Shown here: in pieces, positions 1-64,000 of the stretch
Numbering within the stretch: the first letter of the stretch is position 1
Layout of the letters: each line of letters opens with the position of its first letter
NCBI GenBank assembly: GCA_003576915.1
Contig: QEVF01000003.1
Coordinates: forward strand, 113,737 to 177,736
DNA: 64,000 nucleotides
Origin: Planctomycetota bacterium
GTDB lineage: Bacteria; Planctomycetota; UBA8742; UBA2392
Direction: 5' to 3'
Program-made: the position numbers and the translations under genes
Notes under the pieces: model-generated
What the model was told of the DNA's origin: nothing
The model's input: the letters and a program-made list of their open reading frames with translations, nothing else
The model's database searches: none

Positions 1-1
1 C

Positions 2-895
2 TCAAGCCCGTGTGATCAGGACCGCCTGCCAGTAGGGCTGGGCGAGGGCGTGGGCGTTCTGCGGCGCCGGAGTTTTCACCCCGAGGTTCTGGGGTTCCAG
101 GGTCATGCGCCGGGCGCAGCGCTCTGTCAGCACCTGGGACAGTTCGGCGCCTTTGACGGTGGGGCGACCCGAAACCAGTGCCAGGGCGGTCAGGGCGCAG
201 CAGATGGCGTCAAAGTCCGCGCTGTCGAGTTTGCCTTCGAGCGTGTTTTCCATGTTGAGGCCCAGTTCCAGCGTGACCTTGGCAAAGGCGCGGTCAGCAC
301 TGACCGTCGAGTCGTCGGCCTTCCAGCCGCCCTTCTTGGACTGGTGGGCCTTGCCTCCCTTGTAGCTGCCCCGGAAATCGAAGAACTCGACGCAGGCTGC
401 CGGGCTGACCTCGATGAAATCCGACCCTGCCTTGAAACTGCTGCGCTGGAGTAGCTCCGAAAAGCGCAAGTTGAACGCGCCGATGCGGTCGGTCAGGGGA
501 GCGTCGTGATAGAACGCGAAATCCAGGGGCCGGTGCGTGAGCTGCCATACATAGCGCGCGGCATTGCCGACCTCCCGCGCTCCCAAACCCTGCCAGTCCA
601 GCGGGACATCAACGGCGATGGGGCGCGGCAGTTCGAGCAGGTCCTTGCGCCAGCGCGCAAACAGGTCGTCCAGCGTGTCCATCTGCTTGACCTTGCCGCC
701 AAAGGCCTGCATGGATGAGAGGTTGACGGTGATGACTCCGTCGCCGACGTCCGCGGCGACGGCCAGCATGGGCCTGCGGTCCACGCCGAATGCAGAAAGG
801 TTGATGCCCGCCGCGCTGTGTTTGGCCACGATGCTCTCCACAAAGGGAGCGCACTTGTACCAAGGGGGCGCGGAGTCTTCACCGGACATTCGCAA
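2..895 (-). CDS. hypothetical protein (297 aa), complete; no family confidently recognised
   Basis: Complete ORF with stop at 2-4 (tca = TGA on the minus strand). Composition is protein-like and not Arg/Ala-biased like the overlapping antisense frames. I could not assign a family from memory. Confidence 0.45.
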   Translation of the reverse strand: MRMSGEDSAPPWYKCAPFVESIVAKHSAAGINLSAFGVDRRPMLAVAADVGDGVITVNLSSMQAFGGKVKQMDTLDDLFARWRKDLLELPRPIAVDVPLDWQGLGAREVGNAARYVWQLTHRPLDFAFYHDAPLTDRIGAFNLRFSELLQRSSFKAGSDFIEVSPAACVEFFDFRGSYKGGKAHQSKKGGWKADDSTVSADRAFAKVTLELGLNMENTLEGKLDSADFDAICCALTALALVSGRPTVKGAELSQVLTERCARRMTLEPQNLGVKTPAPQNAHALAQPYWQAVLITRA

Positions 896-1088
896 TTGCC
901 GCTACCGCGACTACCATGGGGTGTTCAACAAAGGTATCCAAGGTGGAAGGCTGAGTGCCGCCGTTCAGCCGTCGGACCGGTCCAGGCAGCAACGGGCCGG
1001 CGCCGTCACGGGCCCGGCCCGGTGGCCTTGACCTTTCGAGGAAATGGTCGGAAGTTCGAATGATTCAGCGACTTGTAAGGAGACAGCG

Positions 1089-1757
1089 ATGAAGACTCTG
1101 ATGATTGCAGCGGCCGTTTTCCTGTTGTCGGTGGTTCCGGCCCTGGCCCAGGAAGGCCCCAAGCCCCAGGCCGAGACGCCCGAAAAGAAGGAAAGTCCGA
1201 AATCCGAAGAGAAACCCGCCGAGGCTCCCAAGACGGCAGAAATGGACAAAGCCGCGCCGGACTTCACGCTCAAGAATGCCAAAGGCGAGGAGATCAAGCT
1301 GGCCTCGTTCAAGGGCAAGATCGTGGTGCTCGAGTGGGTCAACTTTGACTGTCCCTATGTCCGCAAGCACTACGACGCCAAGGACATGGTCACGCTGCAG
1401 AAGAAGTACCGGGAGAAGGAGGTGGTCTGGCTTCAGATATGCTCGTCGGCCAAGGGCAAGCAGGGCCACTTCGAAGGCGATGCCCTGAAGGAACGCATTG
1501 CCAAAGAAGGCTGCGACGAGGCCTTCTACCTGCTCGATGAAGACGGTGCCGTGGGCGGCGCCTATAAGGCGCGCACCACACCGGCCATGTACGTCATCGA
1601 TAAGGAGGGCGTTCTGCGCTACATGGGCGCCATTGACAGCATCAGGAGCGCCAAACAGGAAGATGTGGCCAAGGCCACCAACTACGTGTCAGCCGCCCTC
1701 GATGAGCTATTGGCCGGCAAGGCGGTGACCACGAAAGAAACGAAGTCCTACGGCTGA
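1089..1757 (+). CDS. thioredoxin-fold/redoxin family secreted protein (TlpA/AhpC-like)
   Basis: ATG at 1089 is preceded by AAGGAG. Signal peptide MKTLMIAAAVFLLSVVPALA. Redoxin-like motifs VVLEWVNFDCPYV and AMYVIDKEGVLRY. Confidence 0.75.
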   Translation: MKTLMIAAAVFLLSVVPALAQEGPKPQAETPEKKESPKSEEKPAEAPKTAEMDKAAPDFTLKNAKGEEIKLASFKGKIVVLEWVNFDCPYVRKHYDAKDMVTLQKKYREKEVVWLQICSSAKGKQGHFEGDALKERIAKEGCDEAFYLLDEDGAVGGAYKARTTPAMYVIDKEGVLRYMGAIDSIRSAKQEDVAKATNYVSAALDELLAGKAVTTKETKSYG

Positions 1758-1810
1758 GCCGTGAAGTACGCCAAGGCCAATAAATAGCCCGTGGGGCCGG
1801 CCTCAGGAAC

Positions 1811-1842
1811 GACACCCGCCATGGCGGGTGTCGTTGTTTTTG
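1811..1842 (+). terminator. Rho-independent terminator after the redoxin gene
   Basis: Perfect inverted repeat gacacccgcc/ggcgggtgtc followed by gttgttttt. Confidence 0.55.
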
Positions 1843-1871
1843 CGGGGTCCCGTGCCCGGCTTCATGGGGCG

Positions 1872-2963
1872 TCAGTGATACTTGCGACCATAGAGGAATT
1901 CGTCGTCCATGTGGGCGGGGTGCCGCTCATCGGCGTAGACGCCCTGCATCACGGTGGCGGGGTCCGGTTTGGGCTGCTTCATGACCCACTCTTCGGCGGC
2001 CTCAATCTCGGCGCGCAGGGTTTCGTACACCTTGGCGATGGAGGCGTCGTCCGCGTAGCCCATTTCCTTCAGGTAGGCTTCGTAGCGAGTCAGGGGATCG
2101 CGGCCCTCCCAGTACTGCTGGATTTCTTTCGGAACATACTTGGCCGGATCATGCTCGGCGTGACCCTTGCGGCGATAGGTGAGGACCTCAAACATCTGTG
2201 TGCCTTCTCCGGCCCGGGCGCGATCCACCGCTTCTTTGGTGGTTTCATAGACCGCGATGGGGTCGTTGCCGTCAATCGTCACGGCATGTTTGATGCCGTA
2301 GCCCACGGCCTTGTCCGCAAAGCGCTCAGCCAGGCACTGCTGTTTGACCGGCGTGGAGTAGGCGTACTGGTTGTTCTCGATGATGACCACCAGGGGGGCC
2401 TTCATCACCGCGGCGAAGTTGACGTCCTCATGGAATTCGCCCGTGCTGGTGCTTCCCTCGCCGATCCAGGTCAGGGCCACTCGCTTCTCACCGCGCTGCC
2501 TTGCCGCCAGGACAAATCCGCTGCAAAGAGCGATACTCGCCCCCAGCATGGAGATGGGGGCGATGATGCCGTAGCGCAGGTCTCCCATGTGGGTGTTGCC
2601 GTCGCGGCCGCCCGTGGGCGAATTGATGCGATACATGTAGTTGGCCAGGAAGTCGCGCGGCGGCAGCCCTCGCACCAGCGTGGCGCCGGCGTTGCGGATC
2701 ATGGGCGCGATGATGTCGCCTTTCTCCAGGGCGTAAGCGGAGGCACAGCTTGTGGCCTCCTGGCCGAGGCTGGAGAAGGCGGCCCCGATGACCAGGCCGC
2801 GGCGGTAGAGCAGGCTGATCTTGTTGTCAAATTCGCGGTTGAGCACCATGAGGCGGTGCAGCTCCAGCTGCTGCTCACGGGTGAGTCGGGTCTTGAGCGT
2901 GATCTCGCCCGCGCCGCTGACGGACGGGGAGTTCTTGAGGGCGGTTGCCTTGGCTTTGGCCAT
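1872..2963 (-). CDS. TPP-dependent 2-oxoacid/acetoin dehydrogenase E1 component alpha subunit
   Basis: Motifs GRDGNTHMG and GEGSTSTGEFHEDVNFAAVMKAPLVVIIENNQYAYSTP (TPP-binding E1 alpha). No beta-subunit gene adjacent. Confidence 0.85.
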   Translation of the reverse strand: MAKAKATALKNSPSVSGAGEITLKTRLTREQQLELHRLMVLNREFDNKISLLYRRGLVIGAAFSSLGQEATSCASAYALEKGDIIAPMIRNAGATLVRGLPPRDFLANYMYRINSPTGGRDGNTHMGDLRYGIIAPISMLGASIALCSGFVLAARQRGEKRVALTWIGEGSTSTGEFHEDVNFAAVMKAPLVVIIENNQYAYSTPVKQQCLAERFADKAVGYGIKHAVTIDGNDPIAVYETTKEAVDRARAGEGTQMFEVLTYRRKGHAEHDPAKYVPKEIQQYWEGRDPLTRYEAYLKEMGYADDASIAKVYETLRAEIEAAEEWVMKQPKPDPATVMQGVYADERHPAHMDDEFLYGRKYH

Positions 2964-3048
2964 GGAGCTTTCCAGTGTGCTTCCGGTTACAATGCCCGAT
3001 CTGAGCGGTTGGGAATATCCGCCAATTGGCGTTCACTCGCAAGGAGAA

Positions 3049-3804
3049 ATGATGCGTGGACTCATGTTCATGGGGCTGATGGCTTCATTCTTGATGGTGT
3101 TGTCCGCGTGCGGAGGATCATCGGTAGACAAGGGCTCGGGTCAAGGCGGTTGCTCCGACCCGGACTTCACCTACCGGGGCGGCAAGGAAGACACAAGCGG
3201 AGGCCAGAAGGGCAAGGGTGGGTCGGGTGACGGTTCAGCGGGAGGAAGCAAGGACTCCGGCTCCGGCAAGGACGGAAGTTCCGGCAAGGGGCAGGGCGAC
3301 ATTTCTGCCAAGGACAAGCCCAAAGCCGAGCCCGAACCGGGCTCCATCGACTGGAGCAACTTCACGCCCGTGGCCCGCACCAACATTTCAGGCAAGGAGA
3401 CCCTGTTTTCTCATGTGCTGGCTCTGTGGGATGAAGCCTACCGCAGCGTGCGCATCGTATTGTCGGTTGATCCCGTCCCGGCGGACATGATCTCCAGGTT
3501 GCGCAGCGGCGAGCCACTGCTGGACCCGGCCGTCCACTACATCATCAATCTGAACATGGACGAGGGGGTGACGAAGTTCAGCCCCAAGGACGTCGCTACC
3601 TGGTCCTACGACTTTTACAACCTTACGGACCTCAGCCCGATGAAGCTGATCAACATCGGCAAGCCCACCATCAAGGAACTGCAGGGCGAGGCCAAGGTCG
3701 GAACCAAGGTCAGGGTCCGCATCCAGTTCGAGAGCGAGAAGGTCAAAGGGGCCCCGGAAGAGAAGGTCCACTTTGACGTGGTGCAGGAGTTGGAACTGAA
3801 GTAG
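3049..3804 (+). CDS. lipoprotein with Gly/Ser-rich low-complexity linker
   Basis: AAGGAG SD before ATGATG at 3049. Lipobox MMRGLMFMGLMASFLMVLSACGG. Long G/S/K/D-rich region. Confidence 0.6.
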   Translation: MMRGLMFMGLMASFLMVLSACGGSSVDKGSGQGGCSDPDFTYRGGKEDTSGGQKGKGGSGDGSAGGSKDSGSGKDGSSGKGQGDISAKDKPKAEPEPGSIDWSNFTPVARTNISGKETLFSHVLALWDEAYRSVRIVLSVDPVPADMISRLRSGEPLLDPAVHYIINLNMDEGVTKFSPKDVATWSYDFYNLTDLSPMKLINIGKPTIKELQGEAKVGTKVRVRIQFESEKVKGAPEEKVHFDVVQELELK

Positions 3805-3819
3805 CTCCCAGGCTTGGGC

Positions 3820-3850
3820 GCGGGCGGGCTTGGCCCGCCCGCGTTTTTTC
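3820..3850 (+). terminator. Rho-independent terminator after the lipoprotein gene
   Basis: gcgggcgggc / gcccgcccgc stem followed by gttttttc. Confidence 0.6.
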
Positions 3851-3973
3851 TGAAAGCCCCTCTCAGGCTCGTCCACTCAAGTATATCCCCTTCAGACCAG
3901 ACCTTGCGGGCTTCGCGTTGGCCCCGGCCTTGGCCTGTATTACGCTTGGGGACCTTCATATCGGGAGAGTTGC

Positions 3974-4963
3974 ATGCGCATTCTTCACATGCTGTTTGGT
4001 GCCGCGCTGGTCTGTGCCGGGGCCCTTTTTACGGCTCTGGTGAGTGCTTCGACGCCGCAGGACAGGCCCTTTGAACCCGTTCAGATGGGGGAGCAGACGG
4101 CTCCGGCGGCGGACCTCGATGCCCTGGCCCTCAAAGTACTCAACAGCCTGCGCGGTCAGACTTTCATCGAGATCTATGACCTGCTGCTGCCCTACCGGCA
4201 GACTTCTGAGGCCCTCGCCCGCGAGGAGGAGAATTTCCGCCTCGACTCGGGCGACCTGAGCTGGGAGGACATTCGTGCGGGCATCGACGGCAAGCGCGGC
4301 ACGGACCCCATGGGTAAGCTCAAACTGAGCAGCGTGAAGGACTACCGCGCTCTGGATCTGCGGCAGTGGTTTGCACTTCAGTGCGGTTGCTGGCGGGTTT
4401 ACCGCAGCGAAGATGTCGAGGACCGCATGAAGGCTTCCTGGTACGCCGTGGACCGCCACACGGGCCTGCGCGCTTCAAAGAAGGACGCCTATGGGCACCT
4501 GCAGCCCAGCGGCACCCTGATGTTCCGCAACCGATTTGGGGACAATCTGCGCGTGGTCTGCATCAGCATGGGCAACCGCTGGTATGTCGAGGACTTCACT
4601 TTCCAGGTGGGGCGCATGCGTGGCGGCAGTGTGCCCGTGGACAGCGCTGAAGTGGCCGATCCGCGCGTCACCAACGCACGTAACACGCTCAAGATCATCT
4701 TCGACAAGCTGCGCGCGGCCTACCAGGCGGGCAAGGATTCTCTGCCGCCGACCTTGACCTTCGAGACCATCGGCATCAAGCCCGGCGAACTTGATACGAA
4801 GTACTATGACTACGGCATCAAGCTGGACGGCAACAAGAGCGACGGCTTCAAGGGCGCAAAAATCACGGCCACGCCCAAGAAGGGCCTGAAGCTCCCCGGC
4901 GTCACGCTGACCGTGGATTCTCTCAAGAATCAGAATGGCTACGCCATTCGAGATGACGAGTAG
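3974..4963 (+). CDS. hypothetical secreted protein
   Basis: Signal peptide MRILHMLFGAALVCAGALFTALVSA. Protein-like composition. No family recognised. Confidence 0.5.
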   Translation: MRILHMLFGAALVCAGALFTALVSASTPQDRPFEPVQMGEQTAPAADLDALALKVLNSLRGQTFIEIYDLLLPYRQTSEALAREEENFRLDSGDLSWEDIRAGIDGKRGTDPMGKLKLSSVKDYRALDLRQWFALQCGCWRVYRSEDVEDRMKASWYAVDRHTGLRASKKDAYGHLQPSGTLMFRNRFGDNLRVVCISMGNRWYVEDFTFQVGRMRGGSVPVDSAEVADPRVTNARNTLKIIFDKLRAAYQAGKDSLPPTLTFETIGIKPGELDTKYYDYGIKLDGNKSDGFKGAKITATPKKGLKLPGVTLTVDSLKNQNGYAIRDDE

Positions 4964-5429
4964 CCTGGAGCATCAGAGTGCGGCCCGGCAACAGTATGCC
5001 GGGCCGCATTGTCGGGAGAGGCCCGTGCCACTGATCCGACCGCGGTTTTCAGTCCTGCTTGCCCTCCTGCTGGCGGCCCTGTGCCTGTCGGCCTGCGGAT
5101 CGGACGACCCCGTCAACAAGACCGATCGCAGCCGCGCCGAGGCCGACGCCAGGGCGAGCTTCGGCATCATCCGTACGGCGGTGCTGGCGCATTTCAAGAA
5201 GACCGGCAAGCTGCCGGACGAGCCGAGCCTGGCGCACTTCGGCATTGATGAAGGCCAGTTACGCAAGACTTTCTATGAGGCCTATGAATTCGAACTTGAT
5301 GGCGATCCCGAAGATGGCTACGGGGGCACCACCGTCACGGCCAGGCCCAAGGAAGGCAGCGCCGCCCCCTTGATGGTCATGACATTCGAAGACATGCGTA
5401 CTGGGGCGCACAAGATCCGGGTGAAGTAG
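4935..5429 (+). CDS. hypothetical lipoprotein
   Basis: Lipobox LLALLLAALCLSACGSDD. Start is uncertain; an alternative GTG near 5026 is preceded by GGGAGAGG. Confidence 0.4.
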   Translation: MATPFEMTSSLEHQSAARQQYAGPHCRERPVPLIRPRFSVLLALLLAALCLSACGSDDPVNKTDRSRAEADARASFGIIRTAVLAHFKKTGKLPDEPSLAHFGIDEGQLRKTFYEAYEFELDGDPEDGYGGTTVTARPKEGSAAPLMVMTFEDMRTGAHKIRVK

Positions 5430-5444
5430 AGGCATTGCCGCGGT

Positions 5445-7064
5445 TCAGGGGAGGCGCGGGGTCGGCTCTGACTGGACCTTCCTGTCAGGAAGTCTGCCGC
5501 TGCGCGCGATGGACTTCAGATTCCGGCTCAATTCGCTGGTGTCGGCGTCCGGATCTTCTGCCATGGCGCGGTAGCCCGTCTTGCGGGCAAGACCCCTTCG
5601 GGCAGTGGCGCGAGCTTCCTTGTGGCGGCCCATACAGGCCAAAGCGACCGCGCGGTGGCCCTGTGCCGAGCAGAACTCCGCTGTGTCGCCCATGCCGATG
5701 CCCTCAAGGGTCCTGGCTGCATCCTGGGCACATGCGGCGGCGCGGGAGAATTCACCTGTGAGGTTGTACAGGCAGGCCAGGGTGTTGAGGGCGCTGGCCT
5801 CGTAGTAAGGGATCTTGGCCCTCTGGGCCAGCGCAAGGCCGTCAAGCACCAGTCTTAGGGCGCGCCCGTATTCGCCCAGTTCGATGTGGTAGGAGGCAAG
5901 GTTGACGCTGAACAACCCCAGGGAGGACAGATCGCCCAGTTCTTCGGCGATCATCATGGCCTCCTGCATGAGCCGCGCCCCCTGCTCAAAGTTGCGCTCG
6001 GAGAAGTCAAGATTGGCGAGGTTTCCGAGATTGGCGGAGATTCGATCGAGAGCGCCCACCTCGCGCGAGATGCCCAGCGCTTCCTGATAGCATCGCCTGG
6101 CCTGTGCCATGCGCCCCAGCTTGCGAAATGTAATCCCAAGGTTACCCAGCGCGGTGCCCAGGTCGCGCGCATCGCCTCGACTGCGGGCCATGCGCACGCA
6201 GCCTTCAAGAATGGCCCGCGCACGCTGCAACTCGCCGAGGTCATTGAGCACCACCGCGCGATTGACTCTGGAAAGCATGGTGCGGTACTTGTCGCGCCCG
6301 CGCTGAAGCACCCTTTCAGCCTGCTCCAGCATGCGCAAGCCGCGGCGAGGCTGGCCCATCTGAAAGGTCACCACGCCGATCATGTTGACGGCAACGCCCT
6401 CCAATTCGGTGCTGCGCGCGGCTCGGGCGAGCTTCTGCCCCAGGCGCGCGTGGCGCCGGGCCTGCGCCAGACGCGAACTCAGGTAATCCAGTTCGCCGAG
6501 AAGAAGCTCGGCCTGGGCGCAGTCTGCCGGGCGCCCCAGGCGCCGCGCCAGACCACGCGCGCGGCGGGCGGCTTTGCGCGCCGCGTCGAGCTGGCCCCCA
6601 TGGCGCAGGGACCTGGCCAACCCCATCAGGGCCTCAATGGACTGCCGGGTGTTCGCGCCGGAGATTTCGCACAGCCGCGTGTAGCAGGCGGCAGCCTCAA
6701 GGGGCTGATTCAACTGCTCGGCCTCCCGGGCCGCCCGCCGCTGGTAGCGCCGTTCCAGCCTGCGAAGCCTGACGGACCCGGCTTGGCCGGCCTGTGCCAG
6801 GCGGGCGTGCAAAGCCAGGTCGCGGGCGGGCACATGGCCCTTTGACTGCTCCAGGACCGCCAGCGCCAGCGCGTGCAGCCGGGCGCGGGCCGAGGGCATG
6901 AACAGCTGATAGGCCACCTGCTGCGTGAGGGCGTGCGCAAACTGGTAGGCGGACTCCGCCGAGTCCGGCACGAGGGCGTAGGGGCGCGCGGCGACTTGAC
7001 CTAGCCGCGCAGGGTCGTTGCGCCGGGTTGACCGCTGCCGGCCTGGTCGCTGGCCATGTGGCAT
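5445..7064 (-). CDS. TPR-repeat protein (possibly an N-terminally truncated signalling protein)
   Basis: Many tetratricopeptide-like repeats (ALGNLGITFRKLGRMAQARRCYQEAL...). The 5' end overlaps the secA 3' end, so the true start is probably internal, for example the Met near 6899. Confidence 0.65.
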   Translation of the reverse strand: MPHGQRPGRQRSTRRNDPARLGQVAARPYALVPDSAESAYQFAHALTQQVAYQLFMPSARARLHALALAVLEQSKGHVPARDLALHARLAQAGQAGSVRLRRLERRYQRRAAREAEQLNQPLEAAACYTRLCEISGANTRQSIEALMGLARSLRHGGQLDAARKAARRARGLARRLGRPADCAQAELLLGELDYLSSRLAQARRHARLGQKLARAARSTELEGVAVNMIGVVTFQMGQPRRGLRMLEQAERVLQRGRDKYRTMLSRVNRAVVLNDLGELQRARAILEGCVRMARSRGDARDLGTALGNLGITFRKLGRMAQARRCYQEALGISREVGALDRISANLGNLANLDFSERNFEQGARLMQEAMMIAEELGDLSSLGLFSVNLASYHIELGEYGRALRLVLDGLALAQRAKIPYYEASALNTLACLYNLTGEFSRAAACAQDAARTLEGIGMGDTAEFCSAQGHRAVALACMGRHKEARATARRGLARKTGYRAMAEDPDADTSELSRNLKSIARSGRLPDRKVQSEPTPRLP

Positions 7065-10000
7065 TTTTTGTACTTCTTGCCCGAGCCGCAGTGGCAGGGG
7101 TCGTTGGGGCCGGGGAGCTTCTTCTTGTGAGCCATGAAGCCTGTGTCCCGTGAGGGCTGCACGGCCTGCTGCATCTGCCGGCGGGTTTGCTCCTGGGCCT
7201 CGCTGGGCTTGGGCATTTCAGGCTCGGCGGGCATGGCGGGCGGGGCCATCTCCGCGCCGCCGCCGGAGGTTGTGGTGGTGACGGCCGGGTGCAGGGCCTG
7301 GGCCTGGCGCACCTCGCGAACCTGGGGCGCCTCCTCGAACTGGACTTCGATTCGGAAGATGGTGCTGACTACCTCGTGGTCCACGCTGTCCAGCATGGCC
7401 TCGAAGGCTTCGTGGCCCTTCTTCTTGTAGGCGTCCTTGGGGTCCTTCTGGGCGTAGCTTTCCCAGTGGATGCTGCCCTTGATGATCTCCAGGTTCTTGA
7501 GGTGATCCTTCCAATGCTGGTCCAGGCTCTGCAGCACCAGATAGCGCTCCAGTTGGCGCATGCGCCCCGTGGCGGGACGGCCGGCAGGTGTCTTCAGGGC
7601 TGCGCCCGTGGGGTCGGAGCAAATGCGACGCTCGCGCTCTTCGTAGAGCTTCACCGCCCGGTCGTACAGCCAGGTCTGAAGTTTGGTTACGGCCTCCGGT
7701 CCGCCCATGCCGCGCGGCATGTCCTTGGGGTCCACCTCGGCGTTGAAGACGCGGCGGTAATCTGCGGCGATTTCGACGAAGTTCCAGGTGTCGTGGCGCT
7801 CGGGGTCCTTGATGTTGCGCTGCATTGAGGCGGCGATCACGTTGTAGATGCGGTCGAGCAAGTCCTCGCGCAGGCGGTCGGCATGGACCTTGCCGCGGAT
7901 GGTGTGGGCCAGGCGCAGAACGGCCTCCTCGACGGTCTGCTCGCGCAGTGCGTCGTCGGGGATTTCGGCCTCGTGCTCTTCGTCGGCCCAATGGGCCAGT
8001 TTGTTGGCGACGATGGCGCTGATTCTGGTCTGGTCGGAGACGTCGGAGACCTTGTCCAGTTCCTTGACGACCTCAACGACCTTCTTGCGGGCGGCTGTCT
8101 GAAGCGCGAGGAAGTCGGCGCGGTGCATGCCGGCGAGCACGATCTGGCGCTTCTTGTAGACGGCTTTGCGCTGGCCGTTGTTGACGTCGTCGTACTCGAT
8201 GAGGTTTTTGCGGATGTCGAAGTTGCGCTGCTCGACCTTCTTCTGGGCTCGCTCGACGCTCTTGGAGACCATGCGCGCCTGGATGGGCTGGCCGTCCTTG
8301 AGGCCCAGCTTCTGCATGATGCCCTTCATGCGCGGACCGGCGAACATGCGCATCAGGTCGTCATCAAGGGAGATGAAGAACTGGCTCGATCCCGGGTCGC
8401 CCTGGCGGCCACAGCGGCCGCGAAGCTGGTTGTCGATGCGGCGAGATTCGTGGCGTTCTGTGCCGATGACCTGCAGGCCGCCCAGCTTGACGATTTCCTC
8501 GTGTTCGGCATCGATGGCCGGACGGAACTCGCGCGCCTTTTCGTCCACGGCGCGGTCCCAGGCCAGTTCGGCTGCAAACAGGGTGTCGCGCGGAATGCGC
8601 CAGCCCTCGACACCCCGGAACTCCTCGGGCAGGAAGTCTTCGAGTTTCTTGCCCTCGGCGCGCAGGGCCTGTAATGCCATGAACTTGGGGTTGCCGCCCA
8701 GCAGAATGTCCGTGCCGCGGCCGGCCATGTTCGTGGACACCGTGATCTGGCCCTTGCGGCCGGCCTGCGCCACGATTTCCGCCTCGCGCGCGTGAAACTT
8801 GGCGTTGAGGGTGTTGTGCTTGAGCCCCCGGGCATTGAGCAGTCTGGACAGATGCTCGGACTTCTCGACGCTCGTGGTGCCTACCAGAATGGGCCGGCCG
8901 GTCTTGTGGACCTTCTCGATTTCCTCACAGATGGCGGCCCACTTTTCGTCGGCCGTTCCGTAAATCAGGTCTTCGTTGTCGGCGCGGATCAGGGGGCGGT
9001 TCGTGGGAATGGCCACGACGTCGAGCTTGTAGATCTTCTCGAACTCGGCTGCCTCAGTCATGGCGCTGCCGGTCATGCCGCTGATCTTGTTGTACAGCTT
9101 GAAGTAGTTCTGCAGGGTGATGGTGGCCAGGGTCTGGCTTTCCGCGCGCACCCGGATGCCGTGCTTGGCCTCCACGGCCTGGTGCAGGCCGTCGGACCAG
9201 CGGCGGCCGTGCTGCAGGCGGCCGGTGAATTCGTCAACGATGACGATCTCCGGGCCGTCCTCGCCCTCGTGCACGACGTATTCCTTGTCCAGCTTGAACA
9301 GGTTGTTGGCGCGCAGGGCCTGCTCCATCAAATGCGGCCATTCCATGTGCACGCCGTCGTAGAGGTGCTTGACGCCCAGGGCCTTCTCGACCTTGGAGAC
9401 GCCGCGCTCCGTCAGCAGGGCCTGGCTTTCCTTTTCCTTGACCTCGAAGTCGTAGTGGTTGAGTTCGTCGAGATAGAGCTGTTTGTCCTGCAGGGCCGCT
9501 TTGCCGTGCTTGGTGACAATGATGTCCTTCAGTTTTTCAGAGTCGATGCCCTTGAGCGTCTTGGCAATCTCGTCAGCCTTGGCGTACTTGGCCGCGTTGT
9601 CCTCGGCGGCGCCGGAGATGATCAGGGGCGTGCGCGCCTCGTCGATGAGGATGGAGTCCACTTCGTCGATGATGGCGTAATGCAGCTCGCGCTGGACCTG
9701 TGTGCGCGGGTCGACCTTCATGTTGTCGCGCAGGTAGTCAAAGCCGAACTCGTTATTGGTGCCGTAGGTGATATCGCGCGCATACATCTCGCGGCGCTCT
9801 TCATTGTCCATGTCGGTGAGGATGTAGCCGCAGGACATGCCCAGCAGTGCCAATACGCGGCCCTGTTCTTCGGCGTCGCGGCGGGCCAGGTAGTCGTTGA
9901 CAGTCACCACATGGACGCCGCGGCCGTCCAGGGCATTGAGGAAAGCCGCCGGAGTGGCCACAAAGGTCTTGCCTTCGCCGGTCACCATTTCGGCAATCTT

Positions 10001-10345
10001 GCCCTGGTGAAGTACGATGCCGCCCATGAGCTGGACGGGGAAGTGCGCCTTGTAGGGGATGGTCTCGCCGCTGACGGGGTCCTTGACCATCTGGCGGTTG
10101 CCCAGCACGCGCCAGCTGGCTTCGCGCACGAGGGCGAAGGCCTCCACGAGCAGGTCTTCAAGAGACTCGCCGTCTCGACGCCGCTCTTTGAGCCGGGCCG
10201 TATAGTCCTTGAGTTCGGCGTCGGAAAGCGCGTTGGTCTTGGGGAAGAGGTCAAGAATCCTGTTCACGGTGGGCCAGAGCGCCTTGACCAGGCGTTCGTT
10301 GCGCGAACCAATGAAGAAGCGGAGAACCGTATCGAGAAGCGGCAT
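7001..10345 (-). CDS. secA: preprotein translocase ATPase SecA (long form, ~1115 aa)
   Basis: N-terminus MPLLDTVLRFFIGSRNERLVKAL, DEAD-like motor motifs, and C-terminal Zn-binding tail CHCGSGKKYKKCH. Confidence 0.95.
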   Translation of the reverse strand: MPLLDTVLRFFIGSRNERLVKALWPTVNRILDLFPKTNALSDAELKDYTARLKERRRDGESLEDLLVEAFALVREASWRVLGNRQMVKDPVSGETIPYKAHFPVQLMGGIVLHQGKIAEMVTGEGKTFVATPAAFLNALDGRGVHVVTVNDYLARRDAEEQGRVLALLGMSCGYILTDMDNEERREMYARDITYGTNNEFGFDYLRDNMKVDPRTQVQRELHYAIIDEVDSILIDEARTPLIISGAAEDNAAKYAKADEIAKTLKGIDSEKLKDIIVTKHGKAALQDKQLYLDELNHYDFEVKEKESQALLTERGVSKVEKALGVKHLYDGVHMEWPHLMEQALRANNLFKLDKEYVVHEGEDGPEIVIVDEFTGRLQHGRRWSDGLHQAVEAKHGIRVRAESQTLATITLQNYFKLYNKISGMTGSAMTEAAEFEKIYKLDVVAIPTNRPLIRADNEDLIYGTADEKWAAICEEIEKVHKTGRPILVGTTSVEKSEHLSRLLNARGLKHNTLNAKFHAREAEIVAQAGRKGQITVSTNMAGRGTDILLGGNPKFMALQALRAEGKKLEDFLPEEFRGVEGWRIPRDTLFAAELAWDRAVDEKAREFRPAIDAEHEEIVKLGGLQVIGTERHESRRIDNQLRGRCGRQGDPGSSQFFISLDDDLMRMFAGPRMKGIMQKLGLKDGQPIQARMVSKSVERAQKKVEQRNFDIRKNLIEYDDVNNGQRKAVYKKRQIVLAGMHRADFLALQTAARKKVVEVVKELDKVSDVSDQTRISAIVANKLAHWADEEHEAEIPDDALREQTVEEAVLRLAHTIRGKVHADRLREDLLDRIYNVIAASMQRNIKDPERHDTWNFVEIAADYRRVFNAEVDPKDMPRGMGGPEAVTKLQTWLYDRAVKLYEERERRICSDPTGAALKTPAGRPATGRMRQLERYLVLQSLDQHWKDHLKNLEIIKGSIHWESYAQKDPKDAYKKKGHEAFEAMLDSVDHEVVSTIFRIEVQFEEAPQVREVRQAQALHPAVTTTTSGGGAEMAPPAMPAEPEMPKPSEAQEQTRRQMQQAVQPSRDTGFMAHKKKLPGPNDPCHCGSGKKYKKCHMASDQAGSGQPGATTLRG

Positions 10346-10530
10346 GGAGCGAGATCCCAGAGTCAGGGGCGTGGACGGCACGCCCTACGAAATCTTGGCG
10401 CGGCGGGCTATACTCACGGCCCGAGGCACCGCGGTCAAGGAGTTAACGTACGTTGACGGGTTCAGGGAGTCTTGCGCCGGAGCATGGTTCAATGCCTTTG
10501 GGTCGGGCTTGCGCTGCAAGCGAGGTGAGC

Positions 10531-11994
10531 ATGATTAGGAAAGTACTGCTGGTCGCTTTCTCGCTGGGGCTTCTTTTCTGGGCCGGCTCGCGGGGTCAGG
10601 CGCAGGAAGCTGAGCGCGCCGTTGAGCTGAGGCTGGTGGGGTTGAGCCAGGGTTACACCCGGCCCCTGCGCACCACGAGCGAACGTCTTGGGAAGGTGCC
10701 GGGCCTCAGGGAGGTCAAGGCGATTTCCCATCGGGCCGGCATTACGCGCTTCACGGCGCGGACCGCTCTTTCCAACGATGCGATTGCCGCGGCGCTGGGC
10801 CTGAAGCTTCTCGATGCCCGCGACGGCGCGCTGCTGCTTGCCCCGGCAGCGGCCGGCGAGGCCTGGCGTGCGGAAGCCAGGCTGGTCATCCTGGCGATCA
10901 TGGAGGCCATTCGTGAGCGCCAGCACCGGCAGCGGCGCAACATGTGGGACGAACTGCCCAACCTCTTCCCGTCCGAATCCTCCACAGAACAGGCCCTCAA
11001 GGTCCTCGGCTTTGAGCCCAGGATGCTTGAGGGGCGCTTCTTCAAGCTCAAGGACTACCACATTGAGGAAGAGGCGGGCTGGAACGGCACCTACAAGGTC
11101 TGGGCAGGCGAGCGCTATGCACCGGTGCCCGTGGGCAACCTCTACGACTTTGATTTCAGCAACGCCCAGGGGGAGGAGCCCGATGCCAAGGCCCGCTTCG
11201 TCGGCGCCAGGATGAATTTAAGTTCCTGGGGCGGGGGCTTCTGGTGGGTGGATTTCCACGGGTCTGCACTCAACGGCGTCGAATTTGAGCGTGACGCCAC
11301 GGTCGCCGGCAGCGGCACCCTGGCCGTCCAGGCCGGCGCAGAGCGCATCGTCACGGTGCTTCAGGCTGCCGCGCGCTATCGCTTCAAGGAAGGCGTGGAC
11401 AAGAAGACGAAGGACGAACTTCTCCGGGGCAGCCTGGCCAACTGGCAGTCGAAATCCGAACTGGGCCTGGGCGAGGATTACTGGGACTGCCTGCCCTACT
11501 ACAACGATAACGCGTTTTCCCTGAGCTGGTTCAAGCACGAGCAAACCGGCCATCTGCATGCACGCGTCAAGGCCTTCTATCCCAGCCACGCCCTGCACCT
11601 CGACGGCGACCTGGACGTGGACGCGGCCAAGGCATCCGACTTCAACGTCGAAAAGGTTCCCGTGCGCTGGACTGTGGGCGCCGAAAAGGACGCCAACGTG
11701 TTTGAGCAGCGTCGCGTGGAACTGGCCGCGGGTCTCAAGGTCCTGCGCGATGCCTTGTTCGCGCTTCCGGCCCCGCCTCCGGCCGCGAGCGCGCTCAGCG
11801 GACAGGCCCTCTGCGCCGCGCTTTCGCTGGCGGAAGACAAGCTCAAAGGAGCCCACTTCAGCGCCGCCGATTATTTGCTTTTGCCCCAGATGCTGGGAGA
11901 CTGGGAGATTCGCGCCGGATCTTCTGCCACGGGCGGATCAAGCTGGACGCTGGTCAGTTTCACGTCCAAAACCGATATCCGGAGCTACCGCTGA
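10531..11994 (+). CDS. hypothetical secreted protein
   Basis: ATG at 10531 after AGGTGAG. Signal peptide MIRKVLLVAFSLGLLFWAGSRGQAQEA. Confidence 0.5.
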   Translation: MIRKVLLVAFSLGLLFWAGSRGQAQEAERAVELRLVGLSQGYTRPLRTTSERLGKVPGLREVKAISHRAGITRFTARTALSNDAIAAALGLKLLDARDGALLLAPAAAGEAWRAEARLVILAIMEAIRERQHRQRRNMWDELPNLFPSESSTEQALKVLGFEPRMLEGRFFKLKDYHIEEEAGWNGTYKVWAGERYAPVPVGNLYDFDFSNAQGEEPDAKARFVGARMNLSSWGGGFWWVDFHGSALNGVEFERDATVAGSGTLAVQAGAERIVTVLQAAARYRFKEGVDKKTKDELLRGSLANWQSKSELGLGEDYWDCLPYYNDNAFSLSWFKHEQTGHLHARVKAFYPSHALHLDGDLDVDAAKASDFNVEKVPVRWTVGAEKDANVFEQRRVELAAGLKVLRDALFALPAPPPAASALSGQALCAALSLAEDKLKGAHFSAADYLLLPQMLGDWEIRAGSSATGGSSWTLVSFTSKTDIRSYR

Positions 11995-12422
11995 TGCGTA
12001 CTGCCGCCCTCCTGGCACTGGCCCTTGGCCTCTCGTTCTACTGTGTGGCCTGCGGCGATGATCCTGCTCCAACGCCCCAGCCGCGCCCCGCTCCCTCAAG
12101 CGGGATCATCCCCATGTCGAGTATCAGCGAGGCGCAGAAGGCCGAGGCCATCCAGAACATCGGGCAGCTCAAGGCCGCGCTGCAGAGCCGTTCCGTGACG
12201 CCGTACAATCGCAACCTCGAAAAGCTCTCGCGTGACGTCAGCGGCACGTTGAGCGAGGCCACGGCCCAGAAGCTCGGCTTTGCCAGCGTTCAGGGCTTCA
12301 ACGGCCAGTGGTACAAGGCCTCGGACTACGCCATCGCCTACATGGGCAGCGGCAAGTTCCTGATTACGGCGGGCCAGCTCAACCAGCCCAACTACATCAG
12401 CGAGGAAGTGCTGATCCGCTGA
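11994..12422 (+). CDS. hypothetical lipoprotein
   Basis: Lipobox MRTAALLALALGLSFYCVACGDD. Start overlaps the upstream stop. Confidence 0.5.
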   Translation: MRTAALLALALGLSFYCVACGDDPAPTPQPRPAPSSGIIPMSSISEAQKAEAIQNIGQLKAALQSRSVTPYNRNLEKLSRDVSGTLSEATAQKLGFASVQGFNGQWYKASDYAIAYMGSGKFLITAGQLNQPNYISEEVLIR

Positions 12423-12461
12423 GCGCGTTCTCACACCCATGCAGGTTCTCCCGGAGTCTCC

Positions 12462-14324
12462 TTGAGTCAACTTCTTGCGATGTCCTTTGACGGCCTGGCT
12501 TCGCCGTCCATCACCCTCAAGCCCGAGCGGCGCCAGACCGCGGACCAGCCCTTTGGCTGGGGCTTTGCCTGGTATCCGCGCGGCGACAACGCGGCCGTCG
12601 TGATCAAGGACCCCACCAGCATCGGCGAAAACGCCATGACGAAGGTCCTGCGGGACTGGGAGCGCTTCCAGAGCTGCGTGTTTGTCTGCCATATCCGTGG
12701 TGCCGCGCAACGCATCACCCAGCAGGATACCCACCCCTTTGAGCGCAGCTACGCCGGCCGCGACTGGATCATGGCCCACAATGGAGATCTGGTGGGCGAC
12801 CTGGACGCCACTTTTCCACTGGAGGTGCAGTCGCCCTTTGAGCCCATCGGGCTGACGGATACCGAGCACGTGTTCTGCTGGCTGCTGTCCCAGGTGCGGG
12901 GCATGGGCGCGCGCTGCCTGGCGGACATAGGCTGGCACAAGCTCTATGCCTGGTTCGGCGAACTGAACCGGCACGGCACGGCCAACTTCCTGCTCTCCGA
13001 CGGGCAGGACCTCGTGGTGTACCACGACAAAGACCGCTTCAACGGCCTTCACTGGACAAGGCGGCTGCCGCCCCACGCCAGCTTCAAGCTGGAGAACGAC
13101 GAAGTGCTGCTCGACTTCTCCGACGAAATGGACACCAACCGCACCGTCGTTGTGGTCAGCACCCGTCCCCTGGCCGGAGACGACGGCTGGAAGGCCATGG
13201 AAGGCGGCCAGATGCTGGTCTTGCGCCGCGGCTCCATGGTGTGGAACAGCCAGGGCGCGGCGCTGCAGGGCGTTGTCGGGGCGGGCGATACATCCATTCG
13301 CGCCTCCAAGGCCACAGGTAAGGTGCAGGTGCCCGTGGGGGCGCAGGGCGCGGCACGCAAGCCGCATACAAGGGGGCGGCCCCATTCGGGGCGTCTGCGC
13401 GCCGTAGCCACCGAGCAGCGGGTGTTTGACGTGCTGCACGAAACGGTCTACCGCTATGACACGCCCGTTGAGCGTTCGACGCACGTGTTCCGGCTCAAGC
13501 CCGTGGTTGACCCCGTGCAGCAGCTCATCAGTCACAAGCTCAGCATCAACGTGGACGGGCTGCGCCGCGAGTTCGAAGATGTGTTTGGCAACGCTGCCAC
13601 CAACCTGGAAGTTGAAAGCCCCTTCAAGGAAATGCGAATTGTCTCGCGCTCGCTCGTGCGCGTGAACGGCGCGGGGCTTTCGCTGCAGCGCTCGCCATCG
13701 CGGCGCCTGACCATTCCGCTGGTCTGGATGCCCTGGCAGCGACAGATGATGATGCCCTACCTGCTTCCCCCGGAGTTGCCCGAGACCCAGCTTGCCGAGC
13801 TGTCTGACTTTGCGATGAGCTTCGTCGAGCGCCAGAACTTCGACCTGCTGGAAACGCTGGTCGACATGAACATGACGATTTACCGCGACTTCCGTTATGT
13901 CTCGGGCAGCACCCGGAACGAAACTACGCCCTTTGAGGTTTACACGCAGCGCAAGGGCGTCTGTCAGGACTTTGCCAACCTGCTCATCTGCCTGGCGCGC
14001 CTGCTGAGCATCCCCGCGCGCTATCGCGTCGGCTACATCTACACCGGCGCCAACTACGCCAACAAGGTCCAGAGCGAAGCCAGTCATGCCTGGGCGGAAC
14101 TCTATCTGCCCTGGGTCGGCTGGCGCGGCTTTGATCCCACCAACGGCTGTGTGGTCGGAAGCGACCACGTTCGCGTGGCCTGCGGCCGCAACTACCTTGA
14201 TGCGACGCCAACCAGCGGCACCATCTATGCCGGCGGCGGGCCGGAGACCCTGAGCGTGAACGTGAAAGTCGAGGTGGCCGGCGAGTCAGATCTGGCAGAG
14301 CTTGCGGCCAATGACGAAAGCTGA
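12462..14324 (+). CDS. fusion protein: class-II glutamine amidotransferase-like (YafJ-type) N-domain + Bact_transglu_N + transglutaminase-like core
   Basis: TTG at 12462 with GGAG 5 nt upstream. N-terminus MSQLLAMSF resembles YafJ-type MCELLGMS but has Ser where the nucleophilic Cys sits. Motifs CHIRGA, HPF, HNGDL. Mid-region YRYDTPVERSTHVFRLKP. Transglutaminase triad context GVCQDF, HAWAELYLPWVGW, GFDPTNG. Confidence 0.75.
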   Translation: MSQLLAMSFDGLASPSITLKPERRQTADQPFGWGFAWYPRGDNAAVVIKDPTSIGENAMTKVLRDWERFQSCVFVCHIRGAAQRITQQDTHPFERSYAGRDWIMAHNGDLVGDLDATFPLEVQSPFEPIGLTDTEHVFCWLLSQVRGMGARCLADIGWHKLYAWFGELNRHGTANFLLSDGQDLVVYHDKDRFNGLHWTRRLPPHASFKLENDEVLLDFSDEMDTNRTVVVVSTRPLAGDDGWKAMEGGQMLVLRRGSMVWNSQGAALQGVVGAGDTSIRASKATGKVQVPVGAQGAARKPHTRGRPHSGRLRAVATEQRVFDVLHETVYRYDTPVERSTHVFRLKPVVDPVQQLISHKLSINVDGLRREFEDVFGNAATNLEVESPFKEMRIVSRSLVRVNGAGLSLQRSPSRRLTIPLVWMPWQRQMMMPYLLPPELPETQLAELSDFAMSFVERQNFDLLETLVDMNMTIYRDFRYVSGSTRNETTPFEVYTQRKGVCQDFANLLICLARLLSIPARYRVGYIYTGANYANKVQSEASHAWAELYLPWVGWRGFDPTNGCVVGSDHVRVACGRNYLDATPTSGTIYAGGGPETLSVNVKVEVAGESDLAELAANDES

Positions 14325-16260
14325 CGCGGCCATGCTTCGCGCGCAGAAATCGAGGTTGCAGGCGGCCCTGACGTCTGCCCTAAGTGTTGCCCGCCAGTTG
14401 CGCGGCGGGCGCGTTGCCGACTACATTCCTGAACTGGCCAAGGCCGACCCCGCCAGCCTGGCCTTGGCGGCCTGCACACCCGACGGCGTGGTCTGCGAGC
14501 TGGGCGAGGCTTCGCTCGAATTCACGATTCAGTCCATCAGCAAACCGTTCGTGTACGGGCTGGCGCTGGCCGATCACGGCGTGGAGGCTGTGCACCGGCG
14601 CGTCGGGGTGGAGCCCGCCGGCGACAGTTTCAACTCCATCATCCGCCTGGAGCAGAGCACCAACCGGCCCCACAACCCCATGATCAATGCGGGGGCCATT
14701 GCCGTCACGAGCCTGATCGAGGCACGCGAGGGAAAGCCGCCGCTTCAGCGGCTGCTGGACCTGTTTGCCGCGGCCGCCGGCCGCAAGTCCGTGCAGGTGG
14801 ATTTGCCGGTCTACCTTTCCGAAGCCGCCAGTGGCCACCGCAACCGGGCCATTGCCCACCTGATGAAGCACTTCGGGATGCTGCGCGGCGACATTGACCG
14901 CACGCTGGAGCTCTACTTTCAGCAGTGTTCCGTGCTGGTCAGTTGCCGCGACCTCGCGGTCATGGCCGCTACCCTGGCCAACCAGGGCGTCAACCCGCTG
15001 ACGGGCGAGCGCGTACTGCCCGCCGAGGCGGTCACCCACGTGCTGAACGTGATGTTGACCTGCGGCCTCTATGACTTCGCGGGGCAATTCGCGTTTGAGG
15101 CCGGCATTCCCGCCAAGAGCGGTGTCTGCGGCGGCATCCTGGCGGTGGCCCAGGGCAAAGCCGGGCTGGCCTGCTTCTCGCCCCCGCTGGACGAGCGCGG
15201 CAACAGCCTGCGTGGCCTGGCGGCCATGCGTGAGCTCTCGCAGAGCCTGGGGCTGCACGCCTTTGATGCGCCCCCGGCCCGGCGCCCCTCGACGCGGCAG
15301 GCCGCCATCTCGGCGCGGCCTTCCAGGCGCACGGGCGCGGGTACCGCGCGCCTTGATGCGCTGCTGGCCGAGGTGCATCGCCGCCGGCGCGGCGAGTCCG
15401 GCGGGGCGCCTGCCTCATACATTCCGCAACTGGCTCGGTGTGATGCGCGGCTGTTCGGATTGGCGCTGTGCACGGTGGGGGGCGAAGAAGCAGCCCAGGG
15501 CGACGTGGACGTTCCGTTCACGTTGCAGGCCGCCGCCAATGTGTTCACGTACAGTCTGGCATTGCAGGCGCGGGGCAAGGACGTGGTGCACGGGAAGGTG
15601 GGATTTGAGCCCAGCGGCAATCCGTTCAACGCGATCATCTTTGATCCGCGCACGCAGCGCCCCTTCAACCCCCTCAGCAACGCGGGGGCCATTGCCATAT
15701 GTTCGACGATTCCCGGTCAGGGTGCCACGGCGCGCCTCAATCACCTGCTTGAGGGCATGGGCCGCTTTGCGGGCGAAGACAAGCTGCGCGTGGACCTGCA
15801 GGTCATGCTGGCCGAGCGCCAGGCCGGAGAACGCAACAAGGCCATCGCCTGCCTGCTGCGCAATTTCAACGTGATTGACGACGAAGAAGCGGCACTGGAA
15901 CTCTACTTCCAGCAATGCAGCGTGAGCGTGAATTGCCGGCAGTTGGCGCGCATGGGCGCGGCGCTGGCCGCCGGCGGCGTGAACCCGCGAACCGGGCATG
16001 TCGCGCTCGACGCCGATCACGTCAAACGCGTGCTCGCCCTCATGTACATGTGCGGCCTTCATGACGGCTCGGGGCAGTTCGCATTTGACGTGGGCATGCC
16101 GGCCAAGAGCGGCATCTCGGGCGGGCTGGTGGCAGTCGTTCCCGGCCAGTTCGCAGTGGCCGCCTTTTCTCCCCCCGTCGATGCCAAGGGCACCAGCGTG
16201 CGCGGAGCTCTGGCCCTGCACGACATTTCGGCGGCCTTGAGGGTGGGCTTGTTTGCCTGA
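14302..16260 (+). CDS. glsA: tandem-duplicated glutaminase (two GlsA-like domains in one 652-aa protein)
   Basis: Domain 1 has DYIPELAKAD and QSISKPFVYGLAL (Ser-x-x-Lys). Domain 2 has SYIPQLARCD and QAAANVFTYSLAL (Ser-x-x-Lys lost). The two halves align residue by residue. Confidence 0.85.
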   Translation: MRPMTKADAAMLRAQKSRLQAALTSALSVARQLRGGRVADYIPELAKADPASLALAACTPDGVVCELGEASLEFTIQSISKPFVYGLALADHGVEAVHRRVGVEPAGDSFNSIIRLEQSTNRPHNPMINAGAIAVTSLIEAREGKPPLQRLLDLFAAAAGRKSVQVDLPVYLSEAASGHRNRAIAHLMKHFGMLRGDIDRTLELYFQQCSVLVSCRDLAVMAATLANQGVNPLTGERVLPAEAVTHVLNVMLTCGLYDFAGQFAFEAGIPAKSGVCGGILAVAQGKAGLACFSPPLDERGNSLRGLAAMRELSQSLGLHAFDAPPARRPSTRQAAISARPSRRTGAGTARLDALLAEVHRRRRGESGGAPASYIPQLARCDARLFGLALCTVGGEEAAQGDVDVPFTLQAAANVFTYSLALQARGKDVVHGKVGFEPSGNPFNAIIFDPRTQRPFNPLSNAGAIAICSTIPGQGATARLNHLLEGMGRFAGEDKLRVDLQVMLAERQAGERNKAIACLLRNFNVIDDEEAALELYFQQCSVSVNCRQLARMGAALAAGGVNPRTGHVALDADHVKRVLALMYMCGLHDGSGQFAFDVGMPAKSGISGGLVAVVPGQFAVAAFSPPVDAKGTSVRGALALHDISAALRVGLFA

Positions 16261-16442
16261 CGCGGCTGGAGCATTTTCAGGGGTTTTCTTCAGGCACGGG
16301 CTTGCGGCGAACCGCGTCGGGTCGTGTTCGCCTCGCCGCGCATGGCTCTTGGCATGCTATCGGCCCGGCTGCCTTGCCCGACTCGCCCGGCGCAACGCGA
16401 TTGCTCTGAAGACAAACCCTTAAACTGCTCTATATTTCGCCC

Positions 16443-17084
16443 ATGCTTTCCACATTCATCTCGGTCAAGACACGGCTGCCTGACCTCTGCACCGAGGTGT
16501 GGAGCTATGCGCTGGAGCTGCGCCGGGGAGGCGACCCCGGCGGCGCCGCGGCCGTCAAGAGCAAGGTCAGCAGCCTGTTTCGGCTGCTGGACAAGCAGGC
16601 CAAGCTGGCGCAGGTCGAGCAGGGGGACCTCCAGCAGGCCAAGTATGCCCTCTGCGCTCAGATCGACGAGATCGTGATGTCATCGGGCTGGCCCTGGCGC
16701 GACAACTTCGCGCCGCTGTGCGTCGAGTATTACGGCGACGCCGCCGCCGGCGAGAACTTCTTCCAGCGCCTCGAGACCTTCCGCCATTCCACGGAGACGC
16801 GCCGCCGCGACCTGCTCGAGGTGTTCTACATCTGCTTAGCCCTCGGTTTTCAGGGCAGGTACTCCGACACCCGGGGTCTCGAGCAGCGCAAGGCCCTCCT
16901 GGACGGCATCAGCCGCGAACTTTGCGGCGAATCCGCGCGCCCCCTTAGCGTGCAGGTGACCTCGCCCGACCCCCTGCCCGGGCCGCGTACCCCGCGCCCA
17001 CTCTGGATCGTACCGGCACTTTGCCTGCTGGCCGTGGGCGCGCTCTATGCCGCGCTGTCCTGGGCCCTGGGAACGACGGCATGA
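16443..17084 (+). CDS. tssL: DotU/TssL-family membrane protein
   Basis: DotU signature region DEIVMSSGWPWRDNFAPLCVEYYG and RRDLLEVFYICLALGFQGRY. C-terminal TM helix LWIVPALCLLAVGALYAAL. Confidence 0.8.
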   Translation: MLSTFISVKTRLPDLCTEVWSYALELRRGGDPGGAAAVKSKVSSLFRLLDKQAKLAQVEQGDLQQAKYALCAQIDEIVMSSGWPWRDNFAPLCVEYYGDAAAGENFFQRLETFRHSTETRRRDLLEVFYICLALGFQGRYSDTRGLEQRKALLDGISRELCGESARPLSVQVTSPDPLPGPRTPRPLWIVPALCLLAVGALYAALSWALGTTA

Positions 17085-20000
17085 ATCTGCGCGCCCTGAT
17101 TTCAGCGTTTATCAAGGAAGGCGGCATCGGACTGGCCGTGATCGTGCTGCTGGTGATGATGGTCTTGGTCGGCGGCGATTACTTCGAGCTTGAGCCCCGC
17201 CTGACGCAGGCGCTGATGGCGGGCATCGTGTTCGCAGGTCTCGCGATTTACGCGGCGAGGCGCATCATGGCCCGCCGCCAGGCGCGCAAACTGACGTCAA
17301 AGTTCATGGAGCTGGCGGCCGAGGACGCCGATGCCACCTTGGGCGAGCGCAAGGCCCGGCAGCAGGAGATTGCGTCTCTGCTTCGTGAGGGCGTGGCCGC
17401 CCTGCGCCTGTCGGAGCAGGGAGAGCAGGCCGTCACCCGCCTTCCGTGGTATCTCGTCATCGGCCCCGCCGGAGCCGGCAAGAGCACACTGCTGGAGGCT
17501 TCCGGCCAGAACTTCGCGCCGCTGGGCCGCGCACGCAGGCCGGTCACCGAGGCCGGCACCACGCGCGACCTGGACTGGTGGGTTGGCGGCCAGGGCGTGT
17601 TTCTGGATGTGCCCGGCCGCTACATCTCAGATGCCAGTGCTCCCTTTGAGTGGCCGGCCTTTGTCAGCGCTTTGAAGGAAACACGTGCCCAGGCGCCGGT
17701 TTCAGGGGTGCTGGTCGTCATACCCCTGCCCGAGATTCTCGCGTTGAAAAACGACGAGTTGGAACCCTGGGCCAAGAACATCCGCGACCGCCTCGATGAA
17801 CTCAGCGGCCAGTGCCGCTGGGTGTTTCCCGTTTATGTGGTCTTCAGCAAGTGTGACTGTGTCAAGGGCTTCGATGCCGCGTTCTCGAATCTGGCGACGG
17901 AGGGGCGCCGGCAGGCTTTTGGCGCCACGCTTCCCTTTGCCATCGACGAGAACCGAAACTACCGCACCATCTTTCATGACGAGTGCAACCGCCTCAGCGA
18001 GCCCCTGCGCCTTCAGGTTCTTGCCTCCCTGGCCCAGGATCTACCCGCAGCGCTCAAGGAAAGCATGGCGCTTTTCCCGCGGCAGTTCTTTCTGGCCCAG
18101 CGCCGCATGGGTGAAGTGCTGGGACCCGTCTTCCGACCCAACCCGTTCATTGAGACGGGCCTGCTGCGCGGCTTCTACTTCACCAGCGCCACCCAGGGCG
18201 GAGCCCTGCATGACCTGGTGTCTGAGCGGGTGGAGCCACGGCCCGTTCCCGTTGAAACGGCGGCGTTTTTCGTGGAGCAGATCTTCGCCGATGTGCTGCC
18301 GCCCGACCGTTTTCTGGCGCGCCTTTCCCTCAAAGAATCGCAGCGCAGACGCGTCCTTTCCACGGCGCTGGCCGCGGCCAGCCTGCTGCTGGCCCTGATG
18401 GTCTCGGCGGGCATGGCCCTTGCCTTCAGCGAGCGCCGCCAGAGCATCGTTTCGCTGGCGCAGGCGCGCGCCCATCCCGACCCCCTTGCGCGCATGGATG
18501 CCCTGCGCGATGCCCTGCTGCAGGCCGAGGGTAACCGCTCGCCTGTCACCCGCATGTTTGTTTTCAGCGGGGACCCCGAGGGCCGCGCCCTGGGCGAGGC
18601 GCGACAGGAATACCATCAGGCCCTGCGCGCCCATGTCATTCAACCCGCGGCTGACACCCTGGCGGCGGAAATCCAGCGCCTGAGGGATCAGCAAGTCCGA
18701 TCCATCGCTGATTACGACCGCATGCTGGCTGCATTTTCGGCCCTGCGTGCCCTTGCCGGCCGCGGCGACCTGAACGCGGAGGCCCTGCGCCCGGAACTTG
18801 AGCGCACCCTGGCATTGCTGGCTCCGCAAGCGGCCACACGCGAGATTCTCTTCCGGCAGTCGGACTATCTGCTGGCGCGGCCGGGAGAGCTGGCTTCCTG
18901 CCGTGCGCAGATCGCAAGCGGCCTGCTGGAGATCGTCGATCGCGAGTTGCGCGGGGCACTCTGGATTGAGGCGGCCTTTGCCGAAGTCCTGCGCGAGGCG
19001 CCCGCTGACCTTCCCGCCGTGAATCTGGAAGACCTTGTCGCTTCTCCCGGCCGCAGTTACCTCGCGCTGGGGCAGCCCGTGCCTGGCCTCTACACCCAGC
19101 GCGGCTACGACACGTACGCGGGGCCCGCCATGGCATCGCGGGCCCGGGAGATTGCGAGGCGCTATGGGGCGCTGGGCGAAAACAGGCCCGCCTGGAGTGT
19201 CGAGGCTTCATTGACAGACTACTACGCCGACGCCTACGCCCGGGCCTGGGATGATGCCCAGGCGTCGTTTGCGGTGGCTGACTTCGCCTCACTGAGCGAC
19301 TGCGCTGCGGGTCTGAAGCACCTGACAGGGCCGGATTCGGCCATGCGCGAGCTCATGGTTTCGCTGCGCGCAGGGCGCACGCTGCTGCTCAAGAACGGGA
19401 CGCAGCGCAACGCCGCCGGCGACGACCTGAAGTGGCTTGATTCCGGGCTGAGTCAGCTCAGGACAGTTCAGACGGCCCTGGAGGCCATGTTGCAGCGCAC
19501 CCATGCGGGTTCCCACCTGATGGAGTACCTGGCCCAGGAAAAATTGGACGCGCTGCTGGATACTCTCAACGGTGTGGCCCGCGGCATGGAGGATGTGGTG
19601 GCGGCGGCGCCCCGCGAGTCTCGCGGCCGCATGGGCGCCGTGCTTTCCGCCCTGCTTGGGGGAGTTATCCGAGAACTGCGCGAGGCGGCACTGGCCGAGG
19701 CCGGCGAAGTCTGGAGGGCAAGCGTGGCTTCGACATGGCGGTTGGACCTCGCGCCTTACTATCCGTTCAACGCCGAGAGCGTAAGCGAGGCCTCCCCTGG
19801 GACGGTTTCGCGCCTGCTCAATCCCAAGAACGGCAACCTGTGGGTGGCCCTGGCCCAAATGGAAAAGCTCCGTGCCAAGGCGGTCAACGGTCGGCCCCTG
19901 CTGGAGTACGGCCCGGAGTTCAGCGCTGCCCTGGAGCGTGCCGCCAGACTGCGTGACCTGCTTTTCGATGGAGGCGAGACGCTGAGCGTGCCCTTCTCGG

Positions 20001-20389
20001 TGGTGTTTGACCGGGGCGAAGGCGTGTCCGATGTGGGCTTCACGCTCGGCGACAAGTCCGTCACCTACACCGACCTGGGCACGAAGGCCGCCGAGTTTGC
20101 CTGGACGGAGTCCATGGCCCCCGGCGTACGCATTCAGGCCCGCGTGGGGCAGTCGCTGTGGCTGACCCGGTCCTACCCTGCGCAGAAGTGGGCGATCGTG
20201 AGGCTCTTCAGCGATGCCAGGCGAACCCCGGTGGGCGAGCAGCGCGTCAAGTGCGCCTGGGTCTTCACGCAGGTGCTGGGGACCCGAAACTTGAGCTTCA
20301 TGGCCTATGCCGAGTTCGAGTTCCGATCCGGGGTGGCCTTTGACCCCGCGCTCTTCACTGAACTCAAGTTGCCCGAGACCATGCGCTAG
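17081..20389 (+). CDS. tssM: IcmF/TssM-family inner-membrane NTPase
   Basis: ATG overlaps the tssL stop (ATGA). N-terminal TM helices, Walker A LVIGPAGAGKSTLLEASG, a third TM helix, then a ~700-aa periplasmic region. Size and topology are typical of TssM. Confidence 0.85.
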   Translation: MNLRALISAFIKEGGIGLAVIVLLVMMVLVGGDYFELEPRLTQALMAGIVFAGLAIYAARRIMARRQARKLTSKFMELAAEDADATLGERKARQQEIASLLREGVAALRLSEQGEQAVTRLPWYLVIGPAGAGKSTLLEASGQNFAPLGRARRPVTEAGTTRDLDWWVGGQGVFLDVPGRYISDASAPFEWPAFVSALKETRAQAPVSGVLVVIPLPEILALKNDELEPWAKNIRDRLDELSGQCRWVFPVYVVFSKCDCVKGFDAAFSNLATEGRRQAFGATLPFAIDENRNYRTIFHDECNRLSEPLRLQVLASLAQDLPAALKESMALFPRQFFLAQRRMGEVLGPVFRPNPFIETGLLRGFYFTSATQGGALHDLVSERVEPRPVPVETAAFFVEQIFADVLPPDRFLARLSLKESQRRRVLSTALAAASLLLALMVSAGMALAFSERRQSIVSLAQARAHPDPLARMDALRDALLQAEGNRSPVTRMFVFSGDPEGRALGEARQEYHQALRAHVIQPAADTLAAEIQRLRDQQVRSIADYDRMLAAFSALRALAGRGDLNAEALRPELERTLALLAPQAATREILFRQSDYLLARPGELASCRAQIASGLLEIVDRELRGALWIEAAFAEVLREAPADLPAVNLEDLVASPGRSYLALGQPVPGLYTQRGYDTYAGPAMASRAREIARRYGALGENRPAWSVEASLTDYYADAYARAWDDAQASFAVADFASLSDCAAGLKHLTGPDSAMRELMVSLRAGRTLLLKNGTQRNAAGDDLKWLDSGLSQLRTVQTALEAMLQRTHAGSHLMEYLAQEKLDALLDTLNGVARGMEDVVAAAPRESRGRMGAVLSALLGGVIRELREAALAEAGEVWRASVASTWRLDLAPYYPFNAESVSEASPGTVSRLLNPKNGNLWVALAQMEKLRAKAVNGRPLLEYGPEFSAALERAARLRDLLFDGGETLSVPFSVVFDRGEGVSDVGFTLGDKSVTYTDLGTKAAEFAWTESMAPGVRIQARVGQSLWLTRSYPAQKWAIVRLFSDARRTPVGEQRVKCAWVFTQVLGTRNLSFMAYAEFEFRSGVAFDPALFTELKLPETMR

Positions 20390-20470
20390 CAGCCTGCTCA
20401 AAATCCCCGGGACCTTTGGAGCAGCGCGGCCTGCTCCGCAAGCCTAGCCTTGCCCGCGAAAGGAGGAACC

Positions 20471-20842
20471 ATGAAAACGAAACCAAGACCCATGGTGGAG
20501 CGCAGCCCGCGCCACACGCTCAAGCACCCCGAGAAGCTGGTGGTGCTGGTGGGCCATCATGTGGTGGCCCTGGAGCCCCGCACCGGCGACGAACTCTGGC
20601 GCTCGCGGTTGCCCGGCGTGTTTGGCCAGAGCATCGGCACGCTGCTGGTCCAGGGAGACGTGGTGTACGCCGGGCTGTATGGTCGCCTTCACTGCCTGAG
20701 CCTGGAGGACGGCCGGATTCTCTGGAGTGCCGAGCTCAAGGGTCTGGGTCTGGGGCTGGTGGTGATTGGCACAGAGAATGGCCCCTCCAGCGCCCCTATG
20801 GCCCTGCAGTCCGTCGTCGCGCAGGCGGAGCTGTTGGACTGA
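20471..20842 (+). CDS. small PQQ-like beta-propeller repeat protein
   Basis: Two repeats of the type GDELWRS... and DGRILWSAE... Start taken at MKTKPRP after AGGAGG. Confidence 0.4.
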   Translation: MKTKPRPMVERSPRHTLKHPEKLVVLVGHHVVALEPRTGDELWRSRLPGVFGQSIGTLLVQGDVVYAGLYGRLHCLSLEDGRILWSAELKGLGLGLVVIGTENGPSSAPMALQSVVAQAELLD

Positions 20843-20913
20843 CGGGGGGCCCAAAGCCGGATTTGCCGCAACCTCGGGGCAGTCGGGGGGTTCTGTCTGT
20901 GACTTGAGGGAGA

Positions 20914-21773
20914 TGGAAATGAAGACTGTACTTGCGGCCCTTGTGGCGGGCTTGTTGGGAGGCGGGGCGGTGGTCGGGGCTGTGGCCTCCGGCTTGGTGC
21001 CCGTTGAGGACCTGGCCGGGCGCGATGCCAGGGTCAAAAGCGCACCAACCAGCGATCATGACATAGCCGCACTCGAGGAAGAGAACGCGCGCCTGCGCGA
21101 AACGGTCAACTCGCAGGCGAAGGATCTGTCGGAACTGAGCGGGGCCTTGAAGCAGACCCGCAACGACATGGACGCCTTGAGCAGGCGGTTGGAGGATGCG
21201 GCCACCAAGGCGGACGTGGCGAAGATTTCTGCCAGTGCGCCGGAGACGCCGGCGGCCGAAGCCGCGCCGGGCGAAAGTCCTCCGCCCGTGGCAGTAGTGC
21301 CCAGCTCCCCCGAGTATCGCGCCGCCTGGCGCGCGGAACAGGAAGCCTATGAAAAGGAGCGGCAGGAGCAGCGCCGCCTCAACATGCAGGCCGAGCGCGT
21401 GAAGCAACTTGAGGAGCAGAAGACGCTGGTAGCCAAGACCATTCCCGAGACTCTGGCCTCTCAGGCCGCCCGCCTTAACCTGAATGAAACGCAGGTCAAA
21501 GCCTGCGCCGACGCCCTGGTAGCGCATGCCCACAAGCGACTCGAAATCATGAGCGCAGTGGCTGAAAGGCGCATCAACGACGAGGAGATCGACCAGGAAG
21601 CCCTCCAGGCCCAGATAGCCGATCTCGACGCGGCAACCAAAGCGATACTGCTCGCCAGTGTTGATGAGAAGACGGCTGATTCATTGCTGCAGATGACCAA
21701 TCGTGCCGGGCGCGGCGGCAACGACGGCGGACGGGGCGGCCGAAACACGCGCCCCGGCGGTCGCGGCAACTGA
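20914..21773 (+). CDS. membrane-anchored coiled-coil protein with RGG-rich tail
   Basis: N-terminal TM MEMKTVLAALVAGLLGGGAVVGAV, a long heptad-like region, and a C-terminal GRGGNDGGRGGRNTRPGGRGN. Confidence 0.5.
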
Positions 21774-21837
21774 TGCCTTGGAGAACATAAGTCAACAAAC
21801 CGGGGGCCCCTTGGGGCCCCCGGTCGCTTGAGAGTGA

Positions 21838-23043
21838 TCAGCGCAGCTTGGGCAGGGGGTGGCTGGCCAGCCACTGCCACAGGCGCTTGGCGCAGAGGTT
21901 GCCCGAACTGACCACACCCATAAGGGTACGGGTGCTGAGGTCAGTGCAGTCACCTGCCACATAGAGACCGCCGAACATGGTTTTGCCGCCTTCGCCGTGG
22001 GCGAAGTAGCCGTTTTCCTGGGGCAGGCGCTCCAGGCCGGTGATTGGCTTGCGCGGCGCCGGGCCCAGGGCGATGACCATGGCGTCGGCGGGCAGGCATT
22101 GCTCTTCGGGAATGCCCTTTTCCTTGAAGAAGACGTACTCGAGGTATTCGCCGCCCTTGACAGCCTCGACGGTAATACCCAGCAGAATGCGCACCTTGTT
22201 GCCGATGGCGCGCTCGACCAGCAAAGGCTCGGCGGTGGGCTGCTCGGTGGGGCAGAGCAGCATGACGTTTTTGGCGTGGTGGCTCAGGAAGATGGCCGCG
22301 TGCATGGCCTCGTCTCCCGAACCGACTACGATCACGCGGCGGTCCTTGTAAATGGCGGCGTCTACCTGGGCGCCGTAACGGATGCCGCGGTTGAGGTACT
22401 TCGTGACGCCGTCGGCCGAAAGTTCACGCTGGGTGGCGCCGGTGGCCACGATTACGGCGCGTGCCCAGAAGTTGCCCTGCGTGGTCTGCACGAGCTTGAG
22501 GGCGCCTTCGATGCGGATGTTGTTGACCTTGCCCTTCATCAGTACGGCGCCCACATGGCGCGCGTGGTTGGCAAAGTTCTCGGCCACGTCTGCGCCGCTG
22601 ATGGGCTCGTCGTAGCCGACGCCGAAGTATTCGTCAACGTCCGTCAGGTTCAGCAGGTGGCCGCCGGGGGCGTTTTCGTCAATGCCCAGCACGCTCATAC
22701 CGCCGAGCCTCGCGCCGTGGCAGGCTGCCAGGCCGGCGGGACCCAGCCCGACGACGATGACGTCAAAGCAGGTGCGTCCGCGCGAGGCGAGAGACTCGAC
22801 GTCAAAGCGCACACGGGCCGCCTCCAGCAGCTCTTCTTCGGTGGGTTCCGGAAGCCACCTGTCTTCGATGTAAAAGACCGGGGCGACCGGCGCGCCGCAG
22901 AGCTTGCGGATGAAGGCATTGGTCTCGACGTCGCGAGAGATGTCCTTCTCGGTCCACGAAAGGTGATGCTTTTCAAGGACGCGCTTGGCGGCTTTGCTCG
23001 CCTCCGAGCCGTCTGAAAACATGACAATCTTAGCCACTGGCAT
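21838..23043 (-). CDS. thioredoxin-reductase-like FAD/NAD(P) oxidoreductase with N-terminal glutaredoxin-like domain (redox Cys motifs degenerate)
   Basis: FAD motif VIVVGLGPAGLAAC, a second Rossmann RVIVVGSGDEAM, and GLYVAGDC. The CATC position reads YGAQ. The N-terminal Grx-like fold lacks CxxC. Confidence 0.7.
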   Translation of the reverse strand: MPVAKIVMFSDGSEASKAAKRVLEKHHLSWTEKDISRDVETNAFIRKLCGAPVAPVFYIEDRWLPEPTEEELLEAARVRFDVESLASRGRTCFDVIVVGLGPAGLAACHGARLGGMSVLGIDENAPGGHLLNLTDVDEYFGVGYDEPISGADVAENFANHARHVGAVLMKGKVNNIRIEGALKLVQTTQGNFWARAVIVATGATQRELSADGVTKYLNRGIRYGAQVDAAIYKDRRVIVVGSGDEAMHAAIFLSHHAKNVMLLCPTEQPTAEPLLVERAIGNKVRILLGITVEAVKGGEYLEYVFFKEKGIPEEQCLPADAMVIALGPAPRKPITGLERLPQENGYFAHGEGGKTMFGGLYVAGDCTDLSTRTLMGVVSSGNLCAKRLWQWLASHPLPKLR

Positions 23044-23170
23044 AGGCCGAACGCCGCTGGGTTGAGTGTAAAGGGCAGGTTATCGCTATTTTCGGCTTTG
23101 GGTTCAACGGGCAATTGTGGAACCTGTAACACGCGAAGAATTTATGACGCCACGGTTAGATTTGGCGTGA

Positions 23171-23211
23171 TTTTAAAACGCCGACGGCGCGAGGTGCTCC
23201 CCGCGCCGTCG
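23171..23211 (-). terminator. Rho-independent terminator of the giant flagellin gene
   Basis: 10-bp perfect stem cgacggcgcg/cgcgccgtcg. On the minus strand it is followed by GCGUUUUAAAA, directly downstream of the flagellin stop. Confidence 0.65.
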
Positions 23212-23232
23212 AGACAGACTTGAACTGCCGGT

Positions 23233-26103
23233 TTAGCGCACGCCCTGCAGCAGGCTGAGCACAGCCTGGGGGATGCTGTTGGCCGCCGAGAGCACGCTGG
23301 TGCTGGCCTGGAACAGGATCTGGGCCTTGGTGAACGCGCTGGTTTCGGCCGCGAAGTCCAGGTCGCGGATGAAGCTTTGCGCCCCGGACAGATTCTCCAC
23401 GGCCACACCCACGCTGTTGAGGTTGCGCTGCAGCGTATCGCTGGAGACTGAACCCAGGTAGCTGCGCAGGCCGGTCACCTGGTCGATGGCGCGGTCCACG
23501 ATCTCGAGCGCGTTGGCGGCGTTGGTGCTCAGGTCATTGCCTGCGCCCGTACGCAGCGTGTTCAGAGAGCCGCCGGGATAACCGCCGGCCTCCAGGCTTT
23601 CCGGCGTGATCTTGGCCCCGAGCGTGCCCGTGCTGATCTGACGGATGCCCACCATCAGGCTGTCCACGGCGCTGTTCGTCTCGCGCAGCTGGAAGCGCAT
23701 GCCACTGATGTCCTGCGGGCCGCCGCTGTAGCTCTGGCGCACGGCAAAGCTCACGCTGTCCAGGTAGCCGTTGGGCAGGCGGGACTGCGCGTACTGCGGC
23801 GTCAGCGCCGAGGCACCGCTGATGCTGGCATTCTGGGCAAAACCAAAGCGCGCCGCGTCGTTGCGCGTGCCGGCGCTGCCGGCCGCCCCGAAGCTCTGGG
23901 CGAGCGAGAACTTGACGTCGAGGGGGCCAGTGACGAAGTTGACGTCCCAGCCGCGTCCCTGGAAGGCCATGCCGCTGATGTTGCCTTTCACGTCGCTGCC
24001 CACGGCCTGAATGCGTGAGCCCGCCACGCCCGTGACCGTGTTGGTCGTGCCGGCCAGAGCGCCGAGTCCGCTGCGCCCGTCGCCGGTGGCGGCCAGCCCG
24101 CCCTGAAGGGCCGACTTCAGGCCCACACCCGAGGTCGGCGCCGTGACATCCTCAAGGCTGATGATCTGGTCGGAACCGAATTCCGTGCTGAACAGCGCCA
24201 GGCGCTCGAAGTTGCTGGTGCTGGCGCTGTTGGCGCGGCCGAACACGGCGTGCATGTCCGTATCGGAGCCGACGCTGTCCTCGTTGATGGTGAAGGTGCC
24301 GCCGAAGCGATCCACGATGCTGAGGCCGCCCTTGGCATCGAAGTAGGCCTGATAGCGCGTGCGCAGGTCGTCCTGGCCCACGGCGTCGTTGGAGGCGGCG
24401 TTGAGGGCCGTCTGGATGTCCGAAAGCGTGATGAAGCCTGAGGGGCCCGCCGCCACGCTGATGGTCGAAACGCCGCTGGAATCACGGATCTCGAAGTCGA
24501 GCGTGCCGCCGGACACCACGGCGGGCGGAATGGCCAGCGAGCCGCTGTCGGTCACAAAGCCCTTGGGAACGGCGAAGTTGATGAAGCTGACGGGCTCATC
24601 CTTCGAAGCGCCGGATTCGCCCGTGATGCCAAGCTTGCCAAGGTCGCCCGTGTAGCGCGTAACGTCGCGCGAGCCGTTGAGCGCGGCCTGCGTGACGTCG
24701 TCGTCGCCGCCCTGGTTGGTGATGCCCACCGCGGTGCCCGCGGCGCCCAGGGTGCTGCCCGTCATGTCAATGACGACCAGGTTGCCGTTGGCGTCGGTCT
24801 GTACGGCCGCATTGCCGCCAAAGGCCGCCATGCTGCGCACCGCCGCGACCATGGCCGCGATGTCGGCGGGGTTGTCCACGCCCAGGCCGCCGGTGTTGGC
24901 AAAGGAAAGCTCTTCATCGCCCGCGGTGATGGTGCCGTCGCCGTCCACATCAAAGCCGATGGCCGTGCCGTCGCCGAAGGTGGCCGAAGCCGAGCCGCCC
25001 TCGTTGGCCGTGAACATGGAGGCGATCTGGTCGGCACTGAGGGTGAAGGTGCGTACGTTCTGGGCTCCGCTGAACTTGAAGTTCGAGGCGGCGTTGCGGA
25101 TGACGAGGTCGCCGTCGCGGTTGTAGACCTCGAAGTTGGGATCCACGGCCGTCAGGGCCGCCTGGAGTTCCGCCTCGCTGATGACCGAGTCAGCTCCGCT
25201 GTTGATCACGATGTTCCGCGCGGGAGCCGAGCCCACCTGCAGGTTGAACACCATGTCCTGGCCGTTGCCGTTGAGCTGAATGCCCGAGCCCTTGCCCTTG
25301 AGCACGAACTCGGCCGAGCCGCTGTCCAGCGCCATGGGGCGGTAGCCCGCGGCGTAGACGCCGGTGGCCGAACTGTTCTGGTTGATGGCGGCAATCAGGT
25401 CGCCCACGGTGCTGCCGGCGCCCAACAGCAGGTCTTCGCTGCCCTTGGAGCCGCGCACGCGCAGTGTGACGAAGTCGGCCGCGTTGCCGCCGGGGCGCAC
25501 TTCCGTCAGCGTCTGCGTCGAGTCGAAGGCCTGGTTGGTCACAATCGTGGCGCGCTCGGCCATCTGGCCGATGTTCACGTCGAACTTCTGGACCTCGGCG
25601 CCGGGAGCCAGGCGCACGCTGCGCACGTCGAGTTCGTCAAAGGCGCCGGTCTGAGCCTTTTCCACAAGAAAGGCGCTGTCACCGTTGAGCAGGCCCCGCT
25701 TGCCAAAGCGCGTGCTCTGGGCGATGCGGTCGATGGCGACCAGAGACTGGTTGAGTTTGTCCTGCTCCGCCGCGATCTGCTCGCCGGAGGCAAAGCCCGT
25801 GTTCAGGGCGAACACCACGCTCGAACGCATGTTCACCAGCACATCGCTGATTTCCTGGAGCGCGGCTTCGGCGGTATTGATGATGTTGATGTCGTTCTGG
25901 GTGTTCTCCAGCGCGCGGTTCAGGCTTCCGATCTGGGCGCGCAGCTTTTCGGAGATGACCAGCCCCGAAGGGTCGTCGGAGGCGCGGTTGATGCGCAGGC
26001 CGGTGCTGAGGCGCTCGAGAGACGCCTGTTGCATCTGGTCGTTGCGCTTGAGATTCGTCAGAGCGCTGAGCGAGCTGATATTGTTGTTGACGCGAAGACC
26101 CAT
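23233..26103 (-). CDS. fliC: giant flagellin (~956 aa) with conserved N/C terminal D0/D1 regions and a very large central variable domain
   Basis: N-terminus MGLRVNNNISSLSALTNLKRNDQMQQASLERLSTGLRINRASDDPSG. C-terminus TKAQILFQASTSVLSAANSIPQAVLSLLQ. ATG located at 26101-26103. Confidence 0.85.
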   Translation of the reverse strand: MGLRVNNNISSLSALTNLKRNDQMQQASLERLSTGLRINRASDDPSGLVISEKLRAQIGSLNRALENTQNDINIINTAEAALQEISDVLVNMRSSVVFALNTGFASGEQIAAEQDKLNQSLVAIDRIAQSTRFGKRGLLNGDSAFLVEKAQTGAFDELDVRSVRLAPGAEVQKFDVNIGQMAERATIVTNQAFDSTQTLTEVRPGGNAADFVTLRVRGSKGSEDLLLGAGSTVGDLIAAINQNSSATGVYAAGYRPMALDSGSAEFVLKGKGSGIQLNGNGQDMVFNLQVGSAPARNIVINSGADSVISEAELQAALTAVDPNFEVYNRDGDLVIRNAASNFKFSGAQNVRTFTLSADQIASMFTANEGGSASATFGDGTAIGFDVDGDGTITAGDEELSFANTGGLGVDNPADIAAMVAAVRSMAAFGGNAAVQTDANGNLVVIDMTGSTLGAAGTAVGITNQGGDDDVTQAALNGSRDVTRYTGDLGKLGITGESGASKDEPVSFINFAVPKGFVTDSGSLAIPPAVVSGGTLDFEIRDSSGVSTISVAAGPSGFITLSDIQTALNAASNDAVGQDDLRTRYQAYFDAKGGLSIVDRFGGTFTINEDSVGSDTDMHAVFGRANSASTSNFERLALFSTEFGSDQIISLEDVTAPTSGVGLKSALQGGLAATGDGRSGLGALAGTTNTVTGVAGSRIQAVGSDVKGNISGMAFQGRGWDVNFVTGPLDVKFSLAQSFGAAGSAGTRNDAARFGFAQNASISGASALTPQYAQSRLPNGYLDSVSFAVRQSYSGGPQDISGMRFQLRETNSAVDSLMVGIRQISTGTLGAKITPESLEAGGYPGGSLNTLRTGAGNDLSTNAANALEIVDRAIDQVTGLRSYLGSVSSDTLQRNLNSVGVAVENLSGAQSFIRDLDFAAETSAFTKAQILFQASTSVLSAANSIPQAVLSLLQGVR

Positions 26104-26197
26104 GACATCCTCCGTGATGGTCGGGCAGAAGCCCAAAATGGGCAGGCATCCGTGCCTGCCTCTGAGCCCGCAACGCGGGCGCAGCATGACGTGTCTG

Positions 26198-26232
26198 GTC
26201 CTGTATCGACATAAAGGCGAGGGTGGCTTGAG
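26198..26232 (-). promoter_or_regulatory. sigma-28 (FliA)-like promoter candidate upstream of flagellin
   Basis: Minus strand reads TCAAG-N16-GTCGATAC, versus consensus TAAA-N15-GCCGATAA, about 95 nt upstream of the flagellin ATG. Confidence 0.35.
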
Positions 26233-26306
26233 GATTTTTCTGTTTTTCTTCCACGCGCCTGCCTGCCCCTTCGCGACGTCCCTTCGCCAACCTATTTTGG
26301 CGCCCC

Positions 26307-27704
26307 ATGCTGCCCTTGCGCCTGCAGACGCTCGACTTTCCCTTGCCCGGCGGCTGGCAGCAGGCCCTGGCCCACGGACTGGCCCAGCCCCACGCCTGTA
26401 TTTTGGACACGGCCCTGCAAGCAGAGCCGGGTGACCAGAGCGTCATCGCATTTGCCCCCGCCATGTGGTTCTCGGCCACGGGCCAGAGCGTGACCTTTCA
26501 GCGGGCGCGCCACGGCTCGCGCCTTGAAGGCGACCCCATTGACCTGTTTGCCTGTGTCGTCCGGCACGCCCAGGAGGAGATGTCCCTGCGCTCGCCCCTG
26601 AAACCGGGTTTCTGCGGAGGCTGGATGGGACTATGGGGCTATGACCTGCGCTGCTTCATCGAGCGCCTGCCCTGGCCCAAGCCCCAGGGCCCGCTCTTTC
26701 CTGATCTGGCGGCGGGCTTCTACCCGTGGTGCCTGCGCCTCGATCACGCCACAGAGCGCTGCGAACTGCGGCTGCTGACCGGAGTCCCGGGCGGGCCTGG
26801 CAGTGTGCATGAGCTGGCCGAAGAACTCACGCGCCTGTTTCAGCGGCCGGCGCCCGCGTCCGCGGCTTGCCGCCTGGGCCCGCCATGCCTGCACACCGGC
26901 CGCGATGCCTGGCTGGAGCAGGTGCGCGAGGTCAAGCGCCACATCTTCGAGGGCGACATCTATCAGGCCAACCTCACGCGCATGATCTCCCGCGAGGGAG
27001 AGCTTGACACGTCAACGCTCTACGCCGCGCTTCGCCGCCTCAACGCCGCGCCCTTTGGAGGCTATCTGGACTGCGGCTTGGGACGAAGAGTCCTTTCCAG
27101 CTCTCCCGAGCAGTTCCTCACGCTGGCTGACGGCCTGCTGGAAACGCGGCCGATCAAGGGCACGCGTGCGCGTGGTGCGGATGCCGCGCAGGACGCGGCC
27201 CTGAAGGCCGAACTACTGTCCAGCGAGAAGGACCGCGCAGAACTGACCATGATCGTGGACCTCGAACGCAACGACCTGGGACGCATCAGCGAGCCCGGCA
27301 GCGTGCGGGTGCCAAAGCTGGCGGCCTGCCACAGCTACGCTCGGGTTCACCACTTGGAGGCCACAGTGCAGGGCCGCCTGCGCGCCGGCCTTGACATCGG
27401 CCAGATCCTGCGCGCTACCTTTCCCGGCGGCAGCATTTCCGGCGCGCCCAAGAAGCGCGCCCTTGAAGTCATCCATGAGCTTGAGCCCGTGCGCCGCGGC
27501 CCCTACACCGGCAGCCTCTTTGCCCTCGGCCTGGACGGCAGCCTGACCAGCAACATCCTCATCCGCACGCTGCTGCAGGAGCCCGGCCGAGTGAGCTATC
27601 ACGTCGGGGGCGGCATCACCGCCGAAAGCGACCCGCAGGCAGAGTGGGACGAAACTCTGGCCAAGGCCGACGCCCTGGAGCGTGCTCTGGAGGCGTCGTG
27701 CTAG
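26307..27704 (+). CDS. pabB: chorismate-utilising enzyme, aminodeoxychorismate/anthranilate synthase component I family
   Basis: Motifs DLERNDLGRI, FPGGSISGAPKKRALEVIHELEP and RGPYTGSLF. Confidence 0.85.
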   Translation: MLPLRLQTLDFPLPGGWQQALAHGLAQPHACILDTALQAEPGDQSVIAFAPAMWFSATGQSVTFQRARHGSRLEGDPIDLFACVVRHAQEEMSLRSPLKPGFCGGWMGLWGYDLRCFIERLPWPKPQGPLFPDLAAGFYPWCLRLDHATERCELRLLTGVPGGPGSVHELAEELTRLFQRPAPASAACRLGPPCLHTGRDAWLEQVREVKRHIFEGDIYQANLTRMISREGELDTSTLYAALRRLNAAPFGGYLDCGLGRRVLSSSPEQFLTLADGLLETRPIKGTRARGADAAQDAALKAELLSSEKDRAELTMIVDLERNDLGRISEPGSVRVPKLAACHSYARVHHLEATVQGRLRAGLDIGQILRATFPGGSISGAPKKRALEVIHELEPVRRGPYTGSLFALGLDGSLTSNILIRTLLQEPGRVSYHVGGGITAESDPQAEWDETLAKADALERALEASC

Positions 27705-27736
27705 GGGGCCTGCGCAACTATCTGGCCCATGTCGGC

Positions 27737-29008
27737 ATGTTCTCCAGGAACATCTGGCTGTTCCTGCTGGCCGCGCTTTTGATGGGCATCGGGCGCCAGA
27801 TTTTCCAGGTGCTGCGCAACCAGTATCTCAACGCGCTGCAACTCAGCGGCAGCGACCTCACCAGCGTGCAGGGCCTCAACTCCCTGGGCACGCTGGTGAT
27901 TGCCCTGCCCGCCATCGTCATCATCGGCCGACGTTCGGCGCGCTCCCTGCTGGCCGTTGTCGCGTTGGTCAACGCGGGGGCCTACGCCGCGCAGGCCCTG
28001 TTCGGCAATCTGGATTTATTCCGTGCTTCGGCCTTCTGCGCGGGCCTGGCCATGGGACTGAACGTGGCCCTCGGCGCGCCCTTTCTGGTGCGCAACACGG
28101 GGCTGTCCGAGCGGGTTTTCGCCTTCTCCATCCAGAGCGCCGTGAGCTGGCCGCTTTCGGGATTCGTGGGCAGTTGGCTTTCGGGATGGCTTCAGAGTTC
28201 AGCGCAGGCCTGGGCCGGCCAGGGCGTACGCTTCATGGGCGAGACCGTGGCTCCCGATCTGTTCGGCTATCGTTTTGCGCTGCTGGTCGGCGCGGCCATC
28301 GTGCTGCTGGGGCTTGTGCCGGTGGCCTTCATCCGCGAGGACAAGCCTGAAGGCGCCGGCAAGAGCATCAAGGCTTTGCTCACGGTCCATAATCGCGGGC
28401 GCCTGTTTCTGCTGGGTCTGCCGGAGATGATCATCGGCTTTGGCGCGGGCCTGACCGTGCCCTTCTTCAACGTCTACTTTCAGAACGAGTGGAGTCTGGG
28501 GCCCCGCGAAATCGCGCCCATCTTCTCCCTCATGTTTCTGGTGCTGGTGGTGAGCTACCTGCTGGCGCCGCCCCTGATCAAGCGATTTGGACCCGTCAAA
28601 GTCATTCTTCTGAGCCAGGTCCTGAGTCTGCCGTTCTTTGTCGAGCTGGCCCTGGGCAACTTCCTGTGGGCGGCCATCGTCGCCTTCATCATGCGCCAGA
28701 CTCTCATGAACCTCAGCGACCCCGTCTATCGCCAGTTTGCGCAGGAGGTGGCAGACCCCCGCGACCGCAATTCCGTGGCCGTGGTCGTGCATACGTCGCG
28801 CCAGCTTTTCTTCGTCGTGGCCAACTTCGCCAGCGGCTACCTGATCGATGCCGCCGGCGGGCGCTTCACCTGGGTCATTGTCACCACCATCGGGCTCTAT
28901 GTCGTGGCCATTGCCTCGGAGCTGATCATCCTGCCGCGTCTGGACCGGGCGCGGCGCTACAACACCCTGGCGCTGGAGCGCAGGCAGGCCGTCGCGCCCG
29001 AGGGCTGA
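27737..29008 (+). CDS. MFS transporter
   Basis: About 12 predicted TM helices with MFS-like loop motifs. Start at ATG 27737 (MFSRNIW...). Confidence 0.7.
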   Translation: MFSRNIWLFLLAALLMGIGRQIFQVLRNQYLNALQLSGSDLTSVQGLNSLGTLVIALPAIVIIGRRSARSLLAVVALVNAGAYAAQALFGNLDLFRASAFCAGLAMGLNVALGAPFLVRNTGLSERVFAFSIQSAVSWPLSGFVGSWLSGWLQSSAQAWAGQGVRFMGETVAPDLFGYRFALLVGAAIVLLGLVPVAFIREDKPEGAGKSIKALLTVHNRGRLFLLGLPEMIIGFGAGLTVPFFNVYFQNEWSLGPREIAPIFSLMFLVLVVSYLLAPPLIKRFGPVKVILLSQVLSLPFFVELALGNFLWAAIVAFIMRQTLMNLSDPVYRQFAQEVADPRDRNSVAVVVHTSRQLFFVVANFASGYLIDAAGGRFTWVIVTTIGLYVVAIASELIILPRLDRARRYNTLALERRQAVAPEG

Positions 29009-29144
29009 GTGGCTTGTTGCCCCGGTGAAGCCCCTTTATGATGGCGCCAGTGGGTTGTCCGAGCCGCCCCATGAACATGGGCAGGGGCGCCTCGGACTCC
29101 TCATGGGCCGCGAATCGTAGTCGCGCTTGCATGAAGGAGGCGTT

Positions 29145-29966
29145 GTGTCTGATGCCATGTCCGGGTCTGATGGATCCTTGCAGTCGGTGCCGGACGCCGG
29201 AGCGTTCAACGGCAGCGACGCCGAGCGCATGGAGCGATGCTCGCGCGTGCTGGGGTTCAGGCTCACCAACTTCGAGAATCTCCGCATTGCGCTGACGCAT
29301 TCCAGCGCCAAATCCGACGACAACCCCAGCAACGAGCGCATGGAGTTTCTGGGCGACGCCGTGCTGGGCCTGATCGTCAGTGAAAAGCTGTTCCGCGAAC
29401 ATCCCGATTACCCTGAGGGTGAGCTGACCCGCGTCAAGAGCGTGGCCGTTTCCCGCGAAGTTCTGGCCCAGCGCTGCCGCGAGCTTGGCCTTCATGAACT
29501 GATGTATCTCGGCAAGGGCATACGCCGCGACGGCCGCGCCAAGCTGCCCGTCAGCGTGCTGGCCAACCTGTATGAATCCGTGCTCTGCGCGTTGTACATG
29601 GAAGGGGGGCTGGGGGCTGCCCGCGAGTTTGTCGAGCGCGACCTGGGGCCCGTGATCCGCAGCGTGACCTCTCACCAGTTTCAGCAGAACTACAAGAGCG
29701 CCCTGCAGCACCTGGTGCAGGGCCACAACGAACGCGCGCCCATCTATCGCGTGCAGGGCGAGTTTGGCCCTGATCACTCCAAGGAGTTCCACGTGATGGT
29801 GAAAATCGGCGAGCGTGCGTTTGGCCCCGGCATTGGCCGCAACAAGAAGGAAGCCGAGCAGCGGGCCGCCAAGATCGCCCTGGCCGAGCTTCTGGCCCAG
29901 TGGGAGACCTTCGAAGAGGGTGATGACCTGCTGGACATTCCCACGGAATTTGAGGACGACGAATAG
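29145..29966 (+). CDS. rnc: ribonuclease III
   Basis: GTG at 29145 lies 4 nt after GAAGGAGG. Signature ERMEFLGDAVLGLIVSEKLF. C-terminal dsRBD (KSALQHL...GPDHSKEFHV...NKKEAEQRAAKIAL). Acidic tail. Confidence 0.9.
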   Translation: MSDAMSGSDGSLQSVPDAGAFNGSDAERMERCSRVLGFRLTNFENLRIALTHSSAKSDDNPSNERMEFLGDAVLGLIVSEKLFREHPDYPEGELTRVKSVAVSREVLAQRCRELGLHELMYLGKGIRRDGRAKLPVSVLANLYESVLCALYMEGGLGAAREFVERDLGPVIRSVTSHQFQQNYKSALQHLVQGHNERAPIYRVQGEFGPDHSKEFHVMVKIGERAFGPGIGRNKKEAEQRAAKIALAELLAQWETFEEGDDLLDIPTEFEDDE

Positions 29967-30002
29967 CCGTCAGGCCTTCGAAGGAACAGGAACTCAGGCT
30001 CA

Positions 30003-30674
30003 ATGGCGCCGCCGCCCACCTGGATCAATCTCTGGCTGGCCGACCTTTATGGTTTGGCTTGCCACGGCCTGTTCGGGGGCCTGGCCGGCCTCCTTGCGGC
30101 CTCAATGCTCTGCCTCGCCAGCGGTCTTTACCCCTGGTTTGACAACGACGTGTTGGCCTTGGGCCTCATGGGCCTGATGCTGGCTTTGCCCCTGGCCTGC
30201 GCTCTGGGTGCCGGACAGCCGGCGCGGGCCGCGGCAACCCGGGCCCTGGCCGCGGGTCTGGCGCTTTCACTGGTTCTCTCAGGCGTGGGGGGGCACTTCG
30301 CTGTCACGGCCTCCTGGTTCTGCGCGGCATCGCTGCTGGGGGCCGCCCTTGCGTCAGCGGCGCCTGCCGCGGGCGCTGTCGGCTGCGCCCTATGGCTGAT
30401 GCTCGGCGCGTTGCCATTCTTCTATCACAGGCTCGCCGGCGCGCCCCTGGGCGCCTCTCTGGAGGCCTGGGCCTCGCAGGGTTGCCCGTGGCTCGGCTTT
30501 GCCCAGGCGGCGCACACCCCCGACCCGCTGCGCAAGACCCTGCTCTACTTCGGACACTGGACCCCCCTGTCAGGCGCGCCGGCACAGGGCTTCCTCACGG
30601 CCCTTGAACTCTGGCTGATGGGTCTGCTGGCTTGGGGCGCAGCGCTGGCGCGCCCGCGCCATGCCGGGAGCTGA
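30003..30674 (+). CDS. Ala/Leu-rich polytopic membrane protein (hypothetical)
   Basis: Several hydrophobic helices. Its stop TGA lies 1 nt before the next ATG (TGAcATG), implying coupling to the CARF gene. Confidence 0.4.
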   Translation: MAPPPTWINLWLADLYGLACHGLFGGLAGLLAASMLCLASGLYPWFDNDVLALGLMGLMLALPLACALGAGQPARAAATRALAAGLALSLVLSGVGGHFAVTASWFCAASLLGAALASAAPAAGAVGCALWLMLGALPFFYHRLAGAPLGASLEAWASQGCPWLGFAQAAHTPDPLRKTLLYFGHWTPLSGAPAQGFLTALELWLMGLLAWGAALARPRHAGS

Positions 30675-30675
30675 C

Positions 30676-31185
30676 ATGCGCGTACTCGTCTCCTGGACGG
30701 GCAGCCGGCGCGAGCCCTACATGTTCCGGGGCGGCGTGCTCAGCGCGGGCACCCATCTGCAGGTGCTGCGCGACTCGCAGTTCGCCGGAACTTTTCAGCA
30801 TCATTATCTTCTCTCGGTGCCCGAGACTCTTGAAGATGCCGAGGCCATCGTGCGTGAATTGGCTTCGCTGGGCGCTCCCTGCCCCACAGACATTCTTTGC
30901 GTGCCCCTGGCCGACCCGACAGACCACGACCAGATTGCGGCGGCCCTGGCCCGCGCCCTGAAAGAAATTCACCGGACCCACCCCCTGCTCAAGAACGAAC
31001 TTTGGGTGCTGCTCAACACCGGAACACCTCAGATGCAGAGCGTGTGGCTGCTTCTGACAGCGCAGGGGGTGATTGCGGCGCGCCTGATCCAGAGCAGCCC
31101 GCCCTCGCTGGCGCGGGCCAGCGGCAGTGAGCCGGTGCGCGAGTTTGCGCCGGACCTGGAGGCCTGGCGGCGCCTGTTCGATTGA
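30676..31185 (+). CDS. standalone RtcR-type CARF domain protein (no AAA+/HTH output domain)
   Basis: GGGAG SD before ATG. Sequence VLLNTGTPQMQSVWLLLTAQGVIAARLIQSSPP matches my recollection of the E. coli RtcR N-terminal domain (ITTGTHVAQICWFLLAEARYLPARLIQSSPP). The protein ends about where the RtcR linker begins. Confidence 0.6.
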   Translation: MRVLVSWTGSRREPYMFRGGVLSAGTHLQVLRDSQFAGTFQHHYLLSVPETLEDAEAIVRELASLGAPCPTDILCVPLADPTDHDQIAAALARALKEIHRTHPLLKNELWVLLNTGTPQMQSVWLLLTAQGVIAARLIQSSPPSLARASGSEPVREFAPDLEAWRRLFD

Positions 31186-31373
31186 ATGGCGTTTGACTTT
31201 TGGCGGTAATCCCTGTTAGTTCAAGGGGCGCAGCCCAAGCAGATGGCGGAACAGGGCTTTTTCAGCAGTCTGCCCGGCCCGCGCAGTTGCACGGGCCGGC
31301 GGATTGACGGGCTTTGCCCGGCAATCCGGACTGTGCTTTCCGCTGGAAAGGTCAGCCTTTGGACTTTCTCAGC

Positions 31374-31513
31374 GGCCTGCAAACGCAAGCCATGGATGGC
31401 TTGCGCAGTTCAGGCGGCTGAAGAGCCGCTTGAGATGCAGGTCAGGACGAATTCATTTCGGCCTGACCGGGATGAAAAGGTGGCTGGATGCCACTTTTTC
31501 AACACCCTGCTAG
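31374..31513 (+). ncRNA. structured RNA-like element, copy A (leader of the dynamin-like gene)
   Basis: About 75% nt identity to an inverted copy at 40594-40732. Hairpin 1: cgcaagcc-atggat-ggcttgcg. Hairpin 2: ggtcagg...cctgacc. Hairpin 3: aaaaGGTGGC-tggat-GCCACttttt, ending 20 nt before the RBS and ATG of the dynamin-like gene. Confidence 0.45.
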
Positions 31514-31522
31514 GAACAGGAC

Positions 31523-33358
31523 ATGGCGGGCGCCTCACCCAATACGCTGACTCAAAGGCTGGATGAAAAGATCGCCGCCGGCCTGACGGAGGAGCGGCAC
31601 CTGCTCAACGATCTGCGTGACCTGCTCATCAAGCAGGATTTCGCCGAACAGATCGTCGACCAGACCACGAGCCTCAAGGACCACCTCGAGGAGCTGTTTC
31701 TGCTGGTCATCGTCGGCGAGGTGAAGGCCGGCAAGTCGAGCTTCATCAACACCCTGCTCAACGCGGACGTGTGCAAGGTGGGCGCCATTCCCACCACGGA
31801 CAAGATCCACATCCTCAAGCACGGCGACATCGAGCGCGAGAAAATCCACGAGGAGTTCCTCGTCGAGCGCCAGCTTCCCTTTGAGGCGCTGCGGAACATC
31901 AACATCGTTGATACGCCCGGCACGAATTCCATTGTCAAGCGCCACGGCGAAATCACGGAAAGCTTCATCCCCCGCTGCGACCTCGTGCTGTTCACCACCA
32001 GCGTGGACCGCCCCTTCAGCGAGACCGAGAAGGAGTTTCTCTCCCTGATCGTCAGCAACTGGTCGAAGAAGATACTCTTCATCCTGACCAAAAAGGACAT
32101 CAAGGAACCCCACGAGCTGGATGAGATACGCAAGTTCGTGATGGAGCAGATGAAGAAGTTCTTCGACCTCGAACCTCTGCTGTTCATCGTCAGCGCCAAG
32201 GAGGCGCGCAAGGCCAAACAAAGCGGCGACAACGCCCTCTATGAAACCAGCGGCTTCAAGGCGCTCGAGGATTACCTGTTCAAGACCCTGAGCGAGGGCG
32301 ACAAGCTCAGGCTCAAGCTGGAGAGCCCCATCGATTCCAGCGTGGCGATCTGCGACCAGGTGATCGCCGAATTTGACCGCCGCCTGGAGGGGCTGCGCGA
32401 CGACCGCAAGGTGCTCGAAAACATCCGCTCGCAGCTTGACCAGAGCGAGACAGACCTCAAGGAGAACTACGGCCGCTTCATCCTCGAGATCGACAATGTC
32501 ATCTACGAGATGGAACGCCGCGGCCGCAACTGGATCGACGATACGGTCAAGATTACCAACCTGGGCATCCTGCGCTCGGCCGAGCGGTTCAGGGCGCGGT
32601 TCAAGGATGAAGTCGTCAAGGACTACGAGGTCAAGATTGACGACGTGCTCAACAAGGCCGTCGACTGGTTCATGAAGAAGTACCTCAAGGTCTGGCAGGA
32701 CACGACCGAGTACTTCGCCGATCAGGCGGCCAAGCGGCCCCACGAAGGCATGGTCGGCAAAGTGGGCGCGAAGTTCGAGTACAACCGCGAGCGCATTTAC
32801 GACATGGTGCGCGCCAACGCCAAAGACCAGATCAAGAACTTCGACTACGACGACCAGGTGCGTCACTTCCTGTCGCGGGCCGGCATGGGCATCAACGCCG
32901 CCTTTGGCGGAACGCTCATCGGCGTCGGCGGCGCCGTGGCGGTCATCGCCCTGACGACCGCCGCGGGCTTCACCGTCGTGGACATCACCGGCATCGTGGC
33001 GGGCCTGACGGCGATTACCGGCGGCCTCCTGGTGCTGCCCATGCAGCGCCGCAGGATCCGCCAGCAGTTTTCCGACAAAGTGCTCGAACTCAAGGCCGGC
33101 CTCACCAAAGTGCTGCAGGAGCAGATACAGAAAGAGGCCCGCGACGCCATCGAGAAGATCCGCGAGTCCTTCGGCCCTTTCTTCGACTACGTCAAGCGCA
33201 CCAGCGGCGCCGTGGAAGAGTCCCGCAACAAGGTGCGGCAGATCCGCGAGGGCTTCCTCGATCTCAAGCGCCGCTTTGGCCGGACTCTTGAGGAAGAGGG
33301 CAAGGCCCTCGCCGCGCCACAGGCGCCTCAGCCTCAGCCGCCGGCGCCGCCGTCATAA
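31523..33358 (+). CDS. bacterial dynamin-like GTPase (BDLP family)
   Basis: G1 GEVKAGKSSFINTLL, G2 PTTD, G3 DTPG. C-terminal hydrophobic membrane-paddle segment GGTLIGVGGAVAVIALTTAAGFTVVDITGIVAGL. Confidence 0.85.
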   Translation: MAGASPNTLTQRLDEKIAAGLTEERHLLNDLRDLLIKQDFAEQIVDQTTSLKDHLEELFLLVIVGEVKAGKSSFINTLLNADVCKVGAIPTTDKIHILKHGDIEREKIHEEFLVERQLPFEALRNINIVDTPGTNSIVKRHGEITESFIPRCDLVLFTTSVDRPFSETEKEFLSLIVSNWSKKILFILTKKDIKEPHELDEIRKFVMEQMKKFFDLEPLLFIVSAKEARKAKQSGDNALYETSGFKALEDYLFKTLSEGDKLRLKLESPIDSSVAICDQVIAEFDRRLEGLRDDRKVLENIRSQLDQSETDLKENYGRFILEIDNVIYEMERRGRNWIDDTVKITNLGILRSAERFRARFKDEVVKDYEVKIDDVLNKAVDWFMKKYLKVWQDTTEYFADQAAKRPHEGMVGKVGAKFEYNRERIYDMVRANAKDQIKNFDYDDQVRHFLSRAGMGINAAFGGTLIGVGGAVAVIALTTAAGFTVVDITGIVAGLTAITGGLLVLPMQRRRIRQQFSDKVLELKAGLTKVLQEQIQKEARDAIEKIRESFGPFFDYVKRTSGAVEESRNKVRQIREGFLDLKRRFGRTLEEEGKALAAPQAPQPQPPAPPS

Positions 33359-33377
33359 CCCGCAACCTGGAGGTCCC

Positions 33378-34151
33378 ATGCGCCTTGGCCTAGCCACCCT
33401 CCCCCTGCTGTGCTTGCTGGCTGCCTGCCAGTCTCCCACCCCTGAAGCAGGCCAGACGCCAACCACGGCTCCTTCCTCACAGGGGTTCATGATGGCGCGA
33501 GCGAACTGCGACACCGGTGTCGCGCTGCTGGGCCTGTTCAAGGCATACCCCGACGCGCGCTTTTATCTGCACAAGAGCGCCGGCATCGTCACGCGCGATA
33601 CGACTCCCCCGGAGCTGAAGGCCCGGACGCTTGAAGATCTGGAGCGCGAAACGGCGGTGCCCGCGGGGCAGATGGTCTGGGTTACGGCGCTGCTGGACCA
33701 GCGCGAGATTTCCGTCAGCGTTTCCCACGCTCATATGACCGTCAAGGCCGGCCCCTACCTGTGGTCCGCGCGCGGCCGGCCCCGGGAGGCGGCGGGTGAG
33801 TTTGTGGATGGCGCCATCAAGCTGTTCAAGGCGGCCGGCGTGCGGTCAGCGCATTGGACCCTCAACTTCGCCGATCTGACGCCGGCCGACGTGCCGCGCC
33901 TGTGTGAGAAACTGGGCGTGACAGAGATGGAATGCTTTGGCGTGAGCAGCACCGGGCGGCTGGTGCCCCGCGACCCTGTGGCCCCGTCGCAACTGGGGCA
34001 GGTTCAGCGGCCGGCCGTGGCGCGCCGCGACGTGGAGGGCGGCCGGTTGACGGTGCGGCTCCTGGAGGGCATTGAGGACTTTCTTGTCGAGATCGAAAGC
34101 ACCAACGCCGACGCCTTTGAGCGTCTGGCCGAGCAGGCCGAGTCCCGATAA
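33378..34151 (+). CDS. hypothetical lipoprotein
   Basis: GGAGG before ATG. Lipobox MRLGLATLPLLCLLAACQS. Confidence 0.55.
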   Translation: MRLGLATLPLLCLLAACQSPTPEAGQTPTTAPSSQGFMMARANCDTGVALLGLFKAYPDARFYLHKSAGIVTRDTTPPELKARTLEDLERETAVPAGQMVWVTALLDQREISVSVSHAHMTVKAGPYLWSARGRPREAAGEFVDGAIKLFKAAGVRSAHWTLNFADLTPADVPRLCEKLGVTEMECFGVSSTGRLVPRDPVAPSQLGQVQRPAVARRDVEGGRLTVRLLEGIEDFLVEIESTNADAFERLAEQAESR

Positions 34152-34324
34152 CAGCAAAGGCTGCGGCGCCCGTGGCACAGGCCGTGCCACGGGGTGCAGT
34201 GAGGTAGTTGCAGCGGCAGGAAACCAATGGAACGGGATGACGCGTCAATGACGCACAGGCCGTGCAACGGAGGGCCGTAGCGCCCAGCTTTGGCGCAGGC
34301 AGGCGCTCCGCTCGCTGCAGTTTC

Positions 34325-37009
34325 CTATGCCAGACGCCGCCACCGCGTGCAGGCGACGAGCAGGGCCAGCAGGCCCAGCCACGTCACCACGGCCGACTGG
34401 TCCTCGCCCGTGCTGCAGCGCGGCCCTTCGTCTCCGTATTCGTCGCGACCGCCCACGGTGTTCACGGCCGCGTTGCGCACACTGACGGCCGTGGATTGCG
34501 GCGTTTGTGTCGCGAGCCACTGAACATCGGTTCCGCCTTCGATGCCCTTGAACGCCACGGTGACCTCGCCGCTGACCGGACGCGATGCGCGGCCAAGGCA
34601 GATCAGGAGGTTGCGCACGCCTGTGACGGGCAGGGGCGAACCCGTCAGCAGCAGGGGCAGCGCGACAGAGTCATCCAGCGGCGCGGCTTCACGGCAATAG
34701 AGCAGCATGTCTGTGGCGTCCAGGATGCCCAGGGGCCCGGCCCCTTCGAGGAACACCAGGGCGCGCAGGCCTACCATTTTCCCCGCGCCGCCCGAGGCGT
34801 GAGTGAACCCCAATCTCAGGCTCGGCGCATCTCCGCCCATGCCGCGACCGGTGAACCGCAGCCGCGCCAGAACGGCAAGCTGGCTGCCGCCAAAGACGGC
34901 GTTCCGGCTCATCTGAAACAGGTTGACGTCCACGCCGTTGGCGCTGCCGGGCTGAACGGTGAGAGTGCAACCGGTGACGTTGGCGCCGGCGGCGGCCGTA
35001 AGGGCGCTGATATCGGCCGTGGCAAGGCTGAGCGTATGGGAGACCCCGGCAGTAGCGGCCGTGAAATCCGCAGTCAGGAGGAAGGTGGACCCCGCGGCGT
35101 CAATCGAGATGGGCGAGGGCGGCGTGCAGGTGACAGTGCCGCTGACGCCCGAGACGACGACTCCCGCACAGACCAGCGTGTCGCCGGCGTCGAGGCGGCC
35201 CGGCGTGCTGCCCGAGTCGCGGTACAGATTGGCGCCGCTGATGCCGGTTGTGTTTCCGCGAAACACCAGGCCCGAGACGGTCGTGGTGCCGAAGCTGGTC
35301 TGCAGCAGGAAGGCGTTGGCCGGGTTGTTCGAGGAGGTCGCGGCGACGGGCATCGCGGCCAGGGAAGCCTCGGGTCTCGGGCGCAGCAGCACGGTGTTGC
35401 CCGTGCCCGCCACGAGCACGGCCACGCCCGCGGCCGAACCGAGCGGCGCCACATTTCCCGCCACGGCGTAGGCGAGGCTCGTCACGGAAGCGCTGACCGA
35501 GCCGTTGCCCGCAAAGGCGCCGCGCACGGCACAGACCAGCAGGTAATCCGCGCCTTCCTGGGTTAGGTATTCGCTGCAGGAGAAACTCAGGCTGGCCGAA
35601 ACCGGATCGCTGATGCTGCTCAAGAGAGTATCCGTCGCGTCCACGCCTCCGGAGCCGCTGCCCTCGCGATAGAGGCTGCAGGACGAAAGGTCGCTGGCGG
35701 CGAGGCCGGATAGGCTGAGGGTGAAGTTCATGCCGGTGACGATGGCGTTACCGTGGGCCGGAACGTTGCGCAGCTCGAAGCTGAGAAGCACCACGTTGGA
35801 TTGCCCGGCCCGGGCCAGCGGCACCGTTTCACTGAAGCGTGACACAGCCACACGGGCGACGGGCCCGCTGGCAAACTCGTGGACCTCGCTGAACAGGCCA
35901 CCGGTGACGCCCACGCTGCATGCCACATCGCCCAGGGCCGGAAGGATGCTGAAGGGTGCGGCGTTGATGCCACGCTGGAAGTAGGTGGTGAAGGCCGTGC
36001 TTTCCACGACCAGCAGGTAATTCACCGACGCTGCCACGATGGATTCGGAAAGTGCAAAGCCGGTGCTGGATGCGCCGGCCATGGACTGCGGGCCGCCGCC
36101 CAGGGGCACGTCGTTGCCCTCCAGCACGCCGATCTGGCCCTGGTCACGGTAGAGGACGAGGCTGAGCCCGTCCATCGCGGCCACGGACATATGCCGGACC
36201 GTGATGCCCGATACGAGCCCTCCCGCCTCGCGCGGATGCAGGGTGAAGGCGCCCACGACGAAGGTACGGTTGTCGCCCTGGAAGTCGCTTGCGGCGGGCC
36301 AGGCATTGAGGCGGGCGGTCAGGTCCACGCCGTTTGCGTAGACGTAGCCCGTGGGCGCAAGGGTCACCAGTTGGCCATTGGCGGGGCGCGCTGTTTGGAC
36401 GCTCAGCAGGTTGTTGAAGCCGGCGAAGCTCTGGCCCCCGGAGGGGCTGACGATGCCCGACACAAACGACGTGTCCTGGTTGAATCCGACCAGTTCAGGC
36501 CCGTAGTGCAGCTCGATGTTGCCGTTGGGGAAGACATGGCACTGGAAGTTGAAGTAAACGGCGCCGGCGTTGGCCGCGCAGGCCACGCGACGCCACTGAA
36601 ACACCACGCGACCCGCTTCCGGATAAATACCCAGGTTCTGGCTGCGATCGCCGGCGCAGAGATCGACTCTGAACACGTTGATGGCCGCCCGCAACTCCAC
36701 GGGGCCCACAGGCGCCGCAAGGCTGCCGGTGACGGCGCTGGTGACATCCGCCGTCGAGAACGCAAGCTGGCCGTTGGTGTTCATGAACACCTGCCGGTAG
36801 TTCCGGTCGAAGAACGGGAAGTCAAAGGGCAGAATGTAAGCCAGGGCGCCGTCATCCAGATCGCCCACGAGTGTGGCCGGGGCAGGGGCCCCGCCGCGCT
36901 CGGCATAGGCAAGCGTGGTCTGAAATCTGGTGTAGGATTGGGCGCCGAGGCTTGCAGCGAGCAGGCAAAGTACGACCGGCAGCGCGAAAACGCGCATCGT
37001 CGGGAACAT
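34325..37009 (-). CDS. large secreted repetitive protein (894 aa) with C-terminal hydrophobic/basic sorting-like tail
   Basis: Signal peptide MRVFALPVVLCLLAASLGAQS. Thr/Ser/Gly-rich beta-rich repeats. C-terminus CSTGEDQSAVVTWLGLLALLVACTRWRRLA resembles MYXO-CTERM-type anchors. Confidence 0.6.
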   Translation of the reverse strand: MFPTMRVFALPVVLCLLAASLGAQSYTRFQTTLAYAERGGAPAPATLVGDLDDGALAYILPFDFPFFDRNYRQVFMNTNGQLAFSTADVTSAVTGSLAAPVGPVELRAAINVFRVDLCAGDRSQNLGIYPEAGRVVFQWRRVACAANAGAVYFNFQCHVFPNGNIELHYGPELVGFNQDTSFVSGIVSPSGGQSFAGFNNLLSVQTARPANGQLVTLAPTGYVYANGVDLTARLNAWPAASDFQGDNRTFVVGAFTLHPREAGGLVSGITVRHMSVAAMDGLSLVLYRDQGQIGVLEGNDVPLGGGPQSMAGASSTGFALSESIVAASVNYLLVVESTAFTTYFQRGINAAPFSILPALGDVACSVGVTGGLFSEVHEFASGPVARVAVSRFSETVPLARAGQSNVVLLSFELRNVPAHGNAIVTGMNFTLSLSGLAASDLSSCSLYREGSGSGGVDATDTLLSSISDPVSASLSFSCSEYLTQEGADYLLVCAVRGAFAGNGSVSASVTSLAYAVAGNVAPLGSAAGVAVLVAGTGNTVLLRPRPEASLAAMPVAATSSNNPANAFLLQTSFGTTTVSGLVFRGNTTGISGANLYRDSGSTPGRLDAGDTLVCAGVVVSGVSGTVTCTPPSPISIDAAGSTFLLTADFTAATAGVSHTLSLATADISALTAAAGANVTGCTLTVQPGSANGVDVNLFQMSRNAVFGGSQLAVLARLRFTGRGMGGDAPSLRLGFTHASGGAGKMVGLRALVFLEGAGPLGILDATDMLLYCREAAPLDDSVALPLLLTGSPLPVTGVRNLLICLGRASRPVSGEVTVAFKGIEGGTDVQWLATQTPQSTAVSVRNAAVNTVGGRDEYGDEGPRCSTGEDQSAVVTWLGLLALLVACTRWRRLA

Positions 37010-37139
37010 GAAGGTCCTCCGGCGGGGATGGCTTGCGGGGAGCGCTCAGTTTGTCAATTGACCAAGCTCACTTCCAGCTTGAAGCGGCATTTGGCGGCTC
37101 CGGTCCGGAGCGTTGGTGGCCCCCTGGCGCGCGGCTACA

Positions 37140-37658
37140 ATGGCCCCCGTGCCGATCCACGTGCCCTGGGTTGACGGACTGGAACCTTTCAAAGTTGCGG
37201 TGACTCCGCGCCCGGAGGGGGGCGCCCGATTGCCGCGCGTCCTGGCGGCCATGCGCGCCCAGGGCGTCGAAGTCGTTGTCAGCATGCTGGAGCCCAAAGA
37301 GCAGGAGTGGCTCGACCTCGCAACCCAGCACGCCGCCTGCGTCCAGGCCGGCATCGATTATGTCAGTTGCCCCGTGCAGGATCGCGGCGTCCCCCGCGGC
37401 GTGGAACACATACTGCCCGTGGCGCGCCGGCTTGCCCGCGAGCTTTCGGCGGGACGAGGCGTGCTGTTCCACTGCTTTGCGGGTATCGGGCGCTCTCCCC
37501 TCATGGCGGCCTGCACGCTGGCCGTCTTGGGTGTGGCTCCGCTTCGGGCCTTGGAGGCCATCTCGCGGGCACGGGGCCTGCCCGTGCCGGACACCGATGA
37601 GCAACGCGCCTTCGTGCTTGAGTTTGCCCGGGGGCTCACGATTTACGGCGGCCAATGA
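37140..37658 (+). CDS. protein tyrosine/dual-specificity phosphatase
   Basis: PTP loop VLFHCFAGIGRS (CX5R). Confidence 0.7.
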   Translation: MAPVPIHVPWVDGLEPFKVAVTPRPEGGARLPRVLAAMRAQGVEVVVSMLEPKEQEWLDLATQHAACVQAGIDYVSCPVQDRGVPRGVEHILPVARRLARELSAGRGVLFHCFAGIGRSPLMAACTLAVLGVAPLRALEAISRARGLPVPDTDEQRAFVLEFARGLTIYGGQ

Positions 37659-38577
37659 ACTCCGCGCTCAGGTTGGCCAGCAGAATCATGGCCGCGCCGA
37701 ACACCAGCCAGGGCGTCACCTCCTCGCCGACGAGCAGCACGCTCAGGACAGTGGTGAACACGGGCGTCATGGTGAAGATGATGGCGGCGTGATTGGGGCT
37801 GACTTCCTTCTGCCAGGCGTTGAGCAGGGCCAATGCGATCACGCTTGAAACCAGCGCCAGGTAAATCTCGGCCAGCCAGAAGTCGAAGCTGGCGCCGATC
37901 GCGGCCAGGTCGCCGGCATTGAGCATGTCCCATGATCTCGGCGATGCGGCAAAGGCCAGCCCGCACATCGCGGCGCAGCTCGAAATCATCCAGAAGGTCT
38001 GCGAGGTCGTGTCGCCCTTTCGCGTGACCTGGTCCGTGAGAAGAATCTGCACGCCGTAGGCCGCCGCCGCGCCGATGTTCAGCCAGGCCGCCACGCTCAG
38101 GCCGGTCTGCGGCGGGCCGCCGATGAAGGCTGCCCCCGCCACCGCCAGCGGAATGCCGACCAGCACCCCCAGGCGCGGCTTGCGCCCCTGAAAAACCAGC
38201 CCGAACAGCGGGGCGAACACGACGAACAGGGCCACCAGAAAGGCGGCCTGGCCCGGCTGCATGTCGGCATAGGCCAGGCCGATAACCTGCAGCAGCAGGT
38301 GAACCCCGAAAGTAAATCCCAGCAGCGCGCCGGCCCCGACATTGAAGCGGCTGATGTGGCGCAGGCTTCGGGGCAGGATCAGGGGCATGAACAGCGCGGC
38401 GAGGCCAAATCGCACGGCGAGAAAGAACGTGCTGATTTCATAGTCGCGCTCGTCGCCCCACACCGCGCGCAGGGCGGCGGGGCCCGTCTCCAGGGCCACG
38501 AAGGCTCCGGCCCAGATCAGACAGACCAGGAGCAGCACCGCCACGGCCAGCCGCTCGCGCTTGGGCACTTCGCTCAT
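37636..38577 (-). CDS. EamA/DMT-family transporter (paralog 1)
   Basis: 10 TM helices. ATG at 38575-38577 overlaps the stop of the upstream paralog (ATGA). The 668-aa track ORF is an artefactual read-through. Confidence 0.8.
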   Translation of the reverse strand: MSEVPKRERLAVAVLLLVCLIWAGAFVALETGPAALRAVWGDERDYEISTFFLAVRFGLAALFMPLILPRSLRHISRFNVGAGALLGFTFGVHLLLQVIGLAYADMQPGQAAFLVALFVVFAPLFGLVFQGRKPRLGVLVGIPLAVAGAAFIGGPPQTGLSVAAWLNIGAAAAYGVQILLTDQVTRKGDTTSQTFWMISSCAAMCGLAFAASPRSWDMLNAGDLAAIGASFDFWLAEIYLALVSSVIALALLNAWQKEVSPNHAAIIFTMTPVFTTVLSVLLVGEEVTPWLVFGAAMILLANLSAEFIGRRKS

Positions 38578-39587
38578 GGCGCGCCCCCCTGGGGCGCCTT
38601 GCGCCCGATGAACTCCGCGCTCAGGTTGGCCAGCAGGATCATGGCCGCGCCGAAGAAGAGCCAGCCGGTGAAGTGCTCTTCCCCGAACAGGATGGAAATC
38701 AGGGCGGCGAACACAGGCTCGCTGGTATAGACGATGGCCGCGCGCGACGGACTGAGCTCCTTCTGCCAGCGATTGAGCACGGAGAGCGCGATGACCGTGG
38801 CCAGCACGGCGCAGAGCGTGACGCTGACGATGAAGCGGCCATCGCCGAACAGTGCAGCCAGCGAATCCGGCTGGAGGCGGCTCAGCCCCTGCGGCGTGGC
38901 GGCCATGATCAGGCCCATCCACAGCGTGCTGAAAACCAGCATCGTGAAGGTAAGGGCCAGGGGATCGGTTTTGCGGGTGTAGGAATCGGTCATGACGATG
39001 TGCCCGCCAAAGGCCACGGCGCAGCCGATGGTGGCCCAGGCGCCCACGCTCAGGCCGCCTTCGGGCGGTCCCGCGATGAAGGCCGCCCCCAGGGTGGCGA
39101 ACACGAGGCCCAGCAGCACGCCCGCCGATGGCGCTTTGCGCAGCAGCAGGGCCGAAAGAATCGGCGTGCTTACCACGTACAGGCTGGTCAGGAAGGCGCT
39201 CTGGCCCGGCGGCAAGTCTTCCTGCGACAGGCCGAAGATCTGCAACATGAAGCCCGCCGAGAACACCAGCGAAATGCCGAAGCCGTACTTCCAGGCCGAG
39301 GCGCTGAGCCGCTTGACACTGGCGGGAATCAGCAGGGGCATCAGGGCCGAGGCCAGGGCAAACCGGACGAACAGAAAGAACGCGCCGCCGGCGACCTTCC
39401 AGTTGGGCCCCATGGCGTCGGAAATGGCCCGCGTGCCAAGCTTCATCAGCAGAAACGTGGCCCCCCAGAAAACGCAGACGCTCGTCAGCGCCAGTGTCGC
39501 GATGCGGCGCGTTCGCAGACTGGGAACGCTGGTCGTCTCCATGGGCGCGAGACAATAGCAAGGGCGCAGCAAAGGGCACCAACGCAT
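38574..39587 (-). CDS. EamA/DMT-family transporter (paralog 2)
   Basis: 10 TM helices, paralogous to the downstream gene. Confidence 0.8.
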   Translation of the reverse strand: MRWCPLLRPCYCLAPMETTSVPSLRTRRIATLALTSVCVFWGATFLLMKLGTRAISDAMGPNWKVAGGAFFLFVRFALASALMPLLIPASVKRLSASAWKYGFGISLVFSAGFMLQIFGLSQEDLPPGQSAFLTSLYVVSTPILSALLLRKAPSAGVLLGLVFATLGAAFIAGPPEGGLSVGAWATIGCAVAFGGHIVMTDSYTRKTDPLALTFTMLVFSTLWMGLIMAATPQGLSRLQPDSLAALFGDGRFIVSVTLCAVLATVIALSVLNRWQKELSPSRAAIVYTSEPVFAALISILFGEEHFTGWLFFGAAMILLANLSAEFIGRKAPQGGAP

Positions 39588-39626
39588 CGCGATTCAAAGG
39601 GGCGCGCGGCGCGCTATACTGGATCC

Positions 39627-39947
39627 ATGCCCGACGACACACCGACCCAGCGGCAGGAGGACGACACGGAGTTCGAATCGGAGCTGCCGACAGTGGTGGC
39701 GCCGAAAGTGGCCCTCGTGTTTCATGACGACCCCGAAACTCCGGCGGACTTTGTGCTGCACCTGCTCGAGCGCTTCTGCGGCCAGGACGAAACTCGGGCG
39801 CGCGAGATCGTCAAGCGCCTGGCGGAGAAGGGCCAGGCTGTGGCCGGAGAATTCAATCAGGCCGTAGGACGCATCAAGCTCGGTCAGGTGCAGGAGGCCG
39901 CCCGGGGCAAGTATCCCTTCCAGGCGACTCTCGAACCGCTGGATTAG
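39627..39947 (+). CDS. clpS: ATP-dependent Clp protease adaptor ClpS (paralog 1)
   Basis: ClpS core VALVFHDDPETPADFVLHLLERFCGQDETRAREIVKRLAEKGQAV. Confidence 0.85.
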   Translation: MPDDTPTQRQEDDTEFESELPTVVAPKVALVFHDDPETPADFVLHLLERFCGQDETRAREIVKRLAEKGQAVAGEFNQAVGRIKLGQVQEAARGKYPFQATLEPLD

Positions 39948-39949
39948 CC

Positions 39950-40267
39950 ATGCCCGGCACCGCCCCGCTTCCCACGCGCAAAAAGGAGAGCGAGTCTGAC
40001 CAGGACGCCCGCAAGGCGCCCCTTTGGAAGGTCATCTTCCATAACGACGACAAGACCACGATGAACTTCGTGATCTACGTGCTGATGCAGTTTTTCGGAC
40101 ACAGCCTCGAACGCGCCACTGAAATCATGCTTGACGTTCACAAGTCCGGGCAGGGCATCGCAGGTGTCTATCCCCGCGAGGTGGCAGAACTCAAGCAGGA
40201 ACAAACCGTTTCAGCGGCGCGCGGCCAGAAGTTCCCCCTGGTTGTGACCATCGAAGCCGACGAATGA
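39950..40267 (+). CDS. clpS: ATP-dependent Clp protease adaptor ClpS (paralog 2)
   Basis: WKVIFHNDDKTTMNFVIYVLMQFFGHSLERATEIMLDVHKSGQGI. It starts 2 nt after the paralog-1 stop. Confidence 0.85.
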   Translation: MPGTAPLPTRKKESESDQDARKAPLWKVIFHNDDKTTMNFVIYVLMQFFGHSLERATEIMLDVHKSGQGIAGVYPREVAELKQEQTVSAARGQKFPLVVTIEADE

Positions 40268-40593
40268 CGCCGCGCTGCGGGTACCCATCCCCCCAACTCC
40301 GCCGGCCGCGGCGCGGGCTTCCGTGCCGCATGCGCGCGGCGTTGACGCAGGGAGCTGCTGCGTGGCACTTTGCCGAAGTGCGGCGGCCGGTGGCGCGAGT
40401 GGCACCGAGAGCCAAGAGCCGGCTGCTGCCGGAGGAGTCGTGTCGACGCCATATCTTGTCGGCATGGGCCCTTCCACTTTGAGCCACACCCCCGCTCCAA
40501 GATTGCAGTATTTACGTCGGGTGTGTAATTGCTTGGGCGGCTGCCTTTCGTGGCGACGTTCATGGGTACGCTGCGCCAATCCCGCAACCGCTC

Positions 40594-40732
40594 CAGCAGG
40601 TCGTTGAAAAAGTGGCGTCCGGCCACTTTTTCAACCCGATTGGGCCGAAGCAAATCCGGCCCGACCTTCATTTCAATGGGTCTTTCAGCCGCCTGACATG
40701 CGCAAGGCATCCATGGCTTGCGTGAGCAGGCC
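40594..40732 (-). ncRNA. structured RNA-like element, copy B (inverted copy, 17 nt downstream of the RDD gene stop)
   Basis: Homologous to 31374-31513. Hairpin 3 is a perfect GAAAAAGTGGC-cggac-GCCACTTTTTC. Hairpin 2 uses gggccg/cggccc where copy A uses ggtcagg/cctgacc, which are compensatory changes. Confidence 0.45.
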
Positions 40733-40748
40733 CTATTTTAACGGCCTG

Positions 40749-41570
40749 CTAGCGGGCCGTCACTTTGCGGAACCACCCTGCCAACCGAAGTAGCCAGATC
40801 AGGAGGTGTACCGCGATCACGACAATCAAGAGTCCTGCCCCGCTGAACACGATCATCGCGAAGCGGGCAAACCCCTCCCACGACTTCCTGTTGATGCGCT
40901 GCTGTGCCGACTCGTCCGGTGGCGTGTTCACATACTCCAGCAGGCCTTTGTCGAGGTGCGTGGTGTTCAACGCGTAAGTGCCGGAGACTCTGTCGTGCCA
41001 GCCGCGGCGGTGTCGGTTCCATAGCATGCTGAGGGGGCCAAGCCCCAAGGCAACAATGCCCAGGCCCAGGGCCCAGTAGCGGCCCCGCGCCATGCCCATC
41101 GAGGGGCGTGCGAGAGTTCGCCGCACAACCTTGAATCCCGCAAAGTGCATACCCCAGGTCTGGCCTTGAAGGCCGAGCATTCCCGCGAAATAGAGGTCGT
41201 AGATCACTATCTGCACAATCTTGTGGGCCAGTTTCGTGTATGTTGCGTTGAAGCCCAGTACGCTTTCCTCCTGGCCCGGCAGTCCGCCGAGAAGCCAGGC
41301 CAGGAACAAAGCAGCTGGCATGACCACGATGCAGTCCAGGCAAAACGCCAGCAAACGGCGTGTCGGACCGGCAAAGGCCTCCCTCGGATAATTTTCAGCA
41401 TCGGTGAGGTGAGGATGCGAAGAGGCAAACGCCTTGCCGACGGCAACGAGTTCCTGATGCCGCCGCTCTCGGTTCATGTCCGCTGCGTCGTACTCAGGGG
41501 TGACACCGGCCGGTGCGGGCGACGCGTGTTGCCCGGTAGCTTCGGACGCAGACTCGCGGTGGTAGGCCAC
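40749..41570 (-). CDS. RDD-family membrane protein
   Basis: RRGWHDRVSGTYAL motif and TM helices. Start uncertain (alternative internal Met). Confidence 0.65.
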   Translation of the reverse strand: MAYHRESASEATGQHASPAPAGVTPEYDAADMNRERRHQELVAVGKAFASSHPHLTDAENYPREAFAGPTRRLLAFCLDCIVVMPAALFLAWLLGGLPGQEESVLGFNATYTKLAHKIVQIVIYDLYFAGMLGLQGQTWGMHFAGFKVVRRTLARPSMGMARGRYWALGLGIVALGLGPLSMLWNRHRRGWHDRVSGTYALNTTHLDKGLLEYVNTPPDESAQQRINRKSWEGFARFAMIVFSGAGLLIVVIAVHLLIWLLRLAGWFRKVTAR

Positions 41571-41832
41571 GGCGCAAGCCTAGCAACGCGGGCCGCATGC
41601 ATTCAACCTCGCCGCCAGATTGTCGCCCGCGGCTCCGGCCGGGCCCGCGCATGGCCCGCTCGCCGGTCTTTTGCGGGGTCTAACGTGCCCGTACCAAGAG
41701 GGGGCGCGACGCCTTCCCCCGCGCGCAGTGCCAGTCGGGCCTCCCAAGCAGACGTGCAATGTCCCTGGCCCACGGCACAGACGACCGTGAAAGGAGAGCC
41801 GGCGAGTCCAACAAGGGCCGCCCGTCTAAGCC

Positions 41833-41861
41833 TTGACACCGGCGCCTTGTCACCCGAAACT
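41833..41861 (+). promoter_or_regulatory. sigma-70-like promoter candidate for the GT2/acyltransferase operon
   Basis: TTGACA at 41833, then 17 nt, then gaaact. Weak -10. Confidence 0.25.
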
Positions 41862-41898
41862 TACAGGTTCGGCAGTGGGGCTACTGAAAGGCGCAGCT

Positions 41899-43316
41899 TG
41901 AACGGCAAATCCATTCCTGCCGCGAGCGGGTACTGCTTCGTCATACCCACCTACAACAACCGCACCACGGTGACGGATGTCGTGCGGCGCGCGCTGGCCC
42001 TGGCCCAGACGGTCATCGTCGTTGACGACGGCTGCAGCGACGGCACCGCCGAACTCCTGGGGGATCTTCCCATTGTGCTGGTGCGCCACCGGCGCAATTT
42101 CGGCAAGGGCGTGGCCTTGCGCAGCGGTTTTGCCAAGGCCCTGGAGCTCGGCTACACCCACGCCCTTACGATGGACAGCGACGCCCAGCATTATCCTGAA
42201 GAGGCGCCCAAACTGATCGCCGCCAGCCGCGCCAGCCCCGACGCCATCGTGATTGGCGTGCGGGACATGACGGGCGTGCACGTGCCGTCCATTTCGACCT
42301 TCGGGCGCCAGTTCAGCAACTTCTGGATGAAACTGGCCACGGGCGTGGACGCCGGAGACACCCAGTCCGGGTTTCGCATTTATCCGCTGCGGCACGTCAC
42401 GCGGCTTTTCTGCTTCTCCCGCCGTTTCACCTTTGAGTGCGAGCTGCTTGTGCGCGCGGCATGGGGCGGCTGCCCCATCGTCACGGTGCCGGTGCGGGTC
42501 CACTATCCGCCGAAGTCCGAGCGTGTGTCTCATTTCAATCCCGTATGGGACAACGTGCGCTACTTCTTCCTTTACAACTATCTCAACTTCCGGCACCTGC
42601 TCGTGCCCCTGCCTCACCGACGCCTCGTCGCTTGCAGAGATCCGCTCTGGGCGGGCAGCATCGGCGCCACGCTCAAGAACGGGGCGCGGCGCCTGCGCGC
42701 CATGGCCGCGTTGCCGGAGAAGGCACAACTGCGCGGCGGCCCCCTGGCGCGCATGAAGCAGCTCCTGGCCTATCTGGTACATGAGAAGAACTCGCCCGGC
42801 GAGCTGGGCATGGCCGTGGGCATTGGTGCATTTATCGGATGCACTCCTCTGATCGGGGTGCAGTGGCTGTTCGCCCTGTACGCCGGCACGCGCATGCACC
42901 TGAACCGCGTTGCCACCGTCGCGGCGACCAACGTCAGTTTCGGGCCCCTGACGGCAGTGATTGCCGTGGCCTCGGTTCTGCTGGGCAAGTTCCTGCTCGG
43001 CAACCACAGCTACTTCCCTCGCACGCTGGAGTGGGCCATTCTGTGGCCCCACCTCAAGGCAAGTCTCGGCGCCTGGGTTCTGGGCAGCTCGATCATCGGC
43101 CTGGTCATGGCCTTCGTGATGGGCCTCTCCACCCTCTATGGGATCCGCGCCCTGAGGAGGCGCAAGCAGGCGCTGGAAGCGGCGGCGCCGCGTCGCGCGG
43201 CTGTAGATTCGGCTCCTGAACTCACGCCCGCGCATGGCCTGCAAAGTGCGGAAATCCATGCGGCACTCGACGCCCAGGAGGCCCGGGGCAAGACCGTTGA
43301 GGCCCCGGCGCTATGA
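41899..43316 (+). CDS. family-2 glycosyltransferase fused to DUF2062 membrane domain
   Basis: TTG start after AAAGG. GT2 motifs CFVIPTYNN, VVDDGCSDGT and DSDAQH. DUF2062-like C-terminus GMAVGIGAFIGCTPLIGVQWLFALY. Confidence 0.75.
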
Positions 43317-44245
43317 GCGGTGAAGCGCCGTTGAGAGGCTCGCGGCCCTGGGACGGTCGCACACGCAGCGGCCTGGGCATTCGCCTGATGTTCTGGCTGT
43401 TCCGTGTTTGCGGCCCGGTGTTTGCCTACTCCCTGCTGTACCCGGTGGTCTTCTACTATATGTGCGTGGCCTGGAGGCATGGGGCCGCCAGCCGCGACTA
43501 CCTGCGGCGGCTGTATCCGACGGCAACGGCCCTTCGCCTGCTGTGGCTGACCTACCGCCACTTCCTGAGCTTTGGCCGCGTGCTGCTGGATCGCGCCTAC
43601 GCTTTTACAGGCGCGCTTGGAACCTTTCACTTCGAGCGGGTGAACTCGGAGTCGATCACGGAGGCCCTGAAGGAGGGCAAGGGCCTGATTCTCATCTCCG
43701 CCCACATGGGAAACTGGGAGCTGGCGGCGCACGGTCTGGGCAGCCTGGGCGTCACAGCCCCGGCGGTGCCCATCAATCTCGTCTGGTTTCGCAATGAGGG
43801 CCAGCGCGCCCAGCAGCACCTGGAAAAAGTGACACAGGGCCAGCCATTCAACATCATTGACTCCTCCGACCCCCTGGCCGCCAGCATCGAAATGGTCGCC
43901 GCGCTCAAACGCGGCGAGATCGTGGCCATTCACGGAGATCGGGTGGTGGGCAGCGGCACGGTCAAGGCGCCGTTTCTGGGTGCCGAAGCTGAGTTTCCCA
44001 GCGGTCCCTATGTCGTGGCGGCGAACACAGGGGCGCCCGTGGTGTTTGTGTTCTGTAATCGACTGGGCCACAAGCGCTACCGGGTGACGGCCGTGGGGCC
44101 CAGGAGCTTTGCCTTCACTTCAAGACGGGAACGCGAGGCCAACTTGAGGCAGTGGGCGGGCGAATATGCGTTAATCCTGGAGCAGCAACTGCGTGAGTTT
44201 CCCTTGCAGTGGCACAATTTCTATCGGTTCTGGGGGGCGCCGTAG
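43313..44245 (+). CDS. lysophospholipid / lipid A late acyltransferase (LpxL/HtrB family)
   Basis: ATG overlaps the GT2 stop (ATGA). H-X4-E/D block LISAHMGNWELAAH. Confidence 0.75.
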   Translation: MSGEAPLRGSRPWDGRTRSGLGIRLMFWLFRVCGPVFAYSLLYPVVFYYMCVAWRHGAASRDYLRRLYPTATALRLLWLTYRHFLSFGRVLLDRAYAFTGALGTFHFERVNSESITEALKEGKGLILISAHMGNWELAAHGLGSLGVTAPAVPINLVWFRNEGQRAQQHLEKVTQGQPFNIIDSSDPLAASIEMVAALKRGEIVAIHGDRVVGSGTVKAPFLGAEAEFPSGPYVVAANTGAPVVFVFCNRLGHKRYRVTAVGPRSFAFTSRREREANLRQWAGEYALILEQQLREFPLQWHNFYRFWGAP

Positions 44246-44386
44246 ACCGCACGAAGAGGTAGCTTCACGCTCGTGTCATGGCGCCTTGCTTTGTGTAAGA
44301 GTTTGGGTTGCCATGGCGTTGTGACCTTGTAGCATTGATTCTCCCCTTTCGGTGACGGACATCCCCTGTGCAGGGAGTGCAGTTCC

Positions 44387-47300
44387 ATGCCCACGACAAG
44401 AGCGTGTTTGCTGAGTTTCGCGTTTGGGCTCATGGCGGTGCTGCTTGCGGGCTGCGGTCCGGGGTTGCTGGCACTGGCAGGCGGCTCCGGCGGCGGCATC
44501 TTTGCGTTTGCGGGCAACAAGAAGGACAAGGATGGCGGGCCCGCTCCCTCTACCAACTCTCCGCCCGTGGTGGTGATCAACTCCCTGACCCGCGAAGATG
44601 CGCCCGCGAGCATCAACTACACGTTGATCGACGCCAACTCCGACCTGTGCAGTGTGCAGGTGACCTGGTCGCGCGACGGCATCAACTTTTTTCCGTGTAC
44701 CCAGGGCGTGGGCGGTGACCCGGTGACGTTCCTGAACTCCGGTCCCAGTGGGTCAGCCAAGGTGTTCAAGTGGGACTATGAAATTGACCTGCTGACCACG
44801 GAGCTGGAGACGGGTCTGCACATCGCCATTGTGGCCAACGACGGGGCGGGCCCCGGGCCGGTGGCATCCCTCGGCGGGCTGGTGGCGGGCAATGATGCCC
44901 CCGTGGTGAACCAGACGACTTCACCGCAATCGCCGGATGTTCTGGTCACGGGCAGTCTGGTGCTGGTGACGTTCAATATCCGCGATTCCAGCGCAGACGT
45001 GGCGGGCATGGTCGTCGCCTTCACGCTGGATCAGGGTCAGACCTTTACGGAACTTGCGACGGGCGATTTCGTCGGCACTCCGCCCACGGCGTTGCTGACC
45101 ACGCCCCTGGGCGCTGCGGGCCAGTTCATCTGGAATTCGAGTGTGGCCCTGCCGGGCTTTGCGGGCTCGGATGTCTATCTGGCGTTGATTCCCGTGGATC
45201 GGCCTTCGGGCTGGACGGACTTCACGGTAGGCGACCCGGTGTTCGTGGGCCCCATCACGCTCAATAACGTCCAGAACGGGCCGCCGGAGCTGACGCTGGT
45301 TTCCAGCGTGGCCGGCGATTCCTTTGTCGGCAAGGTGCCCCTGCAATTCACATTAAGCGACAGCGGCAGCGACAGTGCTGAAGTCGCCGTGGAATACACC
45401 ATCGACGGAACCAACTGGCTGCCCGCGCGCCTCACAGGCCAGGCCACGACGCAGCCGGCGGGTCCCTTTGTCTGCTCGCCCAATCCGCGCCTTTACTCGC
45501 TGGAGTGGAATGGACTGGCGGACCTGGCAGCCCAGGGTGCCAAGAACGTGGAGTTGCGACTGACGCCCGTGGAGCTGGGGTCTTCGCCCGCCGTCTACGG
45601 CACCACGATTTACACGGGCACGTTCAGCTTTGCGGACAACGAGGCGCCGGAGGTCAGCGACTTCGAGGTGTACCAGAATTCCGGCAACATCTCCGTGCGC
45701 ATCCAGATCAAGGACAGCAGCAGCGACGAAGTCTCCTGCGCCATTACGGCGACCTGGAACGGCGGCTCCAGCAGCGTGATACTGAGCAATTCTGATTTCG
45801 TCGTGGGCAACCTGGGCCAGATGAGCTCTGGAGTGTCCGGAGAGGACAACATCCTGATCTGGAACTCCAACATCGCCCTGCCCCTGACCAACGCTGCAGA
45901 CGTCGTCTGGGAGATCACGCCCACGGATAACCCCCAGGGTTTCCCCGCGGCGGCCCTGCCGGGCCCCACCTACTTCTCGGCCAGCTTTTCCGTGATCAAC
46001 AACCCCGCAGCCGCGACGCCGGCGGGCATCACGCTCGTGGAGGACAACGGCCGCGTCACGGTGAATGTCTCGCAGACGCGCAACTTCACAGCCACCATCC
46101 TGCCTGCGGCGGCCGCCGACCACACCGTAACCTGGGACATCGTGGAGGGCGGCGGCAACGGCAGCATTGTGCCCGTTTCCAGCCCCCTGCAGGGCCCGCA
46201 AACGGCGCTTTACACGGCCCCGGCGACACTGGCCCTGAGCAACCCGAATTTCTGCACGGTGCGAGCCACCAGCACCGTGACCGGAGCCGTCACGGCCACG
46301 TGGCGGCTGTACTGGGGCGATGCCCCGAGCAGCGTGAACGTGACGCCAACGCCCGTCGATGTCGTGGCCGGCCTCACCCAGCAGTTCACTGCCTCGGTGG
46401 CACCCGCAGGCGCCCCGCAGCAGGTCAACTGGTCTGTGGTGGGCGGGTCAGCCAACGGCACCATCACCCAGGGCGGACTATACACGGCGCCTACCACACT
46501 GCCGGCGGTCAAACAGATCAACGTGCGTGCCACAAGTGTTGATGGCGCGGTTTTCGGATCGGCGGTGGTCAATCTCAAACCCAGCCCCGTCTCGCTGCTG
46601 GTGACGGAGAGCGTAGGCTCCAGTCAGGGTCCCTCGCAGGTGACGCTGGGGCAAAGCCTCAGCCTGATGGCGACCGTCAACCCGCCGGACGCACCCCAAC
46701 AGGTCTACTGGACCATCGACTGGAACGGCGTGAACCAGGGTTCGGGCAATTCCACAGTGGGATTCGTCAATGCCTCGGGCCTCTATTCTTCGCCCTCGGC
46801 CTTGCCCTCGCCCAGTCAGGTTTTCGTACGGGCGCGCAGCCAGGTGGTTTCCAGTGTGACTGACGACTACCAGATCAACCTTGTGGCCCCGCCGCCCACC
46901 AGCTTCCAGGTGTCGCCCGCTACGGCCATCGTCACGGCGGGCGGCGCCGGCGTTGACTTTGATGCAGTCAACTTCGTGCCGGCCAACGCCAACCAATCCG
47001 TAATCTGGACCATCAACCCGGTCTTCGGAAGCATTGACAGCGCTTCGGGCGTCTATACGCCGCCCCCGAGCGCGGCATCCAGCCAGAACGTCACGGTCAC
47101 GGCCACGAGTTCCGTGGCAGGAACCGTTACTGCCACCGCCGTTGTGACCGTCAACCCCAGCACGGGAACTTTGCCCAGCAGCCTGACCATCTCGCCCAAT
47201 GAAGGGCGAACTTTCGTGCAGGGCCGCGTCCTGATTTTCACGGCCACGGTGCTGCCCGCCGGCGCCTCCCAATCCGTCAACTGGTCGGTGGTAAGCGGAG

Positions 47301-49405
47301 GAGGCACGATTGACAGCTCCGGGCGCTACACGCCGCCGACGACCGGTCAATCGGATTCCACCGTGGTGATACGCGCAACCAGCACCGTGGTTCCCTCCGT
47401 GTTCAACACGGCAACCATTGACCTCGACGGCATGGGCAACGTGGGCACCTTCCGCAGTGACATCTCCATGGCCCGCAGCGAACCTTCCGTGGCCTATGAC
47501 GCCTCAAACAACCGTGTCTTCGTCATGGGCGGTCTAAGCGAGATGAGCAACTCCACGGGCAAGCACGACGACCTGTGCTTCATCTACAACCCGGTGGGCG
47601 GCACGTTTACGACCCTGCCCCGCATCAACGCCGCACTGTCCACCAACACGATCAGCATGGTGTTTGACAACCCGCGCAAGCTGCTGTTCGCTTTCGTGGG
47701 CAACGGCACCAACAATGTGGGCGTCTTTTCGCTCGATACCCTGGCCGCTACTCCGGCGTGGACGGCCCTTTCGCCGGGCGGCAGCGGCGGGAACACGCCC
47801 AAGTTGAGCCAGACCTTCCGCTACCTCTGCTTCCACGATGAGCCCAGTAACGAAATCCGTGTCTGCGCGGGCGACACCATCTTCCGCCTCGACATTACGA
47901 CTCCCGCCGCGCCTACCTGGCTCACCCGCCAGACGAGCGTGACCGGCACCCCCAGCGCCCCCCAGACCGAAAAATGCGCTTACTACTACAACCCCGGCTC
48001 CGGCAAGCATTGCCTGGTGGGCACGTCCGGGACCAACACGGTCGTGTGGCAGCTCAACACGACTGTCAGCCCCTGGAACTGGGACTCCGTCACCACGCTG
48101 GGAACCGCGCCCACCGGCGGCCTCGATGACGCCAGTGCCGCCTTTGACGCGCCCAACAACCGCCTGCTGGTATTCGGCGGGCGCTCGCCCGGCGGCCTCT
48201 TCAGCAACGAGTTGCGCATCCTGGATTTCAATGTCGCTCCGCCCACCTGGGCTCTTCCGGCCATCGCCCTGGAGCGCACCCCGGACTCTCGCGGAGATGC
48301 CGCGCTGATTGTCGCCGGAAGCCAGCTTGTGATGTTCGGAGGCCGCAATCTGGTGGGCAACTTCGGCGATCTCTGGCAGTCAACGACGAATACTCTGAGC
48401 TGGCTGCAACCCAGCCCCACGGGCCTGGTGCCGCAGGGTCGGCGCAACGCCGCCTGTGTCTGGATCGAGTCCCTGAACTGGGGCTACGTTTACGGCGGCA
48501 TCTGCGACCATGGTGTCAGTGACGAACTCTGGCGCGTGCGCTTTGATGCTTTCGGAGCCGGCGTGCTCTGGGAGGTTGTCAATCCGTCTTCGAGCGCGGC
48601 AACTTTGCCCGGACAGCTTCAGGGCGCCTCGCTGGTGTTCAACGGAGCCACCAATCGCATCGTGCTGTTCGGCGGCAACAAGGCGTCCACGGGCCAAGGC
48701 CTGCTGCAGAACTCCGTCTACCAGTTCAATCCGACGACGCGCACCTGGGCGCTGGCCTCGGCCACGGGCACGCCCCCCACACCTCGCATGGGTCACTGTG
48801 CCTGCTTTGACGAAAGCAATGACCGCATGATCGTGTTCGGTGGCTATGACAACACGGCCAATCCGTACACGGGCAGCATCCACTACCTGAATCTGAGCGG
48901 CGCACCCGCCTGGGTCACGCCCACGGTGACCGGCAGCATTGACGGTCGTGCCGGGGCCTTCTGCGGCATCAGCGACGACAAGTCCCGCATGTACGTTCTG
49001 GGTGGCGCCACCCAGGCCGCGCAGGGCGGCACGCTGCAGCTCTATGAGTGGGTCTTCGGGGGCATAGCATCAGGCACTTGGACGGCCCTGGCCACCCATG
49101 CGCCCGCCACGCCCAAGGGCATCTTCCCCGGCGCCGGCGCCTTTGATCCCGACGGAGGCCGCTTCCTGACGGCGCCGCCGGCCCAGTTCGACAATCAGGC
49201 CTTGGTCTTCTGCAGCCCGGCCATCACTCCGCCCGCGGGCATCACCTGGCAATCGCTGACCATCGGAGGAGTCCAGCATGGCCTGGGCGCCTGCGGCATG
49301 TTCGACCCGGCCAACAAACGCTTCTACGCCATCGGCGGCGAGTATGACCTCGGCGCCGGCAAGACACGCAAGCTCAATCAGGTCCGCATCGTGAGGTTCG
49401 ACTAA
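44387..49405 (+). CDS. giant lipoprotein (1672 aa) with multiple Ig-like (BIG2-type) domains and C-terminal Kelch-type beta-propeller
   Basis: Lipobox LMAVLLAGCGPG. Repeated units of the form ...ATVLPAGASQSVNWSVVSGGGTIDSSGRYTPP. Kelch-like blades NRVFVMGG, NRLLVFGGR, NRIVLFGGN, DRMIVFGGYD, SRMYVLGG, KRFYAIGGEYD. Confidence 0.8.
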   Translation: MPTTRACLLSFAFGLMAVLLAGCGPGLLALAGGSGGGIFAFAGNKKDKDGGPAPSTNSPPVVVINSLTREDAPASINYTLIDANSDLCSVQVTWSRDGINFFPCTQGVGGDPVTFLNSGPSGSAKVFKWDYEIDLLTTELETGLHIAIVANDGAGPGPVASLGGLVAGNDAPVVNQTTSPQSPDVLVTGSLVLVTFNIRDSSADVAGMVVAFTLDQGQTFTELATGDFVGTPPTALLTTPLGAAGQFIWNSSVALPGFAGSDVYLALIPVDRPSGWTDFTVGDPVFVGPITLNNVQNGPPELTLVSSVAGDSFVGKVPLQFTLSDSGSDSAEVAVEYTIDGTNWLPARLTGQATTQPAGPFVCSPNPRLYSLEWNGLADLAAQGAKNVELRLTPVELGSSPAVYGTTIYTGTFSFADNEAPEVSDFEVYQNSGNISVRIQIKDSSSDEVSCAITATWNGGSSSVILSNSDFVVGNLGQMSSGVSGEDNILIWNSNIALPLTNAADVVWEITPTDNPQGFPAAALPGPTYFSASFSVINNPAAATPAGITLVEDNGRVTVNVSQTRNFTATILPAAAADHTVTWDIVEGGGNGSIVPVSSPLQGPQTALYTAPATLALSNPNFCTVRATSTVTGAVTATWRLYWGDAPSSVNVTPTPVDVVAGLTQQFTASVAPAGAPQQVNWSVVGGSANGTITQGGLYTAPTTLPAVKQINVRATSVDGAVFGSAVVNLKPSPVSLLVTESVGSSQGPSQVTLGQSLSLMATVNPPDAPQQVYWTIDWNGVNQGSGNSTVGFVNASGLYSSPSALPSPSQVFVRARSQVVSSVTDDYQINLVAPPPTSFQVSPATAIVTAGGAGVDFDAVNFVPANANQSVIWTINPVFGSIDSASGVYTPPPSAASSQNVTVTATSSVAGTVTATAVVTVNPSTGTLPSSLTISPNEGRTFVQGRVLIFTATVLPAGASQSVNWSVVSGGGTIDSSGRYTPPTTGQSDSTVVIRATSTVVPSVFNTATIDLDGMGNVGTFRSDISMARSEPSVAYDASNNRVFVMGGLSEMSNSTGKHDDLCFIYNPVGGTFTTLPRINAALSTNTISMVFDNPRKLLFAFVGNGTNNVGVFSLDTLAATPAWTALSPGGSGGNTPKLSQTFRYLCFHDEPSNEIRVCAGDTIFRLDITTPAAPTWLTRQTSVTGTPSAPQTEKCAYYYNPGSGKHCLVGTSGTNTVVWQLNTTVSPWNWDSVTTLGTAPTGGLDDASAAFDAPNNRLLVFGGRSPGGLFSNELRILDFNVAPPTWALPAIALERTPDSRGDAALIVAGSQLVMFGGRNLVGNFGDLWQSTTNTLSWLQPSPTGLVPQGRRNAACVWIESLNWGYVYGGICDHGVSDELWRVRFDAFGAGVLWEVVNPSSSAATLPGQLQGASLVFNGATNRIVLFGGNKASTGQGLLQNSVYQFNPTTRTWALASATGTPPTPRMGHCACFDESNDRMIVFGGYDNTANPYTGSIHYLNLSGAPAWVTPTVTGSIDGRAGAFCGISDDKSRMYVLGGATQAAQGGTLQLYEWVFGGIASGTWTALATHAPATPKGIFPGAGAFDPDGGRFLTAPPAQFDNQALVFCSPAITPPAGITWQSLTIGGVQHGLGACGMFDPANKRFYAIGGEYDLGAGKTRKLNQVRIVRFD

Positions 49406-49408
49406 GGC

Positions 49409-52400
49409 ATGGGCAACGCCGACCCGCTTGATGTCCTGTTCCTTTCCCGCGCCCAGGAGCGCCGGCTGCTGACTTCCGCCCAGGCCGCTTCCCTGCGCCA
49501 GGAGTTGGCCCTGCGCCGCCGCGTCGATCCTGACCTCGGTGTCCATGAACTTGCCGTCGAGCGCGGCTACATGGATGTCACCACCGCCATGCAGTTGCTC
49601 AACGCCAGGCCCAGCGACACGGTGGCCGACCTGAGGCAGCGTGCGGGCGAACCCACGGCGCTGGCGCCCGAGGATGAGCGCTTTGACGAAGTGCCTCGTC
49701 TGGTGGAGCCGCTGCCAAGCGGCATGCCTCCGAAGAAGGCGGGCCCGCGCAAGTCGAGCGACGAATCGCACCTGGAAATGGAGTTGCCCCCGCCAACGAG
49801 CCAGAGCGGCGATTCCCTGTTTGAGGATGGGTCAAACCCCGGTCTTGCGCCGCTGCCGGTGACGCCCAGGCCCGAGCCCATCCCCGAGTTGACGAGCTCG
49901 CCAGTGCTCGTGGAGCGTACCCCCAGCCAGTGGGATGATCTGGGTTCGACAAATCTGGGACTTGAAACCGCCAGCCAGGGACCCGCCCCGGGGGACCTCG
50001 CGCCTGAGGAGAATCTCGAGCCCATGCAGGTCAGCCCCCTGGCCGAGGATCAGCGCCTGGGCGGCAGCGGCGACACCCTGGTGGACTTTGACGAGTCGGC
50101 CAGCGAACTGGAGCCCCAGACCCAGTCCATGCCCGACCTCGCGCGCCAGCCCCTGCCCGCGATCGAGGACGAGCCCAAGGCTCCGCCGACGCCTTCCTCG
50201 GCACTCAACGACAGCGCTGTGCGTGACGTCATGCGCGACGCCGATGATGGCTATTTCGGTCAACCGGCCGATCTCACCCGGCCGGCCTTTTCCGACGCCG
50301 TGCTGGCGGGTGCAAAGATTGAGGAAGTCACGCTGTTTGACTCCGAAAAGGACGTGGCCAAGAGCGCCCCGGAAGACGATCCTTCGGCCACAGTGACCGA
50401 TTTCGGCAGGACGCGAGCGCCCGGCAGGAATTCCGTCCCGCCTGCATCCAAGTCGCCGTCGAAGGCGCCCGTGATCACGGAAGTCAAAGACGACTCCGAC
50501 GCGGATTTCGGCGTGACCCTGGCTGGTGACACAATCGCACCCACGGACCTCAAGACCGTCTACGATGACTCCGAGCCCGGCATCGACGATGAAGTCACGG
50601 GCGAAATCACCAACGAACCCAGCACCGGCTCGCGCACCAGCGGCATGAGCACGGCCATGGCGACGGGGGAAGTGGGCGGACGCAAGCGCAACAAGGTCGG
50701 CGTCGAGAGCAACATCACCGACGACCAGAACCTGGCGGGCGAACAGATCTCGGCCTCCCAGGTCACCCTGGCACAGATGCGTGAGAAGATGGGCCTGGGT
50801 GAAGGCGTGAAGATCGCCGATGGCCAGGACACCGCCATGCGCGTGGTCAAGCGCCTCAAGCAGGGCGGCGGTTCCTACAAGCGCTATACCGTGATCCGCG
50901 AAATCGCCCGAGGCGGCATGGGCAAGGTGCTGGAAGTCGAAGACAACGACCTGCGCCGCAGCGTCGCCCTCAAAGTGCTGCGAAAGGAAATGCTCGGACG
51001 CAAGGACCTCGTGGAGCGCTTCCTCGAAGAGGCCCAGATCACCGGCCAGCTCGAACACCCCAACATCGTGCCCGTGCATGAAATCGGCGTGGACGGGCGC
51101 GGCAACCTCTACTTCACCATGAAGCTGGTGGAGGGTGAGGAACTCAGCTCGGTGCTCAAGCGTCTGCGGCAGGGCGACGCCAATGCGGCGCGCAGCTATC
51201 CGCTTTCGCGGCTGGTGGAGATCTTCATCAAGCTGTGTGAAGGCCTGGCCTTTGCCCACTCGCGCGGCGTGATTCACCGCGACCTCAAGCCCGCCAACAT
51301 CATGGTGGGTCGCTTTGGCGAGGTGCAGATCATGGACTGGGGCGTGTCCAAGATTGTGGGCACGCGCGAGGAAACGGCCGAACGCACCGTGGCGAGCGAC
51401 CGGCGGGACGCCCACGCCGGGACCACCATGGTCGGCGCCATCCTCGGCACGCCCACCTACATGTCGCCCGAGCAGGCCCGCGGCGAAACCGACACGCTGG
51501 ACGTGCAGAGCGACATTTTCTCGCTGGGCGTGATCCTGTACGAGATCCTCTGCCTCAAGCTGCCCTGGACGGGCAAGAACTCCGAGGAAATCCTCGATCA
51601 GGTCCGCGAGTACGACCCCGAGCCGCCCTCGAGGCGCGCTCAGGACCGCGCCATTCCCCAGGAACTGGAACAGTTGGCCATGCGTTGCCTGAACAAGGAC
51701 CCGCGCGCCCGCATCCAGAGTACCCAGGACCTGATCGAAAACCTGCGCTCGTGGCAGGAAGGCAAAACGCTCTCGGCCGTCGAATACACCATGGGCCAGC
51801 TTGTCCGCAAATGGCTGGCGCGTCACCGCAAGGCCGTGTTTGCGGGTTCGGCCATCGTGCTCGCGCTCATAGGCGGCATCGTGGCCACGGTGGTCGTGCT
51901 GCGGCAGGCCCGCCTGGCCGATGTGCCCTTTAAGTTGAAGACCGGCGAAACACTGCTGGTCGAGGCGGCCACGGCAAGAGAGGCCGGGCAGTTCGCTGCC
52001 GCGTCCGACAAGGCCATCAAGGCTCAGAGCGAGTTTGAGGCGGTGCTCCAGCTCGTCGATGGCGACGAGCGCGCCCGCGAGGGACGCCAGAACGCCAGCC
52101 TCGAACAGGCCCGCGTGCAGGCCGCCCAGGAGCAGGCCGCGCGCGACGCAGCCCAGAAGGAAAAGGAAGCCGAGCGCCAGAAGAGCCTGGCCGACGCCCT
52201 GAAGAAGGCGCGGGCCAGTTGTGAATCCGCCGACCTCGCACTTAGGGAAGCTCAGGACCGCAACCGGCCGGCCGATGACACCATCCGCGGTCAGTACACC
52301 GCGGCGCTGCAGGACCTTCTGGCCGTTCTGGCCATTGACCCCGGCAACAAGGAAGCGGGCGACGAGAAGCTGCGCGTCGAAAAGTGGCTGGCGGACTACG

Positions 52401-53986
52401 AAGCCGGTCGAGAGCGCCACCGCCAGTTCAAAGACCTTGGCGACAAACTCGTCGAGCTGCGCGCCCGCGTGCAGGCCGCCCGGGCCCTGCTGGTCAAGGC
52501 TGACCAGTTCGATGCGGCCAAGAACCCCGTGCTCGAGGTGATCCGCCTCTCAGATCTGGCCCTGGCGGTGCCCCTCTCCGATGAGCAGGCGGCCAAGCTC
52601 AAGGCAGAAGCCGCGGGCGCCAAGGCGGACGTGACGCTGGAGTACGCCCGCCAGGCCCTCTCCCAGGAGCCGCCCAAGTTCGAGGTCTGCGACCTCATGC
52701 TCAGCATCGCCGAAATCACCGGCCAGCGCGCCGACCAGGTCAAGAAACTGCGCGCCGACTTCACAGAGAAGGAGGCCGCCTTCTCCGGCTTCCAGCGCCT
52801 GCTGAAGACGGCCGAAGACGCCGTGGGCTCCTCAAGCTGGACCATCGCCGTGGAGTACGTGGCCAAGGCCATGAAGGAAGCCGAGGCCAGCAAGTACGCC
52901 ACGGCGCGCGACAAGGCGCGGCTCGCCCAACTTTGGCAGTTTGCAAACCTCGAGGAAATCCACGCGCGCGAGGCGACAGCCACCACCAGTGATCAGGTGG
53001 AGGCCATTTTGGGTGCCTACGAGAAGCTCTATCGCGAGACGATCAAGGACCCCGACTACGTCCAGCGCGCTGAGGGTTACATCGCGGCTATCCGCTCGCG
53101 CCTGGGCGTCGTGCTGCTCGAGGAATCGCGCGGCGCCGAAGACGCGGTGGCCGTCGACTACCTCAAACGCGCCCTGATCTACCTGGTTGAAAAGGCGCAC
53201 CGCGCCGAGGCCCAGGGGCGCCTCGATGAAATCACGGCGCGCAAGGCCCTGGCCGACCTTTCGGATCGCCTGGTGATTCTGCCGCGCGGAAGCTTCATCG
53301 TGGGTTCTTTGCGCGACTCCGACAAGAACCGCCAGCGCACCGTGGAGCAGCAGAAGATTCTGTTCATGGATCGCGTGCCCGTTACCAACGCCGAGTACCT
53401 CAAGTTCGTCGCGGAGGACGGCTACAGCCAGCCCGGATTCTGGGACGAAGAAGCTCTGCCCCTGCTCAAGCACTTCGTGGACACGACGGGCAAACCGGGC
53501 CCCAAGGGCTGGGTCAAGGGCGGTTTTGACCCGAGCCAGGCCAACTTGCCGGTCACGGGTGTGAGCTGGTACGAAGCGCGCGCCTACGCCCGCTGGGCCA
53601 AAAAACGCCTGCCCACGCCCGACGAATGGGAAATCGCAGCCGGCGCCCCGAACGCCAACCAGCCCTCCGACCAGGGCGACTATCCCTTCGGCAAGCGCGA
53701 AGACGCTCCGCTCGTCGGCGTGCCGCGCCTGCGCGAAGTGGGCACGGCAGAATGGGCCAAGAACGCCCTGGGCGTGTACGACCTGGGCTGCAACTGTGCC
53801 GAGTGGACTGACGGCGCCTTCAGTCCCGGTCGTGCCGTGGTCAAGGGAGCTGAAACCGGCCTGAGGCCCGATCTGTTCCTGGGCTATGCCCGCCGCGCCA
53901 AGAACAGTTCGGCGCAACTGGCAGACCGTTCGTCGGGGCGCGGCTTCCGCTGCGTGCAGGAGTATCAGCCGAAGAAGGACGGGTAA
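49409..53986 (+). CDS. Ser/Thr protein kinase (1525 aa) with acidic disordered linker, TM helix and C-terminal FGE-sulfatase (formylglycine-generating enzyme-like) domain
   Basis: Kinase GxGxxG RGGMGKV, catalytic HRDLKPANIMV, DWG in place of DFG, APE-type SPEQ. TM AVFAGSAIVLALIGGIVATVVVL. FGE-like RGSFIVGS...VTNAEYLKFV...VTGVSWYEARAYARWAKKRLPTPDEWE...GVYDLGCNCAEWT. Confidence 0.85.
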   Translation: MGNADPLDVLFLSRAQERRLLTSAQAASLRQELALRRRVDPDLGVHELAVERGYMDVTTAMQLLNARPSDTVADLRQRAGEPTALAPEDERFDEVPRLVEPLPSGMPPKKAGPRKSSDESHLEMELPPPTSQSGDSLFEDGSNPGLAPLPVTPRPEPIPELTSSPVLVERTPSQWDDLGSTNLGLETASQGPAPGDLAPEENLEPMQVSPLAEDQRLGGSGDTLVDFDESASELEPQTQSMPDLARQPLPAIEDEPKAPPTPSSALNDSAVRDVMRDADDGYFGQPADLTRPAFSDAVLAGAKIEEVTLFDSEKDVAKSAPEDDPSATVTDFGRTRAPGRNSVPPASKSPSKAPVITEVKDDSDADFGVTLAGDTIAPTDLKTVYDDSEPGIDDEVTGEITNEPSTGSRTSGMSTAMATGEVGGRKRNKVGVESNITDDQNLAGEQISASQVTLAQMREKMGLGEGVKIADGQDTAMRVVKRLKQGGGSYKRYTVIREIARGGMGKVLEVEDNDLRRSVALKVLRKEMLGRKDLVERFLEEAQITGQLEHPNIVPVHEIGVDGRGNLYFTMKLVEGEELSSVLKRLRQGDANAARSYPLSRLVEIFIKLCEGLAFAHSRGVIHRDLKPANIMVGRFGEVQIMDWGVSKIVGTREETAERTVASDRRDAHAGTTMVGAILGTPTYMSPEQARGETDTLDVQSDIFSLGVILYEILCLKLPWTGKNSEEILDQVREYDPEPPSRRAQDRAIPQELEQLAMRCLNKDPRARIQSTQDLIENLRSWQEGKTLSAVEYTMGQLVRKWLARHRKAVFAGSAIVLALIGGIVATVVVLRQARLADVPFKLKTGETLLVEAATAREAGQFAAASDKAIKAQSEFEAVLQLVDGDERAREGRQNASLEQARVQAAQEQAARDAAQKEKEAERQKSLADALKKARASCESADLALREAQDRNRPADDTIRGQYTAALQDLLAVLAIDPGNKEAGDEKLRVEKWLADYEAGRERHRQFKDLGDKLVELRARVQAARALLVKADQFDAAKNPVLEVIRLSDLALAVPLSDEQAAKLKAEAAGAKADVTLEYARQALSQEPPKFEVCDLMLSIAEITGQRADQVKKLRADFTEKEAAFSGFQRLLKTAEDAVGSSSWTIAVEYVAKAMKEAEASKYATARDKARLAQLWQFANLEEIHAREATATTSDQVEAILGAYEKLYRETIKDPDYVQRAEGYIAAIRSRLGVVLLEESRGAEDAVAVDYLKRALIYLVEKAHRAEAQGRLDEITARKALADLSDRLVILPRGSFIVGSLRDSDKNRQRTVEQQKILFMDRVPVTNAEYLKFVAEDGYSQPGFWDEEALPLLKHFVDTTGKPGPKGWVKGGFDPSQANLPVTGVSWYEARAYARWAKKRLPTPDEWEIAAGAPNANQPSDQGDYPFGKREDAPLVGVPRLREVGTAEWAKNALGVYDLGCNCAEWTDGAFSPGRAVVKGAETGLRPDLFLGYARRAKNSSAQLADRSSGRGFRCVQEYQPKKDG

Positions 53987-55803
53987 TGAGGAACTGGACT
54001 TCGCCCCGGGAGCCATCGGGGGCGTCAGGTGGCACATACATGGAACCAGCCCGAACACAGCGGACCGCTTCAGCGTTGCCTGGCTTCAAGGGTGGCCCGC
54101 CCAGGGGGCTCTTGGGCCCTTGCCACATCTCAACACAGGCAGCTGCCGGCGGGCGCGTTGCCCGATCCGTCGCGCTTTGGGTGCTGATGGTCGTGGCGCT
54201 TGCCTGCACGGCCTGTTCGACCATCGAGACGCCCAACCTCGAGGAGGACGTCAAGAACGAGAAGATCGTGCCCGCGGGCTGGCAGCCCCTGGGCCTGCGC
54301 GTCGGTCTTGCTCCCTGTGTGCTGGAGCTGGAGCTCAATCCTGAAAAGACCAATGTTGAAGACACCAAGCGCTGGGTGCTCGCCCCTACGCCTGAGCAGC
54401 TCAACGGGCAGGCGGGCATCCACAAACGCCTGCTTGATGTGCTGGTGAAGTACCGCATGTTCGAGCGTATCGAGCCCCTGGAAGGCGCCCGCCCCAACTC
54501 CACGCCTGAAGAGCTGCGCCGCCTCGCCCTCGCGCAGGGGCTGGATGTCGTCATGCAGCCTTCCGTGCGCCGCCACGACGTCGGCTACATCGAGAGCAAC
54601 GGCGCCTACGCCTGGAACATGTTCATCTGGTGGATGATGAGCCCCGTCTTCACGTGGTGGATCGCGGATGAGGACTTTGACGTCAACGTGCACATCGACC
54701 TGCGACTCTTCCCCACCTCCACGGGCAATCTCGCCTTGGGCAAGCGCCTGGCGCCCAAGGAGACCCTGGTGCGCAGCCTTGACGACTTCGATCACGGCTT
54801 CAACGCCCTCTCCATCTTCAGCACCCCCGGCTACATGGGCGAAAGCAACTGGGTCAAGGTCGGATCCAAAATGATCCCCATCGGCGAGTGTGCCGCGCAC
54901 AAACAGGCCCTGCGCTTCGTCACGCAGGACCTCGCCCGCAAACTCGAAGATCCCGATTTTCTGGGCGACTTGCGCCGCCGCGCCGGGGTCATTGTCGGCG
55001 TGGACTCGCAGGGCCGGCCCGGCCTGCCCATGACGCGCTATGCCGAGGCCGATGCCGTGGCACTTTCTCGCTTTGCCCTCTCGGCCACGCGCCGGCCCTT
55101 GACGGAGGGCGCCGTCACCACACTCACGGGCGCTGCCGCCACACGCGCCGCCGTGATTGAGGCCATCGGCAAGGTCACGCCTCTGGCGCGCGGCAACGAT
55201 GAGTTCTTCCTCATGTTCTGCGGCACAGGCACCTTGACCCAGGACGGCCGCCTGGGCGTGGCTTTGGCCCAGCCGCCGGTCACGGCGGCCGATACGCCAC
55301 TCGAAATCACGCCCCTGATCGAGCTGGTGGACGCCGCTCTGGAAGAGCGTCCCCGCACCCTGGTGCTGTATCTGGATTGTTCTTTTCTGGCGCGGGGAGA
55401 TTCGCGCTGCGCCGTGACGGACGCACTCCTGGCCAAGTTGCCGGCGAGGGCGGAGAATGAGAAACCACGATCGTTGCTGGCCCCGATCTTCCAGCTCTGC
55501 GCCGAGCGTGGAACGCGCCTGGTTTTGCTGAGCGCCACGGGCGCGCAGGTGGGCCTGCCGGCGGCGGAGCGCGCCCTGGAAATGGAGGAACTCGGCAGCG
55601 GCCTGTTCACGGCCTATGTGCTGGAGGCGCTGTCGGGCAAGGCCGACGCGAACAAGGACCGTGATGTCAGCGTCGATGAACTCACGGCTTATGTTCAGGC
55701 CAAGGTCGGCCAGATCGCGGATCTGGAGGGGGTCCACCAGAAGCCCTTCATTTACACCGACGACGACCGCAAATCCTACGAGCTCCCAAGCGGCAAGAAG
55801 TAG
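53986..55803 (+). CDS. membrane-anchored caspase-like (peptidase C14-fold) domain protein, probable pseudo-protease
   Basis: ATG overlaps the kinase stop (TAATG). Hydrophobic anchor VALWVLMVVALACTAC. Caspase-fold blocks GVIVGVDSQ, DEFFLMFCGTGT (His replaced), LVLYLDCSF, and the distal GSGLFTAYVLEALSGKADANKDRDVSVDELTAYVQAKV. Confidence 0.55.
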   Translation: MRNWTSPREPSGASGGTYMEPARTQRTASALPGFKGGPPRGLLGPCHISTQAAAGGRVARSVALWVLMVVALACTACSTIETPNLEEDVKNEKIVPAGWQPLGLRVGLAPCVLELELNPEKTNVEDTKRWVLAPTPEQLNGQAGIHKRLLDVLVKYRMFERIEPLEGARPNSTPEELRRLALAQGLDVVMQPSVRRHDVGYIESNGAYAWNMFIWWMMSPVFTWWIADEDFDVNVHIDLRLFPTSTGNLALGKRLAPKETLVRSLDDFDHGFNALSIFSTPGYMGESNWVKVGSKMIPIGECAAHKQALRFVTQDLARKLEDPDFLGDLRRRAGVIVGVDSQGRPGLPMTRYAEADAVALSRFALSATRRPLTEGAVTTLTGAAATRAAVIEAIGKVTPLARGNDEFFLMFCGTGTLTQDGRLGVALAQPPVTAADTPLEITPLIELVDAALEERPRTLVLYLDCSFLARGDSRCAVTDALLAKLPARAENEKPRSLLAPIFQLCAERGTRLVLLSATGAQVGLPAAERALEMEELGSGLFTAYVLEALSGKADANKDRDVSVDELTAYVQAKVGQIADLEGVHQKPFIYTDDDRKSYELPSGKK

Positions 55804-55828
55804 GCCCCGGGGAAAACTTTTCCGTCGA

Positions 55829-55863
55829 GGCGCACCGGATTTCCCGGTGCGCCGTCCTTTTTC
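55829..55863 (+). terminator. Rho-independent terminator after the kinase/caspase-like operon
   Basis: ggcgcaccgg-atttc-ccggtgcgcc followed by gtcctttttc. Confidence 0.65.
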
Positions 55864-55927
55864 ATGGGGCAGGCGCCATTGGCACGGCGGCTGCTTCCCC
55901 CTCCAGCGTCAGATTGCGGAGAGGGCC

Positions 55928-56740
55928 ATGCTCCACGGAATCGGGGTTTCCTGCACCGGCGCACACGTCGAGATGGCGCGCCTTGAAAACCTCTCCAACA
56001 ACCTCGCCAACCTGCGCACACCGGGCTTCCGTCAGGACCTGCTCAGCTTCATGCAGCGCCCGCCCGCCAGTCTCGCCCACGACAGTGGCCCCGATGCGCT
56101 GGATCACGGGCACAGCCTGCTCGACCTTCAGGGCGGCGGTGTGCAGCTGGCGCAAAGCCGCGTGGACCTGCGCCAGGGCGCCCTGGAGACCACGGGCAAC
56201 GAACTCGACTTTGCGCTCAACGGGCGCGGCTACTTCGTGCTCGAACATGCGCGCCACGGCCGCGTCTATTCGCGTGCGGGCGCCTTCACCCAGGACAAGG
56301 ACGGCTTTCTGGTCAGCCGCGACGGCCAGAGCTTCGTGCTGGATCAAGAGGGCAGGCGCCTGAACCTGCGTGAGCTGGGGCGGGCACTGGGCGTCTCCGG
56401 AGCGCGCCTTGAGGTCAGCGAGGACGGCAGCCTGGCCGTGAGCGGAAACGGGGGCACAGCGCTCACGGGGCGCCGGCTGGGTCTGGCCGATTTCAGCGAG
56501 CAGGACGAAGCCCGTCTCGCAAAGCTGGGGCACACGCTCTTGACGGGTCAAGGGGCGCGGCCGGCATTGGCCGCGCGCGTGAAGCAGGGCGCGCTCGAAA
56601 TGAGCACGAGCGACGCGACCTTGCTCATGGCCGAGATGGTGAACGTGAGCCGCGCGTTTGAAGCGAACATGAAGCTGCTCAAGCTTCAGGACCAGACCCT
56701 GGGCGAATTGATCAACAACGCGGGCCAGCAGCCCGCCTGA
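55928..56740 (+). CDS. flgF: flagellar basal-body rod protein FlgF
   Basis: N-terminal rod motif LSNNLANLRTPGFRQD and C-terminal rod motif ATLLMAEMVNVSRAFEANMKLL. Precedes flgG. Confidence 0.75.
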   Translation: MLHGIGVSCTGAHVEMARLENLSNNLANLRTPGFRQDLLSFMQRPPASLAHDSGPDALDHGHSLLDLQGGGVQLAQSRVDLRQGALETTGNELDFALNGRGYFVLEHARHGRVYSRAGAFTQDKDGFLVSRDGQSFVLDQEGRRLNLRELGRALGVSGARLEVSEDGSLAVSGNGGTALTGRRLGLADFSEQDEARLAKLGHTLLTGQGARPALAARVKQGALEMSTSDATLLMAEMVNVSRAFEANMKLLKLQDQTLGELINNAGQQPA

Positions 56741-56755
56741 TATCGGGAGAGCAAC

Positions 56756-57547
56756 ATGGCCATTCGAGCCTTGCATACGGCGTCCTCGGGCATGTCGGCC
56801 CTGCAGACGCAGGTCGACGTGATTGCCAACAACCTGGCCAACGTGAACACCGTGGGCTTCAAGCAGGACCGGGCCAACTTCGCCGACCTGCTCTATCAGG
56901 AAGTGCGCCGCGCCGGCCTGCGTCAGCCCGAAGGCAACACGGCCCCCGTGGGCCTGAGCATCGGCTCGGGCGTCAAGCTCGACAGCATTGACAAGGAGTT
57001 CCGCCAGGGCGGCATGCGCGTGACAGGCAACAACTTCGACATGGCCATCGAGGGCGATGGTTTCTTCCAGCTGCTGATGTTCAACGGGCAGACGGCCTAC
57101 ACGCGCTCTGGCAACCTGTTCCGCGACAAGGACGGCAACCTGGTCACGGCCGGCGGCCTGAAACTCCAGCCCGGCATTACCATTCCCGCTGAGGCCACGG
57201 GCATCACGGTCTCCGAGGACGGACGCATCAGCGCGATCATGCCCGGCCAGTCCAACGCCGATGAAATCGGCCAGATCGAACTGGCCCGCTTCGTCAACCC
57301 CAAGGGCCTGCAGGCCATCGGCGACAACCTGTTCCTGGAAACGGACGCCAGCGGCAGAGCCGAAACCGGCAGCCCCACAACATCGAGCTTCGGGCGCATC
57401 CGCCACCAGGCCCTGGAGGAAAGCAACGTCGAGGTCGTCAAGGAAATGGTCGACCTGATCAGCGCCCAGCGCGCTTACGAAATCAACGCCAACGCCATCA
57501 AGTCCGCCGACGAAATGATGCGCGTGGCGAACAACCTTCGCGCCTGA
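56756..57547 (+). CDS. flgG: flagellar basal-body rod protein FlgG
   Basis: MAIRALHTASSGMSALQTQVDVIANNLANVNTVGFK... and ...VDLISAQRAYEINANAIKSADEMM. Confidence 0.9.
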   Translation: MAIRALHTASSGMSALQTQVDVIANNLANVNTVGFKQDRANFADLLYQEVRRAGLRQPEGNTAPVGLSIGSGVKLDSIDKEFRQGGMRVTGNNFDMAIEGDGFFQLLMFNGQTAYTRSGNLFRDKDGNLVTAGGLKLQPGITIPAEATGITVSEDGRISAIMPGQSNADEIGQIELARFVNPKGLQAIGDNLFLETDASGRAETGSPTTSSFGRIRHQALEESNVEVVKEMVDLISAQRAYEINANAIKSADEMMRVANNLRA

Positions 57548-57559
57548 CGGAGCCTTGCC

Positions 57560-58648
57560 ATGAGGATTTTCCTGCTTGCCCTGTTGCTCGGCGCCCCGCT
57601 GTTCTCCCAATCGCGTGCCCTGGCCCAGGTGGTGCTCGCCGATCGCGTCCGTGTCGACAGCGCCTACGTCAGCCTCGCCCAGCTCGGCACCCTCAGCGGC
57701 GACAGCGCCACGGTCCAGGCCGCCTCGGCTGTTCTGCTGGGCAAAGCGCCTGCCGCGGGCGAGACCCGCGCCATCGAGATGGCCTACATCCGCACGCGCC
57801 TGCTGCAAAGCGGCGTCGATGCCGACAAGGTGGCCTTCTATGGGTACACCCGGCCTCTGGTGCTGGGCGGACAGGCGCAAAGCGATGCGTCCTCGGGCGA
57901 CTACCACGCGCCGCCAGAAACCCGGGACGCCGGCCGGTCCCCTGCCCTCCCCGGGGACCGTGCAGCTCCTTCGGCGCAGGCTGCCCCGGCTGAGCTTGCC
58001 GGGCAGGACGAAGTCGTGCGTGACGCCCTGGAACGCCTGAAACGGCGGCTGCAGGCCAAGCTGACGCCGCCCCAGGGAGAAATCGAAGTCCGCGAGCTGT
58101 CCCGCAGCCGCGCCCTACTGGCCGTTTCGGGCGGGACGCTGCTGGAAGTCAAGACGCGGCATGCGCAGGAAGCCCTGGGCAAGCTGGACTACGAACTGAC
58201 GTTGGACATCGAGGGTCGCACGGTGAGCGGCCTGACCCTGAGCGTGGAAGTAGGCGTGCGCCTGAGCTGCGTAGCCCTGACGCGCGACGCCCGCGCCGGC
58301 GAGCGCATTACGCCGGACATGTGCGAGGTGCGAGAGCACTTCACCACACGCCCCTTTGCGGGCCTGGCCAGCGTCGAAAGCGCCCTGGGCCGCGAACTGA
58401 CGCGCACGCTGCGCGCTGGGGACTGGCTGACCGAATCCAACACCAAGCCCGCCCTGCTGGTGCGCAAAGGCGAAAGCGTGACGCTTCGCGCCCCACTGCC
58501 CGGCGGCGGCGTGCTGACCACCGCGGCCACGGCCATGGAGTCCGGGGCTGCGGGCGAGCGCATCCGGGTACGCCGCGCCAGAGACGCGGGCCCCGCCGTC
58601 GAGCTTGTGGCCCGCGTGACGGCCGCGGGCGAGTGCGAAGTGGAGTAA
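57560..58648 (+). CDS. flgA: flagellar basal-body P-ring formation chaperone FlgA
   Basis: Signal peptide. SAF/FlgA C-terminal block GESVTLRAPLPGGGVLTTAATAMESGAAGERIRVRR. Sits between flgG and flgH. Confidence 0.7.
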   Translation: MRIFLLALLLGAPLFSQSRALAQVVLADRVRVDSAYVSLAQLGTLSGDSATVQAASAVLLGKAPAAGETRAIEMAYIRTRLLQSGVDADKVAFYGYTRPLVLGGQAQSDASSGDYHAPPETRDAGRSPALPGDRAAPSAQAAPAELAGQDEVVRDALERLKRRLQAKLTPPQGEIEVRELSRSRALLAVSGGTLLEVKTRHAQEALGKLDYELTLDIEGRTVSGLTLSVEVGVRLSCVALTRDARAGERITPDMCEVREHFTTRPFAGLASVESALGRELTRTLRAGDWLTESNTKPALLVRKGESVTLRAPLPGGGVLTTAATAMESGAAGERIRVRRARDAGPAVELVARVTAAGECEVE

Positions 58649-58679
58649 CAGGCGCCGGTCGCCTTATCAGGAGCCAGCC

Positions 58680-59315
58680 ATGATCCGAGTCCTCATTCTG
58701 ACATTGATGGCCTGCGCGCCGCTCTCTGCCCAGGCCCTGTTCAAGGCCGCAACGGAGCAGGACGGCAAGCGCAGCAGCTACTACACGCTGGAGCCTGAGA
58801 AGCCTCGCGGCTGGCGCGTGCACGACCTGATCCAGATCCGCATCGGCGAAAAGGTCAGTGCCCGGCGCAGCGACAGCCTGGAAACCGCCAAACAGGCCGA
58901 CGTCCAGGCCCAGCTCAAGGACTGGATCGCTATTGACGGCGGCACCGGTAACCTCGTCAGCGCGGCGCCGTCTTCGCCCGGCATCAGCCTTTCGGCGGAC
59001 TACGAGGCCCGCAACGATGCCGCGCGCAACCGCCAAAGCCAGTTCTCTGACGTGATCACGGCTGAGGTCGTGCAGGTGCTGCCCAACGGCCACCTGGAGG
59101 TGCGGGCCTTCAAGGAAATCACGGTCATGCAGGACACCGAGCGCGTCGAGCTGACCTGCCGCATCGACCCGGAAATGGCCGACAGTCGCACGAAGAGCAT
59201 CGACGCCAGCAAGTGTTTCGGCCTTCGCATCCGCTACACCGGTGAAGGCGACGTCAGTGACGGTGCGAGACAGGGCTGGCTCACCAGCCTGCTCAACTTC
59301 CTTTGGCCGTTCTGA
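58680..59315 (+). CDS. flgH: flagellar L-ring lipoprotein FlgH
   Basis: MIRVLILTLMACAPLS. Conserved core SQFSDVITAEVVQVLPNGHLEVRAFKEITVMQDTERVELTC. Confidence 0.85.
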   Translation: MIRVLILTLMACAPLSAQALFKAATEQDGKRSSYYTLEPEKPRGWRVHDLIQIRIGEKVSARRSDSLETAKQADVQAQLKDWIAIDGGTGNLVSAAPSSPGISLSADYEARNDAARNRQSQFSDVITAEVVQVLPNGHLEVRAFKEITVMQDTERVELTCRIDPEMADSRTKSIDASKCFGLRIRYTGEGDVSDGARQGWLTSLLNFLWPF

Positions 59316-59383
59316 CTCTGGCACGGAGCCTGCTTCTGCATCGGCAAGACGCGCCCCCGGGGCGCCAACCAGTGAGGCACAGC

Positions 59384-60499
59384 ATGCGGCGGAAGATTTG
59401 TGTTCTCCTCGCGGTACTTTTGTTCTGCGGCGCGGCCCAGGCCCAGGAGGTCAGCGTGCGCGTCAAGGACATCGTGACCTACAAGGGCACTGCCGACACC
59501 CAGCTCACGGGAGAGGGCCTTGTCGTGGGTCTCAAGGGCACCGGCGACGACAAGGACGCCAAGACCCTGCTCATGCTTCAGGCTATGTCGTCCAAGCTCA
59601 ATCAGTCCAAGCTGCCGGCCTCGGCCTATGCCACGAAGAACGTGGCGCGCGTGATCGTGAGCGTGGAAGTGCCGGCCTTCAAAGGCTACGCCGGCCAGAC
59701 CCTGACCTGCCGCGTCAGCGTAGCCGACAAGTCAAAGTCCCTTGAACACGGCACGCTCTTTCCCACCCTGCTCTTCTTCAGCCTCGATGCGGGGGACAAA
59801 ACGGAGTATGCCACGGCCTCGGGCCGGATCACCCTGGCCCAGGACGGCGACAAGCCGCGCAACCCCGTCAACGGCAGCGTGACGGGCTCAATGCTTCAGG
59901 ACATCAAGGTCGAGTTCTTCACGACGCGCGTGGACGATTACGGCAAGCGCCACGAAAGCGTGACCCTGCTGCTGTCGCACCCGGACAGCGCCACCGCCAA
60001 CGAAATCGCCTCGCGCATCAATGAGGCGCGGGCGCTCAACGCGGAGGTTTCGCGCGGCCACGGCGCACCGGCAAGCCTGGCCCGCGCGCTCAACGACGGC
60101 GTGGTCGAGGTCACCATCCCCCCGGCTTTCCACGGCGATGAAATGCGCTTCAAGGAACTGGTTGACTCTCTCAGCGTGAATCCGGATCTCGTGGCCGTAG
60201 TCACCATCGACGAAACCACGGGCGTGATCGTGTTCTCCGGCAATGTGCGCGTGCTGCCCGGCGCCTTCACCGTACGCGGCATCAGCGTGACCATCGGTGC
60301 AGGCGGCGACGTTCCGGAGAGGCCCGAGCCCGGCACCAGCGTGAAATCCGCCACGGTTCCCCTGAGCCGCCCCAACGTGCAACTGCGTCAGTTGATTGAC
60401 ACGTTCAACCTGCTGAAGCTGGACGCCGGCGAAAAGGTCGCGGTCATCCGCGCCCTGTCGCAGAACGGCATGCTCCAGGCGAAGGTGCGATATGAATGA
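59384..60499 (+). CDS. flgI: flagellar P-ring protein FlgI
   Basis: ATG at 59384 after GAGG. N-terminus VRVKDIVTYKGTADTQLTGEGLVVGLKGTGD. Confidence 0.9.
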   Translation: MRRKICVLLAVLLFCGAAQAQEVSVRVKDIVTYKGTADTQLTGEGLVVGLKGTGDDKDAKTLLMLQAMSSKLNQSKLPASAYATKNVARVIVSVEVPAFKGYAGQTLTCRVSVADKSKSLEHGTLFPTLLFFSLDAGDKTEYATASGRITLAQDGDKPRNPVNGSVTGSMLQDIKVEFFTTRVDDYGKRHESVTLLLSHPDSATANEIASRINEARALNAEVSRGHGAPASLARALNDGVVEVTIPPAFHGDEMRFKELVDSLSVNPDLVAVVTIDETTGVIVFSGNVRVLPGAFTVRGISVTIGAGGDVPERPEPGTSVKSATVPLSRPNVQLRQLIDTFNLLKLDAGEKVAVIRALSQNGMLQAKVRYE

Positions 60500-60887
60500 C
60501 GCCGCTGCGACCCTGGCGCGTCCCACGGCGCGCATTACCGGCCAGTGGGAGGACCTGGCTGCCTGGCCCCTGAGCGCCGAAGAGCGCGCCGCCGAGCTGG
60601 CCGCGCGTCGCGAAGTCGAAGAGGTGGCGGCTGACTTCGAGGCCTTCTTCAGGCAGATGCTGATGAAGGCCCAGCGCCAGACCCTTGAGAAGAGTGAGCT
60701 CTTCAGCGGCGGCATGGCCGAGGACATCGCTTCGTCGCTGCTCGATGAGCGCCTGTGTGAACTCTCGGCGGGCCGGGAAGGCGGCGTTTCGCGGATGGTC
60801 CGCGAAAGCCTGATCTCGGGCCTCGACGGCGTGGCCCACGGCGCCCTGCGCCAGACGCTGCGCAAAGCCTACGGACTCAAGCCATGA
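60492..60887 (+). CDS. flgJ: FlgJ-like rod-binding protein (N-terminal rod-binding domain only, no muramidase domain)
   Basis: EAFFRQMLMKAQRQT...ELFSGGMAEDIASSLLDERL is Rod-binding family-like. 131 aa. Confidence 0.6.
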   Translation: MNDAAATLARPTARITGQWEDLAAWPLSAEERAAELAARREVEEVAADFEAFFRQMLMKAQRQTLEKSELFSGGMAEDIASSLLDERLCELSAGREGGVSRMVRESLISGLDGVAHGALRQTLRKAYGLKP

Positions 60888-61372
60888 GCGACCTCACCTG
60901 CCTGCTGGAGACCCTGCGCGGCCTGGCCCGGGCGCAGGACGACCTCAAGGCTGCGGCCCTGGCCAAGCGCGACGCGCTCACGGCCTGCCGCCTCGCCGAA
61001 ATCGAACAGGCCACGGCACGCGAAGAAGAAGCCCTGGCCCGCCTCGCCCCCCTGGAAAACGCGCGCGCGGAAGCATTGGCGCGGCTGCTGCCGGGCGAAA
61101 AGCATCCGCGGCTGGGGCTGCTCCTGCCCCATGCCGCCGGCCCCCAGCGATTGGAACTGGAGGCGTTGCGCGAACATCTTCGGCGCGGCGCGGGTGAGGT
61201 CGCGCGCGTGAACCGACTCAACGCGCAACTGAGCGAGCAGGCCCTGACCCATTTCGCCGGCTACGTGCAGGTGCTGGCCCATGCCGGACTGGGCAGCGAG
61301 CAGCAGGTTTACACACGCAAGGGGGCGCTGGGCAACTTCGCCGCCAGCGCGCTGGTTTCGCGCAACGCCTGA
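60884..61372 (+). CDS. FlgN-like flagellar export chaperone (tentative)
   Basis: Coiled-coil 162-aa protein immediately upstream of flgK with an overlapping start. Assigned by position and composition only. Confidence 0.4.
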   Translation: MSDLTCLLETLRGLARAQDDLKAAALAKRDALTACRLAEIEQATAREEEALARLAPLENARAEALARLLPGEKHPRLGLLLPHAAGPQRLELEALREHLRRGAGEVARVNRLNAQLSEQALTHFAGYVQVLAHAGLGSEQQVYTRKGALGNFAASALVSRNA

Positions 61373-61384
61373 GAAGGAATCGTC

Positions 61385-63349
61385 ATGGGCCTGTTTTCCG
61401 CACTCGATATCGGCAAGTCTGCGCTGGCGGCGCAGGCGGCGGCGCTGCAGGTGGCGGGAAACAACGTTGCCAACGCCGCCACGCCGGGCTATTCGCGCCA
61501 GCGGGTGAACTTCGAACCCATTGACTCCGCACGCCACGGCCAGGCCTTCACGGGACTGGGTGTGGGGATGCGCGGCGTGAGGCGCATCGTCGATCTCGCC
61601 GTGGAGCAGCGCCTGGCCGAAGTCACCAGCCGTCTGGGCGCGCTCAGCGCCTCGCAGCGCGTGCTGCAGCGGGTGGAGGCCTCGTTCAACGCGCTTTCGG
61701 ACCAGGCGTTGCCGCACCAGCTTTCGGCATTCTTCAGCGCGGCCCAGGAATTGTCCCGCGCGCCGGGAAACGTCGCGGCGCGTCGCGTGTTCCTCGAGCG
61801 CGCCCAGGGGGCGGCACAGGGCTTCAACCAGATCGCCGAGGGCCTCGCTTCTTCGCGTCGGCTCGCCGGCGATGAACTGCGCGCGGGCGCCGCTGATGCC
61901 TCCCGCCTGCTGAGCGAAGTGGCTGCGCTCAATGAGGGCATCACCCGCCTCGAAATCGGCGGCACGGCAGCGGGCCAGGCCAACGACCTGCGCGACAAGC
62001 GCGGGCAGAAACTCCAGGAACTGGCCCAACTGCTCGACTTCCGGGCCGTGGAGCAGCGCAACGGCAGCCTGGACATCATCAGCGCAGGGCAGATGCTCGT
62101 GCGCGGCGCCACGGCCTTTGGCCTCAAAGTGGAAGACGGGCCCGAGGGCTCCCTGCGCCTGGCGCTGGCAGAGGGCGGCCAGACGCTGGCCCCCGCGGGC
62201 GGCTCCCTGGGTGCTCTGCTTCAGGCCCACGGCCAGACCTTGCCGCGCTTTGCGCGAGAACTGGATCGCCTGGCGCGGGGCTTCATCGAGGCGGCCAATG
62301 CCGCCCACGCGCAGGGCGCGCCGGCGGGCGGTTTTTCCACGGCGCAGTCGCGGCCCTTTGCGGCCGCACACGCACTGAGCGACATTCCCGTGGTGGTGTC
62401 GGGCCTGGCGCAGCAGACATCAAGTCTGGGCGGCTACCTTGTGGATCCCGCACTCAGGGGCTATCCGGCTTCTGCGGGCGGTTCGCCCACGGCCTTTGTG
62501 GGAGCGCGGGTGCTGATGACCAGCGGCGCGCGGGCCGGCGAGTTCGCCCTGATCCGGGAGTACGACCCCGCGCTGGGGCGCATCGGCTTTGAGCCCCCCC
62601 TTGGCGGCATTGCCGCGGGCGACACCTTCCAGATCACGAGCCTCGATTCGCCCCTGAAGCACGGCAGCTTCGAACTGGTGGTGGCCAACCGCGCCGCGGG
62701 CAGCGAAGAGCGCTTTGCCATTTCCCTGGACCTCGACCAGCGGCCCACGCCTCCGGCCACCAACGACACTACCCTGGCCCAGCTTGTTGATGACATCAAC
62801 GGCCAGTTGCGCGCGCGTCTGGGCGCCGGGGCGCCCCTGGTCGCCCGCGTCACGCCTGACATGAGGCTGGAGATCGCGTCCGGCTCGCCGGATGTCAGCT
62901 TCCGCTTTGAGAACGACAGCAGCGGTTTCATTGCTGCCTCGGGCCTCAACGCGCTCTTTGCGGGCCAGCATGCGTCGAATATCGCGGTCGAAGGCCGACT
63001 GCAGGCCGACCCGTTGCGCCTGTCCGCGGGACTGCAGCCTCAGGATAACAGCGCTGCCCTGCAGATGGCCGCCGTGCAGCACTGGCAGTTTCAGCCCGGC
63101 GTTACGCTGGAGCAATACTTCGAGGGCATGGCTGCGGCTCTGGGTGTGCAGGGCGCTGAAGCCCGCGAGCTGGCCGAGAACCAGGAGGTACTGGTGCAGG
63201 CCGCCAAAGCCGAACGCGAGACCATCAGCGGAGTGAACATCGACGAAGAGGCCGTCTCCATGATGACTCATCAGCGTGCGTTTCAGGCCGCGGCGCGCTT
63301 CGTCAGCATCGTCGACCAGTTGATGGCCACATTGATGCAGTCGATCTGA
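61385..63349 (+). CDS. flgK: flagellar hook-associated protein 1 FlgK
   Basis: MGLFSALDIGKSALAAQAAALQVAGNNVANAATPGYSRQRV. C-terminus HQRAFQAAARFVSIVDQLMATLMQSI. Confidence 0.9.
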   Translation: MGLFSALDIGKSALAAQAAALQVAGNNVANAATPGYSRQRVNFEPIDSARHGQAFTGLGVGMRGVRRIVDLAVEQRLAEVTSRLGALSASQRVLQRVEASFNALSDQALPHQLSAFFSAAQELSRAPGNVAARRVFLERAQGAAQGFNQIAEGLASSRRLAGDELRAGAADASRLLSEVAALNEGITRLEIGGTAAGQANDLRDKRGQKLQELAQLLDFRAVEQRNGSLDIISAGQMLVRGATAFGLKVEDGPEGSLRLALAEGGQTLAPAGGSLGALLQAHGQTLPRFARELDRLARGFIEAANAAHAQGAPAGGFSTAQSRPFAAAHALSDIPVVVSGLAQQTSSLGGYLVDPALRGYPASAGGSPTAFVGARVLMTSGARAGEFALIREYDPALGRIGFEPPLGGIAAGDTFQITSLDSPLKHGSFELVVANRAAGSEERFAISLDLDQRPTPPATNDTTLAQLVDDINGQLRARLGAGAPLVARVTPDMRLEIASGSPDVSFRFENDSSGFIAASGLNALFAGQHASNIAVEGRLQADPLRLSAGLQPQDNSAALQMAAVQHWQFQPGVTLEQYFEGMAAALGVQGAEARELAENQEVLVQAAKAERETISGVNIDEEAVSMMTHQRAFQAAARFVSIVDQLMATLMQSI

Positions 63350-63359
63350 AGGAGTGGTT

Positions 63360-64000
63360 ATGGCTGTCTTCGGACCTCAACTCGCGCGCTCCACTCCCCT
63401 GACCTCCGGTGAGGGCTTGCTGCGACACCTGGCGGCCCAGAACCGCCGCATCGATACCGCCGCCGCCCAGCTCTCCAGCGGTCGGCGCATCGGCTCGCTC
63501 AGCTATGATCCGCAGGGCGCGGCGAACTGGCTGTCGCTGGAGTCGCTCCAGCGCCGCAACCTCCAGTTCAACCGCAACGCGGAAGACCTGCGCCAGCGCT
63601 ACAATCTCGCCGACAGCCAGCTCTCTGAGGCCGGCGACATTCTCTCCAGGCTCAAGAGCCTGGCCCTGCGCGAGAGCAACGCCTCGACGGACGCCCAGAC
63701 CCGCGCCAACAGCGCGCGCGAAGTGGCGGCGCTGCGTCAGGCCCTGCTGGATGTGGCCAACGCTTCCCACGGCGGGCAGGGCCTGTTCGGCGGGCCGGGC
63801 GCGGGTTTCACGGCCTTGGGCAAGGCCGTGCGCGTTGCCGGAAGGCAGGCCCCCAACCGCGTGGAGATCGGACCGGGCGTCAGCCTCGAGAATTCGCTGC
63901 GCGCCGAAGATGTGTTCGGCCCGCCGCTGACGCTGGCAGGCAGCGACCTCAACGCCAGGGCCAGCTTGAGCGACGTGACACCCGTAGGGGCCAGACTGGC
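63360..64000 (+). CDS. flgL: flagellar hook-associated protein 3 FlgL (3'-truncated by window end)
   Basis: AAGGAG SD, then ATG at 63360. MAVFGPQLARS...AQLSSGRRIGSLSYDP is flagellin-N-like. The frame is open to the window end and is not in the supplied ORF track. Confidence 0.75.
   Translation, partial: MAVFGPQLARSTPLTSGEGLLRHLAAQNRRIDTAAAQLSSGRRIGSLSYDPQGAANWLSLESLQRRNLQFNRNAEDLRQRYNLADSQLSEAGDILSRLKSLALRESNASTDAQTRANSAREVAALRQALLDVANASHGGQGLFGGPGAGFTALGKAVRVAGRQAPNRVEIGPGVSLENSLRAEDVFGPPLTLAGSDLNARASLSDVTPVGARL

Follow-up and report, generated by a model that had tools for sequence, protein, structure and literature searches.

YafJ-type Ntn hydrolases (GATase_4), represented by PA1307 (PDB 1te5), EgtC (4zfj/4zfk) and presumably by the yeast class-II GATase-like protein Dug3, open directly with the hydrolase domain, a Cys residue at its N-terminus being the nucleophile, and are characterized by HxR, HNG and TD(S/T)E motifs. 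The enzymes of the class-II amidotransferase fold are not known to use any nucleophile but Cys, and Cys1-to-Ser mutants of canonical members (PurF, AsnB and GlmS) lose glutaminase activity. Ser or Thr is the nucleophile of other Ntn amidohydrolases, including gamma-glutamyltranspeptidase, glycosylasparaginase and the penicillin/cephalosporin acylases.

Proteins that combine Bact_transglu_N and Transglut_core domains (COG1305; 3isr from Cytophaga hutchinsonii) have an invariant Cys-His-Asp triad. A transglutaminase is said to be encoded by the third gene of the CP_ATPgrasp/Alpha-E/transglutaminase module of Iyer et al. 2009. The predicted task of this module is to attach peptide tags and take them off again, and pseudomonads induce it when nitrogen is limiting. 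In particular, its TGL half is a predicted peptidase reversing ATP-grasp-ligated peptide tags (PMC3495828). In many of these operons the fourth gene encodes Anbu, a Thr1 Ntn-hydrolase (PMC6376114, PMC5666114), and the Anbu operon, composed of ATP-grasp, alphaE, transglutaminase and the Thr1 Ntn protein, is induced by nitrogen starvation (PMC6376114, PMC5666114, PMC8050072).

The protein described here, encoded in a 64-kb stretch of Planctomycetota DNA (the whole stretch that was analysed, hereafter the window), joins a YafJ-type domain and a transglutaminase-like protein in one polypeptide, and carries Ser where the YafJ-type enzymes have Cys.

Architecture of the Fusion Protein

The gene and its domains are located as follows.

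12462..14324, plus strand: complete fusion ORF of 620 aa (ORF list and Pfam; AF2 pLDDT 82.1, pTM 0.83)
12453..12456, plus strand: Shine-Dalgarno GGAG, 5 nt 5' of the TTG (sequence; spacing kept in loci L084 and L086)
12462..12467, plus strand: TTG initiator and AGT codon of Ser2, the Ntn nucleophile position (sequence, alignment, comparison)
12462..13250, plus strand: YafJ-type class-II GATase/Ntn-hydrolase domain, aa 1-263 (Pfam GATase_4, Foldseek)
13260..13409, plus strand: disordered, fast-evolving inter-domain linker, aa 267-316 (pLDDT < 50; dN/dS 0.16-0.38)
13428..13658, plus strand: beta-rich Bact_transglu_N domain, aa 323-399 (Pfam)
13866..14138, plus strand: papain-like Transglut_core domain, aa 469-559 (Pfam, triad, 3isr match)
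13962-13964, 14085-14087 and 14133-14135, plus strand, within Transglut_core: codons of the triad Cys501, His542 and Asp558

The first-pass annotation, made from the sequence, had proposed a GATase2-like domain fused to a Bact_transglu_N region and a transglutaminase core, and the Pfam scan bears this out. GATase_4 matches aa 1-263 over profile positions 1-257 of 272 (E 8.8e-73, 245 bits against a curated cut-off of 23), followed by Bact_transglu_N (aa 323-399, E 1.1e-18, 68.2 bits against 27) and Transglut_core (aa 469-559, E 2.8e-18, 66.6 bits against 23). The motifs quoted in that annotation are all present, namely MSQLLAMSF (1-9), CHIRGA (76-81), HPF (91-93) and HNGDL (106-110) in the GATase_4 part, and GVCQDF (499-504), HAWAELY (542-548) and DPTNG (558-562) in the transglutaminase part. 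NCBIfam gives, in addition, a weak chance match to Fpg, which at E 0.0011 scores 18 bits where the cut-off is 203.

In the AF2 model the N-domain has pLDDT values mostly above 85 and the four-layer alpha-beta-beta-alpha Ntn fold; Foldseek retrieves 1te5 (TM 0.84) and EgtC (4zfk, TM 0.69), the latter followed by PurF and GFAT. The kinship of this domain to the class-II GATases, on which the whole assignment had been made to depend, is upheld by Pfam GATase_4 and by the Foldseek match to 1te5. Whole-domain profile match, predicted fold, motifs and location at the very N-terminus are thus shared with the YafJ-type enzymes.

The transglutaminase half matches 3isr both in sequence (E 5e-17) and in fold (TM 0.76), and the Cys501-His542-Asp558 triad, said in the first-pass annotation to be retained, is intact, aligns with 3isr and TgpA and is invariant in 121/121 sequences. 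The fusion differs from the COG1305 proteins, with which it shares the two domains and the triad, in having the additional N-terminal Ntn domain. The dN/dS of this domain (0.09-0.21) is similar to that of the transglutaminase half (0.07-0.14). The tag-removing peptidase predicted in the literature for TGL differs from a glutamine-amide transferase, so that the action of both halves on glutamine side-chain amides, as put forward in the first-pass annotation, is a conjecture.

Nucleophile Position and Active Site

The family profile aligns from position 1, residue for residue, with 1te5 ('msellalsfD' against 'MCELLGMSAN'), so that Ser2 occupies the position of the nucleophile Cys, as had been claimed; the N-terminal Cys of a YafJ-type GATase is Ser2 here and Thr, Pro or another residue in relatives. 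The conservation of this Ser across homologues had been proposed as a check, and its outcome is twofold: among 113 close homologues the column holds no Cys (0/113) and is Ser or Thr in 112/113, but Ser itself accounts for 50 sequences and Thr for 62. Among representatives clustered at 50% identity, the transglutaminase half is found in 0/72 Cys-type proteins and Cys in 0/26 fused proteins, the unfused relatives having Cys in 72/72 cases. On these alignments, the loss of Cys characterises the clade in its entirety.

The N-termini of these proteins are of two kinds. Exactly at Met-Ser/Thr start 47 proteins devoid of any extension, and 64 proteins carry an N-terminal extension (median 24 aa) before Thr, with Glu at -4 in 56/64 and His at -3 in 55/64. 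The ~24-aa extension ending in E-H-x-x before Thr is probably a propeptide, judging from its conserved end; in P0006, a homologue of this kind, the sequence from the Thr onwards reads TRLLAM. In both kinds, Met-Ser or E-H-x-x followed by Thr, the sequence is compatible with a hydroxyl residue as the first of the mature chain, and a precise N-terminus is predicted by a mechanism requiring a free alpha-amine.

The other active-site residues are encoded at the following positions.

12696..12698, plus strand: Arg79 codon (113/121 sequences; aligned to HIRQA of 1te5)
12780..12785, plus strand: Asn107-Gly108 codons, oxyanion-hole pair of the HNG motif (Asn 100/121, Gly 121/121)
12858..12860, plus strand: Asp133 codon, in TDTE (121/121; aligned to GETDSE of 1te5)

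Arg79 and Asp133 are taken here to be the equivalents of the class-II GATase Arg and Asp that bind, respectively, the alpha-carboxylate and the alpha-amino group of the substrate, roles transferred from GlmS, PurF and EgtC. These two residues and Asn107-Gly108 are present and conserved, in agreement with the earlier statement that the remaining class-II GATase residues are kept, and E135 is conserved in 121/121 sequences.

These comparisons suggest that the protein links a gamma-glutamyl hydrolase with a hydroxyl nucleophile to a peptidase with a Cys-His-Asp triad, a reading to which we assign a probability of about 0.5. The gene product would be a bifunctional cytoplasmic enzyme, in which the N-domain acts as a YafJ/EgtC-type Ntn amidohydrolase with an N-terminal hydroxyl replacing Cys; Ser2 would become the first residue once methionine aminopeptidase has acted and, in the sister subfamily, the motif points to exposure of Thr on removal of the ~24-aa propeptide ending in E-H-x-x. 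The retained Asn107-Gly108 pair would provide the oxyanion hole, and the Arg79/Asp133 pair, also kept, could hold glutamine or a gamma-glutamyl moiety by its free alpha-carboxylate and alpha-amino group, as in class-II amidotransferases and EgtC. The predicted reaction is the hydrolysis of a gamma-glutamyl amide via an ester acyl-enzyme, with free Gln as a possible substrate and a gamma-linked Glu/Gln at the end of a peptide or tag as the more likely one; a GATase-II scaffold would here carry out chemistry akin to that of gamma-glutamyltranspeptidase. The C-terminal half, of COG1305 type, would act as a peptidase or transamidase with the transglutaminase-like papain fold, working through Cys501, His542 and Asp558. 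The Ser/Thr-nucleophile Ntn amidohydrolases share with this proposal the hydroxyl nucleophile, the free alpha-amine base, the ester acyl-enzyme and the way in which the nucleophile is exposed, namely removal of Met or self-cleavage at a conserved motif. However, they have no detectable sequence relationship to the fusion N-domain and become two chains via an internal site, whereas the removal of a short N-terminal peptide is proposed here.

Given the inactivity of the canonical Cys1-to-Ser mutants, a hydroxyl nucleophile in a class-II scaffold is not guaranteed to work, and with a somewhat lower probability the N-domain is a pseudo-enzyme, that is, a non-catalytic glutamine/gamma-glutamyl binding module (Arg79, Asp133) serving as substrate recruiter or allosteric regulator of the transglutaminase-like domain, with Ser/Thr2 serving ligand contacts or folding instead of nucleophilic attack. 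This would agree with the absence of Cys from every fused member sampled and with the conservation of the substrate-binding D133 and E135, which exceeds that of the nucleophile and of the oxyanion Asn. In addition, fused lineages further removed from the present protein, in which position 2 is Pro, Leu or Gly and the active sites are degraded, still keep the fusion, with its three-domain architecture, and the CP_ATPgrasp/Alpha-E neighbourhood, so that catalysis by the N-domain is dispensable in at least some lineages and the pseudo-enzyme keeps an appreciable probability. On the other hand, the restriction of position 2 to Ser/Thr in all but one of the close homologues, together with a protein that begins one residue ahead of this position or has a conserved E-H-x-x preceding it, fits poorly with a binding-only domain, for which a precisely placed free N-terminus is needless. 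The loss of Ser/Thr is also coupled to that of Asn107, as expected if both residues work together: the 16/16 Pro-type and 'other' representatives (TGase or MPNLL starts) are non-Asn at 107. A point against the active nucleophile is that Asn107 is missing in 8/15 fused Ser/Thr representatives. Between the Ser nucleophile and the pseudo-enzyme, which the first-pass annotation had left side by side, the comparative data lean, though not decisively, to an active hydroxyl nucleophile in this clade.

This is a large natural clade in which Cys has given way to Ser/Thr and the remaining active site is kept. With its sister lineages, which decay step by step to Pro-type and then dead forms, it makes up a ready-made series on the tuning of nucleophile identity in an Ntn scaffold.

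Gene Neighbourhood and Relation to the Predicted Peptide-Tag Module

The gene context was overlooked by the first-pass annotation. Two sets of ORFs flank the fusion gene.

10453..12422, plus strand: two upstream ORFs without family matches (ORF list, profile scan, comparison of loci)
14302..16260, plus strand: tandem glutaminase, downstream, sharing up to 23 nt with the fusion gene (ORF list, profile scan)

CP_ATPgrasp and/or Alpha-E genes adjoin the fusion gene in 15/20 other, independent fused loci, and both are adjacent in orthologues of 85% and 73% identity, at positions 7293-9910 of locus L084 in the case of the 85% orthologue; these are the operon partners of the Bact_transglu_N and Transglut_core proteins. 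CP_ATPgrasp, Alpha-E and DUF2126 genes were not detected in the 64-kb window when four proteins were used as tblastn queries, and three further assemblies of the source species show the same arrangement without ligase genes. The place where relatives carry CP_ATPgrasp and Alpha-E is taken by the two upstream ORFs, one of 513 aa with a signal-peptide-like N-terminus and the other of 142 aa, lipoprotein-like. Since the module genes adjoin in relatives and are absent here, the protein is regarded as orthologous to a component of the module but uncoupled from it at this locus; by this comparison of loci, it is the transglutaminase component of the CP_ATPgrasp/Alpha-E/transglutaminase module. The locus differs from the module of Iyer et al. 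2009 in that it has no ATP-grasp or Alpha-E gene within 64 kb and has a tandem glutaminase downstream instead. The rest of the window contains flagellar and housekeeping genes. A reading of the locus as a T6SS effector or defence system was rejected, the only finds being an orphan DotU/IcmF pair and PADLOC giving no hits.

Both halves of the fusion would belong to an 'eraser' arm of this module, and the fused Ntn domain may take the role that the free-standing Thr1 Ntn protein Anbu has in other versions of the operon. Anbu is similar to the fusion N-domain in its Ntn fold, in its hydroxyl N-terminal nucleophile (predicted here) and in its transglutaminase and ligase gene partners. In contrast, it belongs to the proteasome-type Ntn family and not to the GATase-II type, is a separate multimeric protein and not a fused domain, and is without the Arg/Asp glutamine-clamp residues present in the fusion. 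An Anbu-like ORF was found neither in the window nor in the fused loci, with the exception of L003; clustering of downstream ORFs gave no conserved Anbu directly 3' of the transglutaminases, and a motif and tblastn search detected Anbu in just 6 of ~89 loci, so the Anbu parallel rests mainly on the literature. L003, the sole fused locus with an Anbu gene, has an N-domain with a degraded active site (Gly at the nucleophile position; R79, N107 and D133 also lost), an anecdotal case that would be consistent with a replacement.

Taken to its full extent, the proposal is that the fused clade contains the first Ser/Thr enzymes of the class-II amidotransferase fold, with autoproteolysis of the Thr form between E-H-x-x and Thr, non-homologous replacement of Anbu and a module product ending in a gamma-glutamyl or glutamine group. 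The last element follows, in that reading, from the intact Arg79/Asp133 clamp. We consider this combination unlikely as a whole; if true, it would provide a first concrete chemical lead to an operon that is widespread, is induced by nitrogen starvation and has awaited a function since 2008-2009. For Anbu, crystal structures are available, and a glutamine- or gamma-glutamyl-recognising hydrolase on the module transglutaminase would narrow the search for the module's substrate and suggests simple assays.

Regarding the downstream neighbour, repeat 1 of the tandem glutaminase is intact (QSISK) and repeat 2 is without the catalytic Ser-x-x-Lys (QAAAN). Conservation of this gene is limited to the closest clade (L084/L085, L086 and L087-L089), and it is absent from the 18 fused loci outside that clade, so it is a lineage-specific partner and was rejected as a general one. 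In this Planctomycetota lineage, which has lost the adjacency to the ligase genes, the gene is coupled to the tandem glutaminase instead, a hint that ammonia and glutamate are set free from gamma-glutamyl or glutamine compounds. The adjacent glutaminase gene, the conserved Gln-binding residues and the pipeline name 'class II glutamine amidotransferase' could also be read as signs of a genuine amidotransferase glutaminase, delivering ammonia from free glutamine to a synthase-like C-terminal half or to the neighbouring glutaminase (compare GlmS, PurF and AsnB). This is very improbable, since the characterised relative EgtC ('Ergothioneine-biosynthetic Ntn hydrolase') is an amidohydrolase and not an ammonia-channelling enzyme, Dug3 being presumably a second such case, the fused partner has the fold of papain-type peptidases/transamidases, for which no ammonia-accepting chemistry is known, a 50-aa disordered linker separates the domains, and the role would be redundant given a dedicated glutaminase next door.

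Reading Frame and Annotation of the Family

An upstream start supplying Cys, already excluded by the first-pass annotation, is ruled out by the in-frame TGA at 12420-12422 and by the absence of any start codon from there to the TTG at 12462. Validation of the start codon had also been recommended, and a comparison of three species backs TTG 12462: the TTG and the GGAG at 5 nt are kept in the orthologues of 85% and 73% identity, one of which has a TGA immediately 5' of the TTG, and the Ser2 and Ala6 codons show synonymous changes between orthologues. The 620-aa form is also produced by PGAP (P0272), and some gene callers choose the alternative ATG at 12480 (MSFDG, 614 aa), e.g., P0001.

That ATG 12480 is the true start, so that the first beta-strand and the N-terminal nucleophile are missing and 'Ser2' lies in an untranslated leader, is hardly credible and was rejected on Shine-Dalgarno spacing and comparative evidence: ATG is a stronger initiator than TTG and P0001 (99% identical) and P0002-P0004 are called from MSFDG, but GGAG lies 5 nt from the TTG and 23 nt from the ATG, this TTG and GGAG spacing is conserved in the three species, the S-Q-L-L-A codons change synonymously only, L4 (104/121) and A6 (98/121) are maintained also inside long N-terminal extensions, the residues in question align with strand 1 of 1te5, and the AF2 model puts residues 3-13 in a confident strand.

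The fusion, which had at first seemed unusual, is not: a homology search gave 1458 matches at E<1e-10, the best 120 of which all have the identical architecture and come from several phyla. Its cultured carriers include Corallococcus terminator, with a Pro-type protein, Algimonas arctica and Francisella sp. 19S2-4. It is a widespread two-domain enzyme family for which no dedicated literature was found, the search for papers on a YafJ/GATase_4-transglutaminase fusion having had Iyer et al. 2009 outside its scope. Both halves are already annotated by JGI, NCBI and Prokka-type pipelines, under inconsistent current names ('hypothetical protein', 'transglutaminase', 'class II glutamine amidotransferase' and 'YafJ'), and the annotated start often removes the key residue at the nucleophile position.

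Domain Organization and Distribution

The ORF of the fusion protein encodes 620 aa, and the first-pass annotation, which described a GATase domain with Ser in place of Cys fused to a transglutaminase-like core, was correct: all the motifs that it cited are found in the ORF, and Pfam gives the three domains listed here, with no NCBIfam model specific to the fusion protein.

12462-14324 (+), ORF of the fusion protein
Residues 1-263, GATase_4 (Pfam E 8.8e-73, profile positions 1-257 of 272)
Residues 323-399, Bact_transglu_N (Pfam)
Residues 469-559, Transglut_core (Pfam)

In the AF2 model based on the family alignment (mean pLDDT 82.1, pTM 0.83), residues 267-316 form a disordered linker. Foldseek against the PDB matches the N-terminal half to 1te5, the YafJ-like PA1307 (TM 0.84), then to the ergothioneine Ntn amidohydrolase EgtC (TM ~0.69), and then to PurF and GFAT, while the best match of the C-terminal half is 3isr, a transglutaminase-like putative cysteine protease of Cytophaga hutchinsonii (TM 0.76); sequence searches of the PDB are concordant. 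A family profile built from 50 members aligns with 1te5 from residue 1 of both ("msellalsfD" versus "MCELLGMSAN"), which places Ser2 on the position of the nucleophilic Cys.

The whole-protein search gave 1458 matches at E<1e-10, and the best 120 of these all contain GATase_4, Bact_transglu_N, and Transglut_core; their named sources are Planctomycetes, Myxococcota, Bradymonadia, and Deltaproteobacteria, to which a scan of species-representative genomes adds Candidatus Obscuribacterales, Algimonas (Alphaproteobacteria), Waddliaceae (Chlamydiota), Francisella, Corallococcus, Anaeromyxobacter, and Verrucomicrobia. The window's own protein is present in Planctomycetota MAGs, where annotations vary among "hypothetical protein", "transglutaminase", "class II glutamine amidotransferase", and "putative glutamine amidotransferase YafJ". 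The fusion, at first taken to be undescribed, defines an abundant family already annotated automatically and is a component of a known module; no paper discussing it was found in the literature searched, which did not include Iyer et al. 2009.

The Nucleophile Position

When the query is aligned with 120 homologues, eight of the sequences being cut short by gene calling, the nucleophile column holds Thr in 62, Ser in 50, Gly in 1, and Cys in none; on this alignment the loss of Cys is a trait of the whole clade.

Residue conservation in the query and 120 homologues
R79, 113/121
N107, 100/121, otherwise mostly Ser or Thr
G108, D133, and E135, each 121/121
Transglutaminase triad C501/H542/D558, 121/121

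The N-terminus takes two forms: 47 proteins start right at Met-Ser (44 proteins) or Met-Thr (3), and 64 are extended N-terminally (median 24 aa), with Thr following the extension in 59. The extension has Glu at -4 in 56/64 and His at -3 in 55/64, with a variable -1 position that is mostly impossible as a start codon; it is therefore translated and conserved, and is probably a propeptide. The extension peptide, ~24 aa, is Pro/Ala-rich and has a conserved R-E-H-x-x motif immediately ahead of the nucleophile-position Thr (proteins P0006-P0011 and 58 other homologues; locus L081, 10001-10075). In some fused genes the encoded N-terminus contains two consecutive hydroxyl residues, Thr-Ser or Ser-Ser, e.g., M-S-S-E-I-L or x-T-S-D-I-L (loci L002, L004, L005, L012, L015).

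The N-domain alone, searched against 1.84 billion 50%-identity representatives, gave 1201 matches at E<=1e-3, the best 150 of which were aligned and individually HMM-scored for the transglutaminase half. Among these 150, it is present in 0/72 Cys-type (MCELLG...) representatives, and the 26 representatives that possess it (15 Ser/Thr, 5 Pro, 6 other) include no Cys-type sequence; a Pfam check showed all three domains in one Pro-type and two degenerate representatives and no transglutaminase half in two long Cys-type proteins. A clade-wide swap of the class-II nucleophile Cys for Ser/Thr, coupled to fusion, with one variant probably bearing a propeptide and with decayed sister lineages, appears to be new and is directly testable.

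Proposed Mechanism and Alternatives

Starting from the observed architecture, fold, residue conservation, precise N-terminus, and operon membership, a mechanism can be proposed in which Ser2 would be exposed by methionine aminopeptidase or, in the sister form, Thr by cleavage after E-H-x-x. The Ser2 hydroxyl, activated by the free alpha-amine, would attack a gamma-glutamyl or glutamine amide bound through Arg79 and Asp133, the putative oxyanion hole being Asn107/Gly108; the Cys-His-Asp half would cleave or transfer peptide-linked substrates, and both halves together may dismantle the products of the ATP-grasp ligase. Alternatively, in the lineage of the window the fusion could work with the downstream glutaminase, releasing glutamate and ammonia. 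To a hydroxyl-nucleophile hydrolase joined to a Cys-His-Asp half and acting as proposed, we assign a probability of about 0.5.

Whether the domain is a Ser-nucleophile hydrolase or a pseudo-enzyme, as the first-pass annotation asked, is a well-posed question. Some fused lineages retain the fusion with Pro, Leu, or Gly at the nucleophile position and/or lost catalytic residues. In particular, a Myxococcota fused group begins MPNLLAMSFEG (MLNLL in Corallococcus), has Ser or Ala where Asn107 would be, and retains Arg79 and Asp133; Met removal would leave proline as the N-terminal residue at the Ntn site, and the N-domain of this Met-Pro subfamily could be dead or perform other N-terminal-amine chemistry. 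Met-Pro starts were recorded at loci L006, L008, L009, L011, L014, and L019 (Leu at L013) and in proteins P0157, P0159, P0169, P0170, P0197, P0245, and P0262. Most catalytic and binding residues are gone in P0146, P0152, P0155, P0158, P0161, and P0200, and Asn107 is missing in 8/15 fused Ser/Thr representatives; not every lineage of the fusion therefore requires N-domain catalysis. A pseudo-enzyme is nevertheless the less probable reading, though a serious one: in distant fused members the loss of Ser/Thr is always accompanied by that of Asn107, as would be expected if both residues act together where present.

dN/dS, window compared with its two nearest orthologues
N-domain, 0.09-0.21
Transglutaminase half, 0.07-0.14
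Linker, 0.16-0.38

A true amidotransferase, the activity named in some MAG annotations, is a very improbable role for the N-domain.

The remaining alternative concerns the start codon.

12420-12422 (+), in-frame stop TGA, opening the frame
12453-12456 (+), GGAG ahead of TTG
12462 (+), TTG, earliest possible initiator
12480 (+), ATG, second possible initiator

The ATG-started form (MSFDG) was chosen by several gene callers for a 99%-identical protein and relatives, and the 620-aa form was also called by PGAP. However, in a comparison of the window with L084 and L086, the loci of orthologues at 85% and 73% identity, TTG with GGAG 5-6 nt ahead is kept in all three, TGA directly precedes TTG in L084, and all changes in the Ser2 and Ala6 codons are synonymous; on these sequences TTG 12462 is the start, settled by orthologue comparison, and a different initiator is hardly credible. 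The five residues S-x-L-L-A are kept at the protein level family-wide and lie within the confident first strand of the AF2 model.

Genomic Context

ATP-grasp, alphaE, and transglutaminase genes have been described in one operon with the gene of Anbu, a Thr1 Ntn protein; no activity was found for Anbu, and ATP hydrolysis by the ATP-grasp protein is the only one documented (PMC6376114, PMC5666114). Expression of this operon is high under nitrogen starvation (PMC6376114), and in P. putida growth on nitrate instead of ammonium induces PP_2685 (Anbu) and PP_2688 (CP ATP-grasp) ~16-fold (PMC8050072). The module domains co-vary with urea-metabolism domains in marine metagenomes (PMC3597751), and the transglutaminase-like domain was predicted to be a peptidase reversing peptide tags from the ATP-grasp ligase (PMC3495828).

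By tblastn, CP_ATPgrasp and/or Alpha-E lie within 10 kb of 15/20 independent fused loci and of 59/64 loci where relatives of the transglutaminase half are unfused; therefore, the fusion protein is the transglutaminase component of the CP_ATPgrasp/Alpha-E/transglutaminase module. The order in L084 and L086 is DUF2126 and transglutaminase-DUF2126 on one strand, divergent from CP_ATPgrasp, Alpha-E, fusion, and tandem glutaminase, followed in L084 by DotU and IcmF. In a 60%-identical Planctomycetes homologue, CP_ATPgrasp, Alpha-E, and fusion genes follow one another in this order and overlap, and in another the CP_ATPgrasp/Alpha-E pair is convergent beside the fusion. The divergent pair, present in many loci, encodes a ~1100-aa Bact_transglu_N, Transglut_core, and DUF2126 protein and a ~720-aa DUF2126 protein, so those genomes have two transglutaminase-like proteins per locus.

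L083 1762-7384 (-), divergent DUF2126 pair
L084 1671-7134 (-), divergent DUF2126 pair
L086 1973-7367 (-), divergent DUF2126 pair

The 64-kb window has no detectable CP_ATPgrasp, Alpha-E, or DUF2126 sequence, and two family-less ORFs (10453-11994, 11994-12422) beside secA occupy the CP_ATPgrasp/Alpha-E place; the arrangement recurs in three independent assemblies and is thus not an assembly artefact. This synteny break (10453-12422, +), directly upstream of the fusion gene where relatives have CP_ATPgrasp and Alpha-E, comprises an ORF of 513 aa whose start resembles a signal peptide, and a lipoprotein-like ORF of 142 aa, neither with a Pfam or PADLOC family match.

Anbu-like genes (Pfam Proteasome match) were found in only six of the loci examined. 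Five of these genes lie by unfused transglutaminases; the sixth belongs to L003, the sole fused locus among them, where it (11898-12662, -) converges on the fusion gene (~10001-11800, +) from directly downstream. The N-domain of this fusion carries Gly where the nucleophile would be and lacks R79, N107, and D133. This single case fits the fused domain and Anbu as alternative Ntn partners.

The tandem glutaminase downstream overlaps the fusion gene and is common only to the closest clade.

Window 14302-16260 (+), tandem glutaminase A duplication
L084 11939-13867, tandem glutaminase A duplication
L086 11855-13771, tandem glutaminase A duplication

In all three species repeat 1 keeps the catalytic QSISK (Ser-x-x-Lys) and repeat 2 has QAAAN there, which looks like an active and a dead copy in a single chain. 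An orphan DotU (TssL)/IcmF (TssM) pair lies 3' of the glutaminase (window 16443-17084 and 17021-20389, +; L084 13886-17841) and is conserved in the 85% orthologue, with no other type VI secretion genes in the 64-kb window. Farther along the window are an unusually long flagellin of 984 aa (23233-26187, -), with ordinary Flagellin_N/Flagellin_C ends and a central region of ~700 aa, and a 1525-aa protein (49409-53986, +) with a Ser/Thr protein kinase domain and a C-terminal FGE-sulfatase-like domain.

Follow-up and report, generated by a model that had tools for sequence, protein, structure and literature searches.

A tandem glutaminase pairing a predicted active domain with a conserved, catalytically degenerate second domain

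The window, i.e., the 64-kb stretch of DNA analyzed here, encodes a protein in which two complete glutaminase domains are fused: an N-terminal one with all catalytic residues and a C-terminal one in which these are replaced. The protein is best read as a single-chain heterodimer that probably combines one working active site with a ligand-binding, non-catalytic partner site; a probability of about 0.6 was assigned to this reading. Glutaminases have been studied intensively, in part as cancer targets, and their activity is tied to the mode of assembly; for GAC and GLS2, a coupling between filament formation and catalysis has been described (PMC9949068). The tandem family represents a natural, conserved case in which one of two fused sites appears to be switched off but retains its ligand pocket, and offers a ready-made system to probe the contribution of a second site to binding, cooperativity and stability. 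A full-text literature search found no publication on a tandem, duplicated or pseudo-glutaminase architecture. Proteins of about 620–690 aa are labelled just 'glutaminase A' in current annotation, which hides the pseudoenzyme half.

Architecture and Predicted Structure of the Tandem Glutaminase

The tandem glutaminase gene (14311–16260, + strand) encodes 649 aa followed by a stop codon. The mechanical start of the open reading frame (14302–16260, +) is TTG at 14302; the ATG at 14311 (MTKAD...) is the likely start, since the resulting length matches that of the database protein P0001 (649 aa, 100% identical). From this ATG, the overlap with the upstream gene, whose TGA stop codon lies at 14322–14324, amounts to 14 nt and not to the 23 nt originally predicted.

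The presence of two full glutaminase domains in one polypeptide was confirmed with two profile collections. PF04960 (Glutaminase) of Pfam matched in two complete stretches (722.9 bits; cut-off 27), and TIGR03814 ('glutaminase A') of NCBIfam likewise matched in two stretches (669 bits; cut-off 255). The two halves share 45% identity over 308 aa (E = 5e-85), and Pfam revealed no non-glutaminase domain in the protein. Domain 1 (residues 26–319; 14386–15267, +) is a complete glutaminase domain: its Pfam stretch (residues 33–318) covers all 286 profile positions, and it aligned with the PDB entry 3agd over residues 27–327 and with human KGA over residues 26–319. Domain 2 (residues 341–649; 15331–16257, +) is predicted to adopt the glutaminase fold; its catalytic residues are replaced and its ligand-binding residues retained. 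The inter-domain linker APPARRPSTRQAAISARPSRR (15268–15330, +) comprises the part of the model with the lowest confidence. Its description as basic holds for the window protein (net charge of +6 over 21 aa) but not for the family, in which the linker varies in both length (6–61 aa) and net charge (−6 to +6).

The AlphaFold2 model of the whole chain reached a pLDDT of 93.7 and a pTM of 0.93, and the latter value indicates that the domains are placed confidently with respect to each other. Model confidence was 94–99 for domain 2 and 57–63 for linker residues 321–340. In Foldseek searches, the model matched GLS, YbaS and Mglu with an rmsd of 1.5–2.1 Å and a TM score, normalized to the target, of about 0.9; for GLS or YbaS, each half gave an rmsd of 1.7–2.0 Å and a TM score of about 0.92. 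The identities fell into two sets (about 43% and about 37%), as would fit matches to each half. None of the solved chains among the Foldseek matches spanned both halves, and the TM score normalized to the query was about 0.45. According to the model, the tandem protein has the serine beta-lactamase-like glutaminase fold. This fold is common to both halves and to GlsA/YbaS (1U60), YbgJ (1MKI) and human GLS/KGA (3CZD), with sequence E-values of 1e-58 to 1e-76. Domain 1 also shares with these enzymes the full Ser-x-x-Lys/Tyr set and all substrate-binding residues. In contrast to these enzymes, which have one domain per chain and identical subunits with an active site in each, the tandem protein consists of two diverged, fused copies, the second of which lacks Ser, Lys and Tyr.

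Catalytic Residues of the Two Domains

The roles of catalytic and substrate-binding residues were taken from KGA (PMC4929687), in which the mutations S286A, K289A and Y466A greatly lower activity. The Ser-x-x-Lys motif originally noted in domain 1 was located at S75-I-S-K78 (14533–14544, +; context QSISKPF) and corresponds to Ser286-x-x-Lys289 of KGA, while Tyr254 (15070–15072, +) corresponds to Tyr466. Equivalents of KGA Y249, Q285, S286, K289, N335, E381, N388, Y414, Y466 and V484 are all retained in domain 1, and the catalytic Ser and Lys at the SISK position were invariant in 121 of 121 sequences. With S75, K78 and Y254 in place, domain 1 is predicted to be catalytically competent.

In domain 2, the aligned position indeed reads QAAANVF. 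The gap-free alignment with human KGA placed A407-A-A-N410 (15529–15540, +) on Ser286-x-x-Lys289 and His584 (16060–16062, +) on Tyr466, i.e., Ser286 is replaced by Ala407, Lys289 by Asn410 and Tyr466 by His584. The loss of Ser and Lys named in the original prediction was thus borne out and extended to the third catalytic residue. Both Ser residues of the motif are Ala here, as had been stated, but the nucleophile (KGA Ser286) is the first Ser of QSISK alone; the second is non-catalytic. Judged by its catalytic residues, domain 2 is a glutaminase-family homologue and not a functional glutaminase.

The equivalents of KGA Y249, Q285, N335, E381, N388, Y414 and K481 are retained in domain 2, the pocket residues of which include N453, E502, N509 and Y532. 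Hence, the six substrate-binding positions Y249, Q285, N335, E381, N388 and Y414 are represented in both domains of the window protein.

A shifted catalytic motif in domain 2 was ruled out. No second S-x-x-K occurs anywhere in the whole protein, and the alignment with KGA is gapless at this site. Since the only S-x-x-K is the one at residue 75, the motif of domain 2 was lost rather than shifted. The reading of the protein as an active glutaminase joined to a pseudo-glutaminase withstood this check, the activity of domain 1 being predicted from its residues.

Conservation and Origin of the Degenerate Domain

The conservation of domain 2 was assessed in 72 relatives of the tandem glutaminase, referred to as the main group. 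They come from at least two named phyla, and labels of metagenome-assembled genomes suggest five further lineages. The mean pairwise identity of domain 2 (0.555) was close to that of domain 1 (0.577). Of the positions with a conservation of at least 85% in both domain 1 and single-domain glutaminases, only five (286, 289, 380, 466 and 484) differed systematically in domain 2, and all of them lie within or beside the catalytic center. The Ser286 position was occupied by Ala in 57, Ser in 14 and Gly in 1 of the 72 sequences, the Lys289 position by Asn in 67 (93%), Ser in 2 and Thr in 2, and the Tyr466 position by His in 68 (94%) and Tyr in 4. The fixed Asn and His replacements argue for selection on an altered site and not for drift. 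The nucleophilic Ser is still present in 14 of the 72 sequences, all of which lack the Lys; since it is retained there, some main-group members may have residual or altered chemistry.

In the main group, the conservation of the six substrate-binding positions was 94% or higher in either domain, and the domain 2 equivalents of N335, E381, N388, Y414, Q285 and K481 were retained in 71–72 of the 72 sequences. By these measures, domain 2 is not decaying but is a conserved design in several bacterial phyla, and the survey characterized the degenerate version of the tandem form as old and conserved. The continuous two-domain architecture recurs in more than 120 independent proteins, which stem from many assemblies. 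Among the best 150 representatives at 50% identity, domain-2-type sequences occurred only in multi-domain or N-terminally truncated entries. A contig scan with a motif specific for domain 2 recovered only 11 loci, owing to the narrowness of the pattern.

Domain 2 formed a clade in 277 of 300 neighbor-joining bootstraps, and the distances among domains 1 and among domains 2 correlated (r = 0.85). Such mirrored distances are expected if a single old fusion was inherited as a whole. Domain 2 is read as an old paralogue. A nine-member group with QSIANPF and a Tyr to Asn exchange fell outside the main group by neighbor-joining, with weak resolution.

One origin for all tandem glutaminases was ruled out for a cyanobacterial group (e.g., Coleofasciculus PCC 7420 and Leptolyngbya PCC 7375; P0072 and P0090). 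These proteins of 650–730 aa likewise contain two glutaminase domains; they differ in that S-x-x-K and Tyr are present in both halves, and they show deviations of their own, namely Lys or Arg at the E381 equivalent of domain 1 and Ser at the Y249 equivalent of domain 2. Since the two cyanobacterial halves group as sisters (198 of 200 bootstraps), an independent duplication is indicated.

Proposed Function and Alternative Explanations

The whole protein is proposed to be a cytoplasmic glutaminase that forms a heterodimer inside one chain. Its N-terminal domain would act as a normal serine-dependent glutaminase converting Gln to Glu and NH3. The catalytic center of domain 2 would be specifically disabled by the loss of the nucleophile (Ser to Ala), the general base (Lys to Asn) and the proton-relay residue (Tyr to His), with the fold being kept along with the complete set of residues holding the alpha-amino and alpha-carboxylate groups of glutamine or glutamate. 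Domain 2 probably packs tightly on domain 1, may bind but not turn over glutamine, glutamate or a gamma-glutamyl compound, and would thereby be a fixed partner, both structural and allosteric, of the sole working site.

Catalytically dead paralogues retained beside an active domain are found in rhodanese-type tandem duplications and in the AdoMetDC prozyme of trypanosomes. The likeness is one of analogy only, i.e., an active domain with a selected dead paralogue as structural or regulatory partner; folds and chemistry of those systems are unrelated to glutaminase, and the partner role of domain 2 is a putative one.

That domain 2 is a regulatory or binding module, as originally suggested, is plausible, and its near-invariant ligand-binding residues lend this idea indirect support. 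More specifically, it might be a sensor of glutamine, glutamate or a gamma-glutamyl compound that switches the active domain allosterically and, in the Planctomycetota clade, also couples nitrogen status to the peptide-modification system of GATase_4/transglutaminase and ATP-grasp/Alpha-E. Here, the conserved Ala, Asn and His replacements would have made a non-hydrolyzing binding site out of the catalytic pocket. This more detailed proposal is tentative and was given roughly half the weight of the general one. If true, domain 2 would represent a kind of intramolecular pseudoenzyme regulator not described before, in an enzyme family of medical importance.

Three other explanations of domain 2 were weighed. 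It could be a scaffold only, replacing the second subunit of a dimer and stabilizing domain 1 without ligand binding or regulation. The lost catalytic residues, the lack of stand-alone domain-2-type sequences among the best 150 representatives and the pTM of 0.93, which suggests a fixed two-domain body, fit this explanation. A mere scaffold, however, would need neither near-invariant substrate-binding residues (71–72 of 72) nor fixed Asn and His (93% and 94%) inside a disused pocket, and a purely structural role is therefore considered rather unlikely. The same fixed replacements, being conserved and not random, could instead reflect a new catalytic activity, e.g., on a gamma-glutamyl amide or peptide-bound Gln by means of the Asn and His or of the KSG serine, and the neighboring genes in the clade (ATP-grasp, transglutaminase, GATase_4) are predicted to make or break amide bonds. 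Yet the nucleophile position is variable (Ala, Ser or Gly), the general base is gone, and no other conserved nucleophile was found among the systematically differing positions. In addition, we know of no precedent for a serine beta-lactamase-like fold that works without its Ser/Lys pair, and a new activity appears improbable.

Apart from the loss of catalytic residues, nothing suggests that two adjacent genes were read as one through an error of assembly or annotation, or that domain 2 is a decaying relic. This explanation is regarded as refuted by the continuous architecture of more than 120 independent proteins, by the conservation of domain 2, which nearly equals that of domain 1, and by its model confidence of 94–99.

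Genomic Context of the Tandem Glutaminase

Downstream of the tandem glutaminase, Pfam identified DotU/TssL (16443–17084) and IcmF/TssM (17021–20389). The placement between a GATase-transglutaminase fusion and tssL-tssM is therefore correct, but it carries little weight as context, since tssL-tssM at this site are specific to the window genome. A tie to type VI secretion, as effector, accessory enzyme or metabolic helper, could be suggested by the adjacency of these genes, which start 183 nt downstream on the same strand. However, TssL/TssM were found near 0 of 18 other tandem glutaminase loci, and the 64-kb window contains no further T6SS core gene; VgrG, Hcp and PAAR genes were absent from the window ORFs scanned. 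Moreover, glutaminase is the only domain seen by Pfam, i.e., there is no effector-type domain, and a promoter-like site (16409–16436) lies in the gap just upstream of tssL. Neither a conserved association with core genes nor, among the Pfam domains of the protein and the window ORFs scanned, effector or carrier hallmarks were thus observed. Given the 0 of 18 related loci, the tssL-tssM neighbors are regarded as incidental, T6SS linkage as a conserved feature was ruled out, and a functional tie is deemed very unlikely. The tandem glutaminase would stand outside the adjacent tssL-tssM genes.

The upstream neighbor is a fusion gene of GATase_4, Bact_transglu_N and Transglut_core (12462–14324, +), the stop codon of which overlaps the glutaminase start. 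It is 85% identical to its orthologue in the operon of the relative L002 and adjoins the tandem glutaminase in L001–L007, being the conserved partner in the clade of the window. The order CP_ATPgrasp, Alpha-E, GAT4/TGase and tandem glutaminase was found in five distinct relatives (L002, L003, which equals L006, L004, L005 and L007), and the tandem glutaminase is the last operon gene in the closest Planctomycetota relatives. The window and L001 retain only the last two genes. In the nearest relatives, the fusion is part of a peptide-ligase system with circularly permuted ATP-grasp and Alpha-E. In the window lineage, the tandem glutaminase would be co-transcribed with it, with translational coupling being probable.

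Circularly permuted ATP-grasp/Alpha-E/transglutaminase operons of the Anbu type are predicted to function in peptide synthesis or modification (Iyer et al. 2009, as cited in PMC5666114). The likeness to them consists in the transglutaminase-domain gene directly preceding the tandem glutaminase in the window and in the tandem glutaminase closing such an operon in the nearest Planctomycetota relatives. Several differences exist: as described in that source, Anbu-type operons carry Anbu and no glutaminase, the transglutaminase is fused to GATase_4 here, and ATP-grasp and Alpha-E genes adjoin in L002–L007 but not in the window, where tblastn gave no match to either gene over the full 64 kb. The neighbors of the tandem glutaminase vary outside one Planctomycetota subclade, and the link to ATP-grasp and transglutaminase can therefore not account for the whole family. 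Within the subclade, a glutaminase is added to uncharacterized ATP-grasp/Alpha-E/transglutaminase systems, which hints at glutamine/glutamate chemistry there.

Two ORFs upstream of the fusion gene (w513 and w142; 10453–12422) matched no Pfam or NCBIfam profile. They were considered as diverged ATP-grasp and Alpha-E genes but not assigned to them, as tblastn, Pfam and NCBIfam revealed no such similarity. As minor observations, in a check for its N-terminal nucleophile, the PDB alignment of the GATase_4 domain begins only at residue 26, and w513 and w142 have N-termini resembling signal peptides or those of lipoproteins.

Gene Structure and Domain Architecture

The open reading frame (ORF) of the tandem glutaminase at 14302–16260 on the plus strand was translated into an uninterrupted protein. 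Starting from the in-frame ATG at 14311 (MTKAD...), the product comprises 649 aa, and the database protein P0001 is equal to it in length and sequence (100% identity). The original prediction of an overlap with the upstream gene was correct as to its existence, but not as to its length of 23 nt: with ATG 14311 as the start, the overlap with the upstream gene, which ends in the stop codon TGA (14322–14324), is 14 nt.

Pfam matched Glutaminase (PF04960) with 722.9 bits in two complete stretches, the better of which spans all 286 profile positions. NCBIfam TIGR03814 ("glutaminase A") likewise matched in two stretches, with 669 bits (cut-off of 255). Domain 1 (residues 26–319) and domain 2 (residues 341–649) share 45% identity across 308 residues (E = 5e-85). 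Thus, the presence of two full glutaminase domains in one polypeptide was confirmed.

The AlphaFold2 model of the whole 649-residue chain, based on an 81-sequence alignment, showed a mean pLDDT of 93.7. Since the pTM of this two-domain chain was 0.93, the relative domain orientation is predicted with confidence. The pLDDT fell below 90 in three segments only: the linker (residues about 321–340; pLDDT of 57–63), a loop of domain 1 (about 101–120) and its counterpart in domain 2 (about 431–450). In Foldseek searches against the PDB, either half matched GLS, YbaS or Mglu with an rmsd of 1.5–2.1 Å and a target-normalised TM score of about 0.9. Every matching PDB chain covered at most about half of the query (query-normalised TM score of about 0.45), i.e., no tandem glutaminase has been solved. 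By sequence and fold, the protein belongs to the glutaminase family; as judged from sequence, only the first domain carries the catalytic features of the family.

Catalytic and Ligand-Binding Residues

In the human glutaminase catalytic domain (KGA), Ser286 is the nucleophile and Lys289 the general base, while Tyr466, 2.7 Å from Ser286, participates in proton transfer; the mutants S286A, K289A and Y466A lost most of the activity (PMC4929687). The ligand is held by Tyr249, Gln285, Asn335, Glu381, Asn388, Tyr414 and the Val484 backbone (PMC4929687).

As predicted, QSISKPF of domain 1 and QAAANVF of domain 2 share the same position in the alignment of the halves. Domain 2 alone was aligned with KGA (3CZD, 4O7D) with E = 3e-64 and without gaps in the motif region, where "vpfcLQSCVKplkY" of KGA lies over "vpftLQAAANvftY". 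Ser286 and Lys289 therefore correspond to Ala407 and Asn410. Further on, "cgmYdfsgqfaf" lies over "cglHdgsgqfaf", so that Tyr466 is replaced by His584. A merely shifted catalytic motif in domain 2 was ruled out by this gap-free alignment and by the single occurrence of S-x-x-K in the whole protein, at residue 75; the motif is lost, as had been proposed. All three catalytic residues survive in domain 1, which kept every catalytic and substrate-binding residue, and domain 2 kept all ligand-holding side chains.

Conservation of the Second Domain

How widespread the tandem form is, a question raised with the original prediction, was addressed by a homologue search. It yielded over 120 full-length proteins with two domains (about 610–730 aa), which form three sets; the degenerate form is present in several phyla. 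The main group consisted of 72 sequences, query included. In domain 1, Ser286, Lys289, Tyr466, Tyr249, Gln285, Asn335, Glu381, Asn388, Tyr414 and Lys481 were each present in all 72. In domain 2, the Ser286 position was occupied by Ala (57), Ser (14) or Gly (1), and the replacements at the other two catalytic positions were themselves fixed, with Asn in 67 of the 72 at the Lys289 position (Ser in 2, Thr in 2) and His in 68 at the Tyr466 position (Tyr in 4). Gln285, Glu381, Asn388 and Lys481 were retained in domain 2 of all 72 sequences, Asn335 and Tyr414 in 71 each and Tyr249 in 68.

The alignment was then screened for columns with at least 85% conservation in both main-group domain 1 and single-domain glutaminases, but with another consensus in domain 2 of the main group. 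This yielded just five positions, i.e., the three catalytic residues (286, 289, 466), the residue before Glu381 (380) and a conservative Val to Ile exchange at the oxyanion-hole position (484). Thus, the divergence of domain 2 targets the catalytic centre alone, with all five positions in or next to it. The mean pairwise identity of domain 2 (0.555) was nearly equal to that of domain 1 (0.577), a pattern that argues for purifying selection on a pseudoenzyme rather than for decay into a relic.

In the small group (9 sequences), domain 2 retained Ser, with Lys changed to Asn or His and Tyr to Asn. The cyanobacterial group (40 sequences) possessed Ser, Lys and Tyr in both halves.

Origin and Distribution

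Neighbour-joining trees were calculated from the separated halves, with KGA and single-domain glutaminases serving as references. A clade of main-group domain 2 was recovered in 277 of the 300 bootstraps, and the pairwise distances of domains 1 and 2 were correlated (r = 0.85), which indicates that the halves have been co-inherited since one old fusion. The cyanobacterial halves were mutual sisters in 198 of 200 bootstraps; hence, this duplication was independent. These cyanobacterial proteins, with both catalytic sets kept, and single-domain GlsA, YbaS, YbgJ and GLS are the nearest known counterparts of the tandem glutaminase. The likeness to rhodanese-type tandem domains and "prozyme" partners is by analogy only.

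The degenerate form was found in Planctomycetota, including the cultured Engelhardtia mirabilis, in Acidobacteriota (Sulfidibacter, Acanthopleuribacter and MAGs labelled Thermoanaerobaculia) and in MAGs labelled Bdellovibrionales, Myxococcales, Gemmatimonadales and Dehalococcoidia. Upon 50% clustering, the family made up roughly a dozen clusters in the best 150 representatives. Among these 150, no clear stand-alone domain-2-type gene was found, and domain-2-type motifs occurred only in multi-domain proteins or N-terminally truncated entries.

Representatives of 750–1300 aa with two or three glutaminase domains (P0128, P0132–P0135, P0141, P0148, P0255 and P0267) showed an intact first QSxxK and a second motif with Lys changed to Asn or Ser (QHCAN, QAVAS, QSICN, QSIAN); pairing of an active with a degenerate glutaminase may have arisen repeatedly. 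In the cyanobacterial group (P0060–P0120), Lys or Arg replaced the Glu381 equivalent of domain 1 (40/40) and Ser the Tyr249 equivalent of domain 2 (39/40). The active-site changes of this independently duplicated lineage follow a different, complementary pattern.

Proposed Function of the Degenerate Domain

Domain 1 is predicted to hydrolyze glutamine by the standard Ser/Lys/Tyr mechanism, and domain 2 is predicted to be incapable of this reaction because nucleophile, base and relay Tyr are missing. In the best-supported reading, the tandem glutaminase would be a single-chain heterodimer with a single active site, in which domain 2 would bind glutamine, glutamate or a related gamma-glutamyl compound without turnover and stabilise or regulate that site. 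The near-invariant pocket, the fixed Asn and His in place of Lys and Tyr and the predicted rigid body favour this reading. Its main rival, a pure scaffold role of domain 2, accounts for the fusion of the domains, but leaves the preserved pocket unexplained. A new catalytic activity of domain 2 is unlikely, since no conserved nucleophile is present. Beside the tandem glutaminase, TssL/TssM are absent from all other loci examined, and a T6SS role is effectively excluded, as is the tandem form being an artefact.

The degenerate tandem glutaminase is real, conserved and cleanly defined, but not a new kind of system. In public databases, such proteins are labelled "glutaminase A". Full-text searches of incomplete coverage found no papers on pseudo- or tandem glutaminases of the family, which is absence of evidence only. 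The finding is of moderate relevance, to enzymologists and to work on ATP-grasp/Alpha-E/transglutaminase systems.

Genomic Context

Pfam identified the flanking genes as expected, with GATase_4, Bact_transglu_N and Transglut_core upstream (GATase_4/TGase; 12462–14324, plus strand) and DotU/TssL and IcmF/TssM downstream. The weight of this context shifts once relatives are compared. Planctomycetota relatives with 65–89% identity (loci L002–L007) carry the tandem glutaminase at the end of an operon of four genes, in the order CP_ATPgrasp, Alpha-E, GATase_4/TGase fusion and tandem glutaminase; a TGase-DUF2126 gene and a DUF2126 gene are oriented divergently from this operon. Of the four genes, the window and contig L001, which is identical to it, retain two, the GATase_4/TGase fusion (85% identity) and the glutaminase (76%). 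Where the relatives carry ATP-grasp and Alpha-E, the window and L001 have two plus-strand ORFs (10453–11994, 513 aa; 11994–12422, 142 aa), which adjoin secA on the other strand. Both have signal-peptide or lipoprotein-like N-termini and matched no Pfam or NCBIfam family; the stop of the first and the start of the second overlap by 1 nt. In the distant members (L008–L014, L016–L019), the neighbouring genes were unrelated to one another. Thus, the tandem enzyme is a self-contained unit, which one Planctomycetota clade recruited to the ATP-grasp/Alpha-E/transglutaminase system. For this system, peptide synthesis or modification is predicted (PMC5666114).

In one Planctomycetota MAG (L013, 7833–10822), the tandem glutaminase directly follows an Alpha-E homologue (58% identity) without an intervening GATase_4/TGase gene, which suggests that module order varies within the phylum.

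Class-II amidotransferases of the GATase_4 family start with Met-Cys (YafJ, "MCELLGMS"). The GATase_4/TGase gene begins with a TTG start codon and the peptide "(M)SQLLAMSFDG" (12462–12485); all close relatives (L001–L003, L005, L007) share both, ahead of the annotated ATG. Accordingly, Ser would take the place of Cys as the N-terminal nucleophile, and the GATase_4 domain, too, may be non-canonical. The Cys/His/Asp motifs of the transglutaminase appear intact.

Within the 64-kb window, tssL (DotU) and tssM (IcmF) at 16443–20389 on the plus strand were the sole T6SS core genes detected, and they resemble an isolated pair and not part of a full cluster. A promoter-like match, itself weak evidence, lies within the 183-nt gap ahead of tssL.

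The gene secA (7001–10381, minus strand, 1126 aa, NCBIfam 1064 bits) is real, and the 554-aa ORF at 8792–10456 on the plus strand is a shadow ORF opposite it. The window also encodes an unusually long flagellin of 984 aa (23233–26187, minus strand) with Flagellin_N and Flagellin_C at its ends, a Kelch/Big_2 protein of 1672 aa (44387–49405, plus strand) and a Ser/Thr kinase of 1525 aa fused to an FGE-sulfatase domain (49409–53986, plus strand).

What the first reader, a model, noticed from the sequence alone, without database searches (positions are those of the whole stretch)
16260..20450. Orphan TssL(DotU)-TssM(IcmF) membrane-complex pair without any other T6SS core genes nearby
tssL and tssM are translationally coupled (ATGA overlap). 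An AT-rich promoter-like patch with TATATT lies just upstream at 16425-16430. Within this 64 kb there is no TssA/B/C/E/F/G/J/K, Hcp, VgrG, ClpV or PAAR gene, and no Dot/Icm T4BSS gene. Instead, the pair sits directly after glutamine-amidase-type genes and before a small PQQ-like protein and a membrane-anchored coiled-coil/RGG protein. A DotU/IcmF dimer used outside a canonical T6SS or T4BSS would be a largely undescribed membrane module.
Basis: partly seen in the sequence, partly recalled or inferred. Interest (0 to 1): 0.7.

Follow-up and report, generated by a model that had tools for sequence, protein, structure and literature searches.

The report
Detached T6SS membrane-complex genes tssL-tssM
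This is an intact, selectively maintained pair of type VI secretion membrane-complex genes (tssL-tssM) in a Planctomycetota genome from metagenomes; it sits apart from all other secretion genes here, but in sister genomes the same pair lies beside the secretion spike genes, so it is most likely one piece of a secretion system scattered over several loci, not a new kind of membrane machine.

Summary
tssL (16443-17084) and tssM (17081-20389) overlap by ATGA. No other T6SS or Dot/Icm family was found in the 64 kb window, nor in about 8-10 kb beyond each end.

TssM passes NCBI's T6SS TssM equivalog cut-off and fails the T4BSS IcmF model. Its topology, Walker A motif and C-terminal domain match E. 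coli TssM. The two nearest outgroup TssMs (33% and 28% identity) sit in canonical FHA-TssJ-TssK-TssL-TssM-TagF-TssA clusters.

The pair belongs to a small Planctomycetota clade. In both other sub-lineages, tssLM is followed by a large Ser/Thr kinase and a VgrG gene. In one of them this continues into a full DUF2169/pentapeptide, DUF3540 and PAAR-like spike module. The window's genus has lost that module from this site.

The pair is not decaying: dN/dS is 0.15-0.20 against a relative with 87% TssM identity, in every large TssM domain.

Best reading (about 0.62): it is the membrane-complex part of a multi-locus T6SS. I could not search the rest of the genome, so a T6SS-independent role is not excluded (about 0.15-0.2). 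Interest is low to moderate.

The parts
16443..17084 (+). tssL (DotU family, short form with no peptidoglycan-binding domain), 213 aa. It has a cytoplasmic domain and one C-terminal transmembrane helix (residues 185-211).
   Evidence: Pfam DotU 8.5e-43. TIGR03349 scores 140.4 bits against a cut-off of 89.95. PDB matches to TssL/DotU structures 6y4r, 7thw, 4v3i and 3u66. Hydropathy shows the single helix. dN/dS is 0.20 against L003/L006.
17081..20389 (+). tssM (IcmF family), 1102 aa. Layout: TM1-TM2 hairpin, cytoplasmic P-loop domain, TM3, large periplasmic domain.
   Evidence: TIGR03348 TssM equivalog scores 424.8 bits against a cut-off of 388.15, covering model positions 19-1131 of 1168. IcmF_IVB scores only 26.6 against a cut-off of 1000. 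Pfam domains. Transmembrane segments at about 5-38, 41-59 and 423-451. dN/dS is 0.15 overall.
17081..17084 (+). ATGA stop/start overlap between tssL and tssM (translational coupling).
   Evidence: Read directly from the sequence. The same 4-bp overlap appears in the called genes of every clade member. It is absent from outgroups L004 and L015, which have gaps of 12-31 bp.
17462..17485 (+). Walker A motif GPAGAGKS (TssM residues 128-135).
   Evidence: Regex match. G128, G133, K134 and S135 are invariant across the clade. The motif is present in 60 of the 60 best TssM homologues.
19403..20278 (+). Periplasmic C-terminal region of TssM (residues 775-1066). It is homologous to the outer-membrane-reaching, TssJ-binding part of E. 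coli TssM.
   Evidence: The clade profile A1 matches 6hs7 residues 780-1071 at E = 7.7e-17, and the crystallised C-terminal domains 4y7m and 4y7l/4y7o. dN/dS is 0.19 for the helical part and 0.15 for the C-terminal part.
16431..16436 (+). TATATT hexamer 6 nt upstream of the tssL ATG. It is a candidate -10 element of a promoter belonging to tssL itself, which would give a leaderless or near-leaderless mRNA. This reading is an inference.
   Evidence: A TAnnAT hexamer sits at the same distance from the conserved MLSTFISVKT start in all lineages: TATATT in the window, L003, L006 and L001; TAGGAT in L002; TACCAT in L014. As a consensus promoter match alone it is not above chance.
16268..16431 (.). 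A 164-bp insertion between the glutaminase stop and tssL, resembling a miniature inverted-repeat element (MITE). It has 25-nt terminal inverted repeats at 16269-16293 and 16406-16430.
   Evidence: Absent from L003, L006, L013 and L001, where the glutaminase-tssL gap is only 18-19 bp. Present in L007, which is 100% identical to the window. It folds as one long hairpin of -87.4 kcal/mol, z = -4.87. Inverted repeat found. No Rfam match. Only one copy in the window.

Best explanation
These are genuine tssL and tssM genes, the inner-membrane core of a type VI secretion membrane complex. They come from a Planctomycetota bacterium known only from metagenome assemblies; relatives include MAGs named BroJett014 and Bin_91R.

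How it most likely works, inferred from what is established for canonical T6SS in other bacteria:
- TssL is anchored by one C-terminal helix.
- TssM is anchored by three helices and carries a cytoplasmic Walker A NTPase domain.
- The periplasmic arm of TssM reaches the outer membrane. Together the two proteins form the channel and docking platform for a baseplate, sheath and spike.

I infer that those other parts are encoded elsewhere in the genome, which would make this a multi-locus T6SS.

The ancestral arrangement of this clade was tssL-tssM, then a large Ser/Thr kinase on the opposite strand, then vgrG with a Tvp-type spike-loading module. The window's genus lost or moved the kinase and spike part from this site but kept tssLM under purifying selection.

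Shown: gene identity, domain architecture, clade structure, gene order in relatives, selection.
Inferred: T6SS core genes elsewhere in this genome, an own promoter for tssL, and kinase control through the invariant Ser/Thr-rich TssL N-terminus.
For: 1. Family identity. TssM scores above the TIGR03348 equivalog cut-off along nearly the whole model. TssL scores above the TIGR03349 cut-off.

2. Architecture. The topology is canonical and the Walker A motif is present. The periplasmic C-terminus is homologous to E. coli TssM structures 6hs7 and 4y7m.

3. Phylogeny. An NJ tree of 45 TssMs gives a monophyletic clade of P0139/P0002 (the window's genus), P0003, and P0004-8. The nearest canonical-cluster relatives are P0009 and P0010. 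Their loci L004 and L015 read FHA-TssJ-TssK-DotU-IcmF-TagF-TssA, with sheath genes also present in L004.

4. Gene order in the clade. L001/L005 (GCA_964268005.1) reads DotU-IcmF, kinase on the opposite strand, VgrG, a 266-aa protein, DUF2169+pentapeptide, a 340-aa protein, DUF3540, Tox-PAAR-like. L002 (GCA_020845475.1) reads the same as far as the contig was fetched. This domain set matches the class III Tvp spike-assembly module described experimentally in PMC13373197.

5. Shared ancestry of the locus. L001 shares the window's upstream GATase-transglutaminase and glutaminase genes at 77-85% amino-acid identity. The two loci are therefore orthologous, and the spike module is missing specifically from the window's genus.

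6. Selection. For the window against L003/L006, dN/dS is 0.20 for tssL and 0.15 for tssM at dS 0.3-0.5. Every large TssM domain falls at 0.11-0.19. The ORFs are intact in several independent assemblies.

7. Precedent. About 9% of T6SSi systems are encoded at multiple loci (PMC4793230). T6SS has been reported in Planctomycetes (PMC6461901).
Against: No sheath, baseplate, Hcp, ClpV, VgrG or PAAR gene from the window's own organism or genus was found.

Even in the sister genomes, no sheath or baseplate gene lies within 10 kb of the pair. A complete T6SS has therefore not been demonstrated for any member of this clade.

A full HMMER search with the L001 VgrG found no hit traceable to MAGs of the window's genus. 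That test is weak, because it only sees representatives of 50% clusters.

No tssJ lies next to the pair in any clade member.
Confidence: 0.62

Rival explanations
1. The pair has a T6SS-independent role. The window's genus has lost the T6SS tail and spike altogether but keeps TssL-TssM as an envelope-spanning module with some other job, possibly together with the downstream PQQ-like and coiled-coil proteins or the upstream glutaminase/transglutaminase genes.
For: No T6SS gene occurs in about 82 kb around the pair. The kinase-VgrG module present in sister lineages is gone from this site. Purifying selection continues in all TssM domains. The order glutaminase-tssL-tssM, with a 19-bp spacer, is conserved between two genera.
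Against: The glutaminase link is absent from the other sub-lineage (L002, L014, L016). The PQQ-like and coiled-coil neighbours occur only within the window's genus, and the coiled-coil gene evolves almost neutrally at dN/dS 0.7-0.8. The baseplate-facing cytoplasmic domain and the outer-membrane-reaching C-terminus show the same constraint as in lineages that keep the spike. tssL seems to carry its own -10-like element, and a 164-bp insertion between glutaminase and tssL is tolerated. About 98% of the genome was not examined.
Confidence: 0.17
2. The pair is a decaying remnant. The tssLM genes are left over from a lost T6SS and are on their way to becoming pseudogenes.
For: The pair is locally isolated. 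The tssL-tssM-PQQ-coiled-coil block is more diverged in DNA (85.8% identity) than its flanks (91-92.7%).
Against: Both ORFs are intact in every assembly seen. dN/dS is 0.15-0.20 over dS of about 0.3-0.5, and the Walker A motif and all domains are conserved. The loss of the adjacent spike module predates the split of the window from L003/L006, so a functionless gene should by now show dN/dS near 1 or disruptions.
Confidence: 0.04
3. The pair belongs to a type IVB (Dot/Icm-like) secretion system, as IcmF and IcmH/DotU do in Legionella.
For: The Pfam families are shared between the two systems. TssL scores 56 bits on the IcmH_DotU_IVB model, just above its cut-off of 50.
Against: TssM scores 26.6 bits on IcmF_IVB against a cut-off of 1000, and 424.8 bits on the T6SS equivalog. 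TssL scores far higher on the generic DotU/TssL model (140 bits). All 120 listed TssM homologues are T6SS-type. No Dot/Icm family occurs in the window. Relatives lie beside VgrG and PAAR-like genes or inside T6SS clusters.
Confidence: 0.01

Closest known systems
Canonical T6SSi membrane complex TssJ-TssL-TssM (enteroaggregative E. coli Sci-1; PDB 6hs7, 4y7m, 4y7o, 3u66)
   Same: TssM has the same three-helix topology, cytoplasmic Walker A domain and periplasmic C-terminal domain. TssL has the same cytoplasmic fold family and C-terminal anchor. The two genes are adjacent.
   Different: No tssJ, tssK, tagF or tssA lies nearby. The pair is detached from all tail genes. TssM is rather short (1102 aa) and falls below the Pfam gathering scores for IcmF_C and IcmF_helical. 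phmmer with the single sequence finds no PDB match; only the clade profile does.
Nearest sequence relatives in canonical clusters: L004 (GCA_900174565.1, TssM 33% identical) and L015 (GCA_973514475.1, 28% identical)
   Same: They belong to the same TssM/TssL subfamily by score and tree. Ser/Thr kinases occur in the neighbourhood in both cases.
   Different: Those loci read FHA-TssJ-TssK-TssL-TssM-TagF-TssA, and L004 also carries sheath genes. In the window's clade, none of these genes flanks the pair. The ATGA overlap and the invariant TssL N-terminus MLSTFISVKTR are specific to the clade.
Sister-lineage loci L001/L005 (GCA_964268005.1) and L002 (GCA_020845475.1): tssLM + kinase + VgrG + class III Tvp-like module (DUF2169/pentapeptide, DUF3540, PAAR-like; PMC13373197)
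   Same: The tssL-tssM genes are orthologous (54-56% TssM and 60-67% TssL identity). L001 also shares the upstream GATase-transglutaminase and glutaminase genes.
   Different: The window's genus lacks the kinase, VgrG and Tvp/PAAR genes at this site. In their place are a PQQ-like gene and a coiled-coil gene.
Multi-locus T6SSi systems and satellite vgrG/PAAR islands (Abby et al. 2016, PMC4793230)
   Same: Components of one T6SS are spread over several loci. About 9% of T6SSi are multi-locus, and 35% of replicons with a T6SSi encode VgrG away from the main locus.
   Different: The part that usually detaches is the spike (VgrG, PAAR, Hcp). Here the detached part is the membrane complex, and a main locus has not been seen.
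Agrobacterium tumefaciens T6SS, where the kinase PpkA/TagE phosphorylates TssL (reviewed in PMC13584744)
   Same: In sister lineages, Ser/Thr kinases directly flank tssLM. TssL has a Ser/Thr-rich N-terminus that is invariant across the clade.
   Different: No kinase lies next to the pair in the window; the nearest is about 29 kb away at 49409-53986. Phosphorylation is purely an inference.
Legionella Dot/Icm IcmF-IcmH(DotU)
   Same: The same Pfam families, also as an adjacent gene pair that stabilises a larger secretion machine.
   Different: TssM fails the IcmF_IVB equivalog model. There are no Dot/Icm genes, and all relatives are T6SS-type.

Membership tests
T6SS TssM (TIGR03348 equivalog) | Score above the curated equivalog cut-off along the full-length model | tested here: met
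   424.8 bits against a cut-off of 388.15, covering residues 28-1055 and model positions 19-1131 of 1168.
T6SS TssM | N-terminal TM hairpin, cytoplasmic P-loop (Walker A) domain, third TM helix, large periplasmic domain | tested here: met
   Hydropathy segments at about 5-38, 41-59 and 423-451. GPAGAGKS at residues 128-135. Pfam IcmF-related_N covers 190-433 and IcmF-related covers 469-763.
T6SS TssM | C-terminal periplasmic domain homologous to the TssJ-binding, outer-membrane-reaching domain | tested here: met
   The clade profile matches 6hs7 residues 780-1071 (E = 7.7e-17) and 4y7m/4y7l. Pfam IcmF_C reaches only 25.2 bits against a gathering score of 26.7 for the single sequence.
T6SS TssL / DotU | DotU-family cytoplasmic domain plus a single C-terminal TM anchor, encoded next to tssM | tested here: met
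   TIGR03349 scores 140.4 against 89.95. Pfam DotU 8.5e-43. TM helix at 185-211. PDB matches to TssL structures. ATGA overlap with tssM.
Complete T6SSi (TXSScan definition: at least 11 of 14 components) | Sheath (TssB/C), tube (Hcp), baseplate (TssE/F/G/K), TssA, ClpV and VgrG in the same genome | not testable with these tools
   None were found in the window or in about 18 kb of flanks. The rest of the genome could not be searched.
Complete T6SSi | Physical clustering of tssL/tssM with the other core genes | tested here: not met
   No core gene lies within about 82 kb here. In all five clade loci examined, no sheath or baseplate gene lies within 10 kb.
Complete T6SSi | Outer-membrane lipoprotein TssJ next to tssL/tssM | tested here: not met
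   No T6SS-SciN family hit in the window. The small lipoprotein-like u142 (11994-12422) has no family match, and its structure model was unusable at pLDDT 40. TssJ-less T6SSs are known (PMC13584744).
T4BSS IcmF / IcmH(DotU) | IcmF_IVB equivalog score above cut-off, and Dot/Icm genes present | tested here: not met
   IcmF_IVB scores 26.6 bits against a cut-off of 1000. TssL only marginally passes IcmH_DotU_IVB (56 against 50), well below its generic DotU score. No Dot/Icm family occurs in the window.
   Glutaminase adjacency occurs in only two of three sub-lineages. PQQ-like and coiled-coil adjacency occurs only in the window's genus. Both other sub-lineages have a VgrG gene next to the pair, and L001/L005 has a full spike module ending in a PAAR-like gene.

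The most novel reading that the evidence does not exclude
In this Planctomycetota genus the whole contractile part of the T6SS (sheath, tube, baseplate, spike) has been lost. TssL-TssM persists under purifying selection as a free-standing envelope-spanning module with a new role. That role might be tied to the glutaminase/transglutaminase operon it has followed through two genera, or to the downstream PQQ-like and membrane-anchored coiled-coil proteins.
Probability: 0.15. Interest if true: 0.7.

Novelty: new member of a known kind. Interest (0 to 1): 0.25.

Why it matters
If the pair is one part of a multi-locus T6SS, which I think most likely, the finding is a modest piece of comparative genomics. 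It documents a Planctomycetota TssLM clade in which the membrane complex has separated from the baseplate and sheath genes. In one genus it has also separated from its kinase-VgrG-Tvp spike module. This is a caution for pipelines that score T6SS by gene clustering.

It would matter more if whole-genome scans showed that no T6SS tail genes exist in this genus. A selectively maintained TssL-TssM pair would then be the first clear case of the T6SS membrane complex being reused for something else.

The invariant Ser/Thr-rich TssL N-terminus, together with the kinases flanking the pair in sister lineages, also offers a testable case of direct kinase control of TssL outside Agrobacterium.

Tried and rejected
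1. Finding the organism's other T6SS genes.
- A protein search with the L001 VgrG gave only 18 distant hits and missed even the L002 VgrG.
- A search with the L004 sheath protein turned out to target an odd TssB-TssC fusion family with 20 members and said nothing about this clade.
- A full HMMER search of cluster representatives with the L001 VgrG, followed by cluster look-ups, gave no hit traceable to MAGs of the window's genus.

2. Walking outward from the window. About 10 kb past the 3' end and about 8 kb past the 5' end were seen, with no T6SS genes. One look-up failed because the start codon I chose did not match the record.

3. The window's large kinase (49409-53986) as the ortholog of the kinase beside tssM in relatives. 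Rejected: only the kinase domain matches, at 39% identity.

4. The PQQ-like protein as a TssJ substitute. Rejected: it has no signal peptide or hydrophobic segment.

5. The lipoprotein-like u142 as a TssJ analogue. The single-sequence AlphaFold model was unusable at pLDDT 40.3, and there is no family match. This stays open.

6. The glutaminase-tssL spacer as a riboswitch or known RNA. No Rfam match at E <= 1. It is a strain-specific hairpin insertion instead.

7. The promoter claim. The consensus match is not above chance. Only its conserved position argues for function.

8. Literature searches for orphan tssL/tssM or for Planctomycetes T6SS architecture found no direct precedent or description.

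9. Searches failed because of coordinate or frame errors and were repeated.

Full report
**What is at the site**

The window is about 65% G+C. On the + strand, a 213-aa ORF (16443-17084) and an 1102-aa ORF (17081-20389) overlap by ATGA.

Pfam calls the first DotU (8.5e-43). It calls the second IcmF-related_N (2.8e-58) and IcmF-related (1.9e-27), with IcmF_C and IcmF_helical just below their gathering scores.

NCBIfam places the large protein above the TssM equivalog cut-off: TIGR03348 scores 424.8 against 388.15, across model positions 19-1131 of 1168. It is far below the type IVB IcmF model (26.6 against 1000). The small protein is above the DotU/TssL cut-off (140.4 against 89.95).

Hydropathy gives one C-terminal helix in TssL. 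In TssM it gives the classical TM1-TM2 hairpin, a cytoplasmic domain with Walker A GPAGAGKS, TM3 at 423-451, and a periplasmic domain of about 650 residues.

A profile of the clade matches E. coli TssM (6hs7) over residues 780-1071, and also the crystallised C-terminal domains 4y7m and 4y7l. TssL matches four solved TssL/DotU structures. These are therefore genuine T6SS-type tssL and tssM genes.

**Is the pair really alone?**

I selected likely genes by ORF length and third-position GC and scanned them all against Pfam. The proteins without a Pfam family that lie next to the pair or are large were also scanned against NCBIfam; three others (2821-3804, 3974-4963, 4935-5429) had Pfam only.

The window encodes:
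- secA;
- a signal-peptide protein and a small lipoprotein-like protein, neither with a family match;
- a GATase_4-transglutaminase fusion and a double glutaminase;
- tssL and tssM;
- a 123-aa PQQ_2-like protein and a membrane-anchored coiled-coil/RGG protein;
- a flavoprotein oxidoreductase and a 984-aa flagellin;
- housekeeping genes;
- a Kelch/Big_2 giant protein and a kinase/FGE-sulfatase giant protein;
- a flagellar rod and ring operon.

No T6SS or Dot/Icm family other than DotU and IcmF appears. tblastn with T6SS proteins taken from related loci also finds nothing. Logan contigs from the same organism extend the view about 10 kb downstream and about 8 kb upstream, again with no T6SS genes. 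L007 is 100% identical to window 9740-30389.

**Relatives**

The TssM search found a small clade:
- the window's own protein (P0139 = KAA0218452.1 / RIK64990.1, 'MAG: bacterium');
- a cluster at 87% identity that includes the MAGs BroJett014 and Bin_91R, annotated as Planctomycetota;
- six proteins at 53-56% identity from 'Planctomycetes bacterium' MAGs.

The next-best hits are at 33% and 28% identity. An NJ tree of 45 TssMs shows the clade as monophyletic with two branches: (window genus + P0003) and (P0004-P0008).

The nearest relatives that sit in canonical clusters are P0009 and P0010. Their loci read FHA-TssJ-TssK-DotU-IcmF-TagF-TssA, with kinases nearby and, in L004, sheath genes as well.

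Gene order within the clade:
- **Window genus** (L003, L006, L007, L013): same order as the window.
- **L001/L005** (GCA_964268005.1, on a 530-kb contig): CP_ATPgrasp, Alpha-E, GATase-transglutaminase, glutaminase, DotU, IcmF, a 1484-aa Ser/Thr kinase on the opposite strand, VgrG, a 266-aa protein, DUF2169+pentapeptide, a 340-aa protein, DUF3540, Tox-PAAR-like, then unrelated genes.
- **L002, L014, L016**: a 567-601-aa kinase on the opposite strand, then DotU and IcmF. In L002 and L014 a roughly 1490-aa kinase follows on the opposite strand, and in L002 VgrG, a 266-aa protein and DUF2169+pentapeptide follow that. L016 ends within IcmF.

The domain set VgrG / DUF2169-pentapeptide / DUF3540 / PAAR-like matches what a recent experimental study defines as a class III Tvp spike-assembly module (PMC13373197). 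That is a dedicated T6SS accessory set.

The kinase-VgrG arrangement occurs on both branches of the clade. L001 also shares the window's upstream genes: 84.5% identity for GATase-transglutaminase and 77% for glutaminase. The simplest history is that tssLM-kinase-vgrG is ancestral for the clade, and the window's genus lost or relocated the kinase and spike part from this site.

No clade member has sheath or baseplate genes within 10 kb of the pair. If these organisms have a working T6SS, it is encoded at several loci, which has been reported for about 9% of T6SSi (PMC4793230).

**Is the pair still in use?**

Against the 87% relative, dN/dS is 0.20 for tssL and 0.15 for tssM, at dS 0.3-0.5. The surrounding genes range from 0.014 to 0.15. 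The coiled-coil gene is nearly neutral at 0.7-0.8.

By TssM domain, dN/dS is 0.11 for the cytoplasmic NTPase, 0.13 and 0.19 for the periplasmic domains, and 0.15 for the C-terminal domain. Only a 40-residue stretch around TM3 is unconstrained.

The loss of the adjacent spike module predates the split of the window from L003/L006. A functionless remnant should therefore not look like this, and I regard the pseudogene-in-waiting idea as rejected. The constraint on the parts that face the baseplate and the outer membrane fits continued use in a T6SS, but it does not prove it.

**The junction with the glutaminase gene**

In L003, L006, L013 and L001, tssL starts 18-19 bp after the glutaminase stop codon. 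The window and L007 have a 164-bp insertion exactly there, at 16268-16431. The insertion has 25-nt terminal inverted repeats and folds into one long hairpin of -87.4 kcal/mol, z = -4.9. It has no Rfam match and no second copy in the window. It looks like a MITE-type element.

As a consensus promoter match it is unremarkable. However, a TAnnAT hexamer sits at the same distance from the conserved start in every lineage: TATATT in the window, L003, L006 and L001; TAGGAT in L002; TACCAT in L014. The last two lineages have a divergent kinase gene upstream instead of glutaminase.

My inference is that this is the -10 element of a promoter belonging to tssL itself, giving a leaderless or near-leaderless transcript. 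If so, the adjacency to glutaminase need not imply a shared function.

**Regulation (inference)**

The first 11 residues of TssL, MLSTFISVKTR, are identical in all clade members but differ in the outgroups. The stretch is rich in Ser and Thr. In sister lineages, kinases flank the pair on one or both sides. In Agrobacterium, the T6SS kinase phosphorylates TssL near its N-terminus (PMC13584744). Direct kinase control of TssL is therefore a reasonable, untested idea for this clade.

**What I could not do**

I could not search the rest of this organism's genome for TssB, TssC, Hcp, TssE, TssF, TssG, TssK, ClpV, VgrG or PAAR. Several attempts to reach these genes indirectly failed or were uninformative. 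The structure model of the small upstream lipoprotein-like protein was unusable.

**Verdict**

The pair is a genuine, functional tssL-tssM belonging to a Planctomycetota-specific TssLM clade. It is most likely the membrane-complex locus of a T6SS spread over several loci (confidence about 0.62).

The spike genes beside the orthologous pair in sister genomes argue against it, as does the lack of any non-T6SS partner gene conserved across the clade.

I rate the novelty as a new member of a known kind, and the interest as low to moderate (0.25).

Noticed in passing
window 16268-16431: A 164-bp palindromic insertion resembling a miniature inverted-repeat element (25-nt terminal inverted repeats; long hairpin, z = -4.9). 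It lies between the glutaminase stop and tssL. It is present only in this strain (and in the identical Logan contig L007) and absent from four relatives. No Rfam match, and a single copy in the window.
   Followed up: partly
window 10531-11994 and 11994-12422: Two translationally coupled genes with no Pfam or NCBIfam family: a 487-aa protein with a signal peptide, and a 142-aa protein with a lipoprotein-like signal (..FYCVAC|GDD). They are conserved in the window's genus. In sister genome L001, CP_ATPgrasp and Alpha-E genes occupy the same position. The AlphaFold single-sequence model of the small protein was unusable (pLDDT 40).
   Followed up: partly
window 12480-14324 and 14311-16260; L001 1-9341: A GATase_4-transglutaminase fusion, followed by a 649-aa protein with two tandem Glutaminase domains. 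In L001 the same two genes sit within a fuller CP_ATPgrasp / Alpha-E / DUF2126-transglutaminase cluster. From memory this resembles a described amidoligase/peptide-modification gene neighbourhood; I did not check this. The two genes are very conserved (99% and 94% identity to the 87% relative).
   Followed up: no
window 23233-26187 (-) and 63354-63998 (+); L008 11899-14748: Unusually large flagellin-family proteins: one of 984 aa, and a 949-aa FlgL-like or flagellin protein after flgK. Both have long central regions between the conserved N- and C-terminal helices.
   Followed up: no
window 44387-55803: A run of very large, tightly packed genes: a 1672-aa Kelch/Big_2 protein, a 1525-aa Ser/Thr kinase fused to an FGE-sulfatase domain, and a 605-aa protein with no family. 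They lie directly upstream of the flagellar flgF-flgG-flgA-flgH-flgI operon.
   Followed up: no
window 20913-21773: The membrane-anchored coiled-coil/RGG protein evolves almost neutrally: 63% amino-acid identity and dN/dS 0.7-0.8 against a relative whose neighbouring genes are 87-99% identical. The alignment is probably affected by low-complexity sequence.
   Followed up: partly
window 39705-40267: Two ClpS adaptor domains in tandem. One is a 105-aa ClpS gene at 39950-40267. The other is a ClpS-like C-terminus of an upstream ORF.
   Followed up: no
window 30661-31185 and 31523-33358: A small protein with a CARF/RtcR-like domain lies next to a 611-aa dynamin-family GTPase. An 894-aa protein with no family lies on the opposite strand at 34325-37009.
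   Followed up: no
L004 1173-3947: The outgroup T6SS locus carries a short VipA gene plus two tandem VipB genes of about 390 aa. The nearest relatives of these VipB proteins are 505-570-aa VipA-VipB (TssB-TssC) fusion proteins. Only 20 relatives were found, so this is a rare sheath variant. A second, ordinary VipA gene follows TssA in the same locus.
   Followed up: no
window 16443-16475; alignment A3: The first 11 residues of TssL (MLSTFISVKTR) are invariant across a clade whose TssL proteins are otherwise only 59-89% identical. The stretch differs in the outgroups. It could be a phosphorylation or recognition site, or could reflect a constraint on translation initiation.
   Followed up: partly
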